64,000 nucleotides of DNA, taken from NCBI GenBank assembly GCA_032718475.1, contig JAUCBJ010005988.1, positions 14,567 to 78,566 on the forward strand. Reading direction: 5' to 3'. A program made the position numbers and the translations under genes. Shown here piece after piece: positions 1-64,000 of this stretch. This DNA comes from Nemertoderma westbladi (taxonomy: Eukaryota; Animalia; Xenacoelomorpha). Each line of letters opens with the position of its first letter. Within the stretch, counting starts at the first letter, position 1. The notes below the pieces were generated by a model that saw only the letters and a program-made list of their open reading frames with translations, did no database searches and was not told the origin of the DNA.

Positions 1-1574
1 CGCAGTAAAGTTCTCAGTGCCATCTCCCACTGTCACTACTTCTACCCTATCAGATTGGGACTCATCAGCCAGCCAGGAAACCGAACTGAGCATACCTTTA
101 TTGGCCAGTCTGGCAGTGGTACTGTAAGTAAAGTATATGTTTCGCACACATACATACAGTACGTACATAACTTACACTAATAAAATTGAAATTGGGTAAT
201 TGTTGACCACTTTACTTTATGCATTTAGATATAGTTATAATAATACGCCACTCCATAGTACACTACCTACAAACACAGAGTTGTTCGTCATTTTATTATA
301 TTACCGGTACTATACAGAAGCCAGGTTGCTGCGCATGCCGTACGAACAATAGTTGTCATAAGCCATCATCCATGTGCTCTTTATGTTATAAATGGATAAC
401 GACGACAATAGCCGTTTAAAAAGCAGAATGTCAGATCAGGTGGAGGAAGTTTTATTGTGCGTTGCATCGACTGTCATTTATTAATTGTTAGTATTGTTGA
501 TGGATATTCCCAATAGGTTTAGCAATTTAATTAACGCTTCATATATCCATCAAAATGTCAATGTCCTTGACTGTGCTCGTTCCATTAGGGCCACCAAGTG
601 CTGAGTGAAATATTACTCTATCTTAAAAGGCCAAATTCATCCAAAATAAATTATTTAATCGCGTTCCCCTTCTCGTACTCAATTATATCACCATCATCGA
701 TCAAAAAAGTTCAGATTATAGAAAGGGTTCACAACGTGTCTCACACCACATAACAGTCAGTCTGATTGTCGGTTAGTCAGGCAGTCTCTCTAATTCTTGT
801 GCTAGCATCAATTTCACACTGTTGCTATTGCTAATGATATCTTAGAGCTAGGGCAGTGGTAGAAGAAGAACATACTGAATGAAGCACAAGTTAATAAGAA
901 AATGTAAGTTATATTTCTCTATCAAGAGAACAGTAGCAATGAAGACCTAGAAGATCTCTTTCCAGATGTGCAAGTGGGCTTGGTATGGGGGGTTACGGGT
1001 ATAAGGTTACGGGTATAAGGTACTGTATAAGGTTACAATGAGTGAAAGGTTACAACAGCAGAGCAATGGTTACAAAATTACTCTTTCGAAAATGCCAAGT
1101 CAGAGTTTACAAAATACCATGACCGAGGTTATAATTTGCGAGTCAAACTTTACACCATTCAAATACATTGCCAAATACAAATACATCCAATGCATGTTGT
1201 ATAAGATGATGGTTTAATATATAAATTGAAATTGAAAACATCACCCCAAATTAATGGGAGGGCAATGGTTACAAATTACGAGTAAATTATACGAGTAGGC
1301 GCTTTAGCTCTACATGTAACCGAGGGGAGAGGAAATAGGAATGGGTTGGAGTGTAATAGGGGTGGGAGGTTTCGGAAATTTTTATCCCGGATGTGGAACA
1401 TTTTGTAGGCTGGGAGACACGAAATTGCGACAACCATGGAGAATCGGGAAGCCTAGAAGAACTCATTTCCACTCTCCGAGATCGCTCGACCTAGTAATCT
1501 TATTTAGTAATATCATCAGAGAAAAGTGTAAAGGATATACTGTTTGGGCAGTACGGTAATGCGGTAAAGGAAGT

Positions 1575-1760
1575 CGGCAGTCAAGTTTATTTGGGAGGAT
1601 ATAATCAAGCTTGTCGAAAGTCTTCTTGAGGTCTACCGACACTACCGAGATGAGGCAAGCAGAACCGTCATCAAGCTTATGTGGTATTCGTTCAGTAACT
1701 GTTAAATTTGTGTCAGTTCTGCTGGTAATATTATTCCGGAAACCACCATGTTGGGATGAA
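1575..1760 (-). mobile_element. Degraded non-LTR retrotransposon (CR1/L2-like) reverse transcriptase fragment
   Basis: ORF 1463..1768 contains GFRNNITSRTDTNLTVTERIPHKLDDG...VVSVDLKKTFDKLDYIL.NKL, matching the LINE RT pattern GFR..ST..AL......LD.G......DL.KAFD.V.H.IL..KL. Confidence 0.7.
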
Positions 1761-2559
1761 GTAGTCAATAATACGAATTATTTACACGGGGTATAAGATT
1801 ACTGTTAGTGACGTGAATAATTATTCCAGTCCAGAAGTGATACGATACAGTCTAGCCAAAGTGAAGTCATGAAGTCATTGTTATATATATTTTGCGGAAT
1901 TAGGCTCACTGAGCCGGGGAAATGGTGATATTCCTACGTTTGCCTAATCTCACATTATTATTACACGTCAATCATTATATTAATTCATAATTGTCTTGAC
2001 ATTTTTTATGCGAATGTTTTATAGAATCTCCGAACCTACCGCGGTGTGAGTGGCACACAGTTAATAAATTTCTTCACTGATAATCTGTGCTAGTTTATTA
2101 CCCAAAGTGAATGTTTATTTAAACCAAAATCCCCCCAGGTATCTGTCCCAAAACATGCAACAATGTCTGGTATGAGTCGAAATAGAGAGGGGAAGAAGTC
2201 ATTAAACTAAAGTAGTCAAAATTGGTTCCACAAAACATGTACCCAATGACAATGCTAATTGTATACCAATGCATTTTTTATGCGAAAGTGCTGTAGGCCT
2301 AGTTCCAAAGAATACCAACTTTGTTTCAAAAAATGTGAACTTTGTACCAATAGGGTGCGGACATTGTTCCTATCAACTAAATTAATGGCGTGACGAGTCA
2401 CGTAGTAAATAAGAGGACTCTTATGCTGGTCGGTCAATAATTGCAAGAGGTGTTACCGTTGTCCTTGTCGTCATTGACGATGTTGTTGTCGTATCGTCTT
2501 TACGATTTTGACAATTTATCGGGTTTAAAGCTCTCGAGATGAGCACTAGCTATATCTTT

Positions 2560-5500
2560 ATATGGAGACTAATCGGTGTGCAGGTGCAGGTAAACCCCAT
2601 TGGCTTTTGATTATAACCGCCTCAGCTGAAACTCTGAATATAATGTCTAGAACAGAGCTGCGTCTCTGTGAAATTCCACTAGAAATTATACAAAGCCATA
2701 TTTTAGAATAGCATCTTCGAACGAATATGTTTTTACCTTTAGAGTAGGAGTCATTTAAGCGACATAAGCAACACAATTAAATAGTGTAGAACGACTTATT
2801 TTATTAAGAAATAAATGGAATATCTCGCAACCTCAGTAGTAGGAATATCTCGCAACCTCAGTAGTAGGAATATCTCGCAACCTCAGTAGTAGGAATATCT
2901 CGCAACCTCAGTAGTAGGAATATCTAGCAACCTCAGTAGTAGGAATATCTCGCAACCTCAGTAGTAGGAATATCTCGCAACCTCAGTAGTAGGAATATCT
3001 CGCAACCTCAGTAGTAGGCCTATCAAACAATTTCAATCCGGAGTAAAATGATTTTTCACATAAACACCATTAGAAGCTCATAATATCTACTGACATGTAT
3101 ACCCGGAGATCCTAAAATATCCAACATAACAAAAGAACCAACAATTGCCTCGGAGCTGCGGCCAGATCCAACCACGCCGATGATGTAAGGAATGTTGGTT
3201 TCGTTGTAATAATTTGAATATATCTCATTTTCTGATATAACTCCGAGATACTGTATTATAATAGATCTCTTATCATCACCACATATTGTGGATATAGATA
3301 ATGGCTTCGGATCCCAGATATAAAGAGCCCCCCCTCCCCATCCTACATGATATAGGCCTATTGATTTCGTCCTTACTATTCCATTGACCAACATTCCCAC
3401 CTATCTACCGTTCCGTTCCGCTCCCATTGTGGGTAAATAACTCATGTTACCAGCGCATCTCAGCGTCTAATCATTCCTTCACCACCAACATGAATAAAAC
3501 CCTATCAAATATAGTTGGAAATCAACTGTATTTCAAATATTACTGTGTCACATTTCTCATGTCATCACCATAATGTAAAATAGCAATATTTTGACGTGTT
3601 TCCAGTTTCTCGCACCACATGGTTAGCAGTCTATCTTCAGAGAACAGTAACAGATTGAAACCAGCATGAATGAAGTAATGCCCATCCCATAGCCATCATG
3701 ATAATATGACATTATTTGACAGAATATTCATTATACAGCATGTGGATAGTTAGGGTTAATTTTATGTAATGTATATGGTATTAGCTCCTGAACTAATTAT
3801 TAATTATTAGGGAATTACATAAATACATCGGCTTAAATCATTACTTTAATTCAAGAGAAGGCCTCTATATGATCCACAATTAATCTGTATTATCAAAACC
3901 GGATGTCATTTCACTGACTGTAGTTATCATATCGCGATATTATATATGAGTGAGTCGGGATGAGTGTCTGTTAAGTCTAATCCAGTCAATGACCTAATGA
4001 ATTCACCTTTTGTGACCAGATATGGACTACATTTATGGGTTTTGTAGTGACTATGTGTTCCCTTCGTGGTAGTGTATCCCCTACTGATAATTTTGCTGGG
4101 ATTGGGAAATTCTGATCGACAAGTTTGTAGTCTACATAATGCACTCATAATACATAATTTCGTCGACATAATGCACTGATTGTAGAATCACATCATGAGG
4201 ATTCCAAAGGCCTCAATGATATAAAACATTAACGGGTGGGTGACAGAGGCTAATGGCTTAAGGATGTCGACAAAGATGATGGCTCCATGCGGTTCCAGAA
4301 CCAAGGTCTGTATGGGATGTAGGTCCGAAACAAAAGGATGAATGTTTGAATGGGACAAAAGTCTATTGTAAATCCATAGCTCGCGATCAGCCATGTAAAT
4401 CCACAATTCATCTACATTATGAAGAGTAGTGTCTTTCACCAGACGTTTCAGGAATATGAATGGTTGACCATCACATTTCGTCTCGCCAGACGGCTGTCAT
4501 ACAACAAGATCATGCACAGGGTGATATATTCCACAATGCATCCCATTCCTAAACTTCTATTACCATCTAAAGGTTGTAGTTAAACCCCATCTACATATTA
4601 CAATCGCAATACATAGCGGCCACAATAAAGAAGAGGAGAGGACCGCAAGCGTGTCATCTTAAAGGCCACGCAATACAGTTTCAAATGGGTCGGTATCCTC
4701 ATCTGATGCGGAGACAAATGTTGTGGAACCGTAACATAGTTATTTTATTGCAACAATTATCTCATCGCGAGTCATCGGGGATCCCGGTTATGGCCTCAAA
4801 AATATTAAACAAGCAGTGGCGGGAGGCAGAGTCGTGTCGTCCAGGCAACTTATCGTACAAAGATAAACAGTAACTGTACCAATATATTATAGTGTAGGCC
4901 TAATAAATGTTCCAGTTTGTCCATCACCTTCTATACTAGGTATATTCATTATGTCCATAGTTTCGTTAGGCAATGGTTGTTGGTTAATCGAGCTGAAATA
5001 TAAGTATCCCAGATCATTCGGTCCTTCGTCATGGCATGGCATGATAAGTAACTGATGTATGTTGCCTTTGGGCCTTTCAAACTTTGTATTACCAGTGCTT
5101 GGCGATCGATGGAGGCCGGGAGGCCCCCACACACAATATAGACGAAGGTCTGAATAGGGTGAAGGTCCGAATAGGATGAAGGACCGAAATATTCGCGTTT
5201 CATTTGGAACTTCGTCTCATACCTTCGACCCAATAATACCTTCTGTGTCTTTCTTTCGTTTATAGACAATGCCCCACCGGGCACGTTTACCCATTCTAAA
5301 ACCTATTACCAATTTGATCACCACATTTATGACAGACATCCAATAACTATTACACAAGAAATGATAACACAATTTTGGCAATCCATGTCAGTCATAAATA
5401 CATATATTTGTAATACAATTAAACCGTTATTAAGTCGTATAATAATACATACATGCAATGAAAGATCAGTCACCAACACTAGTAGAGACAACGCCCCTAT

Positions 5501-5770
5501 ATATCCTTATTAACCATATATATTCCCGGCTTTATGAAGAATGTGGGTGTATTAAGTAAAAAGTTAACCACAGTTAATAAAGGTATCAGCGAAGTGCGTT
5601 CTGGCCTTGGTGTGCAGTTAATAAACCTACAAAGTATTCGGTGTAAGTTTGATAATATAAATAAATATACCTGCACTATTAATACTCCAATCGGCCAGGA
5701 TGATGAATCAGAATCAAAATCATCTTCTGTCGCATTGGCAGCTGAGGTTACGTTCCAAAGCATAATTAGT
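2560..5770 (-). pseudogene. Frameshifted remnants of a class C GPCR-like / ANF-receptor (Venus-flytrap) extracellular domain
   Basis: Three collinear minus-strand segments resemble successive mGluR/CaSR-family motifs: ~5500-5700 IGVLIV/GLLTAH...LLTVVNFLLNTPTFFIKPG; ~3090-3310 STICGDDK...IIGVVGSGRSSEAIVGSFVMLDILGSPGIHVS; ~2680-2790 FNCVAYV/NDSYSKG/FEDAILKYG/LCI. Frame changes are needed and the similarity was judged by eye. Confidence 0.45.
2817..3018. repeat. 25-bp tandem repeat, ~8 copies (GGAATATCTCGCAACCTCAGTAGTA)
   Basis: Near-perfect copies seen directly. Confidence 0.95.
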
Positions 5771-5848
5771 AGATCATTACTTTGTCAATGACAGTTAAAT
5801 GAAGGAATTATAAGTTAAGAATATATCTTAAGTATCCACAAATTATCA

Positions 5849-6025
5849 TAATATCATTGAAATTATATGCCACTAATCGCAACACTTAAATAATATCATT
5901 GAAATTATATGCCACTAATCGCAACACTTAAATAATATCATTGAAATTATATGCCACTAATCGCAACACTTAAATAATATCATTGAAATTATATGCCACT
6001 AATCACAACACTTAAATAATATTAT
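5849..6025. repeat. 42-bp tandem repeat, ~4 copies
   Basis: TAATATCATTGAAATTATATGCCACTAATCGCAACACTTAAA starting at 5849, 5891, 5933, 5975. Confidence 0.95.
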
Positions 6026-6357
6026 TAAAATTCAACTAAATTATTATCCAAGTATCGATAATAAAACATTTTAAATCGACAACCATCTACGAATTTTAAT
6101 ATCCTATGTAGATAACTTATTATTCATCACAATATTATTAATCTACTACTGTAGAATAATAACGTCACCCTAGTATACTCCATCGTTGGGTCAAAAATCA
6201 ATATTGTAAATATTAGAATATTATCAATTAATGGATAATAACATTTTAGTAGCTCTGGGTGACGAAACCATATGGTGGACTGTGGGCGGATACTCTACCC
6301 TACCCCCTCCCCTATAAAATTTGAGTAATCATGCATTGAAATTTTACAAAAGTTGTT

Positions 6358-9083
6358 ACAACAAAACCCGAATGGAGGCATGGCGACAACAAAACCCGAA
6401 TGGAGGCATGGCGACAACAAAACCCGAATGGAGGCATGGCGACAACAAACCGCGAATGGAGGCATGGCAACAACAAAACCCGAATGGTGGCATGGCGACA
6501 ACAAAACCCGAATGGAGGCATGGCGACAACAAAACCCGAACGGAGGCATGGCGACAACAAAACCCGAATGGAGGCATGGCGACAACAAAACCCGAATGGA
6601 GGCATGGCGACAACAAAACCCGAACGGAGGCATGGCGACAACAAAACCCGAACGGAGGCATGGCGACAACAAAACCCGAATGGAGGCATGGCGACAACAA
6701 AACCCGAACGGAGGCATGGCGACAACAAAACCCGAATGGAGGCATGGTGACAACAAAACCCGAATGGAGGCATGACGACAACAAAACCCGAATGGAGGCA
6801 TGGCGACAACAAAACCCGAATGGAGGCATGGCGACAACAAAACCCGAATGAAGGCATGGCGACAACAAACCTCGAATGGAGGCGTGGCGACAGCAAAACC
6901 CGAATGGAGGCATGGCGACAACAAAACCCGAACGGAGGCATGGCGACAACAAAACCCGAACGGAGGCATGGCGACAACAAAACCCGAATGGTGGCATGGC
7001 GACAACAAAACCCGAATGGAGGCATGGCGACGCCAAACCTCGAATAGAGGCATGGCCCCGCATGGCGACAACAAAACCCGAATGGAGGCATGGCGACAAG
7101 AAAACCCGAATGGAGGCATGGCGACAACAAAACCCGAATGGAGGCATGGCGACAACAAAACCCGAATGGAGGCATGGCGACAACAAAACCCGAATGGAGG
7201 CATGGCGACAACAAACCTCGAATGGAGGCATGGCGACAACAAAACCCGAATGGAGGCATGGCGACGACAAACCTCGAATGGAGGCATGGCGACAACAAAA
7301 CCCGAAAGGAGGCATGGCGACAACAAAACCCGAATGGAGGCATGGCGAAAACAAAACCAGAATGGAGGCATGGCGACAATAAACCTCGAATGGAGGCATG
7401 GCAACATCAAAACCCGAATGGAGGCATGACGACAACAAAACCCGAATGGAGGCATGCCGACAACAAACCTCGAATCGAGGCATGGTGACAACAAAACCCG
7501 AATGGAGGCATGGCGACGCCAAACCTCGAATAGAGGCATGGCCCCGCATGGCGACAACAAAACCCGAATGGAGGCATGGTGACAACAAAACCCGAATGGA
7601 GGCATGGCGACAACAAAACCCGAATGGAGGCATGGCGACAACAAAACCCGAATGGAGGCATGGCGACAACAAAACCCGAATGGAGGCATGGCAACAACAA
7701 AACCCGAATGGTGGCATGGCGACAACAAAACCCGAATGGAGGCATGGCGACAACAAAACCGAATGGAGGCATGGCGACAACAAAACCCGAATGGAGGCAT
7801 GGCGACAACAAACCTCGAATGGAGGCATGGCGACAACAAAACCCGAATGGAGGCATGGCGACGCCAAACCTCGAATAGAGGCATGGCCCCGCATGGCGAC
7901 AACAAAACCCGAATGGAGGCATGGCGACAACAAAACCCGAATGGAGGCATGGCGACAACAAAACCCGAATGGAGGCATGGCGACAGCTAAACCCGAATGG
8001 AGGCATGGCGACAACAAAACCCGAATGGAGGCATGGCGACAGCAAAACCCGAATGGAGGCATGGCGACAACAAAACCCGAATGGAGGCATGGCGACAACA
8101 AAACCCGAATGGAGGCATGGCGACAACAAAACCCGAATGGAGGCATGGCGACAACAAAACCCGAATGGAGGCATGGCGACAACAAACCTCGAATGGAGGC
8201 ATGGCGACAACAAAACCCGAATGGAGGCATGGCGACAACAAAACCCGAATGGTGGCATGGCGACAACAAAACCCGAATGGAGGCATGGCGACAACAAAAC
8301 CCGAATGGAGGCATGGCGACAACAAAACCCGAATGGAGGCATGGCGACAACAAAACCCGAATGGAGGCATGGCGACAACAAAACCCGAATGGAGGCATGG
8401 CGACGACAAACCTCGAATAGAGGCATGGCCCCGCATGACGACAACAAAACCCGAATGGAGGCATGGCGACAACAAAACCCGAATGGAGGCATGGCGACAA
8501 CAAAACCCGAATGGAGGCATGGCGACAACAAAACCCGAATGGAGGCATGGCGACAACAAAACCCGAATGGAGGCATGGCGACGACAAACCTCGAATAGAG
8601 GCATGGCCCCGCATGGCGACAACAAAACCCGAATGGAGGCATGGCGACAACAAAACCCGAATGGAGGCATGGCGACAACAAAACCCGAATGGAGGCATGG
8701 CGACAACAAAACCCGAATGGAGGCATGGCGAAAACAAACCCCGAATGGAGGCATGGCGACAACAAACCTCGAATGGAGGCATGACGACAACAAACCTCGA
8801 ATGGAGGCATGGCGACAACAAAACCCGAATGGAGGCATGGTGACAACAAACCTCGAATAGAGGCATGGCCCCGCATGGCGACAACAAAACCCGAATGGAG
8901 GCATGGCGACAACAAAACCCGAATGGTGGCATGGCGACAACAAAACCCGAATGGTGGCATGGCGACAACAAAACCCGAATGGAGGCATGGCGACAACAAA
9001 ACCCGAATGGAGGCATGGCGACAACAAAACCCGAATGGAGGCATGGCGACAACAAACCCCGAATGGTGGCATGGCGACAACAA
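6358..9083. repeat. 28-bp minisatellite (ACAACAAAACCCGAATGGAGGCATGGCG), ~95 copies
   Basis: Seen directly; a recurrent 38-bp variant (…AAACCTCGAATAGAGGCATGGCCCCGCATG…) at ~7030, 7515, 7860, 8405, 8582, 8846 marks higher-order duplications. Confidence 0.97.
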
Positions 9084-9499
9084 CCAATGATGAATTGAAA
9101 ATACCAAATGCTAACCCGTTAAAGATGACATTCAATGTTTCCATAGTAACAACAAAAAATTACTCTATTTGAAAAAAAACACCAAAATGGTGAAATGGTA
9201 ATCAGACACCCATTTTCAAATGCCTCTCGTATTTATCAAAGTGCCTCATGCGTAGAATGCATCATTACCATAAAAATAATTAAAATGAAATATATAACTA
9301 TATCGTTAATGAAATGTGGTAACAGTGCCCAGTACAATCGCATGACATATTTTGCAAAAATATATGTTTCGGTTCTGAATTGCTATTGACAGGGAAAATA
9401 TACGTTTTTCTGTCGTCTACTTGTGTTATCTGGAATCCCTAAGACAATGGGCACCAAAGGTTTACCTGCACATTAGCTTACACACACAGCCCTGCGCCT

Positions 9500-12439
9500 G
9501 ATGCCTTTACGGCCTAATCCTGCCTTTATGGCCTACTCCGACCTTTACAGCCTACTCCTGCCTTTACGGACTACTCCTGCCTTTACGGCCTACTCCTGTC
9601 TTTACGGCCTACTCCGATCTTTACGGCCTACTCCTGCCTTTACGGCCTACTCCTGTCTTTACGGCCTACTCCGATCTTTACGGCCTACTCCTGCCTTTAC
9701 GGCCTATTCCTGTACTGCCTTTACGGCCTACTCCTGTCTTTACGGCCTACTCCGATCTTTACGGCCTGGGGCCTACTCCTGCCTTTACGGCCTATTCCTG
9801 TACTGCCTTTACGGCCTACTCCTGTCTTTACGGCCTACTCCGATCTTTACGGCCTACTCCTGCCTTTACGGCCTATTCCTGTCCTGCCTTACGGCCTACT
9901 CCTGCCTTTACGGCCAATTCCTGTCCTGCCTTTACGGCCTACTCCGACCTTTACGGCCTACTCCTGCCTTTACGGTCTACTCCGACCTTTACGGCCTACT
10001 CCTGCCTTTACGGCCTACTCCTGCCTTTACATTCTACTCCAGCCTTTAAGTCCTAGTCCTGCCTTTACAGCCTACTCCTGCCTTTACAGCCTACTCATGC
10101 CTTTACGGCCTACTCCGACCTTTACAGCCTACTCCTGCCTTTACAGCCTACTCCTGCCTTTACGGCCTGCCCCTGCCTTTACGGCCCACTCCTGCCTTCA
10201 CGGCCTACTCCTGCCTTTACGGCCTAATCCTGCCTTTACGGCCTACTCCGACCTTTACGGCCTACTCCGACCTTTACGGCCTACTCCTGCCTTTACGGCC
10301 TACTCCTGCCTTTACGGCCTACTCCGACCTTTACGGCCTACTCCCGCCTTTACGGCCTACTCCTGCCTCTACGGACTAATCATGCCTTTACATCCTACTC
10401 CTGCTTTTAAAGCCTAGCCCTGCCTTTACGGCCTACTGCTGCCTTCACGGCCTACTCCTGCCTTTACGGCCTACTCCTGCCTTTACGGCCTACTCCTGCC
10501 TTTACGGCCTACTCCTGCCTTTACGGACTACTCCTGCCTTTACGGCCCACTTCTGCCTTTACTGCTCACTCCTGCCTTTACGGCCTACTCCTGCCTCTAC
10601 TGCGTACTCCTGCCTTTACGGCCTACTCCTGCCTTTACGGCCTACTCCTGCCTCTACTGCCTACTCCTGCCTTTACGAACTACTCCTGCCTTTACATCCT
10701 ACTCCTGCCTTTACTGCCTACTCCTGCCTTTACGGCCTACTCCTGCCTTTAAGGCTTAGCCCTGCCTTTACGGCCTACTCGTGACTTTACGGACTACCCC
10801 TACCTTTAAGGCCTAGTCCTGCCTTTACTGCCCACTCCTGCCTTTACTGCCCACTCCTGCCTTCACGGCCTACTCCTGCCTTTACGGCCTACTCATGCCT
10901 TTACGGCCTACTCCTGCCTTTACGGCCTACTCCTGCCTTTACGAACTACTCCTGCCTTATCCTACTCCTGCCTTTACGGCCTACTCCTGCCTTTACGGCC
11001 TACTCATGCCTTTACGGCCTACTCCGACCTTTACAGCCTACTCCTGCCTTTAAGGCCTACTCCTGCCTTTAAGGTCTAGTCCTGCCTTTACGGCCTACTC
11101 CTGCCTTTAAGGCCTAGTCCTGCCTTTACGGCCTAGTCCTGCCTTTACGGCCTACTCCTGCCTTTACGGCCTACTCCTGCCTTTACGGCCTACTCCTGCC
11201 TTCACGTCCTACTCCTACCTTTACGGACTACTCTTGCCTTTACATCATACTCCTGCCTTTACGGCCTAATACTGCCTTTACGGCCTACTCCTGCTTTTAA
11301 GGCCTAGTCCTGCCTTTACAGCCTACTCCTGCCTTTACGGCCCAGTCCTGCCTTTACGGCCTACTCCTACCTTTACGGCCTGCCTTTACATCCTACGCCT
11401 GCCTTTACGGCCTGCCTTTACATCCTACTCCTTCCTTTACATCATACTCCTGCCTTTACGGCCTACTCCTGCCTTTACGGCCTACTCCTGCCTTTACGGC
11501 CTACTCCTGCCTTTACATCCCATCCTACTCCTGCCTTTACTGACTACTCCTGCCTTTACATGCTACTGCTGCCTTTACGGCCTACTCCTGCCTTTACGGC
11601 CTACTCCTGCCTTTACAGCCTAGTCCTGCCTTTATGGCCTACTCCGACCTTTACAGCCTACTCCTGCCTTTACGGCCTACTCCTGCCTTTAAGGCCTAGT
11701 CCTGCCTTTACGGCCCACTCCTGCCTTTACGGCCTACTCCTGCCTTTCCGGCCTACTCCGACCTTTACGGCCTACTCCTGCCTTTACGGCCCACTCCTGC
11801 CTTTACGGCCCACTCCTGCCTTTACTGCCCACTCCTGCCTTTACTGACTACTCCTGCCTTTACATGCTACTGCTGCCTTTACGCCTACTCCTGCCTTTAC
11901 GGCCTACTCCTGCCTTTACGGCCTACTCCTGCCTTTACGGTCTACTCCTGCCTTTACGACCTACTCCTGCCTTTACGGCCTACTCCTGCCTTTACGGCCC
12001 ACTCCTGCCTTTACGGCCTACTCCTGCCTTTCCGGCCTACTCCGACCTTTACGGCCTACTCCTGCCTTTACGGCCCACTCCTGCCTTTACGGCCTACTCC
12101 TGCCTTTCCGGCCTACTCCGACCTTTACGGCCTACTCCTGCCTTTACGGCCCACTCCTGCCTTTACGGCCCACTCCTGCCTTTACTGCCCACTCCTGCCT
12201 TTACTGACTACTCCTGCCTTTACATGCTACTGCTGCCTTTACGCCTACTCCTGCCTTTACGGCCTACTCCTGCCTTTACAGCCTAGTCCTGCCTTTATGG
12301 CCTACTCTGACCTTTACAGCCTACTCCTGCCTTTACGGTCTACTCCTGCCTTTACGGCCTACTCCTGCCTTTACGGCCCACTCCTGCCTTTACTGCCCAC
12401 TCCTGCCTTTACGGCCTACTCCGACCTTCACGGCCTACG
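9500..12439. repeat. 19-bp C/T-rich minisatellite (TACTCCTGCCTTTACGGCC), ~150 copies
   Basis: Seen directly; internal block duplications such as ~11750-11930 vs ~12110-12290. Confidence 0.97.
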
Positions 12440-12858
12440 GTTTTTTAAAGGATAATTCAACTTTGAAAATAACAAGAGCTTCGGCGAAGATATATATAGT
12501 AACTCAGGCACTCCCGATCCTGACTGAAATAATAGTAATAATGTTCTTAGTGCGATATTTAGCAGTTTGTGATAGCTAAGCGGGGGGAATATAAATTGGG
12601 ACTTGAGAGATAAAAGTGTACCGCAGAGGGTGTTGTTGAGCCCTGCAGCCCATGACTTTAATCATTGTAATAAAAACGCATATGTTACACCCATGTTTGT
12701 TATATAGCTGCATAACTAAGTTATCGATGTACTGCAATCAATAGACGAAGCAGTAATTCGTGAGTTAATTGTAAATAACAAAGAACTTGGAATTGGGCCA
12801 TACTATCAAGGTCGAAATAATCCGAATTATATTAAAGATTATCTATAACATTATAGCC

Positions 12859-15800
12859 TGGAGCGATGGAGCGGTGGAGCGGTGGAGCGGTGGAGCGATG
12901 GAGCGGTGGAGCGGTGGAGCGATGGAGTAGTGGAGTAGTGGAGTGGTGTAGCGGTGGAGCGATGGAGCGGTGGAGCGATGGAGCGGTGGAGCGGTGTAGT
13001 GGTGGAGCGATGGAGCGATGGAGCGGTGGAGCGATGGAGCGATGGAGCGATGGAGCGGTGAAGCGATGGAGCGATGGAGCGATGGAGTGAAGGAGCGGTG
13101 TAGCGGTGGAACGGTGTAGTGGTGGAGCGATGGAGCGGTGGAGCGATGGAGTGATGGAGCGGTGTAGTGGTGGAGCGGTGGAGCGGTGGAGCGGTGGAGC
13201 AGTGTAGTGGTGGAACGGTGGAGCGGTGGAGCGGTGGAGCGATGGAGCGGTGGAGTGGTGGAGCGGTGTAGTGGTGGAGCGATGGAGCGGTGGAGCGATG
13301 GAGCGGTGGAGCGATGGAGCGGTGGAGCGGTGTAGTGGTGGAGCGATGGAGCGATGGAGCGGTGGAGCGATGGAGCGATGGAGCGGTGGAGCGATGGAGC
13401 GATGGAGCGATGGAGTGAAGGAGCGGTGTAGCGGTGGAACGGTGTAGTGGTGGAGCGATGGAGCGGTGGAGCGATGGAGTGATGGAGCGGTGTAGTGGTG
13501 GAGCGGTGGAGCGGTGGAGCGGTGGAGCAGTGTAGTGGTGGAACGGTGGAGCGGTGGAGCGGTGGAGCGATGGAGCGGTGGAGTGGTGGAGCGGTGTAGT
13601 GGTGGAGCGATGGAGCGGTGGAGCGATGGAGTGATGGAGCGGTGGAGCGATGGAGTGATGGAGTGGTGTAGTGGTGGAGCGATGGAGCGATGGAGCGGTG
13701 GAGCGATGGAGCGATGGAGCGGTGGAGCGATGGAGTGAAGGAGCGGTGTAGCGGTGGAACGGTGTAGTGGTGGAGCGATGGAGCGATGGAGCGATGGAGC
13801 GGTGGAGCGGTGGAGCGATGGAGCGATGTAGCGATGGAGTGAAGGAGCGGTGGAGCGGTGGAGCGATGGAGCGGTGGAGCGATGGAGCGATGGAGTGATG
13901 GAGCGGTGTAGTGGTGGAGCGATGGAGCGATGGAGCGGTGGAGCGATGGAGTGATGGAGCGGTGTAGTGGTGGAGCGATGGAGCGATGGAGCGGTGGAGC
14001 GGTGTAGTGGTGGAGCGGTGGAGCGGTGGAGCGGTGGAGCGGTGGAGCGGTGGAGCGGTGGAGCGATGGAGCGGTGGAGTGGTGGAGTGGTGGAACGGTG
14101 GAGCGATGGAGCGGTGGAGCGATGGAGTGATGGAGCGGTGTAGTGGTGGAGCGATGGAGCGATGGAGCGGTGGAGCGGTGTAGTGGTGGAGCGGTGGAGC
14201 GGTGGAGCGGTGGAGCGGTGGAGCGGTGGAGCGGTGGAGCGGTGGAGTGGTGGAGCGATGGAGCGATGGAGCGGTGGAGTGGTGGAGTGGTGGAACGGTG
14301 GAGCGATGGAGCGGTGGAGCGATGGAGTGATGGAGCGGTGTAGTGGTGGAGCGATGGAGCGATGGAGCGGTGGAGTGGTGGAGTGGTGGAACGGTGGAGC
14401 GATGGAGCGATGGAGTGATGGAGCGGTGTAGTGGTGGAGCGATGGAGCGATGGAGCGGTGGAGTGGTGGAACGGTGGAGCGATGGAGCGGTGGAGCGATG
14501 GAGTGATGGAGCGGTGTAGTGGTGGAGCGATGGAGCGATGGAGCGGTGGAGCGGTGTAGTGGTGGAGCGGTGGAGCGGTGGAGCGGTGGAGCGGTGGAGC
14601 GGTGGAGTGGTGGAGCGATGGAGTGATGGAGCGGTGTAGCGGTGGAACGGTGTAGTGGTGGAACAGTGGAGCGGTGCTGTGGTGTAGCGGTGTAGTGGTG
14701 GAGCGGTGGAGTGGTGGAGTGATGGAGCGGTGTAGTGGTGGAGCGGTGGAGTGGTGGAGCGATGGAGTGATGGAGCGGTGTAGTGGTGGAGCGGTGGAGC
14801 GGTGGAGCGGTGGAGCGGTGGAGCGGTGGAGTGGTGGAGCGATTGAGTGATGGAGCGGTGTAGTGGTGGAGCGGTGGAGCGGTGGAGCGGTGGAGTGGTG
14901 GAGCGGTGGAGCGATGGAGTGATGGAGCGGTGTAGTGGTGGAGCGGTGGAGCGGTGGAGCGGTGGAGTGGTGGAGCGATGGAGTGATGGAGCGGTGTAGC
15001 GGTGGAACGGTGTAGTGGTGGAACGGTGGAGCGGTGCTGTGGTGTAGCGGTGTAGTGGTGGAGCGGTGGAGTGGTGGAGTGATGGAGCGGTGTAGTGGTG
15101 GAGCGGTGGAGTGGTGGAGCGATGGAGTGATGGAGCGGTGTAGTGGTGGAGCGGTGGAGCGGTGGAGTGGTGGAGCGATGGAGTGATGGAGCGGTGTAGC
15201 GGTGGAACGGTGTAGCGGTGGAACGGTGTAGTGGTGGAACGGTGGAGCGGTGCTGTGGTGTAGCGGTGTAGTGGTGGAGCGGTGGAGTGGTGGAGTGATG
15301 GAGCGGTGTAGTGGTGGAGCGGTGGAGTGGTGGAGCGATGGAGCGATGGAGCGGTGGAGCGATGGAGTGATGGAGCGGTGTAGCGGTGGAACGGTGTAGT
15401 GGTGGAACGGTGGAGCGGTGCTGCGGTGCTGTGGTGTAGCGGTGGAGTGCTGGAAGGGTCTAGTGGTGGAGTGATGGAAAGGTGGAGTGGTGGAACGGTG
15501 GATCGGTGCTGTGGTGTAGCGGTAGAGCGGAGTAGCGTGGAGTGGTGGAACGGTGTGGCGGTGGAGCGCGGATCGGTGCGGTGTTGTAGCGGTGGAGTGG
15601 TGGAACGGTGGAGCGGTGGAGAGGTAGAGCGGTGGGGTGGTGGATCGGTGCTATGGTGTAGCGGTGGAGAGGTGTAGCGGTGAAGTGGTGTAGCGGTGGA
15701 GTGGTGGAACGGTGGATCGGTGGAGCGATGGAGTGATGGAGCGGTGTAGTGGTGGAGCGATGGAGCGGTGGAGCGATGGAGTGATGGAGCGGTGTAGCGG

Positions 15801-16840
15801 TGGAACGGTGTAGTGGTGGAACGGTGGAGCGGTGCTGTGGTGCTGTGGTGTAGCGGTGGAGTGCTGGAAGGTTCTAGTGGTGGAGTGATGGAACGGTGGA
15901 GTGGTGGAACGGTGGATCGGTGCTGTGGTGTAGCGGTAGAGCGGAGTAGCGTGGAGTGGTGGAACGGTGTGGCGGTGGAGCGCGGATCGGTGCGGTGTTG
16001 TAGCGGTGGAGTGGTGGAACGGTGGAGCGGTGGAGAGGTAGAGCGGTGGAGTGGTGGATCGGTGCTATGGTGTAGCGGTGGAGAGGTGTAGCGGTGAAGT
16101 GGTGTAGCGGTGGGGTGGTGGAGCGGTGGAGCGTGGAGTGGTGGATTGGTGCTATGGTGTAGCTGTGGAGAGGTGGGGTGGTGGAGTGGTGGAACGGTGG
16201 AGCGGAGGCGCGGTGGGGTGGTGGAGCGGAAGGAGCGTGGAGTGGTGTAGTGGTGTAGCGTGGAGCGGCGGAATGGTGTAGCGGTGGAGCGGAAGCGCGG
16301 TACGGTGGTGGAGCGGTGGGGCGGTGGATCGGTGCTGTGGTGTAGCGGTGGAACGGTGGGGCGGAGGAGTGGTGGAGCGGTGGAGCGTGGAGTGGAGGAA
16401 CGGTGGAGCGAGGATCGGTGCTGTGTTGTAGCGGTGGAGTGGTGGAACGGTGGAGAGGTGGAGTGGTGGAGCAGTGGAGCGGTGGAGAGGTAGAGCGGTG
16501 GAGTGGTGGATCGGTGCTATGGTGTAGCGGTGGAGCGGTGGAGAGGTGTAGCGGTGAAGTGGTGTAGCGGTGGAGTGGTTGAACGGTGGATCGGTGCTGT
16601 GGTGGAACGGTGGAGCGGAATCGCGGTGGGGTGGTGGAGAGGTGGGGCGGTGGATCGGTGCTATGGTGTAGCGGTGGAGAGGTGGGGCGGTGGAGTGGTG
16701 GAACGGTAGAGCGTGGAGTGGTGGAACGGTGGAACGGTAGAGCAGTGGGACGGTGGATCGGTGGAGCGGAGGCGCGGTGGGGTGGTGGAGCGGTGGAACG
16801 GTGCAGTGGTGGGGCGGTGGAACAGGGGAGCGGTGGAGCG
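12859..16840. repeat. 8-bp G-rich satellite (GGAGCGRT/GGAGTGGT), degenerating towards the right end
   Basis: Seen directly; 414-bp block duplication (ORF copies at 15399 and 15813). Confidence 0.96.
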
Positions 16841-18864
16841 GCCGATGCATGGGCCGAAACATGTATATAGTCGTGGAGCCATGAGCGAACTATGACTATA
16901 ATATTTATTATTGGCAGCGAGATAAAATATAATTATTTATTGTAGGACACCGCACCATCACTGTCCAACAGTCTCTCTACCGCACAGTATAACAACTAAA
17001 TCATAGGTACTTTGATATTAATTTTTCAATACTTCCTAACATAATATAACCCAATCTATAACATTTCAACAGGCTCTAATAATCGATTAAGAAGTTCGAT
17101 AAGACATACTATATCTCTCAGATATTATCATAATTTCGTGCAAAACAACGAAATAATTAATTTTAGTAAAAATCATTGGCTTGAACTGTAGTTAAACTGC
17201 TATATATAAACACTATTTTAATTTGCTCCGGCTGGGGGCGAAGAGATCTTTAAAAAAATATATAAACAATATTAATTTTAAAAAAATAACAAAAATAACT
17301 ATAAATATAGTTAATAAAAATAATTGTTTTCATATTAATATCACAATCCCTCTAAAGTCGTGGTTGTCTAACATCATATAAGTCTAAAATCTGGCAGGCG
17401 TATATTGGTAAAAATATTTGATCACAGATATACGAATAATAACATATTAATACTTTATAACAATATTGGTTTATTAGAATAGCAGCAAAGATCTTTATGC
17501 AAAATTAGTTTTAAAAAAAGTCAAAAAAGGAGTTAACAAAACGAACATAAACAATCACATCCGGAAGGGAAGGGGGGGTGGTGGAGGGGGAAGGGGGCGT
17601 ATATATGGGTAAACTCTAACAACTCCAGGAATTTTGCAAGTTCCGGCTGCTTATCTACACCGGAGTCCATGAAGAGAAATCGACATATTAATAGATAAAT
17701 ATCAGGTATAAATCTCAGGATAAATCCTCCTACACAGAGCTTTACTTAGTAAAAGGGATGAAGCCTGTCGGCTGTCATCATCCGAAAGTCGGGCCCTATT
17801 CTGAAGCTGATACCTTTAGAGTTACATTCCTCTCTACTCCAGAGATGCATTCAGATGGGGGGGGGGGGGGGGGGCTATTGCCGAAAATAACCAAAACAAT
17901 ATAGCGATACTAACTAAAGTCAATATCACAAGTATGACAGTCTCATTTATACACGTAGACCATCTTTGGATCGTGGAAAGTAAATTCCATATTTTTATGA
18001 CGAATTTCATTCAAAACTTAAATAATATTAAACTCTACAGTTTGAACGCCATGTATTGTATATATAGGCCGATTCTAAAGAAGTTTATTTTACTCAGATA
18101 ATAATGTTATAACTTTGTATTATATTGATATGATTATATGATTGAATTATAAAAATTTCATTAAAATGATTGCCTAAAGTTCAATTGAGATATTATTTTC
18201 TATCTAAATTGTATTTGCATCTTTCACATAAGATACTTGGATAATATCTATATTACCTATCGGCATCAATAATATTGACAATTCTACTTTAAAAAAATAT
18301 CATACCAATGTATTGTATAGTTCACAATAAACACTTTGGAACTATCATATCTTGAAACGGCGAAAGAACGGTGGAATTCATTTTCTTTAAACCTTAAAAA
18401 ATTACAAGAAACATGTTTGTAAACAGTATGGAAGAGGGATAAACAACTTGAGAGATATGTCACACTCACACAAAAAGACTCTCACTGGTCACCATTAATC
18501 TGAGATTCAATTCTCACAAATTCCGTTATATCACGTTGGTTCGTCTTTAAAGTCCCCCGAGACCCAATTAAGAGTTGCAGGTTATGGCTGTTCAAAGTAT
18601 CCAGGCAGTCAAACAGGCGTGGTTCCAACAGGAACAATCCTTACTGGGCCTATAGAGGGGGTACATCCGTTACTGATGCATCCTATATGCAATGATGCAC
18701 ACCCTTGACCCTTGAACAAATTGAGAAATATGCTAATACGAGGTGTATATCAACCTCCTTATCCTGTCGTGTGTTCTTGTATAAGCCAACGAGTGGGTGT
18801 CAACCACCTATGCCGGAACTAATATTCCCTTGGTCCCTGTCCCATGAGATGGAATCCTGGACGT

Positions 18865-21800
18865 GCATGCTATTGGAATGAACTAATGCATGCTATTGGA
18901 ACAAAGCAATGCATGATATTGTGACAAAGCAATCCATGATATTGGAACCAAGCAATGCATAATATTGGAACAAAGTAATCTATGATATTGGAACAAAGCA
19001 ATACATGTTATTGGAACAAGCAATGCATATTATTGAAACAAAGCAATGCATGATTTTGTAACAAAGCAATCCATGATATTGGAACAAAGCAACGCATAAT
19101 ATTGGAACAAAGCAATCTATGATATTGGAACAAAGCAATACATGTTATTGGAACAAGCAATGCATATTATTGGAACAAAGCAATGCATGATTTTGGAACA
19201 AAGTAATCCATGATATTGGAACATTTGGTATCCTCTGCAGTTTGAGCTCAGCATGGACTCCCATATAAGAGTACTGGTACAACAACTGCCATAAATAATC
19301 GAATCTTAAGGTTCCGCTTTATTCTATGGGACTTCCAAAACCTGGACAGACTATTAAATGTTGTCCATGCCTTCCATTACGCATCCGAAGCTCACCTGGC
19401 TTTCTGATCCATGATCTGAAGTAGCAGAAGTCATCCACATGATCAAGCAAGCCGTCCCTAGAGTTTATACCCTTACGATCAGACATTTCTTGAGTGCTGT
19501 CTAAGTTCACTACCATGATTTTGGTCTTTTTGCAGCCTACAAAAAAAACTAACTCTTCTAAAGGCTCCCTCTAGTAATTCAATTGGAACAAAGCAATGCA
19601 TGCTATTGGAACAAAACAATGCAGGCCATTGGAACAAAGCAATGCATGCTATTGGAACAAAGCAATGCATGCTATTGGAACAAAGAAATGCATGCCATTG
19701 GAACAAAGCAATGCATGCAACTGGAACGAAACAATGGATGACATTGGAACAAAGAAATGCATGATATTGGAACAAAGCAATGCATGCTATTGGAACGAAG
19801 CAATGCATGATATTGGAACAAAGAAATGCATGCCATTGGAACAAAGCAATGCATGCCATTGGAACAAAGCAATGTATGATATTGGAACAAAGCAATGCAT
19901 GATACTGTAACAAAGCAATGCATGATATTGGAACAAAGCAATGCATGCTATTGGAACAAAGCAATGTATGATATTGGAACAAAGCAATGCATGCTACTGT
20001 AACAAAGCAATGCATGATATTGGAACAAAGAAATGCATGCCATTGGAACAAAGCAATGCATGCTATTGGAACAAAGAAATGCATGCCATTGGAACAAAGC
20101 AATGTATAATATTGGAACAAAGCAATGCATGCTACTGGAAAGAAGCAATGCATGATATTAGAACAAGTCACTACATGATATTGGAACAAAGCAATTCATG
20201 ATATTGGAACAAAGCAATGTATGCTATTGGAACAAAGAAATGCATGATATTGGAACAAAGCAATACATGCTATTGGAACAAAGCAATGCATGCTACTGGA
20301 ACGAAGCAATGCATGCTATTGGAACAAAGAAATGCATGCCATTGGAAAAAAGCAATGCATGATATTGGAACAAAGCAATGCATGCTACTGGAACAAAGCA
20401 ATGCATGATATTAGAACAAGTCACTACATGATATTGGAACAAAGCAATACATGCTATTGGAAGGAAGCAATGCATGATATTTGAACAACACAATACATGC
20501 TATTGGAACAAAGCAATGTATGCTATTGGAACAAAGCAATGCATGATATTGGAACAACGCAATACATGCTATTGGAACAAAGCAAAGCATGCTATTGGAA
20601 AAAGCAATGTATGCTATTGGAACAAAGAAATGCATGCCATTGTAACAAAGCAATGCATGCAATTGGAACAAAGCAATGTATGCTATTGGAACAAAGAAAT
20701 GCCTGCCATTAGAATAAAGCAATGTATGATATTGGAACAAAGCAATGCATGCTACTGGAACAAAGAACTGCATGCTACTGGAACGAAGCATTGCATGATA
20801 TTGGAACAAAGAAATGCATGCCATTGGAACAAAGCAATGCATGCTATTGGAACAAAGCAATGCATGTTACTGGAACGAAGCAATGTATGATATTGGAACA
20901 ACGCAATACATGCTATTGGAACAAAGCAATGTATGCTACTGGAACAAAGCAATGCATGATATTGGAACAAAGAAATGCATGCCATTGGACCAAAGCAATG
21001 CCTGACATTGGAACAAAGCAATGTATTCTATTGGAACAAACCAATGCATGCTACTGGAACAAACCAATGCATGATATTGGAACAAAGATAAGCATGCCAT
21101 TGGAACAAAGCAATGCATGCTATTGGAACAAAGCAATGCATGCTATTGGAACAAAGCATTGCATGCTATTGGAACGAAGCAATGCATGCTATTGGAAAAA
21201 CGCATTACATGATATTGGAACAAAGCAATGCATGCTATTGGAACAAAAAAGCTATGCATGGTATTGGATCAAAGCAATGCATGCTACTGGAACGAAGCAA
21301 TTCATGCTATTGGAACAAATCAATGCATGCCACTGGAACAAAGCAATGCATGCTATTGGAACAAAGCAATTCACGTTACTGGAACGAAGCATTGTATGAT
21401 ATTGGAACAGCGCAATACATGCCATTGGAACAAAGCAAGGCATGCTATTGGAACAAAGCTATGCATGCTATTGGAACAAAGCAATGCATGCTACTGGAAC
21501 GAAGCAATGCATGTTATTGGAACATATCAATGCATACCACTGGAACAAAGCAATGTATTCTATTGGAACAAAGCAATGCATGTTACTGGAACGAAGCAAT
21601 GCATGATATTGGAACAAAGCAAAGGATAATATTGGAACAAAGCAATGCATGCTACTGGAACAAAGCAATGCATGATATTGGAACAAAGAAATGCATGTCA
21701 TTGGAAAGCAATGCATGCTACTTGAACGAGGCAATGCATGATATTGGAAAAACGCAATACATGATATTGGAACAAAGCAATGCATGCTATTGGAACAAAG

Positions 21801-22370
21801 CTATGGATGGTATTGGATCAAAGCAATGCATGCTACTGGAACGAAGCAATGCATGCTATTGGAACAAATCAATGTATGCCACTGGAACAAAGCAATGCAT
21901 GCTATTGGAACAAAGCAATTCATGTTACTGGAACGAAGCAATGTATGATATTGGAACAACGCAATACATGCCATTGGAACAAAGCAATGCATGCTATTGG
22001 AACACAGCTATGCATGCTATTGGAACAAAGCAATGCATGCTACTGGAACGAAGCAATGCATGTTATTGGAACAAATCAATGCATACCACTGGAACAAAGC
22101 AATGTATTCTATTGGAACAAAGGAATTCATGTTACTGGAACGAAGCAATGTATGATATTGGAACAACACAATACATGCCATTGGAACAAAGCAATGCATG
22201 ATATTAGAACAAAGCAATGCATGATATTAGAACAAAGCAATGCATGCTACTGGAACAAAGCAATGCATGATATTGGAACAAAGAAATGCATGCCATTGGA
22301 ACAAAGCAATGCATGCCATTGTAACAAAGCAATGCATGATATTGGAACAAAGCAATGCAAGCTATTGGCT
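18865..22370. repeat. 23-bp minisatellite (TATTGGAACAAAGCAATGCATGC), interrupted at 19224-19580
   Basis: Seen directly; period 23 (e.g. 19583 and 19606). Confidence 0.96.
19224..19580 (-). mobile_element. LINE (RTE/L2-like) ORF2 fragment, post-RT region, inside the 23-bp array
   Basis: Frameshifted translation KKTKIMVVN...DHVDDFCYFRSWI...AWTTFNSLSRFWKSHRIKRNLKIRLFMAVVVPVLLYGS matches the LINE motifs KTK.M, V..F.YLGS and K.RLF.A.V.PVLLYGSE.W. Confidence 0.8.
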
Positions 22371-23107
22371 ACCATTGGTTTCAATATTGGAAATTATTCG
22401 CTAATGGCCTTTGATATTGATTAGAATCATTGTTAATATAAACATAATGAGGAAAAAGAAACCCAAACCAATTTGGATAACAATAATAATTGTTAACCCA
22501 CTCGCCTTATCAGAACAGGTTTTATGATTAAGAACTTCGATATTTCGATGAATAATTTATTCATAAAATATGGTCGATATATGCGGTGTTCCTACGGCTG
22601 CTTACATCACTGTGTAATAATAATAGGAATTCTGTTAGTAATTGCAAACAACACACCCCGTGCCATATTCAGAGATATTCATTCGCATAGGACAATAAAT
22701 ATAATTAAAGTATAATAGAGGGGGCCTACATAGTATATTAAATAAATATATCAGTTACACAAAAAGGATTAGGTATAATGAAAATGTTAACTTGAGTTTT
22801 TAATCGCAATAATTTTTATTGTCCGTATAAATCACTCATGATATCCTTTTTTTGACTTTTTATGTCCTCCAGAAATTTACCGTTAGGTTCCATGCTACCG
22901 GCTTCTCTACTGCTGTTCTCTCAGGCTATCAGTACCGGTATTAGTATATAGAGTACTATTTTGCAGTATTGCTGTATTGTATGTATAGATGTAGGTATAA
23001 AGCAGGTATTTTAGGTATTTTAGTGCCGGTACCGGCACCGGTACTGCTGTAGGTCTACTGTGTAGCCTACCATTTAAATACGGTAATGGTAGGCCTACCG
23101 GCTGACC

Positions 23108-23785
23108 GGTTGTTTTGGTTAGAAAATCCCGCCTCTGTAACCTGCTCCTTTCCCTGATTTGGTAAAGTGACCGTTTATTGTTTTAGTTAGAAAGGCCCGC
23201 CTCTGTAACCTGCTCCTTTCCTTCATTTTGTAAAGTGACTGTTTATTGTTTTGGTTAGAAAATCCCGCCTCTGTAACCTGCCCCTTTCCCTCAATTAGTT
23301 AAATGATCGTTTATTGTTTTGGTTAGAAAATCCCGCGTCTGTAACCTGCTCCTTTCCCTCAATTAGTTAAGTGATCGTTTATTGTTTTGGTTAGAAAACC
23401 CCACCTCTGTAACCTGCTCCTTTCCCTCAATTAGTTAAGTGATCGTTTATTGTTTTGGTTAGGAAATCCCGCCTCTGTAACCTGCTCCTTTCTCTCAATT
23501 GGTAATGTTATCGTTTATTGTTTTGGTTAGAAAAGACCATCTATGTAACCTGCTCCTTTCCTTCATTTGGTAAAGTGATTGTCTATTGTTTTGGTTAGAA
23601 AATCCCGCCTCTGTAACCTGCTCCTTTCCCTGATTTGGTAAAGTGACCGTTTATTGTTTTGGTTAGAAAGGCTAGCCTCTGTAACCTGCTCCTTTCCTTC
23701 TTTTGGTAAAGTGACTTTATTGTTTTGGTTAGAAAATCCGGCCTTAACCTGCTCCTTTCCATCAATTGGTAATTGTTTTTGGCTA
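23108..23785. repeat. ~68-bp tandem repeat, ~10 copies (GTTTATTGTTTTGGTTAGAAAATCCCGCCTCTGTAACCTGCTCCTTTCCC…)
   Basis: Seen directly; related single copies at ~27405 (reverse), ~35785-35862 and ~48105. Confidence 0.93.
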
Positions 23786-25785
23786 TAAAATGAGTGTTTT
23801 GCTACGTCATGTGGTAATCGATTATCGACAACAACCACAACCTATTAAATTTAGAGTCTTTTTACCACAGGCGCATATGGAAATCTATCTCATAGTCTAT
23901 AAATCAACAAATTTTGAATGTTTTGGCATAGGCATGTTGAAATTAACTGTCTGACAGTCCAGAAATCAGCAGTCTGACAGTTTGAAGAAATACATACATA
24001 AAAAGTCATTAAAGGACAACAAAAGTCATTAAAGGGACAATAAAAGTCATTATGCACAATTCGTAAAAAAAGGAGGACAAAAAAGTCAAATAAAAGGACA
24101 TAAAAAATCACTGCCGTTTTTTAATCTGGTCCAAAGAGTACAGTACAGTACATGGCTGTTAGCATTGTATCAATGAATCAATTAGTTAAACCTTTACATT
24201 TACATACTACAGTTTATCACCCAAATGAATGGAATTGCAGAAATAAATGAAATCTCGCAACTTTCATTCAAATGTATTTGTTTGTTTACTGTAATTACTA
24301 CGCGGTCGTTTCTCATTCACAGTTAATGGATACATTGACTATGTTAGGAGACTAATTAACTCCTCGTGACACACAAGGACTAGAAGAGGTAGTACGCCGG
24401 TATCCTGTGGCTGTGTATCCTGTAGTAGATGCGATGCATGGGTCGAAAAGTTCATTACAGAAGTCCAGAAAGTATCGACCGCAATCTCCACTGACTGCCT
24501 CCAAAGCAGAGAAGATTCTGGTTATAAACTTCATTAATTGCGCAAAGAATGTACGATGTGTGATGCGATGTGTACAATGGCGGTACACTGGTGGTCACTC
24601 ACACACTGTGCAGTAATACGTCCACTGTGCTTAATCTATCCATGAGGTCTACAAAATCTCCACTAGATCAGGTTCCAAACTTGAATGGACTAATGGGACG
24701 ACTCCAAAACTGTGCAGGGTCTGTTTGGAGAAGTGTGCACTATAGTATACTATATTGACACACACGTTCGTGGGGCCTTCGCGCAGCACGAGGCTCAGTT
24801 ATCAGAAACAGATTAAAATTAAGCAATTCTATTCCAAAATCGGCATTTAAGAAATTTCACCAAACCGCCAATAAGAATAAATCAAAGAAGAGAGAATTGT
24901 TCCCCCCTTCAACCCCCTCTTAATCTGCACGACTGCCGGGCTGCACCACCCCAACCCAAAGGCGCACAGAGGATTAATGAAAGGCAGAGGTATTACCAGG
25001 AAATTTGTGTTTTAAATTTTAGGCGTAGAGGCGACCCAATTTGAAAAAATATTAAAACTTACCTTATGCCGATAGTATTGATACTGAAATATTATGAAAC
25101 TCTCGTATTGGCCAACGTATTAACAAATTTATTCTGATCTGAGCTACATGTAATTTAAGTTTAAAACGCTGCTTGGATAAGCCATCATTCAAACGAGAGC
25201 GAGCATAGCCTAAATTGTATGTGATACTGCATTAACGATGAGCAAAGCAACTTGCGAGATTCTATGTTTAAAACAATTTATCAACGTATTTTCTCCAGAT
25301 AAACAGTTATCTAAAACAGCGTCAAATATTTAACTTATTCTCTCTTATGACGTTGGTATTATATTTAATGGAGTAGGCCTACGGACAATTACGACCCGGA
25401 CTATTATAGCTTAACGTTAGGGGAACTTCCATATATTACGAACACCAATTTGGCCAATTTTTTACCCAAAAACCCTCCCACCCACACCCCTTTTAAATCA
25501 AAAATATCTAGGCCTACAGTATTTGCAGTGCTTATTCTTGTGCTATAATAATGTAAAATGTATTTATTATTTTTATTTATTTATTCACCTGTATTAATAA
25601 TAATTGTTAAATAACAAATTGTATTCTTTATTTATTTATTCTTTGTTCTTTATATTTATTATTTTTGTATTATCGTACATAAATTGGTTAAACACTTTAA
25701 TATGCAATAAAAACTAAATGCATTAAATAATATAACGACGAGTTCAATAACTATACGGACAGTCCTGGCCGTAATTTCATTTGCG

Positions 25786-25903
25786 ATGTACCTAAAGTAC
25801 CATAATTATTTGTAATGTACCTAACGTACCATAATTATTTGTAATGAACCTAACGTACCATAATTATTTGTAATGTACCTAACGTACCATAATTATTTGT
25901 AAT
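25786..25903. repeat. 29-bp tandem repeat, ~4 copies (ATGTACCTAACGTACCATAATTATTTGTA)
   Basis: Seen directly. Confidence 0.9.
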
Positions 25904-26144
25904 TGCGTCAAATAACAAATAATTTTACAGCCGCTTCAGCACATAACTCTGTATGTCACAATTCACAGCCCCCCCCTTCTAAAATATTATCTTAGAATGT
26001 TGTGTGACGGACCTTCGTCCTGGTGTGACGGACCTTCGTCTTATTCGGACCTTTGTCCCATTCGGACAAAGGTCCTGTTGTTTCGGACCTTCGTCCTAGG
26101 TGTTCCGTCCCATTCGGACCTTCGTCCTGGAACCGATGATTGAA

Positions 26145-26798
26145 CTGGTTCCCAAACTAGGCAATAGCACGCATGCCAAGGAATGAGAGAAGTATAAAGT
26201 GACTAGGGCATTTTGATAACCTAATTACGTATAGATCAATTAAAAACACATTTCTTAAAGCAAATCACTTGAACTAATTTTTTTTATTTAATTACACGCC
26301 CAGCTTGCCAAAGACGTAAGATTGTGTGAACATTCTAGAATGTGATAAGTTGATGCTTGTCTGTTGCAAAGCTTACAAATGCAGCTTTCCTGAGCTACTT
26401 GAACTAATTAAAAACTATAATGGAATGGGTTAAGGAGATTAGAGCTGTATCATTTTTAAGTATAATTATTTATATCTTATACTATAAAATAATTAATTTC
26501 CATTAAAAGTCATGTTGAAAATGCTGTTTTTACCCTAACCAACTTAATTAATTTTAATTTAATTTATTAACTGCTATTATCTTAGCTTCTCGAAGGCCAC
26601 ACGCAAATTCAACTTGGAAAATTTCTAAACGTTTGCCAGACTACATGTGTACCAAGTTTGGGATTTGTTGGGAAACTGGGATCGAGATTTGGCTGAGTTA
26701 TTATCGTTTAAAATTAAACACAGAACAACAGACACACCGATTGAGTTAGTGGTACCCGTATGTTAAGCTCGCTTACTTTCGTGGCTCGCCCCACAATG
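26145..26798 (+). mobile_element. Interspersed repeat copy A, probably a non-autonomous Helentron/DINE-1-like (HINE) element
   Basis: Diverged reverse complement of 33065..33582; ends in GCTCGCTTACTTTCGTGGCTCGCCCCACAAT and contains TGTACCAAGTTTGG. The family assignment is inference. Confidence 0.7.
26280..26396 (-). mobile_element. Short poly(A)-tailed retroposed insertion with 13-bp TSD
   Basis: ACTTGAACTAATT at 26267-26279 and 26397-26409; T-tract at the left end; copy B (~33430-33460) shows the empty site. Confidence 0.75.
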
Positions 26799-27458
26799 AA
26801 CCCAGCGTACTGTAGCATTCCAGTGTATGGGCCAAACAGATATTTGTGTCCTCAGCAGTGAGTAGACCAACCAAATACGCCATTCAAAGGAGCGATATTT
26901 AACAAATTTTCAGAAATTCCCTCGCTTCGCTCGAATTTGTTGTAATTTCTTTTCGAAAGCAGTTTGGTCAGGCAGGGGACATAAACATTATCATGTAGCC
27001 AACTGCAACATAGTATCATAATGTCATTCATCAAACTATAAGCATACGCTAATTACCTTGGATCCACTTAATGTATTGTAGATAATTATCAAATTGTAAC
27101 AAAGACGGATTTGGCAAAGAAATAGTAGCCCAGAAGAAATACAAGATAAATGAACTGTGTCACATCGTTGTATATATATATAGTAGTAGATGTATACATT
27201 TAATATACAGTTAGAAAAATTAATTAGAAAGGTTAACATGATATCGACCCCCTACTCCTACCCACCACTGAACAAAGGTGATTGACTGTCCTGGATCTTA
27301 GTTAAGTACCACCCACCACTGACCAAAGGTGACTTGACTGTCCTGGATCTTAGTTAAGTAGGTTGTGTGCATTCTTCGCCCGCGTCCAACCTTCGCCCGA
27401 TTTGGTGAAAGGAGCAGGTTACAGAGACGGCAGGTTACAAAGACGGCTTTTTATAAGC

Positions 27459-30400
27459 GGACCCAGCAACATAGCATCCCCAGATCTCACGGTCAGCCAC
27501 ACACAGTGCGGCGGACCAAGCAACTTAGCGACCCCAGATCTCACGTCAGCCACACATAGTGTCGGCGGTCCCAGCAACATAGCGACCCCAGATGTCACGT
27601 CAGCCACACACAGTGTCGGTGGTCCCAGCAACATACCGACCCCCAGATCTCACGGTCAGCCACACACAGTGCCTGTGCACCCAGCAACATAGCGCCCACA
27701 GATCTCACGTCAGCCACACACAGTGCCGGCAGACCCAGCAACATAGCGCCCACAGATCTCACGTCAGCCACACACAGTGTCGGCGGTCCCAGCAACATAG
27801 CGACCCCAGATCTCACGGTCAGCCACACACAGTGCCGGCGGACCCAGCAACATAGCGCCTACAGATCTCACGTTCAGCCACACACAGTGCCGACGGACCC
27901 AGCAACATAGCGCCCACAGATCTCACGTCAGCCACACACAGTGCCGGCGGACCCAGCTACATAGCGCCCACAGATCTCACGTCAGCCACACACAGTGTCG
28001 GCGGTCCCAGCAACATAGCGACCCCAGATCTCACGGTCAGCCACACACAGTGCCGGCGGACCCAGCAACATAGCGCCTACAGATCTCACGTTCAGCCACA
28101 CACAGTGCCGACGGACCCAGCAACATAGCGACCCCAGATCTCACGGTTAGCCACACACAGTGTCGGCGGTCCCAGCAACATAGCGACCCCAGATCTCACG
28201 GTCAGCCACACACAGTGTCGGCGGTCCCAGCAACATAGCGCCCCCAGATCTCAAGGTCAGCCACACACAGTGCGGCGCACCCAGCAACATAGCGACCCCA
28301 GATCTCACGGTCAGCCACACACAGTGCGGCGCACCCAGCAACATAGCGACCCCAGATCTCACGGTCAGCCACACACAGTGTCGGCGGTCCCAGCAACATA
28401 GCGCCCCCAGATCTCACGGTCAGCCACACACAGTGCCGACGGACCCAGCAACATAGCGACCCCAGATCTCACGGTCAGCCACACACAGTGTCGGCGGTCC
28501 CAGCAACATAGCGACCCCAGATCTCACGGTCAGCCACACACAGTGTCGGCGGTCCCAGCAACATAGCGCCCCCAGATCTCAAGGTCAGCCACACACAGTG
28601 CAGCGCACCCAGCAACATAGCGACCCCAGATCTCACGGTCAGCCACACACAGTGCGGCGCACCCAGCAACATAGCGACCCCAGATCTCACGGTCAGCCAC
28701 ACACAGTGTCGGCGGTCCCAGCAACATAGCGCCCCCAGATCTCACGGTCAGCCACACACAGTGCGGCGCACCCAGCAACTTAGCGACCCCAGATCTCACG
28801 GTCAGCCACACACAGTGCGGCGCACCCAGCAACATAGCGACCCCAGATCTCACGGTCAGCCCCACACAGTGCCTGCGGACCCAGCAACATAGCGCCCCCA
28901 TATCTCACGGTCAGCCACACACAGTGCGGCGCACCCAGCAACATAGCGACCCCAGATCTCACGGTCAGCCACACACAGTGCGGCGCACCCAGCAACATAG
29001 CGACCCCAGATCTCACGGTCAGCCACACACAGTGTCGGCGGTCCCAGCAACATAGCGACCCCAGATCTCACGTCAGCCACACACAGTGCGGCGCACCCAG
29101 CAACATGGCGACCCCAGATCTCACGGTCAGCCACACACAGTGTCGGCGGTCCCAGCAACATAGCGACCCCAGATCTCACGTCAGCCACACACAGTGCGGC
29201 GCACCCAGCAACATAGCGACCCCAGATCTCACGGTCAGCCACACACAGTGTCGGCGGTCCCAGCAACATAGAGCCCCCAGATCTCACGGTCAGCCACACA
29301 CAGTGCGGCGCACCCAGCAACATAGCAACCCCAGATCTCACGGTCAGCCACACACAGTGTCGGCGGTCCCAGCAACATAGCGCCCCCAGATCTCACGGTC
29401 AGCCACACACAGTGCGGCGCACCCAGCAACATAGCGACCCCAGATCTCACGGTCAGCCATACACAGTGTCGGCGGTCCCAGCAACATAGCGCCCCCAGAT
29501 CTCACGGTCAGCCACACACAGTGCGGCGCACCCAGCAACATAGCGACCCCAGATCTCACGGTCAGCCACACACAGTGTCGGCGGTCCCAGCAACATAGCG
29601 CCCAAGATCTCACGGTCAGCCACACACAGTGTCGGCGGCCCCAGCAACATAGCGACCCCAGATCTCACGGTCAGCCACACACAGTGCGGCGCACCCAGCA
29701 ACATAGCGACCCCAGATCTCACGGTCAGCCACACACAGTGTCGGCGGCCCCAGCAACATAGCGACCCCAGATCTCACGGTCAGCCACACACAGTGCGGCG
29801 CACCCAGCAACATAGCGACCCCAGATCTCACGGTCAGCCACACACAGTGCGGCGCACCCAGCAACATAGCGACCCTAGATCTCACGGTCAGCCACACACA
29901 GTGTCGGCGGTCCCAGCAACATAGCGCCCCCAGATCTCACGGTCAGCCACACACAGTGCGGCGCACCCAGCAATATAGCGACCCCAGATCTCACGGTCAG
30001 CCACACACAGTGTCGGCGGTCCCAGCAACATAGCGCCCAAGATCTCACGGTCAGCCACACACAGTGTCGGCGGTCCCAGCAACATAGCGACCCCAGATCT
30101 CACGGTCAGCCACACACAGTGCGGCGCACCCAGCAACATAGCGACCCCAGATCTCACGGTCAGCCACACACAGTGCGGCGCACCCAGCAACATAGCGACC
30201 CCAGATCTCACGGTCAGCCACACACAGTGTCGGCGGTCCCAGCAACATAGCGACCCCAGATCTCACGTTCAGCCACACACAGTGCGGCGCACCCAGCAAC
30301 ATAGCGACCCCAGATCTCACGGTCAGCCACACACAGTGTCGGCGGTCCCAGCATCATAGCGACCCCAGATCTCACGGTCAGCCACACACAGTGCCGGCGG

Positions 30401-31128
30401 ACCCAGCAACATAGCGACCCCAGATCTCACGGTCAGCCACACACAGTGTCGGCGGTCCCAGCAACATAGCGACCCCAGATCTCACGGTCAGCCACACACA
30501 GTGCCGGCGGACCCAGCAACATAGCGACCCCAGATCTCACGGTCAGCCACACTCAGTGCGGCGCACCCAGCAACATCGCGACCCCAGATCTCACGGTCAG
30601 CCACACACAGTGTCGGCGGTCCCAGCAACATAGCGCCCCCAGATCTCACGGTCAGCCACACACAGTGCGGCGCACCCAGCAACATAGCGACCCCAGATCT
30701 CACTGTCAGCCACACATACAGTGTCGGCGGTCCCAGCAACATACCGACCCCAGATCTCACTGTCAGCCACACACAGTGCCCGTGGATCCAGCAACATACC
30801 GACCCCAGATCTCACGGTCAGCCACACATACAGTGTCGGCGGTCCCAGCAACATAGCGCCCCCAGATCTCACGGTCAGCCACACACAGTGTCGGCGGTCC
30901 CAGCAACATAGCGCCCCCATATCTCACGGTCAGCCACACACAGTGCGGCGCACCCAGCAACATAGCGACCCCAGATCTCACGGTCAGCCACACACAGTGC
31001 GGCGCACCCAGCAACATAGCGACCCCAGATCTCACGTCAGCCACACACATTGTCGGCGGTCCCAGCAACATAGCGTCCCCAGATGTCACGGTCAGCCACA
31101 CACAGTGCCGGCGGACCCAGCAACATAG
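27459..31128. repeat. 54/55-bp minisatellite (CCCAGCAACATAGCGACCCCAGATCTCACGGTCAGCCACACACAGTGTCGGCGGT), ~67 copies
   Basis: Seen directly; two main variants (…TGTCGGCGGT / …TGCGGCGCA) are interspersed. Confidence 0.97.
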
Positions 31129-31130
31129 CA

Positions 31131-31936
31131 ACTCCCACTGTTTGTACCGAAACAAATGGAGTCCTCCGCATCTGCCACTGTTTGTACCGAAGCAGGTTGA
31201 GTCCTCTGGATCTGCCACTGTTTGTACCGAAGCAGGTGGAGTCCCCTGGATCTCCCACTGTTTGTACCAATGCAGGTGGAGTCCTCTGGATCTGCCACTG
31301 TTTGTACCGAAGTAGGTGGAGTCCTCTGGATCTGCCACTGTATGTACCGAAGCAGGTGGAGTCCCCTGGATCTCCCACTGTTTGTACCGAAGCAGGTGGA
31401 GACCTCTGGATCTGCCACTGTTTGTACCGAAGCAGGTGGAGTCCTCTGGATCTGCCACTGTTTGTACCGAAGCAGGTGGAGTCCTCTGGATCTCCCACTG
31501 TTTGTACCGAAGCAGGTGGAGTCCTCTGGATCTGCCACTGTTTGTACCGAAGCAGGTGGAGTCCTCTGGATCTCCCACTGTTTGTACCGAAGCAGGTGGA
31601 GTCCTCTGGATCTCCCACTGTTTGTACCGCAGTAGGTGGAGTCCTCTGGATCTGCCACTGTTTGTACCGAAGCAGGTGGAGTCCTCTGGATCTCCCACTG
31701 TTTGTACCGAAGCAGATGGAGTCCCCTGGATCTCCCACTGTTTGTACCGAAGCAGGTGGAGTCCTCTGGATCTGCCACAGTTTGTGCCGCAGTAGGTGGA
31801 GTCCTCTGGATCTGCCACTGTTTGTACCGAAGCAGGTGGAGTCCCCTGGATCCGCCCCTGTTTGTACCGAAACTGGAGACCTCTGGATCTGCCACTGTTT
31901 GTACCGAAGCAGGTGGAGTCCTCTGGATCTGCCCTG
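31131..31936. repeat. 40-bp minisatellite (CCACTGTTTGTACCGAAGCAGGTGGAGTCCTCTGGATCTS), ~20 copies
   Basis: Seen directly; abuts the 55-bp array with no spacer. Confidence 0.96.
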
Positions 31937-33064
31937 TTTGAATTGTTGTAGGAAAAAGTCCAACCTTTATTATTGAAACATCGGTTATACATCGATTAAA
32001 ATAGCAATTTGTGGCATAAAACTAAATTATATATGGAAAACTGGTATTTCATTAATTAATTACCTAGGATTATGTATTTCAATATTTTTAATAAATAATT
32101 ATACGAATGCGTTATTCTTTATATGGGCAGCTATATATCAACAACACATCTTAATTGGAATGCAATAATGCAACATAGTATCATTATATCTACATAGGAG
32201 GGCCAAAATGTCATTCATCACTAAACAAAAAGTTGTTTTGTTATAAGGAGATGCTAATTACCTAAGTGTACAATGTATATCATTAGCGAAATTGTAACTA
32301 CATTTGTAATAAAATATTTGGCAAGGCGATAATTAATATACAACACTGTTGTGGGGAATAATGGGGAAATAGGCGTTATAGTGGGACCCCGACCAGGTGC
32401 GATAGACTGCAGATTATCGGTAAAAATAATTAACCGTGCTAAGTACCATGAACTGGAGCTCTGACAATTCGCCCTCTAGCGGCAGACAGATAAACTATAA
32501 CAGTAAAATTTCTAATTAAGCAATGCTCGTAGGTTACTCTACCAAATATCAGATCTGAAATAGAATCTGATGGTTGGTTCTATAATTACAGCTACTTTTA
32601 CGTTTCTGTCAATGCGCTCCCTAGCGGCAGACAGGTCATCTCAAAAATCACAAATCACAAAAATACAGCTTGCCAACACATTGTTTTAGAGAGTTTTAAT
32701 ACAAAGATAAAGAAGGTATTAATTCCTTTTACAAATATTATATATCTGATTACAGGGTCTCCAAAGATAGATACTATCTAATTTAACTGTTCTATTTGTA
32801 GAATAATAATTACTTTAGTGAAACTATTAATAATAATAACAAAACTAATTTGTTATTAAAAACTCCACCATTAAGCAGCAAAGTTCAAACACCGAAAACC
32901 TTTTAAAGCTGTAAATGAAAACCCAAATTGAGGTAATGGGAATTTCATTTCGAACTACAGTACTATCCATTGTGGATGGGATATGAAAGGGTGTGAATGG
33001 ATAAGTTTGGAAGCAGCTCAATACTATTCCACCAATAGGATTACTCACATTTCCTTTAGGGCAA

Positions 33065-33582
33065 ATTGTGGGGCGAGCCACGAAAGTAAGCGAGCTTAGC
33101 ATACAGGTTCCACTAACTCAACCGGTGGTATGTTGTTATGTTGTGTCCAATTTTAAACTTTAATAACTCAGCCAAATATTAATGAAATTTAACCAAACTT
33201 GGTACGTCATGCAGTCTGGCAAAAGTTTAGAAATTTTCCAAGTTGAATTTCCGTGTGGCCTTCGAGAAGCTAAGATAATAGCAATTAATTAGTTAATTAA
33301 GTTGATTACGGTAAAAACAGCATTTTCAACCTGTCTCTTAAAGGATATTAATTATTTTCTCGTATAAGATTTAAATAATTATACTTAACAATTATACAGC
33401 TGTATTCCCCATGCCACATTCCATTATAGTTTTTAATTAGTTCAAGAGATTTGCTTTAAGAAATGTGTTTTTAATTGATCTAAACGTAATTAACTTATTA
33501 AAATGACCTGTCACCAGCTATACTTCCATAGCTCCCTCATTCCTTGACATGCTTGCTAGCCTAGCTGGGAAGGGGAACCAGT
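33065..33582 (-). mobile_element. Interspersed repeat copy B (inverted relative to 26145..26798), HINE-like
   Basis: ATTGTGGGGCGAGCCACGAAAGTAAGCGAGC… and TTTCCAAGTTGAATTTCCGTGTGGCCTTCGAGAAGCTAAGATAATAGCA are reverse complements of copy A. Confidence 0.7.
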
Positions 33583-36192
33583 CCAACCGCCTCATCACTA
33601 CTCAAAGGCAGCATTGTAATGAGTCAGACTAATACGCCAGCTTGGTTATTGTGTTTAGCTTACAAAGTGATTGGCCGAGTACTTAATCATGGTTCTTTAG
33701 AATAATTAGCTAAATAATTTCGTTGAGGTGTTTACATGATAAATCAATATATCAGAATCAATACTGAGCATACTGATCCACTCACTACCTGATCTTGTTA
33801 AAGATAAACAGCAGGCTCAGGCAGCCCAGGCATGTGAATCGATCAACTTATTGACTGTATGTAAAAACCCAACCAACCACCACGTTTACGGCTGAATCTC
33901 CAGCCTCAATGGTTGCAAGGCCCACTCTGAAAAACTCCTAAACACCGACCGGGTATTGCCTGACAAATTTATGGTACATCGTTTGTCTGACTCACAGATA
34001 TCCCCATTGGTGACATCTCCTTTGCTAAAGGGAAGACTGCGACTAGGAGTATCAAGACCAATCGCGCCAGTAGATAGCATCCAGACCAATCGCGCCAGTA
34101 GTGATTGAATCCACTACAAAGTTAAGGATTTCACAGACACCACAAGCCCACATTCTACTAACTCCATCTCAATATCATTTCCAAACAATGAAAACATGTT
34201 ATCGGGGTTCCTTTCAACATTATAGGCCTACCAGTGCTCTGGACGCTATATAGTAAAGGTTAGCTATTTAAAATATAATAATTTATTTAGAATTCATCAG
34301 GGAACTTTTTCTTGCTCTTAATATTGTAAAAATTACTCTATCAGTACTTTAAACATTAATGGCTATTGGTTGAGCCTGAGATTGTAAAAAGTACGAAAGG
34401 TCGAACGCAACTAAGCTAATGGCTATCGTCATACTTTGAGATTATGGGCAAGTGATGTACTGGGCAAATGACTCGTCTGATTTTTATTGGGCAACAAACT
34501 CACCTATTGGAACAGTTGTTAACCTAGGTAACAGGAATGGGGGCTGGAGGAGTAAAATAGCGGAACAAACACGGTACTAAATAACTCATCACAAACTGGG
34601 TAATACAATCTGCAATAATATTAATGTTAGATTTCTTCACAATAAGGTCATTTTGGGTTAAATAATGTAGAATAAATTATAAACTTATAATTCATAAATT
34701 ATTTAAAAGGCTTTAGTATTTATAACATTAATAATTTACTTTGCTTAAATAATGTTAATTTTAGTTGACAGCAACAATTATGCAAGGGGGGTAAAGGCCA
34801 AGAATGGCTTTAATCGGATTAGATTTCTGAAAAATGTACATCATTCACACGTGGTTAAGTGTTTTGGCAATGTAGTAAATGCTTTTAATTACCACTTCAC
34901 TTGAACTAAGATGTTCTACATTTTGATTAACATGGTCTCTATAGCAATGATGGTGCCTCAGTAACTACAATACCTGCACTGATAAGTAACATAAAGGTTT
35001 TAACAAGTTTGTGTTTATCGCAAGGGTCAAATAAAATGGTCAATAAAATGACACTTGTAGTTACAATAAGTAGTCCTAGTAATATTTTATAAACCATAGG
35101 ATTTACTAGTTCACATGTCACTAATAATATTGACAGCTTGGGTGCGAGTAGCTGGTAAATATAAAATATTTAACTAATCTTGGCAATAAAAAAGCTAAGT
35201 TGTAAAATATACCAACAACGAAACAGTGGAACTAACTGGGAGTGAAAATATATGTGGGATGGTGGGGGTGTGGGGTCGGGGGGGGGGGGGGGGGGGGGGG
35301 GGGGGGTGATATAATATTGAGATCGATATTTGGAATCGCTTGAGGGTGACTGTGAGGGGCTTTCATGCGATTTATGAATCGTGGAGTTTTAGGGAATGTC
35401 TTTAACTCGACAACTCGTGTGAGAGAGAGAGATAACAATTACATGACAGTCATCTATCGGATTCGGATTGTCCCAATCGTTCGGTATCCATTAGTTGTAA
35501 ATTGCGAAATAATGCCTGCTGGAATGTAAATATGCAACGACAAACAGTGCTATATCGAATGACAAACTGAATTACGTAGGACTAATAGTTAATTTTTCAA
35601 CATTCCCTTCCCCTGAGGAATAAGCACAAACTGTATTAGGGAGGAAGGCGTGAGTAATTCTGTTCCTATATTTGCGTGAATATCATCCAGGTTGGGAGTG
35701 GGGGGAACTTTCAACCCAAACGAATTTCATCCATCTTCAGGGGAAAATCTACGCAAATAACAGCATATTATTTCCAAAAATAGCACTGTAACCTGTTCTA
35801 TTCAATTTAGTTTATTGTTTTGGTTAGAAAAAACGTACAACTCTAACCTGTTCCTTTCCCTAAATAGATAATTTAACATTGAGACGAGATACTAATTAGT
35901 CGAGATGGAATTTGCATCCCCCCCCCCCCCCCCCGTCTCGAATAATCACAAACCCAGACAGTTACGATACATGTATAACAGTATAAAATTCATTAAAAGC
36001 AGGTGCATTCCATCTCACTCACCCTGGTAGAAACAGTTATAACAGAATCCAATGCAATTAGAGTTTATAGCGTGGAAAGAAGTCACCGACACACCAAAAT
36101 AATTGGATTGTAAAATTAAGTTACAAAGCTGTTCTATTTAGAAATGTATCATTTTTGACCTGCACATTGTTATTCTATAATGAATTATTTAT

Positions 36193-36340
36193 AGTAGCAG
36201 CTTGGTCTTGACAGTCTTAGCTTACAATCAGGAAACCATGGTTCGATCCTTAGAGGGGCCAGCACTATTTGGGCGTAAGTGCTTTAAGTGCATTCTACAG
36301 ACCGCTAATCAACTCCTCCCTCACTGACCACTTACCGGAC
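36193..36340 (+). mobile_element. Possible tRNA-derived SINE head
   Basis: A-box-like TAGCAGCTTGG followed ~45 bp later by B-box GGTTCGATCC (36241); no intact cloverleaf. Confidence 0.4.
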
Positions 36341-36989
36341 CAAACTCCTCCCCTCTACTGGATGGCCACTAACCGAACTCCTCCCCTCTACTGGATGGCC
36401 ACTAACCGAACTCCTCCCCTATACTGGCTACTAACCGAAGTCCTCCCCTCTACTGGACACTAACCGAACTCCTCCCCTATACTGGCCACTAACCGAACTC
36501 CTCCCCTATACTGGCCACTAACCGAACTCCTCCCCTATACTGGCTACTAACCGAACTCCTCCCCTCTACTGGCCACTAACCGAACTCCTCCCCTATACTG
36601 GCCACTAACCGAACTCATCCCCTCTACTGGCTACTAACCGAACTCCTCCCCTATACTGGCCACTAACCGAACTCCTCCCCTATACTGGCCACTAACCGAA
36701 CTCCTCCCCTATACTGGCCACTAACCGAACTCCTCCCCTATACTGGCCACTAACCGAACTCATCCCCTCTACTGGCTACTAACCGAACTCCTCCCCTATA
36801 CTGGCCACTAACCGAACTCCTCCCCTATACTGGCCACTAACCGAACTCCTTCCCTATACTGGCCACTAACCGAACTCCTCCCCTCTACTGGCTACTAACC
36901 AAACTCCTCCCTACTACTGGCCACTAACCGAACTCCTCCCCTATACTGGCCACTAACCGAACTCCTCCCCTCTACTGGCCACTAACCAG
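36340..36989. repeat. 29-bp minisatellite (CACTAACCGAACTCCTCCCCTATACTGGC), ~22 copies
   Basis: Seen directly. Confidence 0.96.
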
Positions 36990-38497
36990 GTGGCCTTAGG
37001 TCCAGGTGGCGTTAGGTCCAAGGAGCGTTAGGTCCATGTGGCGTTCGGTCGTGGTGGCGTTAGGTCCCAGGTGGCGTTAGGTCCCGGTGGTGTTAGGTAC
37101 AGGTGGCGTTAGGTCCAAGGAGCGTTAGGTCCATGTGGCGTTCGGTCGTGGTGGCGTTAGGTCCAGGTGGCGTTAGGTCTAGGTGGCGTTAGGTCCCAGG
37201 AGCGTCAGTTCCAGGTGGCGTTAGGTCCAGGTGGTGTTAGGTACAGGTGGCGTTAGGTCCAGGTGGCGTTAGGTCCCAGGAGCGTCAGTTCCAGGTGGCG
37301 TTAGGTCCAGGTGGCGTTAGTTCCAGGGAGCGTTTGGTCCAGCTGGTGTTCGGTCCAGGTGGCGTTAGGTCCCAGGAGCGTCAGTTCCAGGTGGCGTTAG
37401 GTCCCGGGAGCGTTTGGTCCAGGTGGTGTTCGGTCCAGGTGGCGTTAGGTCCCAGGAGCGTCAGTTCCAGGTGGCGTTAGGTACAGGTGGCGTTAGGTCC
37501 AGGTGGCGTTAGGTCCCAGGAGCGTCAGTTCCAGGTGGCGTTAGGTCCAGGTGGCGTTAGGTCCAGGTGGCGTTAGGTCCAGGTGGCGTTAGGTCCCAGG
37601 AGCGCCAGTTCCAGGTGGCGTTAGGTCCCGGGAGCGTTTGGTCCAGGTGGTGTTCGGTCCAGGTGGCGTTAGGTCCCAGGAGCGTCAGTTCCAGGTGGCG
37701 TTAGGTCCCGGTGGCGTTAGGTCCAGATGGTGTTCGGTCCAGGTGGCGTTAGGTCCCAGGAGCGTCAGTTCCAGGTGGCGTTAGGTCCAGGTGGCGTTAG
37801 GTCCAGGTGGCGTTAGGTCCCAGGAGCGCCAGTTCCAGGTGGCGTTAGGTCCCGGGAGCGTTTGATCCAGGTGGTGTTCGGTCCAGGTGGCGTTAGGTCC
37901 CAGGAGCGTCAGTTCCAGGTGGCGTTAGTTCCCGGGAGCGTTTGGTCCAGGTGGAGTTCGGTCCAGGTGGCATTAGGTCCCAGGAGCGTCAGTTCCAGGT
38001 GGCGTTAGGTCCCGTTGAGCGTTTGGTTCAGGTGGCGTTCGGTCCAGGTGGCGTTAGATCCCAGGAGCGTCAGTACCAGGTGGCGTTAGGTCCCGGGAGC
38101 GTTTGGTCCAGGTGGCGTTAGGTCCCAGGAGCGTCAGTTCCAGGTGGCGTTAGGTCCCGGGAGCGTTTGGTCCAGGTGGTGTTCGGTCCAGGTGGCGTTA
38201 GGACCCAGGAGCGTCAGTTCCAGGTGGCGTTAGGTCCCGTTGAGCGTTTGGTTCAGGTGGCGTTCGGTCCAGGTGGCGTTAGATCCCAGGAGCGTCAGTA
38301 CCAGGTGGCGTTAGGTCCCGGGAGCGTTTGGTCCAGGTGGCGTTAGGTCCCAGGAGCGTCAGTTCCAGGTGGCGTTAGGTCCCGGGAGCGTTTGGTCCAG
38401 GTGGTGTTCGGTCCAGGTGGCGTTAGGACCCAGGAGCGTCAGTTCCAGGTGGCGTTAGGTCCCGGTGGCGTTAGGTCCAGATGGCGCTTTAGGTCCC
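36987..38497. repeat. 16/17-bp compound minisatellite (CCAGGTGGCGTTAGGT with CCCAGGAGCGTCAGTT variants)
   Basis: Seen directly; higher-order blocks; abuts the 29-bp array. Confidence 0.95.
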
Positions 38498-38939
38498 TTA
38501 TTGTGATTTATTTGATTTTAGGATTTTATAGTAATATATAATACTGTAGATAAATTTAATTTCACAGCCTTGAGTACAGTATTAATTACTGTAGTAACAT
38601 ATACGTAACTATTCGCTATTTTGAAACTTTTCATAACTAAAAAGCCTATTTACCCGAACCAATACCCCTATTGGCTAATTAGTCCCAACCGACACCCCAT
38701 TAGGCTATGGGGGGGGGGGGGGGGGGTGTTAGCCAATGAGGTGAGAAATACTTCCATAGGATAGGTTGAAAAGACACGTAATTGAAAATGGAAATATGCA
38801 TCCGCATATACGGCAGTGAAAAAATATACGTTAATTCAATGGTTTTATTTTCAACAATATTTTGTTAATTATTAGCATCGGTTTTTTAAAACCAACTTCA
38901 AACCGAGTCACAACCGCTACCCACCAAGGTCAAAATTAA

Positions 38940-39761
38940 TTAATCGCCATCTGAACTTAAGCAGAAATCTGAAAGTTCCGCATCCGGCTCCATACCAGTG
39001 TCATTAACAGCGTCCTCCTTACTACCTAATCTACTTGTCTCCTTGAGTTTTTTCTTGAGTTTATTATCCCGGGATCTAACCTTCTTCTTTCTCTCAATAA
39101 CATAGTCAGCATCATCGGAACCAACCTCTGGGAACTCCTCCATCAACTCTTCCCCAGCCAGTTTCCTTCTGTCTGTCTGAGTATTCTCGCGGTACTTGGA
39201 GTCCCGGAACCGACTATAGAAGGACGCCAATGGAGTCCCTTCCGCCTTAGTCTCCGTCTCCCATCGCTCTATGGCTACGGTATCATCGATACCGAAGGCG
39301 ACTTTACTACGCCGTTCCGATATAAATAATCCGTTCTCGTTTAGTTTATCAACAAGTTGTTTCAACGGTTTGCAGAAGTTCGCGACTTTACATTTCTTAA
39401 GGAACTTCTTAATTCTTATTATCGGAAGTATAATTAGTTCAGGGAAGGATATCCGATGGCTCTCTGTGTAGAAATAGTCCAGAAGAAGCTCGTAAATCTG
39501 ATCCATAACTCCTTCATAGAACCCCCGTTCCACCAGCTGTCCGGAACTAAACTTCACGATTACCTCGAAGTTGATCGGCTGGGCACTGGCCTTCTGGGCG
39601 CGGGTATTAAAGTCCGTCTGCTCGAGGCAATGAAGGACGAACTGGGCGGAAGGTATGAAAGTGCCGGTGTCCCGACCGAGTCGGTTGAGAAGACGGACGC
39701 AGTGGAAGCGTAAGGGGTAGAACCGAGGGCCCGAGGATAACTCAATGGTACCCGTTGTTAC
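38940..39761 (-). CDS. NOC2L: Nucleolar complex protein 2 homolog, exon 2 (273 aa + stop)
   Basis: RFYPLRFHCVRLL, FIPSAQFVL, KPINF-like QPINFEVIVK, ISFPELIILP, FLKKCKVANFCK, EGTPL are Noc2 family motifs; acceptor TTATTTGCAG| at 39762, phase 0; AATAAA on the minus strand at ~38845. Confidence 0.93.
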   Translation of the reverse strand, partial: VTTGTIELSSGPRFYPLRFHCVRLLNRLGRDTGTFIPSAQFVLHCLEQTDFNTRAQKASAQPINFEVIVKFSSGQLVERGFYEGVMDQIYELLLDYFYTESHRISFPELIILPIIRIKKFLKKCKVANFCKPLKQLVDKLNENGLFISERRSKVAFGIDDTVAIERWETETKAEGTPLASFYSRFRDSKYRENTQTDRRKLAGEELMEEFPEVGSDDADYVIERKKKVRSRDNKLKKKLKETSRLGSKEDAVNDTGMEPDAELSDFCLSSDGD

Positions 39762-39863
39762 CTGCAAATAATCAAACAATTTAAAATAAAAACAAGTTTA
39801 GATTGTAACTATTTACCGAGTATACCTAGTTCATTATTTTATTTAGTATAGTATTAGTAACCA

Positions 39864-41664
39864 GAGACCAGGGCCTCCAGCTCGCTTACCTGTACCAAAG
39901 GACAGACCAGGGCATCCAGCTCGCTTACCTGTACCAAAGGACAGACTAGGGCATCCAGCTCGCTTACCTGTACCAAAGGACAGACTAGGGCATCCAGCTC
40001 GCTTACCTGTATCAAAGGACAGACTAGGGCATCCAGCTCGCTTACCTGTACCAAAGGACAGACTAGGGCATCCAGCTCCAGCTCCCTTATCTGTACCAAA
40101 GGACAGACCGTGGCCTCCAGCTCGCTTACCTGTACCAAAGAACAGACCAGGGCCTCCAGCTCGCTTACATGTACCAAAGGACAGACCAGGGTCTCCAGCT
40201 CGCTCACCTGTACCAAAGGACAGGGACAGACCAGGGCATCCAGCTCCTTTACCTGTACCAAAGGACAGACCAGGGCATCCAGCTCGCTTACCTGTACCAA
40301 AGGACAGACCGGGGCCTCCGGTCGCTTACCTGTACCAAAGGAGAGACCGTGGCCTCCAGCTCGCTTACCTGTACCAAAGGACAGACCAGGGAATCCAGCT
40401 CGCTTACCTGTACCAAAGGACAGACCAGGGTCTCCAGCTCGCTTACCTGTACCAAAGGAGAAAGGACAGACCAGGGTCTCCAGCTCGCTTACCTGTACCA
40501 AAGGAGAAAGGACAGACTAGGGCCTCCAGCTCGCTGACTTGTACTAAAGGACAGACCAGGGTCTCCAGCTCACTTACCTGTACCAAAGGACAGACTGGGG
40601 CCTCCAGCTCGCTTACATGTACCAAAGGACAGACCAGGGTCTCCAGCTCCCTTACCTGTACCAAAGGACAGACCAGGGCATCCAGCTCGCTTACCTGTAC
40701 AAAAGGACAGACCGTGGCCTCCAGCTCGCTTACCTGTACCAAAGGACGGACCGGGGCCTCCAGCTCGCTTACCTGTACCAAAGGACAGACCGGGGCCTCC
40801 AGCTCGCTTACTTGTACCAAAGGAGAAAGGGCAGACCAGGGTCTCCAGCTCGCTTACCTGTACCAAAGGACAGACCAGGGCCTCCAGCTCGCTTACCTGT
40901 ACCAAAGGACGGACCGGGGCCTCCAGCTCGCTTACCTGTACCAAAGGACAGACCGGGGCCTCCAGCTCGCTTACTTGTACCAAAGGACAGACTAGGGCAT
41001 CCAGCTCGCTTACCTGTACCAAAGGACAGACCGGGGCCTCCACCTCGCTTACTTGTACCAAAGGACAGACCAGGGCATCCAGCTCGCTTACTTGTACCAA
41101 AGGACAGACCAGGGTCTCCAGCTCGCTTACCTGTACCAAAGGAGAAAGGACAGACCAGGGTCTCCAGCTCGCTTACCTGTACCAAAGGAGAAAGGACAGA
41201 CCAGGGTCTCCAGCTCGCTGACCTGTACCAAAGGACAGACCAGGGTCTCCAGCTCGCTTACCTGTACCAAAGGACAGACCAGGGCCTCCAGCTCCCTTAC
41301 CTGTACCAAAGGACAGACCGGGGCCTCCAGCTCGCTTACTTGTACCAAAGGGCAGACCAGGGCATCCAGCTCGCTTATCTGTACCAAAGGACAGACCGGG
41401 GCCTCCAGTTCGCTTACTTGTACCAAAGGACAGACCAGGGCATCCAGCTCGCTTACTTGTACCAAAGGACAGACCAGGGTCTCCAGCTCGCTTACCTGTA
41501 CCAAAGGAGAAAGGACAGACCAGGGTCTACAGCTCGCTTACCTGTACCAAAGGAGAAAGGACAGACTAGGGCCTCCAGCTCGCTGACCTGTACCAAAGTA
41601 GAAAGGACAGACTAGGGCCTCCAGCTCGCTTACCTGTACCAAAGGACAGATCAGGGCATCCAGA
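39864..41664 (-). repeat. 39-bp (some 46-bp) minisatellite made of the NOC2L exon-1 end plus its donor site, ~44 copies
   Basis: Minus-strand unit GTAAGCGAGCTGGAKGCCCTGGTCTGTCCTTTGGTACAG; 46-bp units carry extra TTTCTCC. Confidence 0.95.
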
Positions 41665-42809
41665 TCACGCCCTGAATTGCCCAACAGCACCCCAAAGAAC
41701 TGCAAACACCGCAGGAACTGCCAGTTACAGACAGCCTGGAGGTTCTCCTTGCGAGAGACTGTCATGGCGTTCCGAAGGTGGATAGCCAATTGCCGGATGT
41801 AGGTGAAGGAGAAGTGATAGGAGACCTGATTGTCCAACAGAAAGATCTCCACTAGAGATCGCTGTAAGAAAATGAGACGTTGCAATGAGTTCACCGATAC
41901 GAATCGGCTCTCCCTCACGAGCCGTAAGTACATCGACTTGGCCATCGCCTCTGTAAATTTAGTGGAGTTTAATTTCCTGAGCAGTCGGTTGATTGACAGA
42001 AAGGAGAGGAGTTGTATGAGAACGTCGTCTGATGTCGCCCAGACACGGACCAGACGGTTGAGAAGCACTCGAGACAGTCCGGGGAACTCGGAGCTGTATG
42101 ACGTCATCGCTAACAGATGACGTAACACCGGTACCGATACCGACTGGGTTAGTAACGTTAGAACGTCGGTTAGATAGCTCCTAACTCTAACCCGAAGGCG
42201 ACTCCATTGAGGGCCTTTCTTGGAGGTTGGACTCAATGAACCTATGACGTCACGCATACGGGACAAACAGAGGAGCACAATACGGTTGTGCACCTCGCTG
42301 CTCTCTATTCGCCAAGATGATTTATTATCTTCCGTTGATTCCGACTGCCTTACTGCAGCGCGAAACGCACCGCGTAACTTAAGGAAGAGATCCAGCGACG
42401 GATTCTCGCATTCCCATTGCTTTATCAACACCATAGTTACCGTTTGCTTCCTCCCTATCGGCTCCTCTGGTTCTTTGTCTCCATCATATCCACCCTTCTC
42501 CCCATCCGATTCGCTTTCATCTTCATTCTCCTCCACGGAGGAGTCACCCGAGTCTTCCGAGCCGCTAAACTGTAACAACTCGCCGTCGTTCTCCTTTAGA
42601 TATTCGTAGAACTCCGGATCCCGTTCCTTCAACGACTCTAGTTGGTCTCGATGTTTCTTCCTCTTCGGAACTATTTCGTCTGTTACATCGTCAACGTCTT
42701 CCGCATTATCGATCTCCATAGCAACGGGGACATCTTCGGCAAATGAAGCAAAAAGATTGTCAACAGATACATCGGCTAGTTTTCTATTGGTTACATTCGC
42801 CGTAGCCAT
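41634..42809 (-). CDS. NOC2L: Nucleolar complex protein 2 homolog, exon 1 (392 aa)
   Basis: HRDQLESLKERDPEFYEYLKEND.ELLQF and YHFSFTYIRQLAIHLRNAM...QAVCNWQF are Noc2 hallmarks; donor CAG|GTAAGC at 41633 joins in frame as ...LICPLVQ|VTTGTIEL... Confidence 0.93.
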
Positions 42810-43566
42810 GATTTAATTAAAGCTTATTTACCGCTATACGGTACTTTCAAGTTGAAGTTCAAACAAAATGTTTTTAGTAGGCCTACTTTATTACAGTACG
42901 GTACAGCAATACTGCAGTACAGCAGTCTGGCAGTAGTAATAAGCCTACTACTGTACTCAGTACAGCAGTACACCTAATATCAGAATATCCTATTCTCAGA
43001 AAGAATGAATCTATTCTCTCAGTCTCTGAATGCTGTAGATAATCCACTAGAGGGAGATATAAATATATCCCGCCTTACTCAGTTACTGGCACCCGCAGAC
43101 GCGTAGCGGCCCAAATAATATGTAACGGCTATCATCATAAGCTGTGTGATCGGCAGAAATGGTGGAGGCCCACGGAATCATGTGTCTGTTGGGTCTGTGA
43201 CCGCCCGGCAACAACCAAGGAACACTATAAATCCTGCACCAAAATCACACAATGCAACTCGGTCCTCCACTATGCCCTATTTTTAAATAGTTTTTATCGT
43301 GATACTCATTTAGTAATTATAATAATTCATTTATTTTATTTATAGACCGCTTCAATTACGAAATTAAAATTATTATTATTCTCAGATTCTATTACTAGCC
43401 TAGTGCTGTGTAGTGGCCAGGTGGCAGATTAGTGCAGAGTGCAGTAGTAGTGTTACTGTGTTAAGTACTGTGTACTGTACCTGATGTATGCATTGCAGAA
43501 AGGTCCTACGTCACCTGGAAGCAGCAATGTTCTCCAATGTAGTGATCCATATGAATTTCCCGCTTA

Positions 43567-44113
43567 CACCATGACCCATTAAGTTGTTACCATGAAGCCG
43601 GAATTTTGATTTTCCATTTAAAGTTTTTATACGCGTTTTAAAAAAGTGTCTTGCGAAATCTTACCCTCCGTACATTGGGCATTCTTAACATAACATTAGT
43701 CGTAATTTTTCATATCTTTAGAAAGCTTGCGTTGCAAGGATTCCAAATATGTAACAATATCTGAATTTCATTGAGAAACAGCTAAGGCTGAGATATAGGC
43801 GTTCTAAGATTGCAAGAATTATCGTTCGATGTACGTCATTTATTATATATATTTAATAAATACACAACATTCTAGAAATTATTATTTTATCTCATAAGCT
43901 CCAGTATCTACCGAGGGTGCAATTTCGAAAAAGACACTTTTTTAAGACGTTTATCTAAAAATTGAAAGGCAAAAAAACGAAAATTCCGGCTTCATCGGCG
44001 TTGAGTTGAAGTAGTTGTGTTTCAAATTTCAAGCAATATGATAAAGATTTGTAGAAAAATATGGGGGGGGGTCCGTGTCATCAGAAAATAACACAATATT
44101 ACGGATCATGGTG
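43567..44113. mobile_element. MITE with TA TSD (Tc1/mariner-type)
   Basis: TA|CACCATGACCC … GGATCATGGTG|TA; internal inverted blocks ATGAAGCCGGAATTTT/AAAATTCCGGCTTCAT and AAAAAAGTGTCTT/AAGACACTTTTTT. Confidence 0.8.
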
Positions 44114-44199
44114 TAATATACTAAGCACTAGGCAGTTATATAGTAGGTATAATACTATTTATCTTATCATTAATTTATCACTAAAGATCAGTGCTGTAT

Positions 44200-47100
44200 T
44201 GCAGTAAGGTATGTGGTAGGTTCTACTGTTTATGAGAAAATGTTGGCTCTGGTTAATACGAGCTCTGACACCTCTTCACAAGGCCACTTTAATGCACTTA
44301 ATCAGGTTTGTAAGAAGTTTCAAATTCCCTTGAGCCAATCAATGCATTGCAGATGCTTTTGATGGTGCATCCAATATGAGTGCCGAGTACAATGGGCTAC
44401 AAGCTAAACTGAAAGATGTATCTCCAAACCACATCCACACATGGTGCTATTCACATGTGTTGAACCTCGTGATCACCGACAGCTGTTCTTCTCTGGAATG
44501 TGTTTCATTCTTTGGGTTGTTGCAAGCAGTCTATGTGTTATTCGCTGATAGTTACAAGCGTATGGCAGTTTGGGAGAAAACCTTGGAACAACAGTTGGGA
44601 GAAGGATGCATGCAAGCATGCAACGAATAATGTAGGCTGCAATGAAATTCGTCTGTCCCATTTATCCTCTTTATTTATCCACTCTCATCCAATATTTAAT
44701 CGTATTTCTATTTATTATTTATTTAGGCCCCCTTATTTATTTACTTTCAGTTTCGTAACCCACCAGTAGTAGTTGTGACCATTGTTGCGGCGGTAGAGCC
44801 CATTATCCTTTTGTTGCGGCTTTGCCCACTATGCGTGTTGTGGCTTTAAGCCCATTTTCCCTATAATGTCGCCACCGAACCCTTTCCCCATGACAGTAAT
44901 TAACCTTTTTCCAGTACGTATATTTAATTATTTTATTATTATTATAACGTCATATACTGTATTTTGTTTTAAATTATTCTTATCTTTAAGCATTTAATAT
45001 CCACGTACATACTGTATTTAGTAATAATCCTATCAGAACCCTCTCAATTAGCGATTCATGTTGCGCCGACGGCCAAACTCAAATTTCTAAAATGCTAAAA
45101 TGATATTTATTTATAGTTATTTTTTGTGCATTTTGGGCTATTCTGTTACCATTTTGATCACTCACCTTTTCCAGGGATTTGAATGAGGGCAGACCTGAAA
45201 TTTTCGGCACCCTCCCGGTGTCTAGGAAGTTTGTACATGGGCAGTTTCACATAGATAAAATGAATTCAATTACCAATTATTCTGCCCTTACCACGCATAC
45301 AACCATTTTATTGTGCAGTTCTTGGTTTGGTTATTCATTCAATCCCGCATATCGTTTCATTCCATCAGAAGGGCCACCTTGACGGGATTGGACTACCTTC
45401 AATATCATTTATCATTTCATCAGAAGGGCCGCCTTAATTGGATTGGATTACCTGCAAACAAACTCATGTATTATTACATTCATTCATTCTTTGTGGGGTT
45501 TTTTGAATGACCGATCCAATCACTGTACTTAGAATGTAACTCAGCGTAGTATGAGCATTCACTATATCCAATATAGATGCATTGCCCCCGATTTAGCAGT
45601 TGACACAGTGAAGCTAACCCCATGTATAGGCTCCCCAGCCATCCTATTGGCTATAACCGAAATTATTAATTCATCAATATCATTCAGATGCCAGTGTTTG
45701 AACTTTGACCGTTAATTATCGAGTAATATATCGGGAAACCCCCTTTAATGCACAAATTACTACAGTATAAAAAAGCTCAGAATCTTTATTAAGGGATCCT
45801 TTTCACTGATAAATTTGGTCGGTTGTTAGGCAGCGTGTTTCACCGCTCAATCGAGTTCCCCCTTGCCCCTTATTCAAACCTTAATTTATTGTTTTACTTT
45901 TACCATTACCGGTTCACCTATTTTTCATTTTCTATACTTTACCAAAACAGACGAATTTTTTCCCAACCTTTTGATAATACCCCTATTTAACAGTTTATTA
46001 ACGCAGTTTTCAAACAATTCTATTTAATTACCGGTAAATTGTAAATTATATAATAATATTTTATCGAATTATTGAAAATAATGAACTATCGCCCTACAAT
46101 AATTGATAATAAATAAAACTGAACTTAATCACACCCAAGTCATTTTCAACCCTAGTATGCTCGATTGTGCGCGTAATACAAAACACCGCCATACTGCAAT
46201 ATTCCAACCCGCCGCACCAAAATTTTAACGCAGTCAGCCGCACAGTAGCCTGGCCGCTACAACAATTACCAAATCTTTGAAAAACCCGCTGGCGAACCAA
46301 AAACAATGCCACAGTGAAGATTTATGGTACTTGGGATCACTCTGCTGGTGATCAGAGTAGTACATGCTTAAAGTATCCTGTACTAGTATTATGTTTAGAC
46401 GAAATTTCAAAATCTGATCATTTTAAAGCCATTCACCGATCAGAAGCGAATTCTTTGTGTGAAAACTTAAAATGGCAAGCGATGAACCTTTTAAAGATCC
46501 AAAGGATGAGTTCAAAGCAAGGGTCTACAATGTTGTTATAGATACGGCTATTAATCAAATTGATAACCGCTTTTCCGAACATGGAAAATTGTATCAGAGC
46601 TTAGAACTCTTAGATCCATATGGTCCCTACTTATGGTCCCTACTCAAACAACCCACGATTGCATACAAACCAATAACTGATGTCGATGAATGTGATGACG
46701 ATATATGTGTGGAACATCCTGGGAAATGCCTTGGCGACTGCCTCGTCGGTTGTTTAAAGGTTATGGTCGAATATAATTTTTTCTCCTCGGCATATGAGAC
46801 TCTCTGCATGGTATACAGAACAGTTCTAACTCTACCCATGACCCAGGTAACGTGAGACAAATATATATATACATCATTTGTCTTAATAGAATTCACCAAT
46901 AATAATAATAAATACAGTATGTAAAATTTACAAATAGAATTATAGAAAAATAGAGTTGTTATAAAATATTGAAACTGAAACGAATTACTGAAGCTGAGTT
47001 GAGTTGCCTACATAATTACCTGTATTCTTTTTTAGGTAATTTTATTAATTGTAATAACTAAATTTTATTTTATCAGGTTTGCTGTGAACGAGTCTTCTCT

Positions 47101-47270
47101 CAGTTAAACTTATTTTAACTCGTCTACGCAGTACGTTGACTCAGGAACATTTGGAGGATTTCTCCTGATGAAATTAAACAGGTGTTGGACTGAGGAAATT
47201 GAATCATCGGTTATAATTGAAAAATTTTGCGAAGGAAGCTCCACACTTAAAGCCTTGCTACAATTATAAC
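44200..47270 (+). pseudogene. hAT-superfamily (ZMYM1-like) transposase pseudogene, interrupted by ~1.7 kb of unrelated sequence (~44630-46290)
   Basis: FDGASNMSAEYNGLQAKLK...HTWCYSHVLNLV (catalytic D, CxxH); VIDTAINQIDNRF; LTLPMTQ|VCCERVFSQL..TRLRSTLTQEHL dimerisation domain with a GT-AG intron ~46847-47076; frameshifts and stops. Confidence 0.85.
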
Positions 47271-47308
47271 TAAATCGAAACTCCGCTTTAAAAAGGGTAA
47301 ATAATATT

Positions 47309-47785
47309 GTAACACGACGTTTACAAAGCTGCATATACTCTTGTAACACGTGGCTTTTTACTAAGCTGCATATAATCTTGTAACCCGTATTGTTTACTAA
47401 GCTGCATATAATCTTGTAACCCGTATTGTTTACTAAGCTGCATATAATCTTTAACAAGAGACGTTTACCTAGCTGCATATAATCTTGTAACCCGTATTGT
47501 TTACTACGGTGCATATAATCTTGTAACACGTATTGTTTACTGAGCTGCATATAATCTTGTAACCCGTATTGTTTACTAAGGTGCATATAATCTTGTAACA
47601 CGTGTTGTTTACTAAGCTGCATATAATCTTTAACAAGAGACGTTTACCTAGCTGCATATAATCTTGTAACCCGTATTGTTTACTACGGTGCATATAATCT
47701 TGTAACACGTGTTGTTTACTAAGCTGCATATAATCTTTAACACGTGACGTTTACCTAGCTGCATATAATCTTATAACACGTGTTG
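47309..47785. repeat. ~36-bp tandem repeat, ~13 copies (GCTGCATATAATCTTGTAACCCGTATTGTTTACTAA)
   Basis: Seen directly. Confidence 0.94.
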
Positions 47786-48559
47786 AAACAACAAGGGTGG
47801 GAATGGTAGTAGAGTCAGCAAACATACGGTAATAACTGTATGACATACGAAGTACGGTGTACATACGATAATAAAAACTATTCTGTTCGAGAATAAAAAT
47901 ACGGCTACATTACCTTCAGCAAATATGCATATATATTCCGTTTTAGAACAGACAATAATTATAGTATATAATATTAAAAATTGCTATAATTTATTAATAC
48001 AGATTTAGCCTGGTGTAAACTATACGACGACAGCCGTCAACCATTACTCTGAACATAAATGACACCGGAACTTCCCTCCTGACACTCGTCGTTTATTGTG
48101 TTGTGTAACCTGCTCCTTTCCCTTAACCTGTTATATTTTATAAGGAATGTCGGTCGATACTTCCAGCGGAAATATGAGATATATTTTGATCCTTAATATT
48201 ATGGTACCCCCTCTCACCTCCTCACCCATTGTATATTGCTTTTGTTAGATTTCATCAGAAAACAAGTTACTGAAATATGTTTACACGATTATTTATTCCG
48301 ATTTTACCAGAACAGAAGTTGTGCCAGACTAGACTACACTGTAAATGTAAACGATAAAGTATTCATTACAACAATTAAATAATGGCCATAGCATTCGGCC
48401 GTCAATTATTGTAAGTAAGTTAAACTGCATATACCCAGGTGAGGGTACTAATGTATCACTATGCGAGATTGAGATTAATGATACAGCAAGTGGAACCATT
48501 GATCGATAGTAACTCAGATCAAATGAACGAACATGATCGATAACAGTCAATAAATATTG

Positions 48560-48754
48560 CTATAAGTCAGGTTCGTTCTGTTGCTTGACTTTCTTAAATG
48601 GCTGTTGCCCCTCAGGCAGTTGAACAGTATCTTTGATCCATTTTATATAGTCGGTAGACCCTTGATGTATTTCTGTGCTGATCACTTCCGGTACCGCGTA
48701 ACCATGGTTTCGCTCTACGAATTCAGTCACTTGTGGAACAATCTCTGTTCGCGT
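48560..48754 (-). CDS. CUTA: CutA homolog, last exon (64 aa + stop; absent from the ORF track)
   Basis: Acceptor TTTTGTGTTTCCCTAG| then TRTEIVPQVTEFVERNHGYAVPEVISTEIHQGSTDYIKWIKDTV…*, matching the CutA HPYEVPEI…G…Y..W motif; phase 0 agrees with the donor at 60074. Confidence 0.9.
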   Translation of the reverse strand, partial: TRTEIVPQVTEFVERNHGYAVPEVISTEIHQGSTDYIKWIKDTVQLPEGQQPFKKVKQQNEPDL

Positions 48755-49963
48755 CTAGGGAAACACAAAACATTACATTAAAGAAAGATATGAGTAGTCA
48801 CTATAGTTACACTTACTGACATAAGTTTTGTATGGTAAATAAATAATTAGGGATGTGCCGGATTGACAATTTTCAAACCGGCCAGGCCGGACCCGGATTT
48901 GTAAAAAAAATACAGCCGGAATTCCGGCTAAAGCCGGATTTTTATTATATATCACCATAACCATTTACACTATAACCTACGCCGATTTTATATTTGACAT
49001 AATGGATTGATTTTATATTGTTAAATGTTAAATATGAAAAATGAAAATGAAATAAAAAAGTGCAATTGGAAATATAGAACGAAGTACCGTAATAATAGCT
49101 GTAGTTTTTTATACTCTCTGAGTTAAATTGGAATTACAAAAGTTTCTAAATAGCCTGTCCAATATATATAAACTGGTCATTTACGTGGTTGGCTTTATCT
49201 CAATTTATAACAGTACCTAGACCTAAATCAAGTGATAAACGCTTGCGCGCTGAGACAATACAATAATTATTGATTATTTATGATTAGTATATATATGAGC
49301 GAGCATACGTGTACTATTATAATCATTAATCAGTGCTATTGAGGTTGAGCCCAACCAAATACAAATATTATCGGCAAAAAGTAGTCAGTCAGCTCAGTCA
49401 GGGTTTTTTTTTTCTAAATTATGTTAGTGAAATCAAAAATTAAAAATAGTGATTTCTACCGGGAACCTTAGGATTCAGTGCAACCTGGGTGAAAGAAAAC
49501 GGTTATAGCTTAGAATTTAATAAAAATGCATTTGCATGCCCGTAAATAATGAAGGGTGATTGTTTTTTTTTTATTTAAAAGCCGTTTAAGTTCTATATTT
49601 ACCGGTATGCCTTTCGAGGAGTTTCTTTTTGGTTACGGTAACAATTAATTATGACTGTATGATAAAATAAAACTAACAATAATCTGCCCTGCCTACAGAT
49701 ACATGTTTTTGAAGTAAAAAGTTAATTTAGCATCGTTCATAATTTGAATGAAATTTCCCTCCAGTTCTTTATGTAACAAGAAAAAGAAACAGAAGCATTT
49801 AATTGAATTTCAACCACAAAAACTTTCAATGCAGTTAATTCAAAATTATATTATTTTTTTCGTTGGCCCTTTCAAGTGTGACCATCAGGGCCGGATTTAG
49901 AGTGGTGGGAGGCATGGGGCCGGGTCAGTGGTGGGTGGCCTGGGTCGGGTCAGTGGTGGGGGG

Positions 49964-50504
49964 TGTTCTGGCGGTCAGACATTCACACTCGGCTGCTCGG
50001 AGGCCGATATTTAGGTACCGGCCTGTTACAGTATTTATTACAACTCGCCTGCCACTCAGTTCACGTTTACTAGTTTGTAATTATATACCGTAGTTGTCAT
50101 CCCCATTGCAAGTAATAACAAAGAATTAGAATGATTAATTATTCTTTACCAGTATATTTAATAAGTAAATCAAGTAAGACGATTATGCAGAAATACTGAA
50201 ATATTACCAACTCTGCACGTGTCTCTCTCCAGTTATATCTAAAAAGCGAATGGCTACCTACTACCGGTATCATCCACAAAAACAGGCGGTTTTAGTTCTT
50301 ACTTCTAATTGGCCGTTGCCACACCAACAAGCAAAGATACAATTTGAATCTCCTTATTTCCCGCCCAACTAAAGTTCAGTAGTACGCTATATAAATCAAT
50401 TGCAACTAAGGTACAAATATGTACAGTACAAATACAAACAGTAAATTGCTACATACTGTACAACAGATCAAATGTTGTATTGCGCAAACATATCAATTGC
50501 GACA
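49964..50504 (-). repeat. 3' LTR (541 bp)
   Basis: TGTTCTGGCG…TTGCGACA; near-identical to 57251..57791 (two mismatches noticed by eye). Confidence 0.97.
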
Positions 50505-50530
50505 TAGCCGGCCCAAAAAACCCTTTGCTA

Positions 50531-51937
50531 TCACAAAGGTTTTTTTATAGATTTTGTCCCACCTGCCTGTTCGGAGGATTCTTCCAACAAACAGATTTTT
50601 ACTGCTGGTCGAGTATACTCCTTGCCTTTCATACGTACTTGTACTGCACGGACTATGACATCAGATCCTGGGAAGGTCTCAATCACTCGTCCCAGTGGCC
50701 ATTGACCACGGGGAGTATTAGGCTCAATTACAAGTACAAGATCACCCTTTTGTAAATTTCTACGGTCTTTAAGCCAGATCCGCCGCTCTATTAACGAAGG
50801 AACGTATTCCCGCATCCAGCGTCTCCAAAACTGATCTATAAGTGATTGTGTCGCCCTCCAACGACTTCTAGAAGTCATTTCAGATGCATCGAATACATCA
50901 GGGGGCGTATTGGGATTACCTCTACCAAGAAGGATATGGTTAGGTGTAATCGCCTCTACGTCATCTGGATCGACACTCACATGAGTGAGTGGCCGTCCAT
51001 TAAGTATATTTTCTACATCTGCCAACACAGACAATAGAACCTCATCTGACACACACTGTAAGCCTAAGACTGCCTTTATAGCCCTTTTTGCCGACTGTAC
51101 AGCACGCTCCCACACACCTCCAAAATGTGGTGCCGATGGTGGTGATTTCCTCCATTGAATTCCTTTCTTAGCCAATGAGTCGTGTATCTCTTCCTGATTC
51201 ATATTTTCAAACGCCTCGCGAAGTTCCTTTTCACCAGCAACAAAGTTGGAACCATTGTCGCTATACACTACTGCAGGGGCACCACGACGCGCAATAAGTC
51301 TACGGAAAGCTAAAAGAAATGACTCAGTATCCATTGAGTACACCATCTCAAGGTGAATACTCCTAGTAGTCAAACATGTTGCCAAGAGAACCCATCTCTT
51401 CAAAGTTCGACGTAGGTACTTGACGTACAAAGGGCCAAAAAAATCCAATCCCACATTCACAAAGGGAAAGGTAGTTGGTCCTAAACGGGTTTGGGGAAGG
51501 GCAGCCATCATGGGTGGAGAGGGCTTGGCCCTACGTTTCTTACAATAACCACATCTATAGATGATTTTCTTAACTAACATTCTTAACTTTGGAATCCAGA
51601 AATGCTGTCGCAGTTCATTTAATGTTTGACTTTCACCTTGGTGAAAGACACATGAGTGAATGTCAGTAACAATGAGTTGTGTAAAGTATGCCTCATTTGG
51701 TAAAATAATAGGGTGACGGGCGGTAATTGGTAATTCTGCCTTCCCTATCCGACCTCCAACCAACAATACTCCAGCTTCACTTAATATAGGATGTAAACAT
51801 AACAAAGAGCTGTTTGTGTCCAATGGATTGTTATTCTCAAGAGCTTTAATATCCGATGAATAATAGTACCTTTGGACAACCTTAATGAGGTAATCTAACG
51901 ACAGCCTGAGCTCAGATACAGATAAGTATGATAACAC
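50531..51937 (-). CDS. BEL/Pao integrase
   Basis: H..H…C..C zinc finger, VGLDFFGP, YSDNGSNF, PHFGGVWER, FWRRWMREY, WPLGRV; frameshifted relative to the upstream segment. Confidence 0.93.
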   Translation of the reverse strand: MLSYLSVSELRLSLDYLIKVVQRYYYSSDIKALENNNPLDTNSSLLCLHPILSEAGVLLVGGRIGKAELPITARHPIILPNEAYFTQLIVTDIHSCVFHQGESQTLNELRQHFWIPKLRMLVKKIIYRCGYCKKRRAKPSPPMMAALPQTRLGPTTFPFVNVGLDFFGPLYVKYLRRTLKRWVLLATCLTTRSIHLEMVYSMDTESFLLAFRRLIARRGAPAVVYSDNGSNFVAGEKELREAFENMNQEEIHDSLAKKGIQWRKSPPSAPHFGGVWERAVQSAKRAIKAVLGLQCVSDEVLLSVLADVENILNGRPLTHVSVDPDDVEAITPNHILLGRGNPNTPPDVFDASEMTSRSRWRATQSLIDQFWRRWMREYVPSLIERRIWLKDRRNLQKGDLVLVIEPNTPRGQWPLGRVIETFPGSDVIVRAVQVRMKGKEYTRPAVKICLLEESSEQAGGTKSIKKPL

Positions 51938-52187
51938 TTATCTTCCTACGGCAATTTTCAACAAATCGTCGAACCCAGGCAGTCACACGTTGGAGTTTCC
52001 ATAATTTTGAGTATTTGGATATTAGGTCCATAAACAAATTAAGATTACTAACATCTTTCACAACTGTAAAGACATTCTTCACTTCATACACCTTATCTGT
52101 AGGGTCAGGTTCTTTAATTACAATATCTGAGTTTGGCCACTCATTCTCAGAAAGACGAAGGAAGTGAGGGCCCAGAAACCAAATATG

Positions 52188-55100
52188 CTAATTGTCAATC
52201 TGTGATGGCAAAAGACCACGACTACAATGATCTGCAGGGTTGTCTGAAGTTGAAACATGCAACCATTGCTGTTGAGTAGTAGTTTCCAAGATCTCCCCCA
52301 CTCTATGTGCGACAAAGGTCTGAAAGCAACATATTTTGGACTTGATCCACTGTAGGGCAGTAGTGGAATCACTCCAAAAGAAACACCTTCCAATAACTAA
52401 CCTCAGTTGTAACTTCACAAACTCAGCAAGCCGTGATCCAATGACTGCTCCTTGAAGCTCCTTCCTAGGAACACTCAAGAAGCGTACAGGCGCTACCCTA
52501 CACTTTGACATGATAAAAGAAACTGTGATGCTATCATCATTGTGTATAATGCGTAAATACGCCACAGCTCCAAACCCTTTCTCCGAAGCATCACAAAAGA
52601 CATGGAGTTGAATATCTTTACTTGGAGACATATTTGAACCAAATAAACATCGGGGAATGGAGATTCGATTTACATTTGGCAAATCTACAAGCCAATCAGC
52701 CCAGCGTTTAGAGATGTCAACTGGAAGAGGATCATCCCAAGATATAGAACAACGCCATGTATCCTGCAGAATAATCTTGGCTAAGAGAAGAACTGGTGTC
52801 AGAAATCCCAAAGGGTCAAATATTGAAGCAATTTGGCGCAACATATTGCGCTTAGTAAGAGCCCCAGATTCTATGTCAACCACAAACAGAAAACAGTCTG
52901 TGGAACAATTCCATTTTACTCCCAAGGCCCTGTCTATAGGTAAGTCATCCAAGTCAAGATTTAATGATGGTTTTGCCAAACTTTCAGACGGAACAGCTGA
53001 AAGAGCAGTCTTTGAGTTTGACATCCATTGTCCAAGTTCAAAACCTCCTAAAGCAATTAAGTCAGTCATGTCTTTCATAATATCTATAGCTTCCTGCTCA
53101 GTATCAAATGAGTCTAGATAGTTATCTACATAGAAGCTTCCAGAGACCTTGGCAGCAGCTACAGGGAATTTACTAGAATTATCCTCTGCTGTCCGGTGCA
53201 AGATATACCTACATGACGCTGGAGATGAGATGACACCAAAGTTTTCAACGACCATTTTGTATGTACTGGGGGGACCCTTTCGATCCAAACCTCCCCAAAG
53301 AAAACGTTGTACATCTTGGTCACATCGCTGAAGTCTAACTTGGTGGAACATAGCTGTAATGTCCCCAGAAATTGCTATTTTCCCTTCACGTAAGCGAAGT
53401 AAAAGACCAACAAGGCTTACTAAGAAAACAGGACCACGATACAGACAATCATTGAGATATCTACCATTATGCCGAGAAGATGCATCAAATACAACGCGTA
53501 CATTGCCAGGCTTGTGAGGATGTAACACAGGATGATATGGAAGATACCATGTCCTACCTTCAGGACCAACATCATCAGAATCAATCTTCACTGCAAAGCC
53601 TTTCTCAACATAACCTTCAATACGCTTCTCATATGCCTTTCCAAGGTCTGGGTTATGAGCCAATCGCTTCTCAGTTGACATCAACCGCCTCAAAGCCATA
53701 TTGTAGTTATCCGGGAGCTTAGCCTCAGTGGAGTGCCATGGAAGGCCTGTTTGATAGCGATTGCCTATGTTTATGGTTTCCCTATTAAGTATCTCAAGAG
53801 TCTTCATATCAGCCTCTGACATTGGCAAATTCTTACAAGGACGAACTCCAAATGAGTCAGTTCTCCAAAAGTCTGCAACAAGTTCATGAAGATACTGGTC
53901 TGGGTCAGGCATAAGTTCGCGATGTGCACTACAATGTGGTTGTCCATTTGAAATATTTACATGCATAACATGAGGAGCACTATCTGTCTTCAAGGGTGAT
54001 GTAGAACCTGGATATGTGAATGAAGACACACATGTCCAACCAAAGTTTGTCAACACTGCCTGTGGAGTATCTGGGGGACCAGAACGGTAATCAAGTTGGC
54101 GTATAACATCAAACACATCAGCGCCAAGGAGAATTTCAACCTTGGATGTATCAATAACTGGTAGTTCTAAGTCTTCAAGATGCTTCCAGTTATGTTTCAG
54201 GTTTGGCCAATCTAAGTACTGTTGAGGAATATTCAATCCAGGATAAACCCAAGCTTCAGGAATTGAAAACTCTACATCACTATCAATAGCTGAAACACTA
54301 AAGTTAACAGTTGAAGATGGTATTCTGCGGCCCTTACACCCAATTGTCCCCAGACGTAAGTAACCCTTCTTACCCTTCATAGCAAGGGCACCAGCAAGTC
54401 TCACACTTATCAAAGAAGTTTCAGCCCCATCATCTAACAAAGCATATGTCAGCACTGACCTACCTGAAGGGGTGGTCATTCGTAGAGGAACATACTGTAG
54501 TGTAACAACCTTCAAACCACCATGTAATACTAAACTGTTTACATGTTTATGTTTGGTGTTTCGTTTCCATGACGACCTATCACTAGAAAACATCTTAGGG
54601 GCACCATGCAAAAGCATATGGTGCCGTTTCTTACAACCTGCAACATGACAAGGATCTTTGACAGAGCACTCTGATACCCTATGTCCATGACGTAAACAAC
54701 CAAAACAAAGATTATTATCTTTAACTAGATTAGGGCGCTCATCAAGGGTTTTAGACTTAAACTCATTACAGTTAGGCACTGAGTGTGAACCATTACAAAT
54801 ACAACAATTATGTTCACTGGACCTACCTTGATTGTTATTGAAATGGTTGACTCTACTGCTTGAACCTGATTTACTTAACTTGGACTTATCGGTATCCTTA
54901 GAGGTTACTGAGGTTGTACAAATTGTTGGAGTAAACTCAGGTGGTGGTGGTCTTAGTTTTTCCGTATTAACCTTATTGGATGTTAATGCAGGTGACTTAC
55001 CATGACTTGACTTGTCAACATTTGGCACTGACTTCACCATACGACCTGCTAACACCTTGTTATTAACCCACACACTGATGTCTTTCATAGATGGAACTTC

Positions 55101-55604
55101 TGGTCTCATTTTAATTACCACATTCCCCCAAGATTCTCTTAATTTTGGAGGCAATTTCTGAACTAAATTAGACACATTTGTACAAGCATACAGATCTGAG
55201 GTATAACCACATTTTTCTAACACAGCCACCACACTGTTAAGTTTCAACGAAAATGTTTTTAATGACTCAGTGTCACCATCCCTAACAGATGGAATACGGT
55301 TTATTTGGTTGACACACTCACTGCCAACCAAATGACGGTCCCCATATATGCGTCGGAGCTCTTTCAAAGCCTCAACATATAAATCGGGATCATCCAGCAA
55401 GCCGGCTATACTATCTCGGACATCTGCAGAAAGTAGGTTTCTAAGTAAGGCCAATCGGATCGGAGTGGAGGAGACTTGTTCATGAACTAAAGCATGAAAT
55501 GTGGAAATGAATCCTGGCCATTTGGTGGGTGACCCATCAAATGGCTCAATTTTTATTTGAGACAAATATTGGGGAATCAGTGGTGTACCCACTTGAGGTC
55601 CCAA
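52188..55604 (-). CDS. BEL/Pao Gag-protease-RT-RNase H polyprotein, ending at a premature TAG
   Basis: IEPFDGSPTKWPGFISTF (DUF1759-like), Cys/His knuckles, YALLDDGA protease, YLPYHPV…RVVFDAS, FYVDNYL RT, LHVFCDASEKGFGAVAYLR RNase H; the frame continues after the TAG with HIWFLGPHFL…EWP. Confidence 0.93.
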   Translation of the reverse strand: MGPQVGTPLIPQYLSQIKIEPFDGSPTKWPGFISTFHALVHEQVSSTPIRLALLRNLLSADVRDSIAGLLDDPDLYVEALKELRRIYGDRHLVGSECVNQINRIPSVRDGDTESLKTFSLKLNSVVAVLEKCGYTSDLYACTNVSNLVQKLPPKLRESWGNVVIKMRPEVPSMKDISVWVNNKVLAGRMVKSVPNVDKSSHGKSPALTSNKVNTEKLRPPPPEFTPTICTTSVTSKDTDKSKLSKSGSSSRVNHFNNNQGRSSEHNCCICNGSHSVPNCNEFKSKTLDERPNLVKDNNLCFGCLRHGHRVSECSVKDPCHVAGCKKRHHMLLHGAPKMFSSDRSSWKRNTKHKHVNSLVLHGGLKVVTLQYVPLRMTTPSGRSVLTYALLDDGAETSLISVRLAGALAMKGKKGYLRLGTIGCKGRRIPSSTVNFSVSAIDSDVEFSIPEAWVYPGLNIPQQYLDWPNLKHNWKHLEDLELPVIDTSKVEILLGADVFDVIRQLDYRSGPPDTPQAVLTNFGWTCVSSFTYPGSTSPLKTDSAPHVMHVNISNGQPHCSAHRELMPDPDQYLHELVADFWRTDSFGVRPCKNLPMSEADMKTLEILNRETINIGNRYQTGLPWHSTEAKLPDNYNMALRRLMSTEKRLAHNPDLGKAYEKRIEGYVEKGFAVKIDSDDVGPEGRTWYLPYHPVLHPHKPGNVRVVFDASSRHNGRYLNDCLYRGPVFLVSLVGLLLRLREGKIAISGDITAMFHQVRLQRCDQDVQRFLWGGLDRKGPPSTYKMVVENFGVISSPASCRYILHRTAEDNSSKFPVAAAKVSGSFYVDNYLDSFDTEQEAIDIMKDMTDLIALGGFELGQWMSNSKTALSAVPSESLAKPSLNLDLDDLPIDRALGVKWNCSTDCFLFVVDIESGALTKRNMLRQIASIFDPLGFLTPVLLLAKIILQDTWRCSISWDDPLPVDISKRWADWLVDLPNVNRISIPRCLFGSNMSPSKDIQLHVFCDASEKGFGAVAYLRIIHNDDSITVSFIMSKCRVAPVRFLSVPRKELQGAVIGSRLAEFVKLQLRLVIGRCFFWSDSTTALQWIKSKICCFQTFVAHRVGEILETTTQQQWLHVSTSDNPADHCSRGLLPSQIDN

Positions 55605-55711
55605 ATTAAGAGTAGGTGGATTAACACCTTGGAGGTCATTGACCCCATCAATCCAATTATCATGGAATAATTTTGGAGTGCCTGAAGCATTACCTTGAAA
55701 TTTAATTTCAT

Positions 55712-57175
55712 TTACATTTGGTCTGTTTCGTACCTCAAAGGCTGGTCTATTTTGTAACCCAATGGCCGGCCCATTTTGTAACCCAATGGCCGGCCCATTT
55801 TGTAACCCAATGCTTGTAACTGCAAATACCCACCCCCCATATTTTGAGGTGTCTCAAAATCTATCAGAGGACTAACAGGCAGCTGGGATGGGTGAAATGT
55901 TGGTGCAGTGACACACCACGAGACTGTTGGTACAGTAACACATTGCACAGAATTAATATTACTACAGCTATTTCTATAATAACTGGGGCTAGTACCTGAA
56001 AATGGTACATAGCTAGTTGTAGAGACACGTGCATATTCATTTAAAAAACTACTAGGCCTATTATTAGTGAATATTTGACTCTGGCCTGGGTTATTGTCAA
56101 TAACTGATACATTTAAATTATTATGCACATTATTTAAACCTTTATCACCCTCTACTATTATATCATACGACTGCTGGCCATGTATGCCAGCGTCGCCAGG
56201 TCTAGATTCAGCCACAGGATTTACTTCCATATCACTACCATTGAAGTCAACTAGACGCGTGCTCAGCTCTCGAATTCCATCCGCACAATCATCTTCTTCC
56301 GCTAAGATAACTGAAAGATTAGACTGTTCAACCCTGTCTTCAAGGCGACGGATATCTCGTGTTTCTGTAATACGTTGCTGGGTTTCACGTAAATTATCTT
56401 CCCTTCCCCGTAATTCCCGTTCAAACCCAATACGACGCCGAGTTTGGCGGAGGATGAGTTCATTCTCCCTAAGCCGATGTCTTGTGTCCATGACATCGCT
56501 CAAGGCCGTAGAACCAACCCTAGAACCCAATCCAACCTTGGACATCACGGAGGAAGAAGTATCATTTCGTCTAGAATTAAAATATTCATTTGCCTGTTGG
56601 TTGCAGGAATCAACTGCGTCGTTTAGAACATCCAGCCAATGCTGAAGGTCGGGTCGTTCAGCAATATCCACACCTAGACACCTAATGAATGACATATGGG
56701 CCGCTATACATTCGCCTTGGAGCTCCCGCAGTGAGCCCATCAAAGTGCGAATACTCGTCCGACTTCCACGTCCATCGACTAGACCATTTATTCTATTTAA
56801 AGTCTTCGTAAATTTCTGCTTTAGAACCATACGAACAGTTTTTGCAACCTGCGGATCAACTTCATTTGGATTGGGCCCATCAATATCATCTCCGGTACCG
56901 GTATCCTCCAATAGGCCTACATCAGAAACGTCATCTTCACCAGACAAATCATGTGCCACGCTACCGGACCGGGCTGTTCCTGCCCCAAATCTCAGAGCCA
57001 TACCAGCGGCAGTAGACACTGTACCCATAGGCACACCACCGCTGGCAACAGACGACATGGTAGGTCTTCTACCGGTTCCCGTTTTACTGGAACCGCCAGG
57101 CCGTTTCCCGAGGCCAACAGAATTGGTACCGGTAGACATATCAGACATCAGAATGCCTACATTTAAAACCAACAA
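55712..57175 (-). CDS. BEL element Gag N-terminal ORF (coiled-coil, low complexity), out of frame with the downstream polyprotein
   Basis: 487-aa ORF directly after the PBS; ends just after a short tandem repeat at ~55750-55815. Confidence 0.7.
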   Translation of the reverse strand: MLVLNVGILMSDMSTGTNSVGLGKRPGGSSKTGTGRRPTMSSVASGGVPMGTVSTAAGMALRFGAGTARSGSVAHDLSGEDDVSDVGLLEDTGTGDDIDGPNPNEVDPQVAKTVRMVLKQKFTKTLNRINGLVDGRGSRTSIRTLMGSLRELQGECIAAHMSFIRCLGVDIAERPDLQHWLDVLNDAVDSCNQQANEYFNSRRNDTSSSVMSKVGLGSRVGSTALSDVMDTRHRLRENELILRQTRRRIGFERELRGREDNLRETQQRITETRDIRRLEDRVEQSNLSVILAEEDDCADGIRELSTRLVDFNGSDMEVNPVAESRPGDAGIHGQQSYDIIVEGDKGLNNVHNNLNVSVIDNNPGQSQIFTNNRPSSFLNEYARVSTTSYVPFSGTSPSYYRNSCSNINSVQCVTVPTVSWCVTAPTFHPSQLPVSPLIDFETPQNMGGGYLQLQALGYKMGRPLGYKMGRPLGYKIDQPLRYETDQM

Positions 57176-57232
57176 CCGAACCGAGTGGTAGGAATTCCGA
57201 AACGAGAGGATAAACCATCAACGGATTTATGT

Positions 57233-57250
57233 TTCCCGGCCAATGCACCA
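57233..57250 (-). promoter_or_regulatory. Primer binding site complementary to the tRNA-Gly 3' end
   Basis: Minus strand TGGTGCATTGGCCGGGAA; plus strand TTCCCGGCCAATGCACCA is the 3' 18 nt of metazoan tRNA-Gly. Confidence 0.9.
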
Positions 57251-57791
57251 TGTTCTGGCGGTCAGACATTCACACTCGGCTGCTCGGAGGCCGATATTTA
57301 GGTACCGGCCTGTTACAGTATTTATTACAACTCGCCTGCCACTCAGTTCACGTTTACTAGTTTGTAATTATATACCGTAGTTGTCATCCCCATTGCAAGT
57401 AATAACAAAGAAATAGAATGATTAATTATTCTTTACCAGTATATTTAATAAGTAAATCAAGTAAGACGATTATGCAGAAATACTGAAATATTACCAACTC
57501 TGCACGTGTCTCTCTCCAGTTATATCTAAAAAGCGAATGGCTACCTACTACCGGTATCATCCACAAAAACAGGCGGTTTTAGTTCTTACTTCTAATTGGC
57601 CGTTGCCACACCAACAAGCAAAGATACAATTTGAATCTCCTTATTTCCCGCCCAACTAAAGTTCAGTAGTACGCTATATAAATCAATTGCAACTAAGGTA
57701 CAAATATGTACTGTACAAATACAAACAGTAAATTGCTACATACTGTACAACAGATCAAATGTTGTATTGCGCAAACATATCAATTGCGACA
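57251..57791 (-). repeat. 5' LTR (541 bp)
   Basis: Adjacent to the PBS; near-identical to 49964..50504. Confidence 0.97.
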
Positions 57792-58680
57792 GGGGGCCTG
57801 GGCCGGGTCAGTGGTGGGGGCCGGGTCAGTGGTGGGGGCCTGGGGCCGGGTCAGTGGTGTGGGCCTGGGTCCGGGTCAGTGGTGGGGGCCTGGGGCGGGT
57901 CAGTGGTGGGGGACCTGGGGCCGGGTCAGTGGTGGGGGGCCTGGGGCCGGGTCAGTGGTGGGGGCCTGGGGCCGGGTCAGTGGTGGGGGGCCTGGGCCGG
58001 GTCAGTGGTGGGGGGCCTGGGGCCGGGTCAGTGGTGGGGGCCTGGGGCCGGGTCAGTGGTGGGGGCCTGGGGCCGGGTCAGTGGTGGGGGCCTGGGGCCG
58101 GTTCAGTGGTGGGGGCCTGGGTCTGGGTCAGTGGTGGGGGTTTGGGTCTGGGTCAGTGGTGGGGGCCTGGGGCCGGGTCAGTGGTGGGGGGTCTGGGGCC
58201 GGGTCAGTGGTGGGGGGCCTGGGGCCGGGTCAGTGGTGGGGGGCCTGGGTCGGGTCAGTGGTGGGGGGCCTGGGTCTGGTCAGTGGTGGGGGTCTGGGGC
58301 CGGGTCAGTGGTGGGGGGCCTGGGCCGGGTCAGTGGTGGGGGCCTGGGGCCGGGTCAGTGGTGGGGGCCTGGGTCTGGGTCAGTGGTGGGGGCCTGGGGC
58401 CGGGTCAGTGGTGGGGGGTCTGGGGCCGGGTCAGTGGTGGGGGGCCTGGGGCCGGGTCAGTGGTGGGGGGCCTGGGTCGGGTCAGTGGTGGGGGGCCTGG
58501 GTCGGGTCAGTGGTGGGGGGTCTGGGGCTGGGTCAGTGGTGGGGGGCCTGGGGCCGGGTCAGTGGTGGGGGGCCTGGGTCGGGTCAGTGGTGGGGGGCCT
58601 GGGTCGGGTCAGTGGTGGGGGGCCTGGGTCGGGTCAGTGGTGGGGGCCTGGGTCCGGGTCAGTGGTGGGGGCCTGGGTCT
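57792..58680. repeat. ~25-bp G-rich minisatellite (GTGGTGGGGGCCTGGGGCCGGGTCA), ~35 copies; 2-3 further units lie left of the LTR element (49900-49963)
   Basis: Seen directly. Confidence 0.95.
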
Positions 58681-58846
58681 GATCTCTACTGTATGGGGTT
58701 TGCACATACACGGTACCGAGCACTTCTCACAGACTATACTATACTGAAAGACACATTTTCTCTCGTTTTCATTACCCTAATCTTTTCAATCTATTTATTG
58801 CAAATACCTTTCAAAGAAACCTGAATGTAGATTGTAAATATATTAG

Positions 58847-59136
58847 TAGGGATGTGAGTCAGGAAATGTTTGGAAATTTCTGGAAATTTCATATACATTT
58901 TACCAGAAATTTCTTATACATTTTCCGGAAATTTCCTATTTTATTAATTATTTATTTAGCACATTCTGAAAACATATAGTAAAACACAAGTAGAGTAAAC
59001 ACTAGAAATAAGGGATTCCTGCTTAGATGCGTTTAGGTAGTTCGTTGTCTTGTCCCTAGTGGTCGTAACTACGGATGAAATGTACTTTTCCTGAAATTTC
59101 CTTGAAAAACATATTTTAGGAAAACTCACATCCCTA
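58847..59136. mobile_element. Inner hAT MITE 3 (290 bp)
   Basis: TIRs TAGGGATGTGAGT … ACTCACATCCCTA; 8-bp TSD TATATTAG on both sides; GGAAATTTC subterminal repeats. Confidence 0.92.
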
Positions 59137-60074
59137 TATATTAGACGGGAAATTAGACATTTGAAGCATGTTCCTGTTTATATCAGTATAAAAACAAATA
59201 ATCAAAAAATGCAACAATCAAAGTTAAAAAAATATAATTTCATGAGCTACAAAAATATTTACTGTTTTTTAACACTAACTTTTTGTTTTTAGTTTTTCAT
59301 ATATATTGGGAAAAATAAGTGGCAAAATTCAAAATTACCTGTTCGGTTTCAGTTCGATTCCTGTTCGGTTCGTCTATAGTTCGGTCGATCCCTATATTGT
59401 GGGATCGTGGTGGGGGGCCCCCTGTGGTGGGGGGCCTGGGGCCTCGGCCCCTCCTCCCCCACCCCCCCCCCCCCCCCCCCTAAATACGGCCCTGGTGACC
59501 ATCGCCAATGAGATGGAGTATTCCTTCCCAAAATATGGCTTTTTAGTTTACCAAAGCTGTATTAAATACAGTAGTAGGAGTACAATGAAAAAATTGAAAT
59601 CTTGCAAGAACCCGATTTTTTTAAAAATCCTGCAGGAGCCGGATTTTTTCTCAAAATCCGGCCGGAATTCCGGTCCGGCCGGATATCCGGCACACCCCTA
59701 TAAATAATCATAAACACAATATTCTTGAATAACGTACAATAAATATAATAATAATGAAACAAAAGTATGAGTTTTGGGGAGAGTTATAAATTCTTTGAAT
59801 AATCATTTTAAAAAAGTTTAATATTTTGACAAAAATACCCTATGCGCCTTTATTACAAAAATTATATTGCCAAAAAACAAGTATAATATTAAATAAATAG
59901 GCGTTCGGCATTTATTCAAGGTTACAATAATGATTTCCAATTATTCAACATTATTAAAGAGTTTAGAAAATAAATATTATATTCTCGGGAAAAAAAATAA
60001 TTTGTTTGTTGCCATCTATAATCGATATTTAGCAGTTCCTCTCACTACCTTTAACTATTCGTCAGGTCTCTTAC

Positions 60075-60344
60075 CTTAATCATCAGTAACATTTCTGAAT
60101 CGTTCTCAATCTTCCCTTCCCACTCATAAATAGAAACAACCCCCGGTATGATATTAACACACGCCGCTAACTTCTCCTTCACCAAACCGTCAGCCAATAA
60201 CCTCCCAACATCCATCGAAGGTACAGTAACGAACACAACAGAAGCTTGGGTGGACGACATCTGTGTATCACCACGACAAGAAGATATAAACACAACAAAT
60301 AAAGCTAATATTGTACCAGGACTGTTTACATTTAGAGAGATCAT
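60075..60344 (-). CDS. CUTA: CutA homolog, upstream exon (ATG at 60344 or 60260; a further 5' exon is possible)
   Basis: SVVFVTVPS...LVKEKLAACVNIIPGVVSIYEWEGKIENDSEMLLMIK then AAG|GTAAGA; hydrophobic N-terminal extension. Confidence 0.9.
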
Positions 60345-61286
60345 TAGCACTACAAGTGTAAGTGCAATAGTAATACAGGCCCGTATCGCATTAAAGATAC
60401 AATCTGATTATCGAACAGTTTATATGATAAACCCACGAAGATTTAGAATTACAGTTTACAAAAATTAATAACTGAACATCAAGTACAAACCTTCTTAACT
60501 GTGTTAGACAACCAAATTGTGTTCCCAGTCACTAATGAGTTTCTCAAGAAAATACTACGTTTGGCGGGAAAAAAACTTCGAACAATAAAGTTTGTCATAC
60601 CGCAATCTCCATAACTGTACAAAACTCAAGTATTTAATTAAAGGTTACAGTTTAAAACTGAAACTAATTATACCTGCAGGCTGTGGAAATTATATTTGGC
60701 CTACAGAAAAAGTACAGAGAGAAATAAAGTATAGAGAGAAATAAAGTATATTGGGAGCAAAGAGAAGCAGAACCTCATGGAAATCAAGAGAAAATGACCC
60801 GTAATAAATAAAATAATCAACATATTATAATGTATGTTTTGCTTGATTTGTTAATAATACGATTATAAAAATTATATATCATTATAAATATTGAAAAAAT
60901 TGATTGTAAAACCAAATATATAAATAACGAAAAGACCATCTGAATAAACGAACATTTATCAAAAGATCAGTACAGTATGCAAATAAGCAGTTCTGTGTCA
61001 AAATTAACATTATACACATTAAGTAATACAAATCAAATAAGAATGTCATTAAATTATGAAATTTAAAAATTATAAATTGAAATAGTATACAAATTGCACC
61101 AAGATCGAATATAATGTCATATATTTGTCAATTAAATTAAATATTTATAAATAAAGATTAAAATAATTAAATATGATATAATATAGGTATCGAGGAAGTT
61201 AAATTCCAATAAATTAATAACACAAAACGAATATTAAATTAAAAAGCATAAATTATAATATTCCGATTTATTCAAGTTATTTTATA

Positions 61287-62435
61287 TTACAGCCGGGATT
61301 TATGATAAACTCTCTCAAACCGAAATGGTTTATTATCGTAGCCAGTCTCTGAGCCGGTTGCCAACCCAGCCAGTATCTTTCCGACCACCGGAGCGCACTT
61401 AAACCCGTGCCCGGAGAAGCCCGCGCCTACAACGATATTCCGGGAGCCCGGAAGGCAATCCAGCACGTAGTACCCGTCGGGAGATACGGTATACAGACAA
61501 GACTCAACGATGGAAGGAGAGGATTCCAGGCCGGGTAGATGTTCCTTAATGAAAGATCCGACAAGCTCGGTCTGCGTCAGGGAAGGTCTGCCGTCGCGTG
61601 TGTCGGGGTCCGTTATGGGACACCCGGCGTGTAGCATAACCTTAACGTAACCCGGATGCTCGCTCTCTGGGAACCAGTATATATGAGGATCCGATATGAA
61701 GATAGCGACAACCGGACTCGTGTATGAGTGTCTGCTAAGTTTCCGCCAATAGTTAACTGTTACTTGTTCCACCGTAACCGGTAACTGAGAACCTAAAGGC
61801 CTAATTAGCTTATTGATCCAGGAACCAACGGTTAATACAACCTTATCGGTTCTATAAACCCGACCACTATCTGTCTGCAAATCAACGTGATTCTCTTTGG
61901 TCTCATTGAGACTCACCAACTTATCGTTGTCGCGTATAGTAACGCCCATGGCAACCAATCGCAAGTGAACCGCTTGCAGTGCTAGGTCAGCGTTCAGTAC
62001 GCCAGCAGCCTCGTCCTTTATGGCCTGGCAACCTGGGAATCTCAAGGAAGGAAACTCCCTCGCCAGTTCTACCGAATTCAACCTCCTACACAGCTGTCCG
62101 TCACTTATCATACTCCGCTCCCAGACGTCGATATTCTCTCGAATGTCACTGATTAGCAGCCCTCCTGTTACACTAAGGAACTGCAGACCAGTATCCCGCG
62201 CTACGTCATCCCATATCCGGTAGCATTCCGGCATCATGGCGGTAAACTCTCGATTTGGACCGTAAGCATAGCGAATTATTCGAGAGGCGCCATGGGAACT
62301 ACCTTTACTGTGTCCCAACTCAAACTGCTCAATAAGTAAAACCCTGAGTTTCTTTGCAGCTAAATGATAGGCGGTGAAGCTGCCCATAATTCCGGCGCCT
62401 ATAACAGCGACATCGAATTCGGGGAGGGATGACAT
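61287..62435 (-). CDS. PIPOX: Peroxisomal sarcosine oxidase / L-pipecolate oxidase, 382 aa, single exon
   Basis: DVAVIGAGIMG FAD-binding motif, GSSHGASRIIRYAY, ESCLYT (flavinylated Cys position), GFSGHGFK, C-terminal PTS1 SRL. Confidence 0.93.
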   Translation of the reverse strand: MSSLPEFDVAVIGAGIMGSFTAYHLAAKKLRVLLIEQFELGHSKGSSHGASRIIRYAYGPNREFTAMMPECYRIWDDVARDTGLQFLSVTGGLLISDIRENIDVWERSMISDGQLCRRLNSVELAREFPSLRFPGCQAIKDEAAGVLNADLALQAVHLRLVAMGVTIRDNDKLVSLNETKENHVDLQTDSGRVYRTDKVVLTVGSWINKLIRPLGSQLPVTVEQVTVNYWRKLSRHSYTSPVVAIFISDPHIYWFPESEHPGYVKVMLHAGCPITDPDTRDGRPSLTQTELVGSFIKEHLPGLESSPSIVESCLYTVSPDGYYVLDCLPGSRNIVVGAGFSGHGFKCAPVVGKILAGLATGSETGYDNKPFRFERVYHKSRL

Positions 62436-62619
62436 TGTCGGAATGTGTAACAGAATAACCGAATGATTAACAACAGTTACCGGTACCGGTAGCTGGGTAG
62501 TTATTATTCTGTTATTATCAGCCTGTCAGCCGAAACAACTGCAGAACTGTAGAAATTAATTAAAAACAAATTAATTGTACAATAGGGATGTAGGGCCTAA
62601 CTAAATAATATTAACGATA

Positions 62620-62790
62620 CCGGTGTAACAGCGGATTCAGTCCCCCGAAGAATCGGTCCCCCCGGACCGGATCTGCAGATCTGCTAGCGGATTTAGTCCC
62701 CCGGACCCAATCCGCTAGCAGATTTGGTCTCCCTAGGACCAAATCTGCTAGCGGCTTGGGTCCTCGTTCGCGGATTTGGTCCCCCCAATC
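62620..62790. repeat. Cluster of GCTAGCGGATTTGGTCCCC direct and inverted motifs, probably a DNA-transposon end
   Basis: Repeated motif in both orientations; no partner end or TSD found. Confidence 0.5.
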
Positions 62791-63179
62791 CCTAGTGGAA
62801 TCCTTACAAAAAGCGCGCCGGATAACGCGCCAGATATTATGAAAATCGCGCCGCGCCTAGTAATATTGGAAATCGCGCCGCGCCAACACTCTGAACTCTA
62901 TAAATTGATGTGCGCCAGAAAAAATGTAGCATACAAATTAAAATACATTCGGCGCCAGTTAAGAATATATGCACGCCAGGAAATAATTTTGTTTTGAGCT
63001 CACTTAACATGCCACATACTGTATGATACAACAATTAGGCCATCAGCACACAATAATGTTCAGGATTTATTAAGTATTAATGTATTGCCGTCTTGGCACT
63101 TGGCATCAGTCGAAAATGTATCACCGTGATTGGGCCATACTAGCAATAAACTTTGTTTGTATATTAATTGGGATTTATG

Positions 63180-63500
63180 TTCTGGAACCGATCACACAGA
63201 CCATTGGAGTTATTCAAGGTGACATGCTACTGAGCTATACCCTCTCATATTCATCTTGTTTGTTTCCGACCTCCCTGCAGTTATTATAGCAACTGGATGC
63301 CTTATATTCATGTATGCCGACGATCTAGTTATTTGTAGAAATTCCATTGCGCAAGTTCAGATTGGACTCGATGCATTACTTGACTACTGCAGAGACCACG
63401 ACCTAACAGTCAATAGCTCAAAAATAAAAGTTGTTAAATTCAGACGTGGAGGTCGCTTATCACGGGACGATGTTCTGCATTACGATGGACAACTGTTATT
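63180..63500 (+). mobile_element. LINE (L2/CR1-like) reverse transcriptase fragment
   Basis: GVIQGDML (frameshift) LFVSDL…FMYADDLV…LDYC…LTVNSSKIKVVKF. Confidence 0.85.
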
Positions 63501-64000
63501 TCATTATTTTATAACTCGATGCAATCTATTTACTTATTTATTTTACTTTTATCAGGTCACATTTTAGCGAGCAATTTTAACATAATTTTAGTAATCGCAT
63601 TAATTCCAATATGTTTGGTTAATATAATTAAATTCGAAAGTATTGATGTATTTCTCAAGTAGAGTTCAGAATAACAAAGAATTACACTGCTAGAATGTAG
63701 TAAATGCATTAAACACATTAAATAAAAAATCAATCCTAAGATAAGATAATTATTGACAATTACATACTGTATTTACACGAATTACAAACCTACCTCTACC
63801 CCCCCCCCCCCCCCCCCCCCTCCCTTAAGTGATAGAAGAATGTAGAAAGCTGTTACCTGGCTGTTGGTCAGCTGGTACCGGTATCTAGGATTTACATAGC
63901 GACGGGGTATCTATGTAAAATTATAAATGCTGATAGGGTGACTGTATGGGATGTATGTAGGGATAGGTGGAGCGGTGGAGGTGGCCCGGCATGAAATATT

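What the first reader, a model, noticed from the sequence alone, without database searches (positions are those of the whole stretch)
39762..41664. NOC2L intron built from ~44 tandem copies of its own exon end and 5' splice site: a candidate recursive-splicing / micro-intron stack
Seen: the 39-bp unit is the last ~30 nt of exon 1 (CTGGATGCCCTGATCTGTCCTTTGGTACAG) plus the first 9 nt of the intron (GTAAGCGAG). Most units therefore start GTAAG and end pyrimidines+CAG, repeating CAG|GTAAG every 39-46 nt across ~1.8 kb; only ~100 bp of unique intron with the real acceptor remains. Known: YAG|GT is the signature of recursive (ratchet) splice sites, and NOC2 is a conserved ribosome-biogenesis factor; both exons here are intact. 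Inference: the spliceosome must pick 1 of ~40 near-identical donors or remove the intron stepwise as abutting micro-introns.
Basis: partly seen in the sequence, partly recalled or inferred. Interest (0 to 1): 0.85.

Follow-up and report, generated by a model that had tools for sequence, protein, structure and literature searches.

The report
Splice-donor minisatellite in NOC2L intron
The last 30 bases of an exon of an animal's NOC2L gene, splice signal included, are copied 43 times into the next intron, yet a likely RNA assembly joins the two exons through the first signal, so this is likely a tolerated example of a repeat type already known from lancelets ("mirages") and human genes.

Summary
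The 1,872-nt NOC2L intron is a 39/46-bp minisatellite made of the exon-1 end plus its donor (44 boundaries, 31 of 43 internal ones AG|GT), followed by a 102-nt AT-rich tail. DNA contigs from a second sample also carry the array, with unit variants the window lacks, so it is not an assembly artefact. In an RNA-like run (X4) one 415-nt contig joins exon 1's own end exactly to exon 2, so the first donor is used.

This architecture is known: human F7, CBS and 6-16 arrays, and amphioxus "mirages". CAG|GT is a by-product of copying a consensus donor, and the pyrimidines come from a conserved (Y/C)-P-L motif. Splice columns vary as much as other columns, and 10 of 43 boundaries have lost the AG. Unit-by-unit removal is implausible, since the units are shorter than the human donor-to-branch minimum.

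Occasional multi-unit recursive jumps cannot be excluded: they give the same mRNA, and no nascent RNA was available. The scan has noted this kind before on other DNA (53 notes, at least 19 genomes), including far larger arrays in this genome (unchecked). Verdict: a new member of a known kind, low interest.

The parts
41634..42809 (-). NOC2L exon 1 coding part (392 aa); its last 30 nt are the template copy of the repeat
   Evidence: Pfam Noc2 2-113; X4 contig covers its end
41628..41636 (-). Authentic 5' splice site, CAG|GTAAGC (cut between 41634 and 41633)
   Evidence: X4 415-nt contig: 119 nt of exon 1 plus 296 nt of exon 2
39865..41663 (-). Minisatellite: exon-1 copy plus 43 units of 38-46 nt and a partial last unit; 56% GC; 39-mers 92% identical on average
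   Evidence: unit contigs in DNA runs X1, X2, X3
41496..41633 (-). First three units, 46 nt each; in this allele they make every downstream donor give a premature stop (413 or 423 aa instead of 665)
40572..40580 (-). Boundary 27: a pseudo-donor with a perfect consensus 9-mer, better than the authentic site
39762..39863 (-). Unique AT-rich intron tail (102 nt, 22.5% GC) with the authentic 3' splice site
   Evidence: present in DNA contigs of X1 and X2
38940..39761 (-). NOC2L exon 2 coding part (273 aa plus stop); it begins GTAAC, so the real acceptor also reads CAG|GT
   Evidence: (Pfam Noc2 114-296)

Best explanation
This is a minisatellite built from the NOC2L exon-1 end and its donor, likely a tolerated by-product, and the intron is likely removed from the first donor to the real acceptor with the 43 copies left unused. 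Shown: the array's anatomy; its presence in two samples, with differing unit variants; an exact exon 1-exon 2 join through the first donor in an RNA-like run. Inferred: a 39-nt stretch across the donor of an ordinary short AT-rich intron was duplicated and then amplified by slippage or unequal exchange, in a genome where arrays fill 37% of this window. Inferred by analogy with human F7: the most upstream donor wins by first-come, exon-defined recognition. Inferred: stray use of a later donor gives a premature stop in this allele and would likely be degraded, so the array costs little.
For: The same X4 contig (415 nt, depth 4386.8) lies on 41630-41752 and on 39466-39764. 119 + 296 = 415 gives the exact 41634/39761 join. 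Its loose end carries a 20-mer found once in exon 1 and never in the intron. The spliced protein aligns without a gap across residues 386-400 in 77 of 77 homologs that cover the region (79 given); P389 is 77/77, L390 70/77, and position 388 is Y in 74/77, so the pyrimidine run is coding. Splice-signal columns vary in 4 of 9 against 14 of 30 for other columns, p=1.0. G columns vary most, 10 of 14 against 8 of 25, p=0.024 (40 of 43 units tallied, units not independent). The acceptor G is lost in 10 of 43. DNA runs X2 and X3 (sample S2) hold piles of unit contigs, and their exon-1 contigs stop 13 nt into the array. X3 shows three unit variants that occur 0 times in the window, one with GT changed to TT. 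Literature: only the most upstream donor is used in F7, even against stronger pseudo-sites (PMC1557585); mirages do not disturb splicing (PMC3087553, PMC3902484).
Against: A direct junction in mature RNA is also the end product of recursive splicing, so one-step removal is not shown. The units' pyrimidine share at -20..-4 (0.65, or 0.82 after most 46-mers) is no lower than the real acceptor's (0.59, though that one is all T), so internal CAGs could work as acceptors. Alternative-donor products would carry premature stops and could be invisible in steady-state RNA. There is only one RNA-like run. It is labelled 'DNA?' and consists of contigs, and no DNA of its sample (S3) shows which array allele it carries. 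In human CBS and 6-16, two pseudo-donors are used besides the real one (PMC1557585, introduction).
Confidence: 0.8

Rival explanations
1. The array is removed recursively in a few multi-unit jumps for a substantial share of transcripts: donor 1 splices to an internal CAG several units away, which regenerates CAG|GTAAG, and splicing goes on to the real acceptor.
For: 31 of 43 internal boundaries are AG|GT, with pyrimidine shares equal to or above the real acceptor's. The result would match the X4 junction. Recursive splicing occurs over a range of intron sizes and may be stochastic in smaller introns (PMC10156609, passages).
Against: The AG is freely lost (10 of 43). Only 1 YTRAY branch motif lies in the array, a few nt from an AG. 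The array is 56% GC against 22.5% in the real acceptor region. Fly recursive segments average 9.1 kb and nearly all exceed 1 kb (PMC6110457, passages). This intron is 1.9 kb, and an inferred 11.3-kb CutA intron in the same window has no such array at its donor.
Confidence: 0.12
2. The array is a regulatory device: later donors feed nonsense-mediated decay, or single 39-nt units are included as in-frame 13-residue cassette exons.
For: Every later donor gives a premature stop in this allele. 24 of 42 internal units are flanked by AG and GT, in frame and stop-free. Human CBS and 6-16 use proximal pseudo-donors (PMC1557585).
Against: The joined X4 contig runs unbroken for 415 nt across the junction with no unit in it. 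The junction sits in a gap-free conserved stretch (77 of 77). A frame-breaking first unit has a 9 in 43 chance anyway. The signals are not extra-conserved.
Confidence: 0.05
3. The intron is a stack of abutting 39-46-nt micro-introns removed one by one.
For: CAG|GT recurs at unit spacing.
Against: The only adenosines at a usable distance from the unit's AG lie 8 and 14 nt after the donor. The human minimal donor-to-branchpoint distance is 46 nt (PMC11291888, abstract; this organism's minimum is unknown). 12 of 43 boundaries lack AG or GT, and 2 have AG but no GT, which would be dead ends.
Confidence: 0.02
4. The array is an assembly artefact.
For: X1, the best DNA holder, may be the source of the window and is not independent.
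Against: Sample S2 (X2, X3; another study) has the same array edges and deep unit contigs. 32 distinct unit sequences among 43.
Confidence: 0.01

Closest known systems
Human F7 intron 7 37-bp VNTR, and the 6-16 (IFI6), CBS intron 13, lamin B2 and PDGF arrays cited with it (Borensztajn et al. 2006, PMC1557585; parts 1-2 of 6 of the text read)
   Same: The first monomer spans the exon-intron boundary, so the donor is repeated down the intron. The most upstream donor is used even when a stronger pseudo-site follows. Unit size is similar (37 vs 39 bp).
   Different: 43 pseudo-donors here, against 4-8 in F7, 15-20 repeats in CBS and 25 pseudo-sites in 6-16. The unit is mostly exon (30 of 39 nt; F7 has 4 of 37), so it brings along pyrimidines plus CAG and also looks like an acceptor. 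The array fills about 95% of the intron. Scanning was shown by mutagenesis in F7 and is only inferred here.
Amphioxus 'mirage' minisatellites (Adh3, globins BflGb6 and BflGb9, troponin C, PGBD5; PMC3087553 six passages, PMC3902484 one passage; the Adh3 paper itself not seen)
   Same: Tandem copies of an exon-intron boundary in an invertebrate. Many but not all units keep splice signals. mRNA is normal, alleles differ, and edge copies differ from the homogenised core.
   Different: More copies than the globin cases (3-6), in another animal lineage (no relative above 51% identity). Length instability was not measured here.
Recursive (ratchet) splice sites of flies and humans (PMC6110457, PMC10156609; passages)
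   Same: YAG|GT juxtaposition inside an intron.
   Different: Known segments are mostly over 1 kb (mean 9.1 kb in flies) and are defined by intermediates or lariats. Here the sites are 39-46 nt apart, arise by duplication, and are not preferentially kept.
Intron gain by tandem genomic duplication of an AGGT site (review PMC3443670, seven passages)
   Same: The mRNA junction reads CAG|GTAA, and the intron is mostly copies of flanking exon.
   Different: The working acceptor lies in a 102-nt AT-rich tail with no similarity to either exon flank (154 and 145 of 500 shuffles score as well). This points to a pre-existing intron. Intron age could not be determined.

Membership tests
Mirage / splice-donor minisatellite (F7, Adh3 type) | Head-to-tail repeat whose first unit spans an exon-intron boundary | tested here: met
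   exon end matches the unit consensus at 28 of 30
Mirage / splice-donor minisatellite (F7, Adh3 type) | Many but not all units keep splice signals | tested here: met
   GT at 42 of 44; AG at 33 of 43
Mirage / splice-donor minisatellite (F7, Adh3 type) | Normal mRNA made through the authentic (outermost) site | tested here: met
   One RNA-like run, X4: exact 41634/39761 join; minor isoforms not excluded
Mirage / splice-donor minisatellite (F7, Adh3 type) | Allelic variation and length instability | tested here: inconclusive
   X3 has three unit variants absent from the window. Copy number cannot be read from contig depth: X2 and X3 are one sample and give about 42x and 154x.
Recursive splice site | YAG|GT that regenerates a donor | tested here: met
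   31 of 43 internal boundaries, expected from copying any CAG|GT donor
Recursive splice site | Functional 3' splice site (pyrimidine tract and branch point) | tested here: inconclusive
   Pyrimidine share 0.65-0.82 vs 0.59 at the real acceptor; 1 YTRAY in the array; the real acceptor has no clear-cut branch motif either
Recursive splice site | Segments long enough to splice, typically over 1 kb in long introns | tested here: not met
   Units 38-46 nt, intron 1.9 kb, against PMC6110457 and PMC11291888; multi-unit jumps would be long enough
Recursive splice site | Selective maintenance of the site | tested here: not met
   4 of 9 signal columns vary vs 14 of 30 others; AG lost in 10 of 43
Recursive splice site | Intermediates, sawtooth coverage or internal lariats in nascent RNA | not testable with these tools
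   Only contigs were listed, no raw or nascent RNA reads
Intron gained by tandem genomic duplication | Both splice sites derive from duplicated exon sequence | tested here: not met
   The acceptor tail is unrelated to the exon flanks
Intron gained by tandem genomic duplication | Intron absent in close relatives | tested here: inconclusive
   80 of 80 metagenome NOC2 loci are uninterrupted here, but they are distant and were ranked by score, which favours transcripts and intron-poor genes

The most novel reading that the evidence does not exclude
Because each unit carries both a donor and a pyrimidine-CAG acceptor, this repeat has turned an ordinary ~100-nt intron into one that the spliceosome removes recursively, in multi-unit jumps between self-made CAG|GT sites. 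That would be recursive splicing born directly from a minisatellite, varying between individuals with the array allele.
Probability: 0.12. Interest if true: 0.6.

Novelty: new member of a known kind. Interest (0 to 1): 0.2.

Why it matters
As it stands, it is one more example that first-come donor choice tolerates dozens of identical decoys, here in an essential ribosome-biogenesis gene of an invertebrate. At 1.9 kb it is a PCR-sized, natural test bed for 5' splice-site scanning outside mammals. If nascent RNA showed jumps between the copies, it would give a concrete origin for recursive splice sites.

Tried and rejected

No run is on record as RNA ('no RNA holder listed'). X4 is read as RNA-like from its exon-only cover, its depth in the thousands and its joined contig.

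No X4 contig lay on 41588-41629, and depth on 41632-41719 equals the one joined contig exactly, although contigs down to depth 2.7 were laid nearby. Contigs show presence, not absence, so this is not counted as evidence against minor isoforms.

Contig depth as copy number was rejected: unit-to-unique ratios are about 45, 42 and 154 for X1, X2 and X3.

RNA accessibility does not explain donor choice: the real donor ranks 14th of 44.

Frame guard by the first 46-nt units is not significant, since 9 of 43 units break frame.

A deficit of change at second codon positions (2 of 13 vs 16 of 26 columns) was considered as a sign of coding selection and set aside: those columns are mostly A/T, G columns vary most, and unit 3 holds an in-frame stop.

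Intron age: 80 of 80 fetched NOC2 loci (the best 80 of 400) lack an intron here, but the sample is biased and uninformative.

Other arrays in the window: 132 ORFs (45 aa or more, mostly outside arrays) at 1-38.9 kb gave one Pfam hit, below its cut-off. None of those arrays could be tied to an exon edge.

The host could not be placed beyond a divergent animal.

A paper search for the exact phrase 'mirage minisatellite' gave 0; looser terms gave 2 papers. A six-term search for genome-wide surveys listed 3 papers, none about invertebrates by title. No search was made for this particular locus.

Full report
Observation. The - strand carries NOC2L: exon 1 CDS 42809-41634 (392 aa), a phase-0 GT-AG intron 41633-39762 (1,872 nt) and exon 2 39761-38940. 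Pfam Noc2 matches positions 2-113 in exon 1 and 114-296 in exon 2. The joined protein has no gap across residues 386-400 in 77 of 77 homologs covering it, of 79 given. TRF finds a 39-bp array, 44.4 copies, at 39865-41663. The unit is the last 30 nt of exon 1 (28 of 30 identical to the consensus) plus 9 nt of donor. There are 44 boundaries and 43 full units (32 x 39, 8 x 46, 2 x 45, 1 x 38; 32 distinct). GT is intact at 42 of 44, AG at 33 of 43 internal boundaries and both at 31 of 43. 24 of 43 repeat the real 9-mer, and boundary 27 is a perfect consensus. A junction motif gives 43 matches against 0 in 100 shuffles. A 102-nt tail of 22.5% GC holds the real acceptor; the array is 56% GC.

Is it real? 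Five runs from three studies hold exon 1 or part of it. X1 may be the window's source. X2 and X3 (sample S2, another study) have exon-1 contigs that stop at 41621, 13 nt into the array, as X1's does. They also have many short unit contigs, with summed depth up to 1,083 and 2,857 against 25.8 and 18.5 on unique sequence. X1 and X2 run through the intron tail to the array's other edge. X3 shows three unit variants that occur 0 times in the window, one with GT changed to TT. The array is genuine and differs between individuals in sequence. Copy number cannot be read from these depths.

How is it spliced? X4 (sample S3) is labelled 'DNA?' but covers only the exon side at depth in the thousands, and it shares SNPs with X2 and X3, so I read it as RNA of the same species. 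One 415-nt contig of depth 4386.8 lies on 39466-39764 (record 117-415) and on 41630-41752 (record 1-123). That is 119 nt of exon 1 plus 296 nt of exon 2, the exact 41634/39761 join; the 7-nt overlap is the CAG and GTAA shared by both ends. Its loose end holds a 20-mer present once in exon 1 and never in the intron, so the first donor was used. There are three limits: it is one run of contigs; S3's array allele is unseen; and recursive removal would give the same product.

Do the copies act as recursive sites? The CAG|GT is the ordinary donor consensus (MAG/guragu, PMC1557585), so any tandem copy of this donor makes it, and the real acceptor also reads CAG|GT. The pyrimidines before it encode the conserved (Y/C)-P-L motif (P 77/77, L 70/77, Y 74/77 in homologs). 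In 40 of the 43 units (the 38- and 45-mers dropped), 4 of 9 splice-signal columns vary against 14 of 30 others (p=1.0), while G columns vary most (10 of 14 vs 8 of 25, p=0.024; units are not independent). Two AG-destroying variants have spread to 10 of 43 boundaries. For unit-by-unit removal, the only suitably placed adenosines lie 8 and 14 nt after the donor, whereas 46 nt is the minimal productive donor-to-branchpoint length reported in human (PMC11291888, abstract; this species' limit is unknown). Fly recursive segments average 9.1 kb and nearly all exceed 1 kb (PMC6110457, 12 of 34 passages). Against my reading: the units' pyrimidine share (0.65-0.82) equals or exceeds the real acceptor's (0.59), and stochastic recursion in smaller human introns is reported (PMC10156609, 12 of 26 passages). 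Multi-unit jumps therefore stay open.

Consequences of mis-choice. The first three units are 46 nt, so donor 2 gives 413 aa and donors 3-44 give 423 aa instead of 665. Such RNA would likely be degraded and could be missed in X4. A frame-breaking first unit has a 9 in 43 chance, so this is no sign of design. 24 of 42 internal units could be in-frame, stop-free cassettes; the joined contig holds none. Folding does not single out the real donor (14th of 44).

Mechanism. Most likely a short AT-rich intron had 39 nt across its donor duplicated and amplified. Arrays cover 37% of this window, and runs of unit types recur along the array. The spliceosome takes the most upstream donor, as shown by mutagenesis for F7. 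Intron gain by duplication of the CAG|GTAA site was considered: the tail resembles neither exon flank, and the 80 of 80 uninterrupted homologous loci are too distant and biased to date the intron.

Comparison. Human F7 intron 7 and the 6-16, CBS, lamin B2 and PDGF arrays have the same design (PMC1557585, parts 1-2 of 6 read). So do the amphioxus 'mirages' (PMC3087553, six passages; PMC3902484, one passage; the Adh3 paper itself not seen). This case has more copies than those human arrays and an exon-heavy unit that doubles as an acceptor look-alike. Supplements of these papers were not consulted. Earlier scan notes list 53 similar findings in at least 19 genomes, and in this genome arrays of about 100 to 2,100 copies in CstF-77, PRPF8, TFCP2, NF-kB, beta-catenin and a nuclear receptor. 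These are unchecked leads, not support; the word 'mirage' came to me from them, and I checked it in the papers. None covers this locus.

Verdict. Observation confirmed, interpretation partly supported. New member of a known kind; interest 0.2. Recursion in multi-unit jumps has probability about 0.12 and would deserve about 0.6.

Noticed in passing
window 48563-60407 (-): A CutA gene split by an inferred 11,320-nt intron (48755-60074; Pfam CutA1 2-59 and 57-98). It has a plain donor and an AT-rich acceptor, with no array at either end.
   Followed up: partly
window 50348-58677 (-): A Pao/BEL-type LTR retroelement inside the CutA intron (Peptidase_A17, RVT_1, rve, DUF1759, DUF5641). Its reading frames are interrupted. 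The same sequence opens ORFs at 50348 and 57635 (likely LTRs), and a 25-bp array lies next to the second.
   Followed up: no
window 1-38500: About a dozen unrelated minisatellite arrays (units 8-68 bp, up to 4 kb); 17 arrays cover 37% of the window. No Pfam hit above cut-off among 132 ORFs tested in this stretch.
   Followed up: partly
window 61287-62525 (-): A single-ORF peroxisomal sarcosine oxidase (PIPOX)-like gene, at most 44% identical to listed homologs. With the one-intron NOC2L coding region it suggests an intron-poor, divergent animal.
   Followed up: partly
window 41651 (-), exon 1 end: The exon copy has an A 18 nt before the junction, where all 40 tallied units have G. It completes a YTRAY-like motif only in the exon copy and serves as a marker of first-donor use.
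   Followed up: yes
window 44334-46855 (+) and 63223-63567 (+): Fragments resembling a hAT-type transposase (by eye, no Pfam hit) and a reverse-transcriptase fragment (RVT_1).
   Followed up: no
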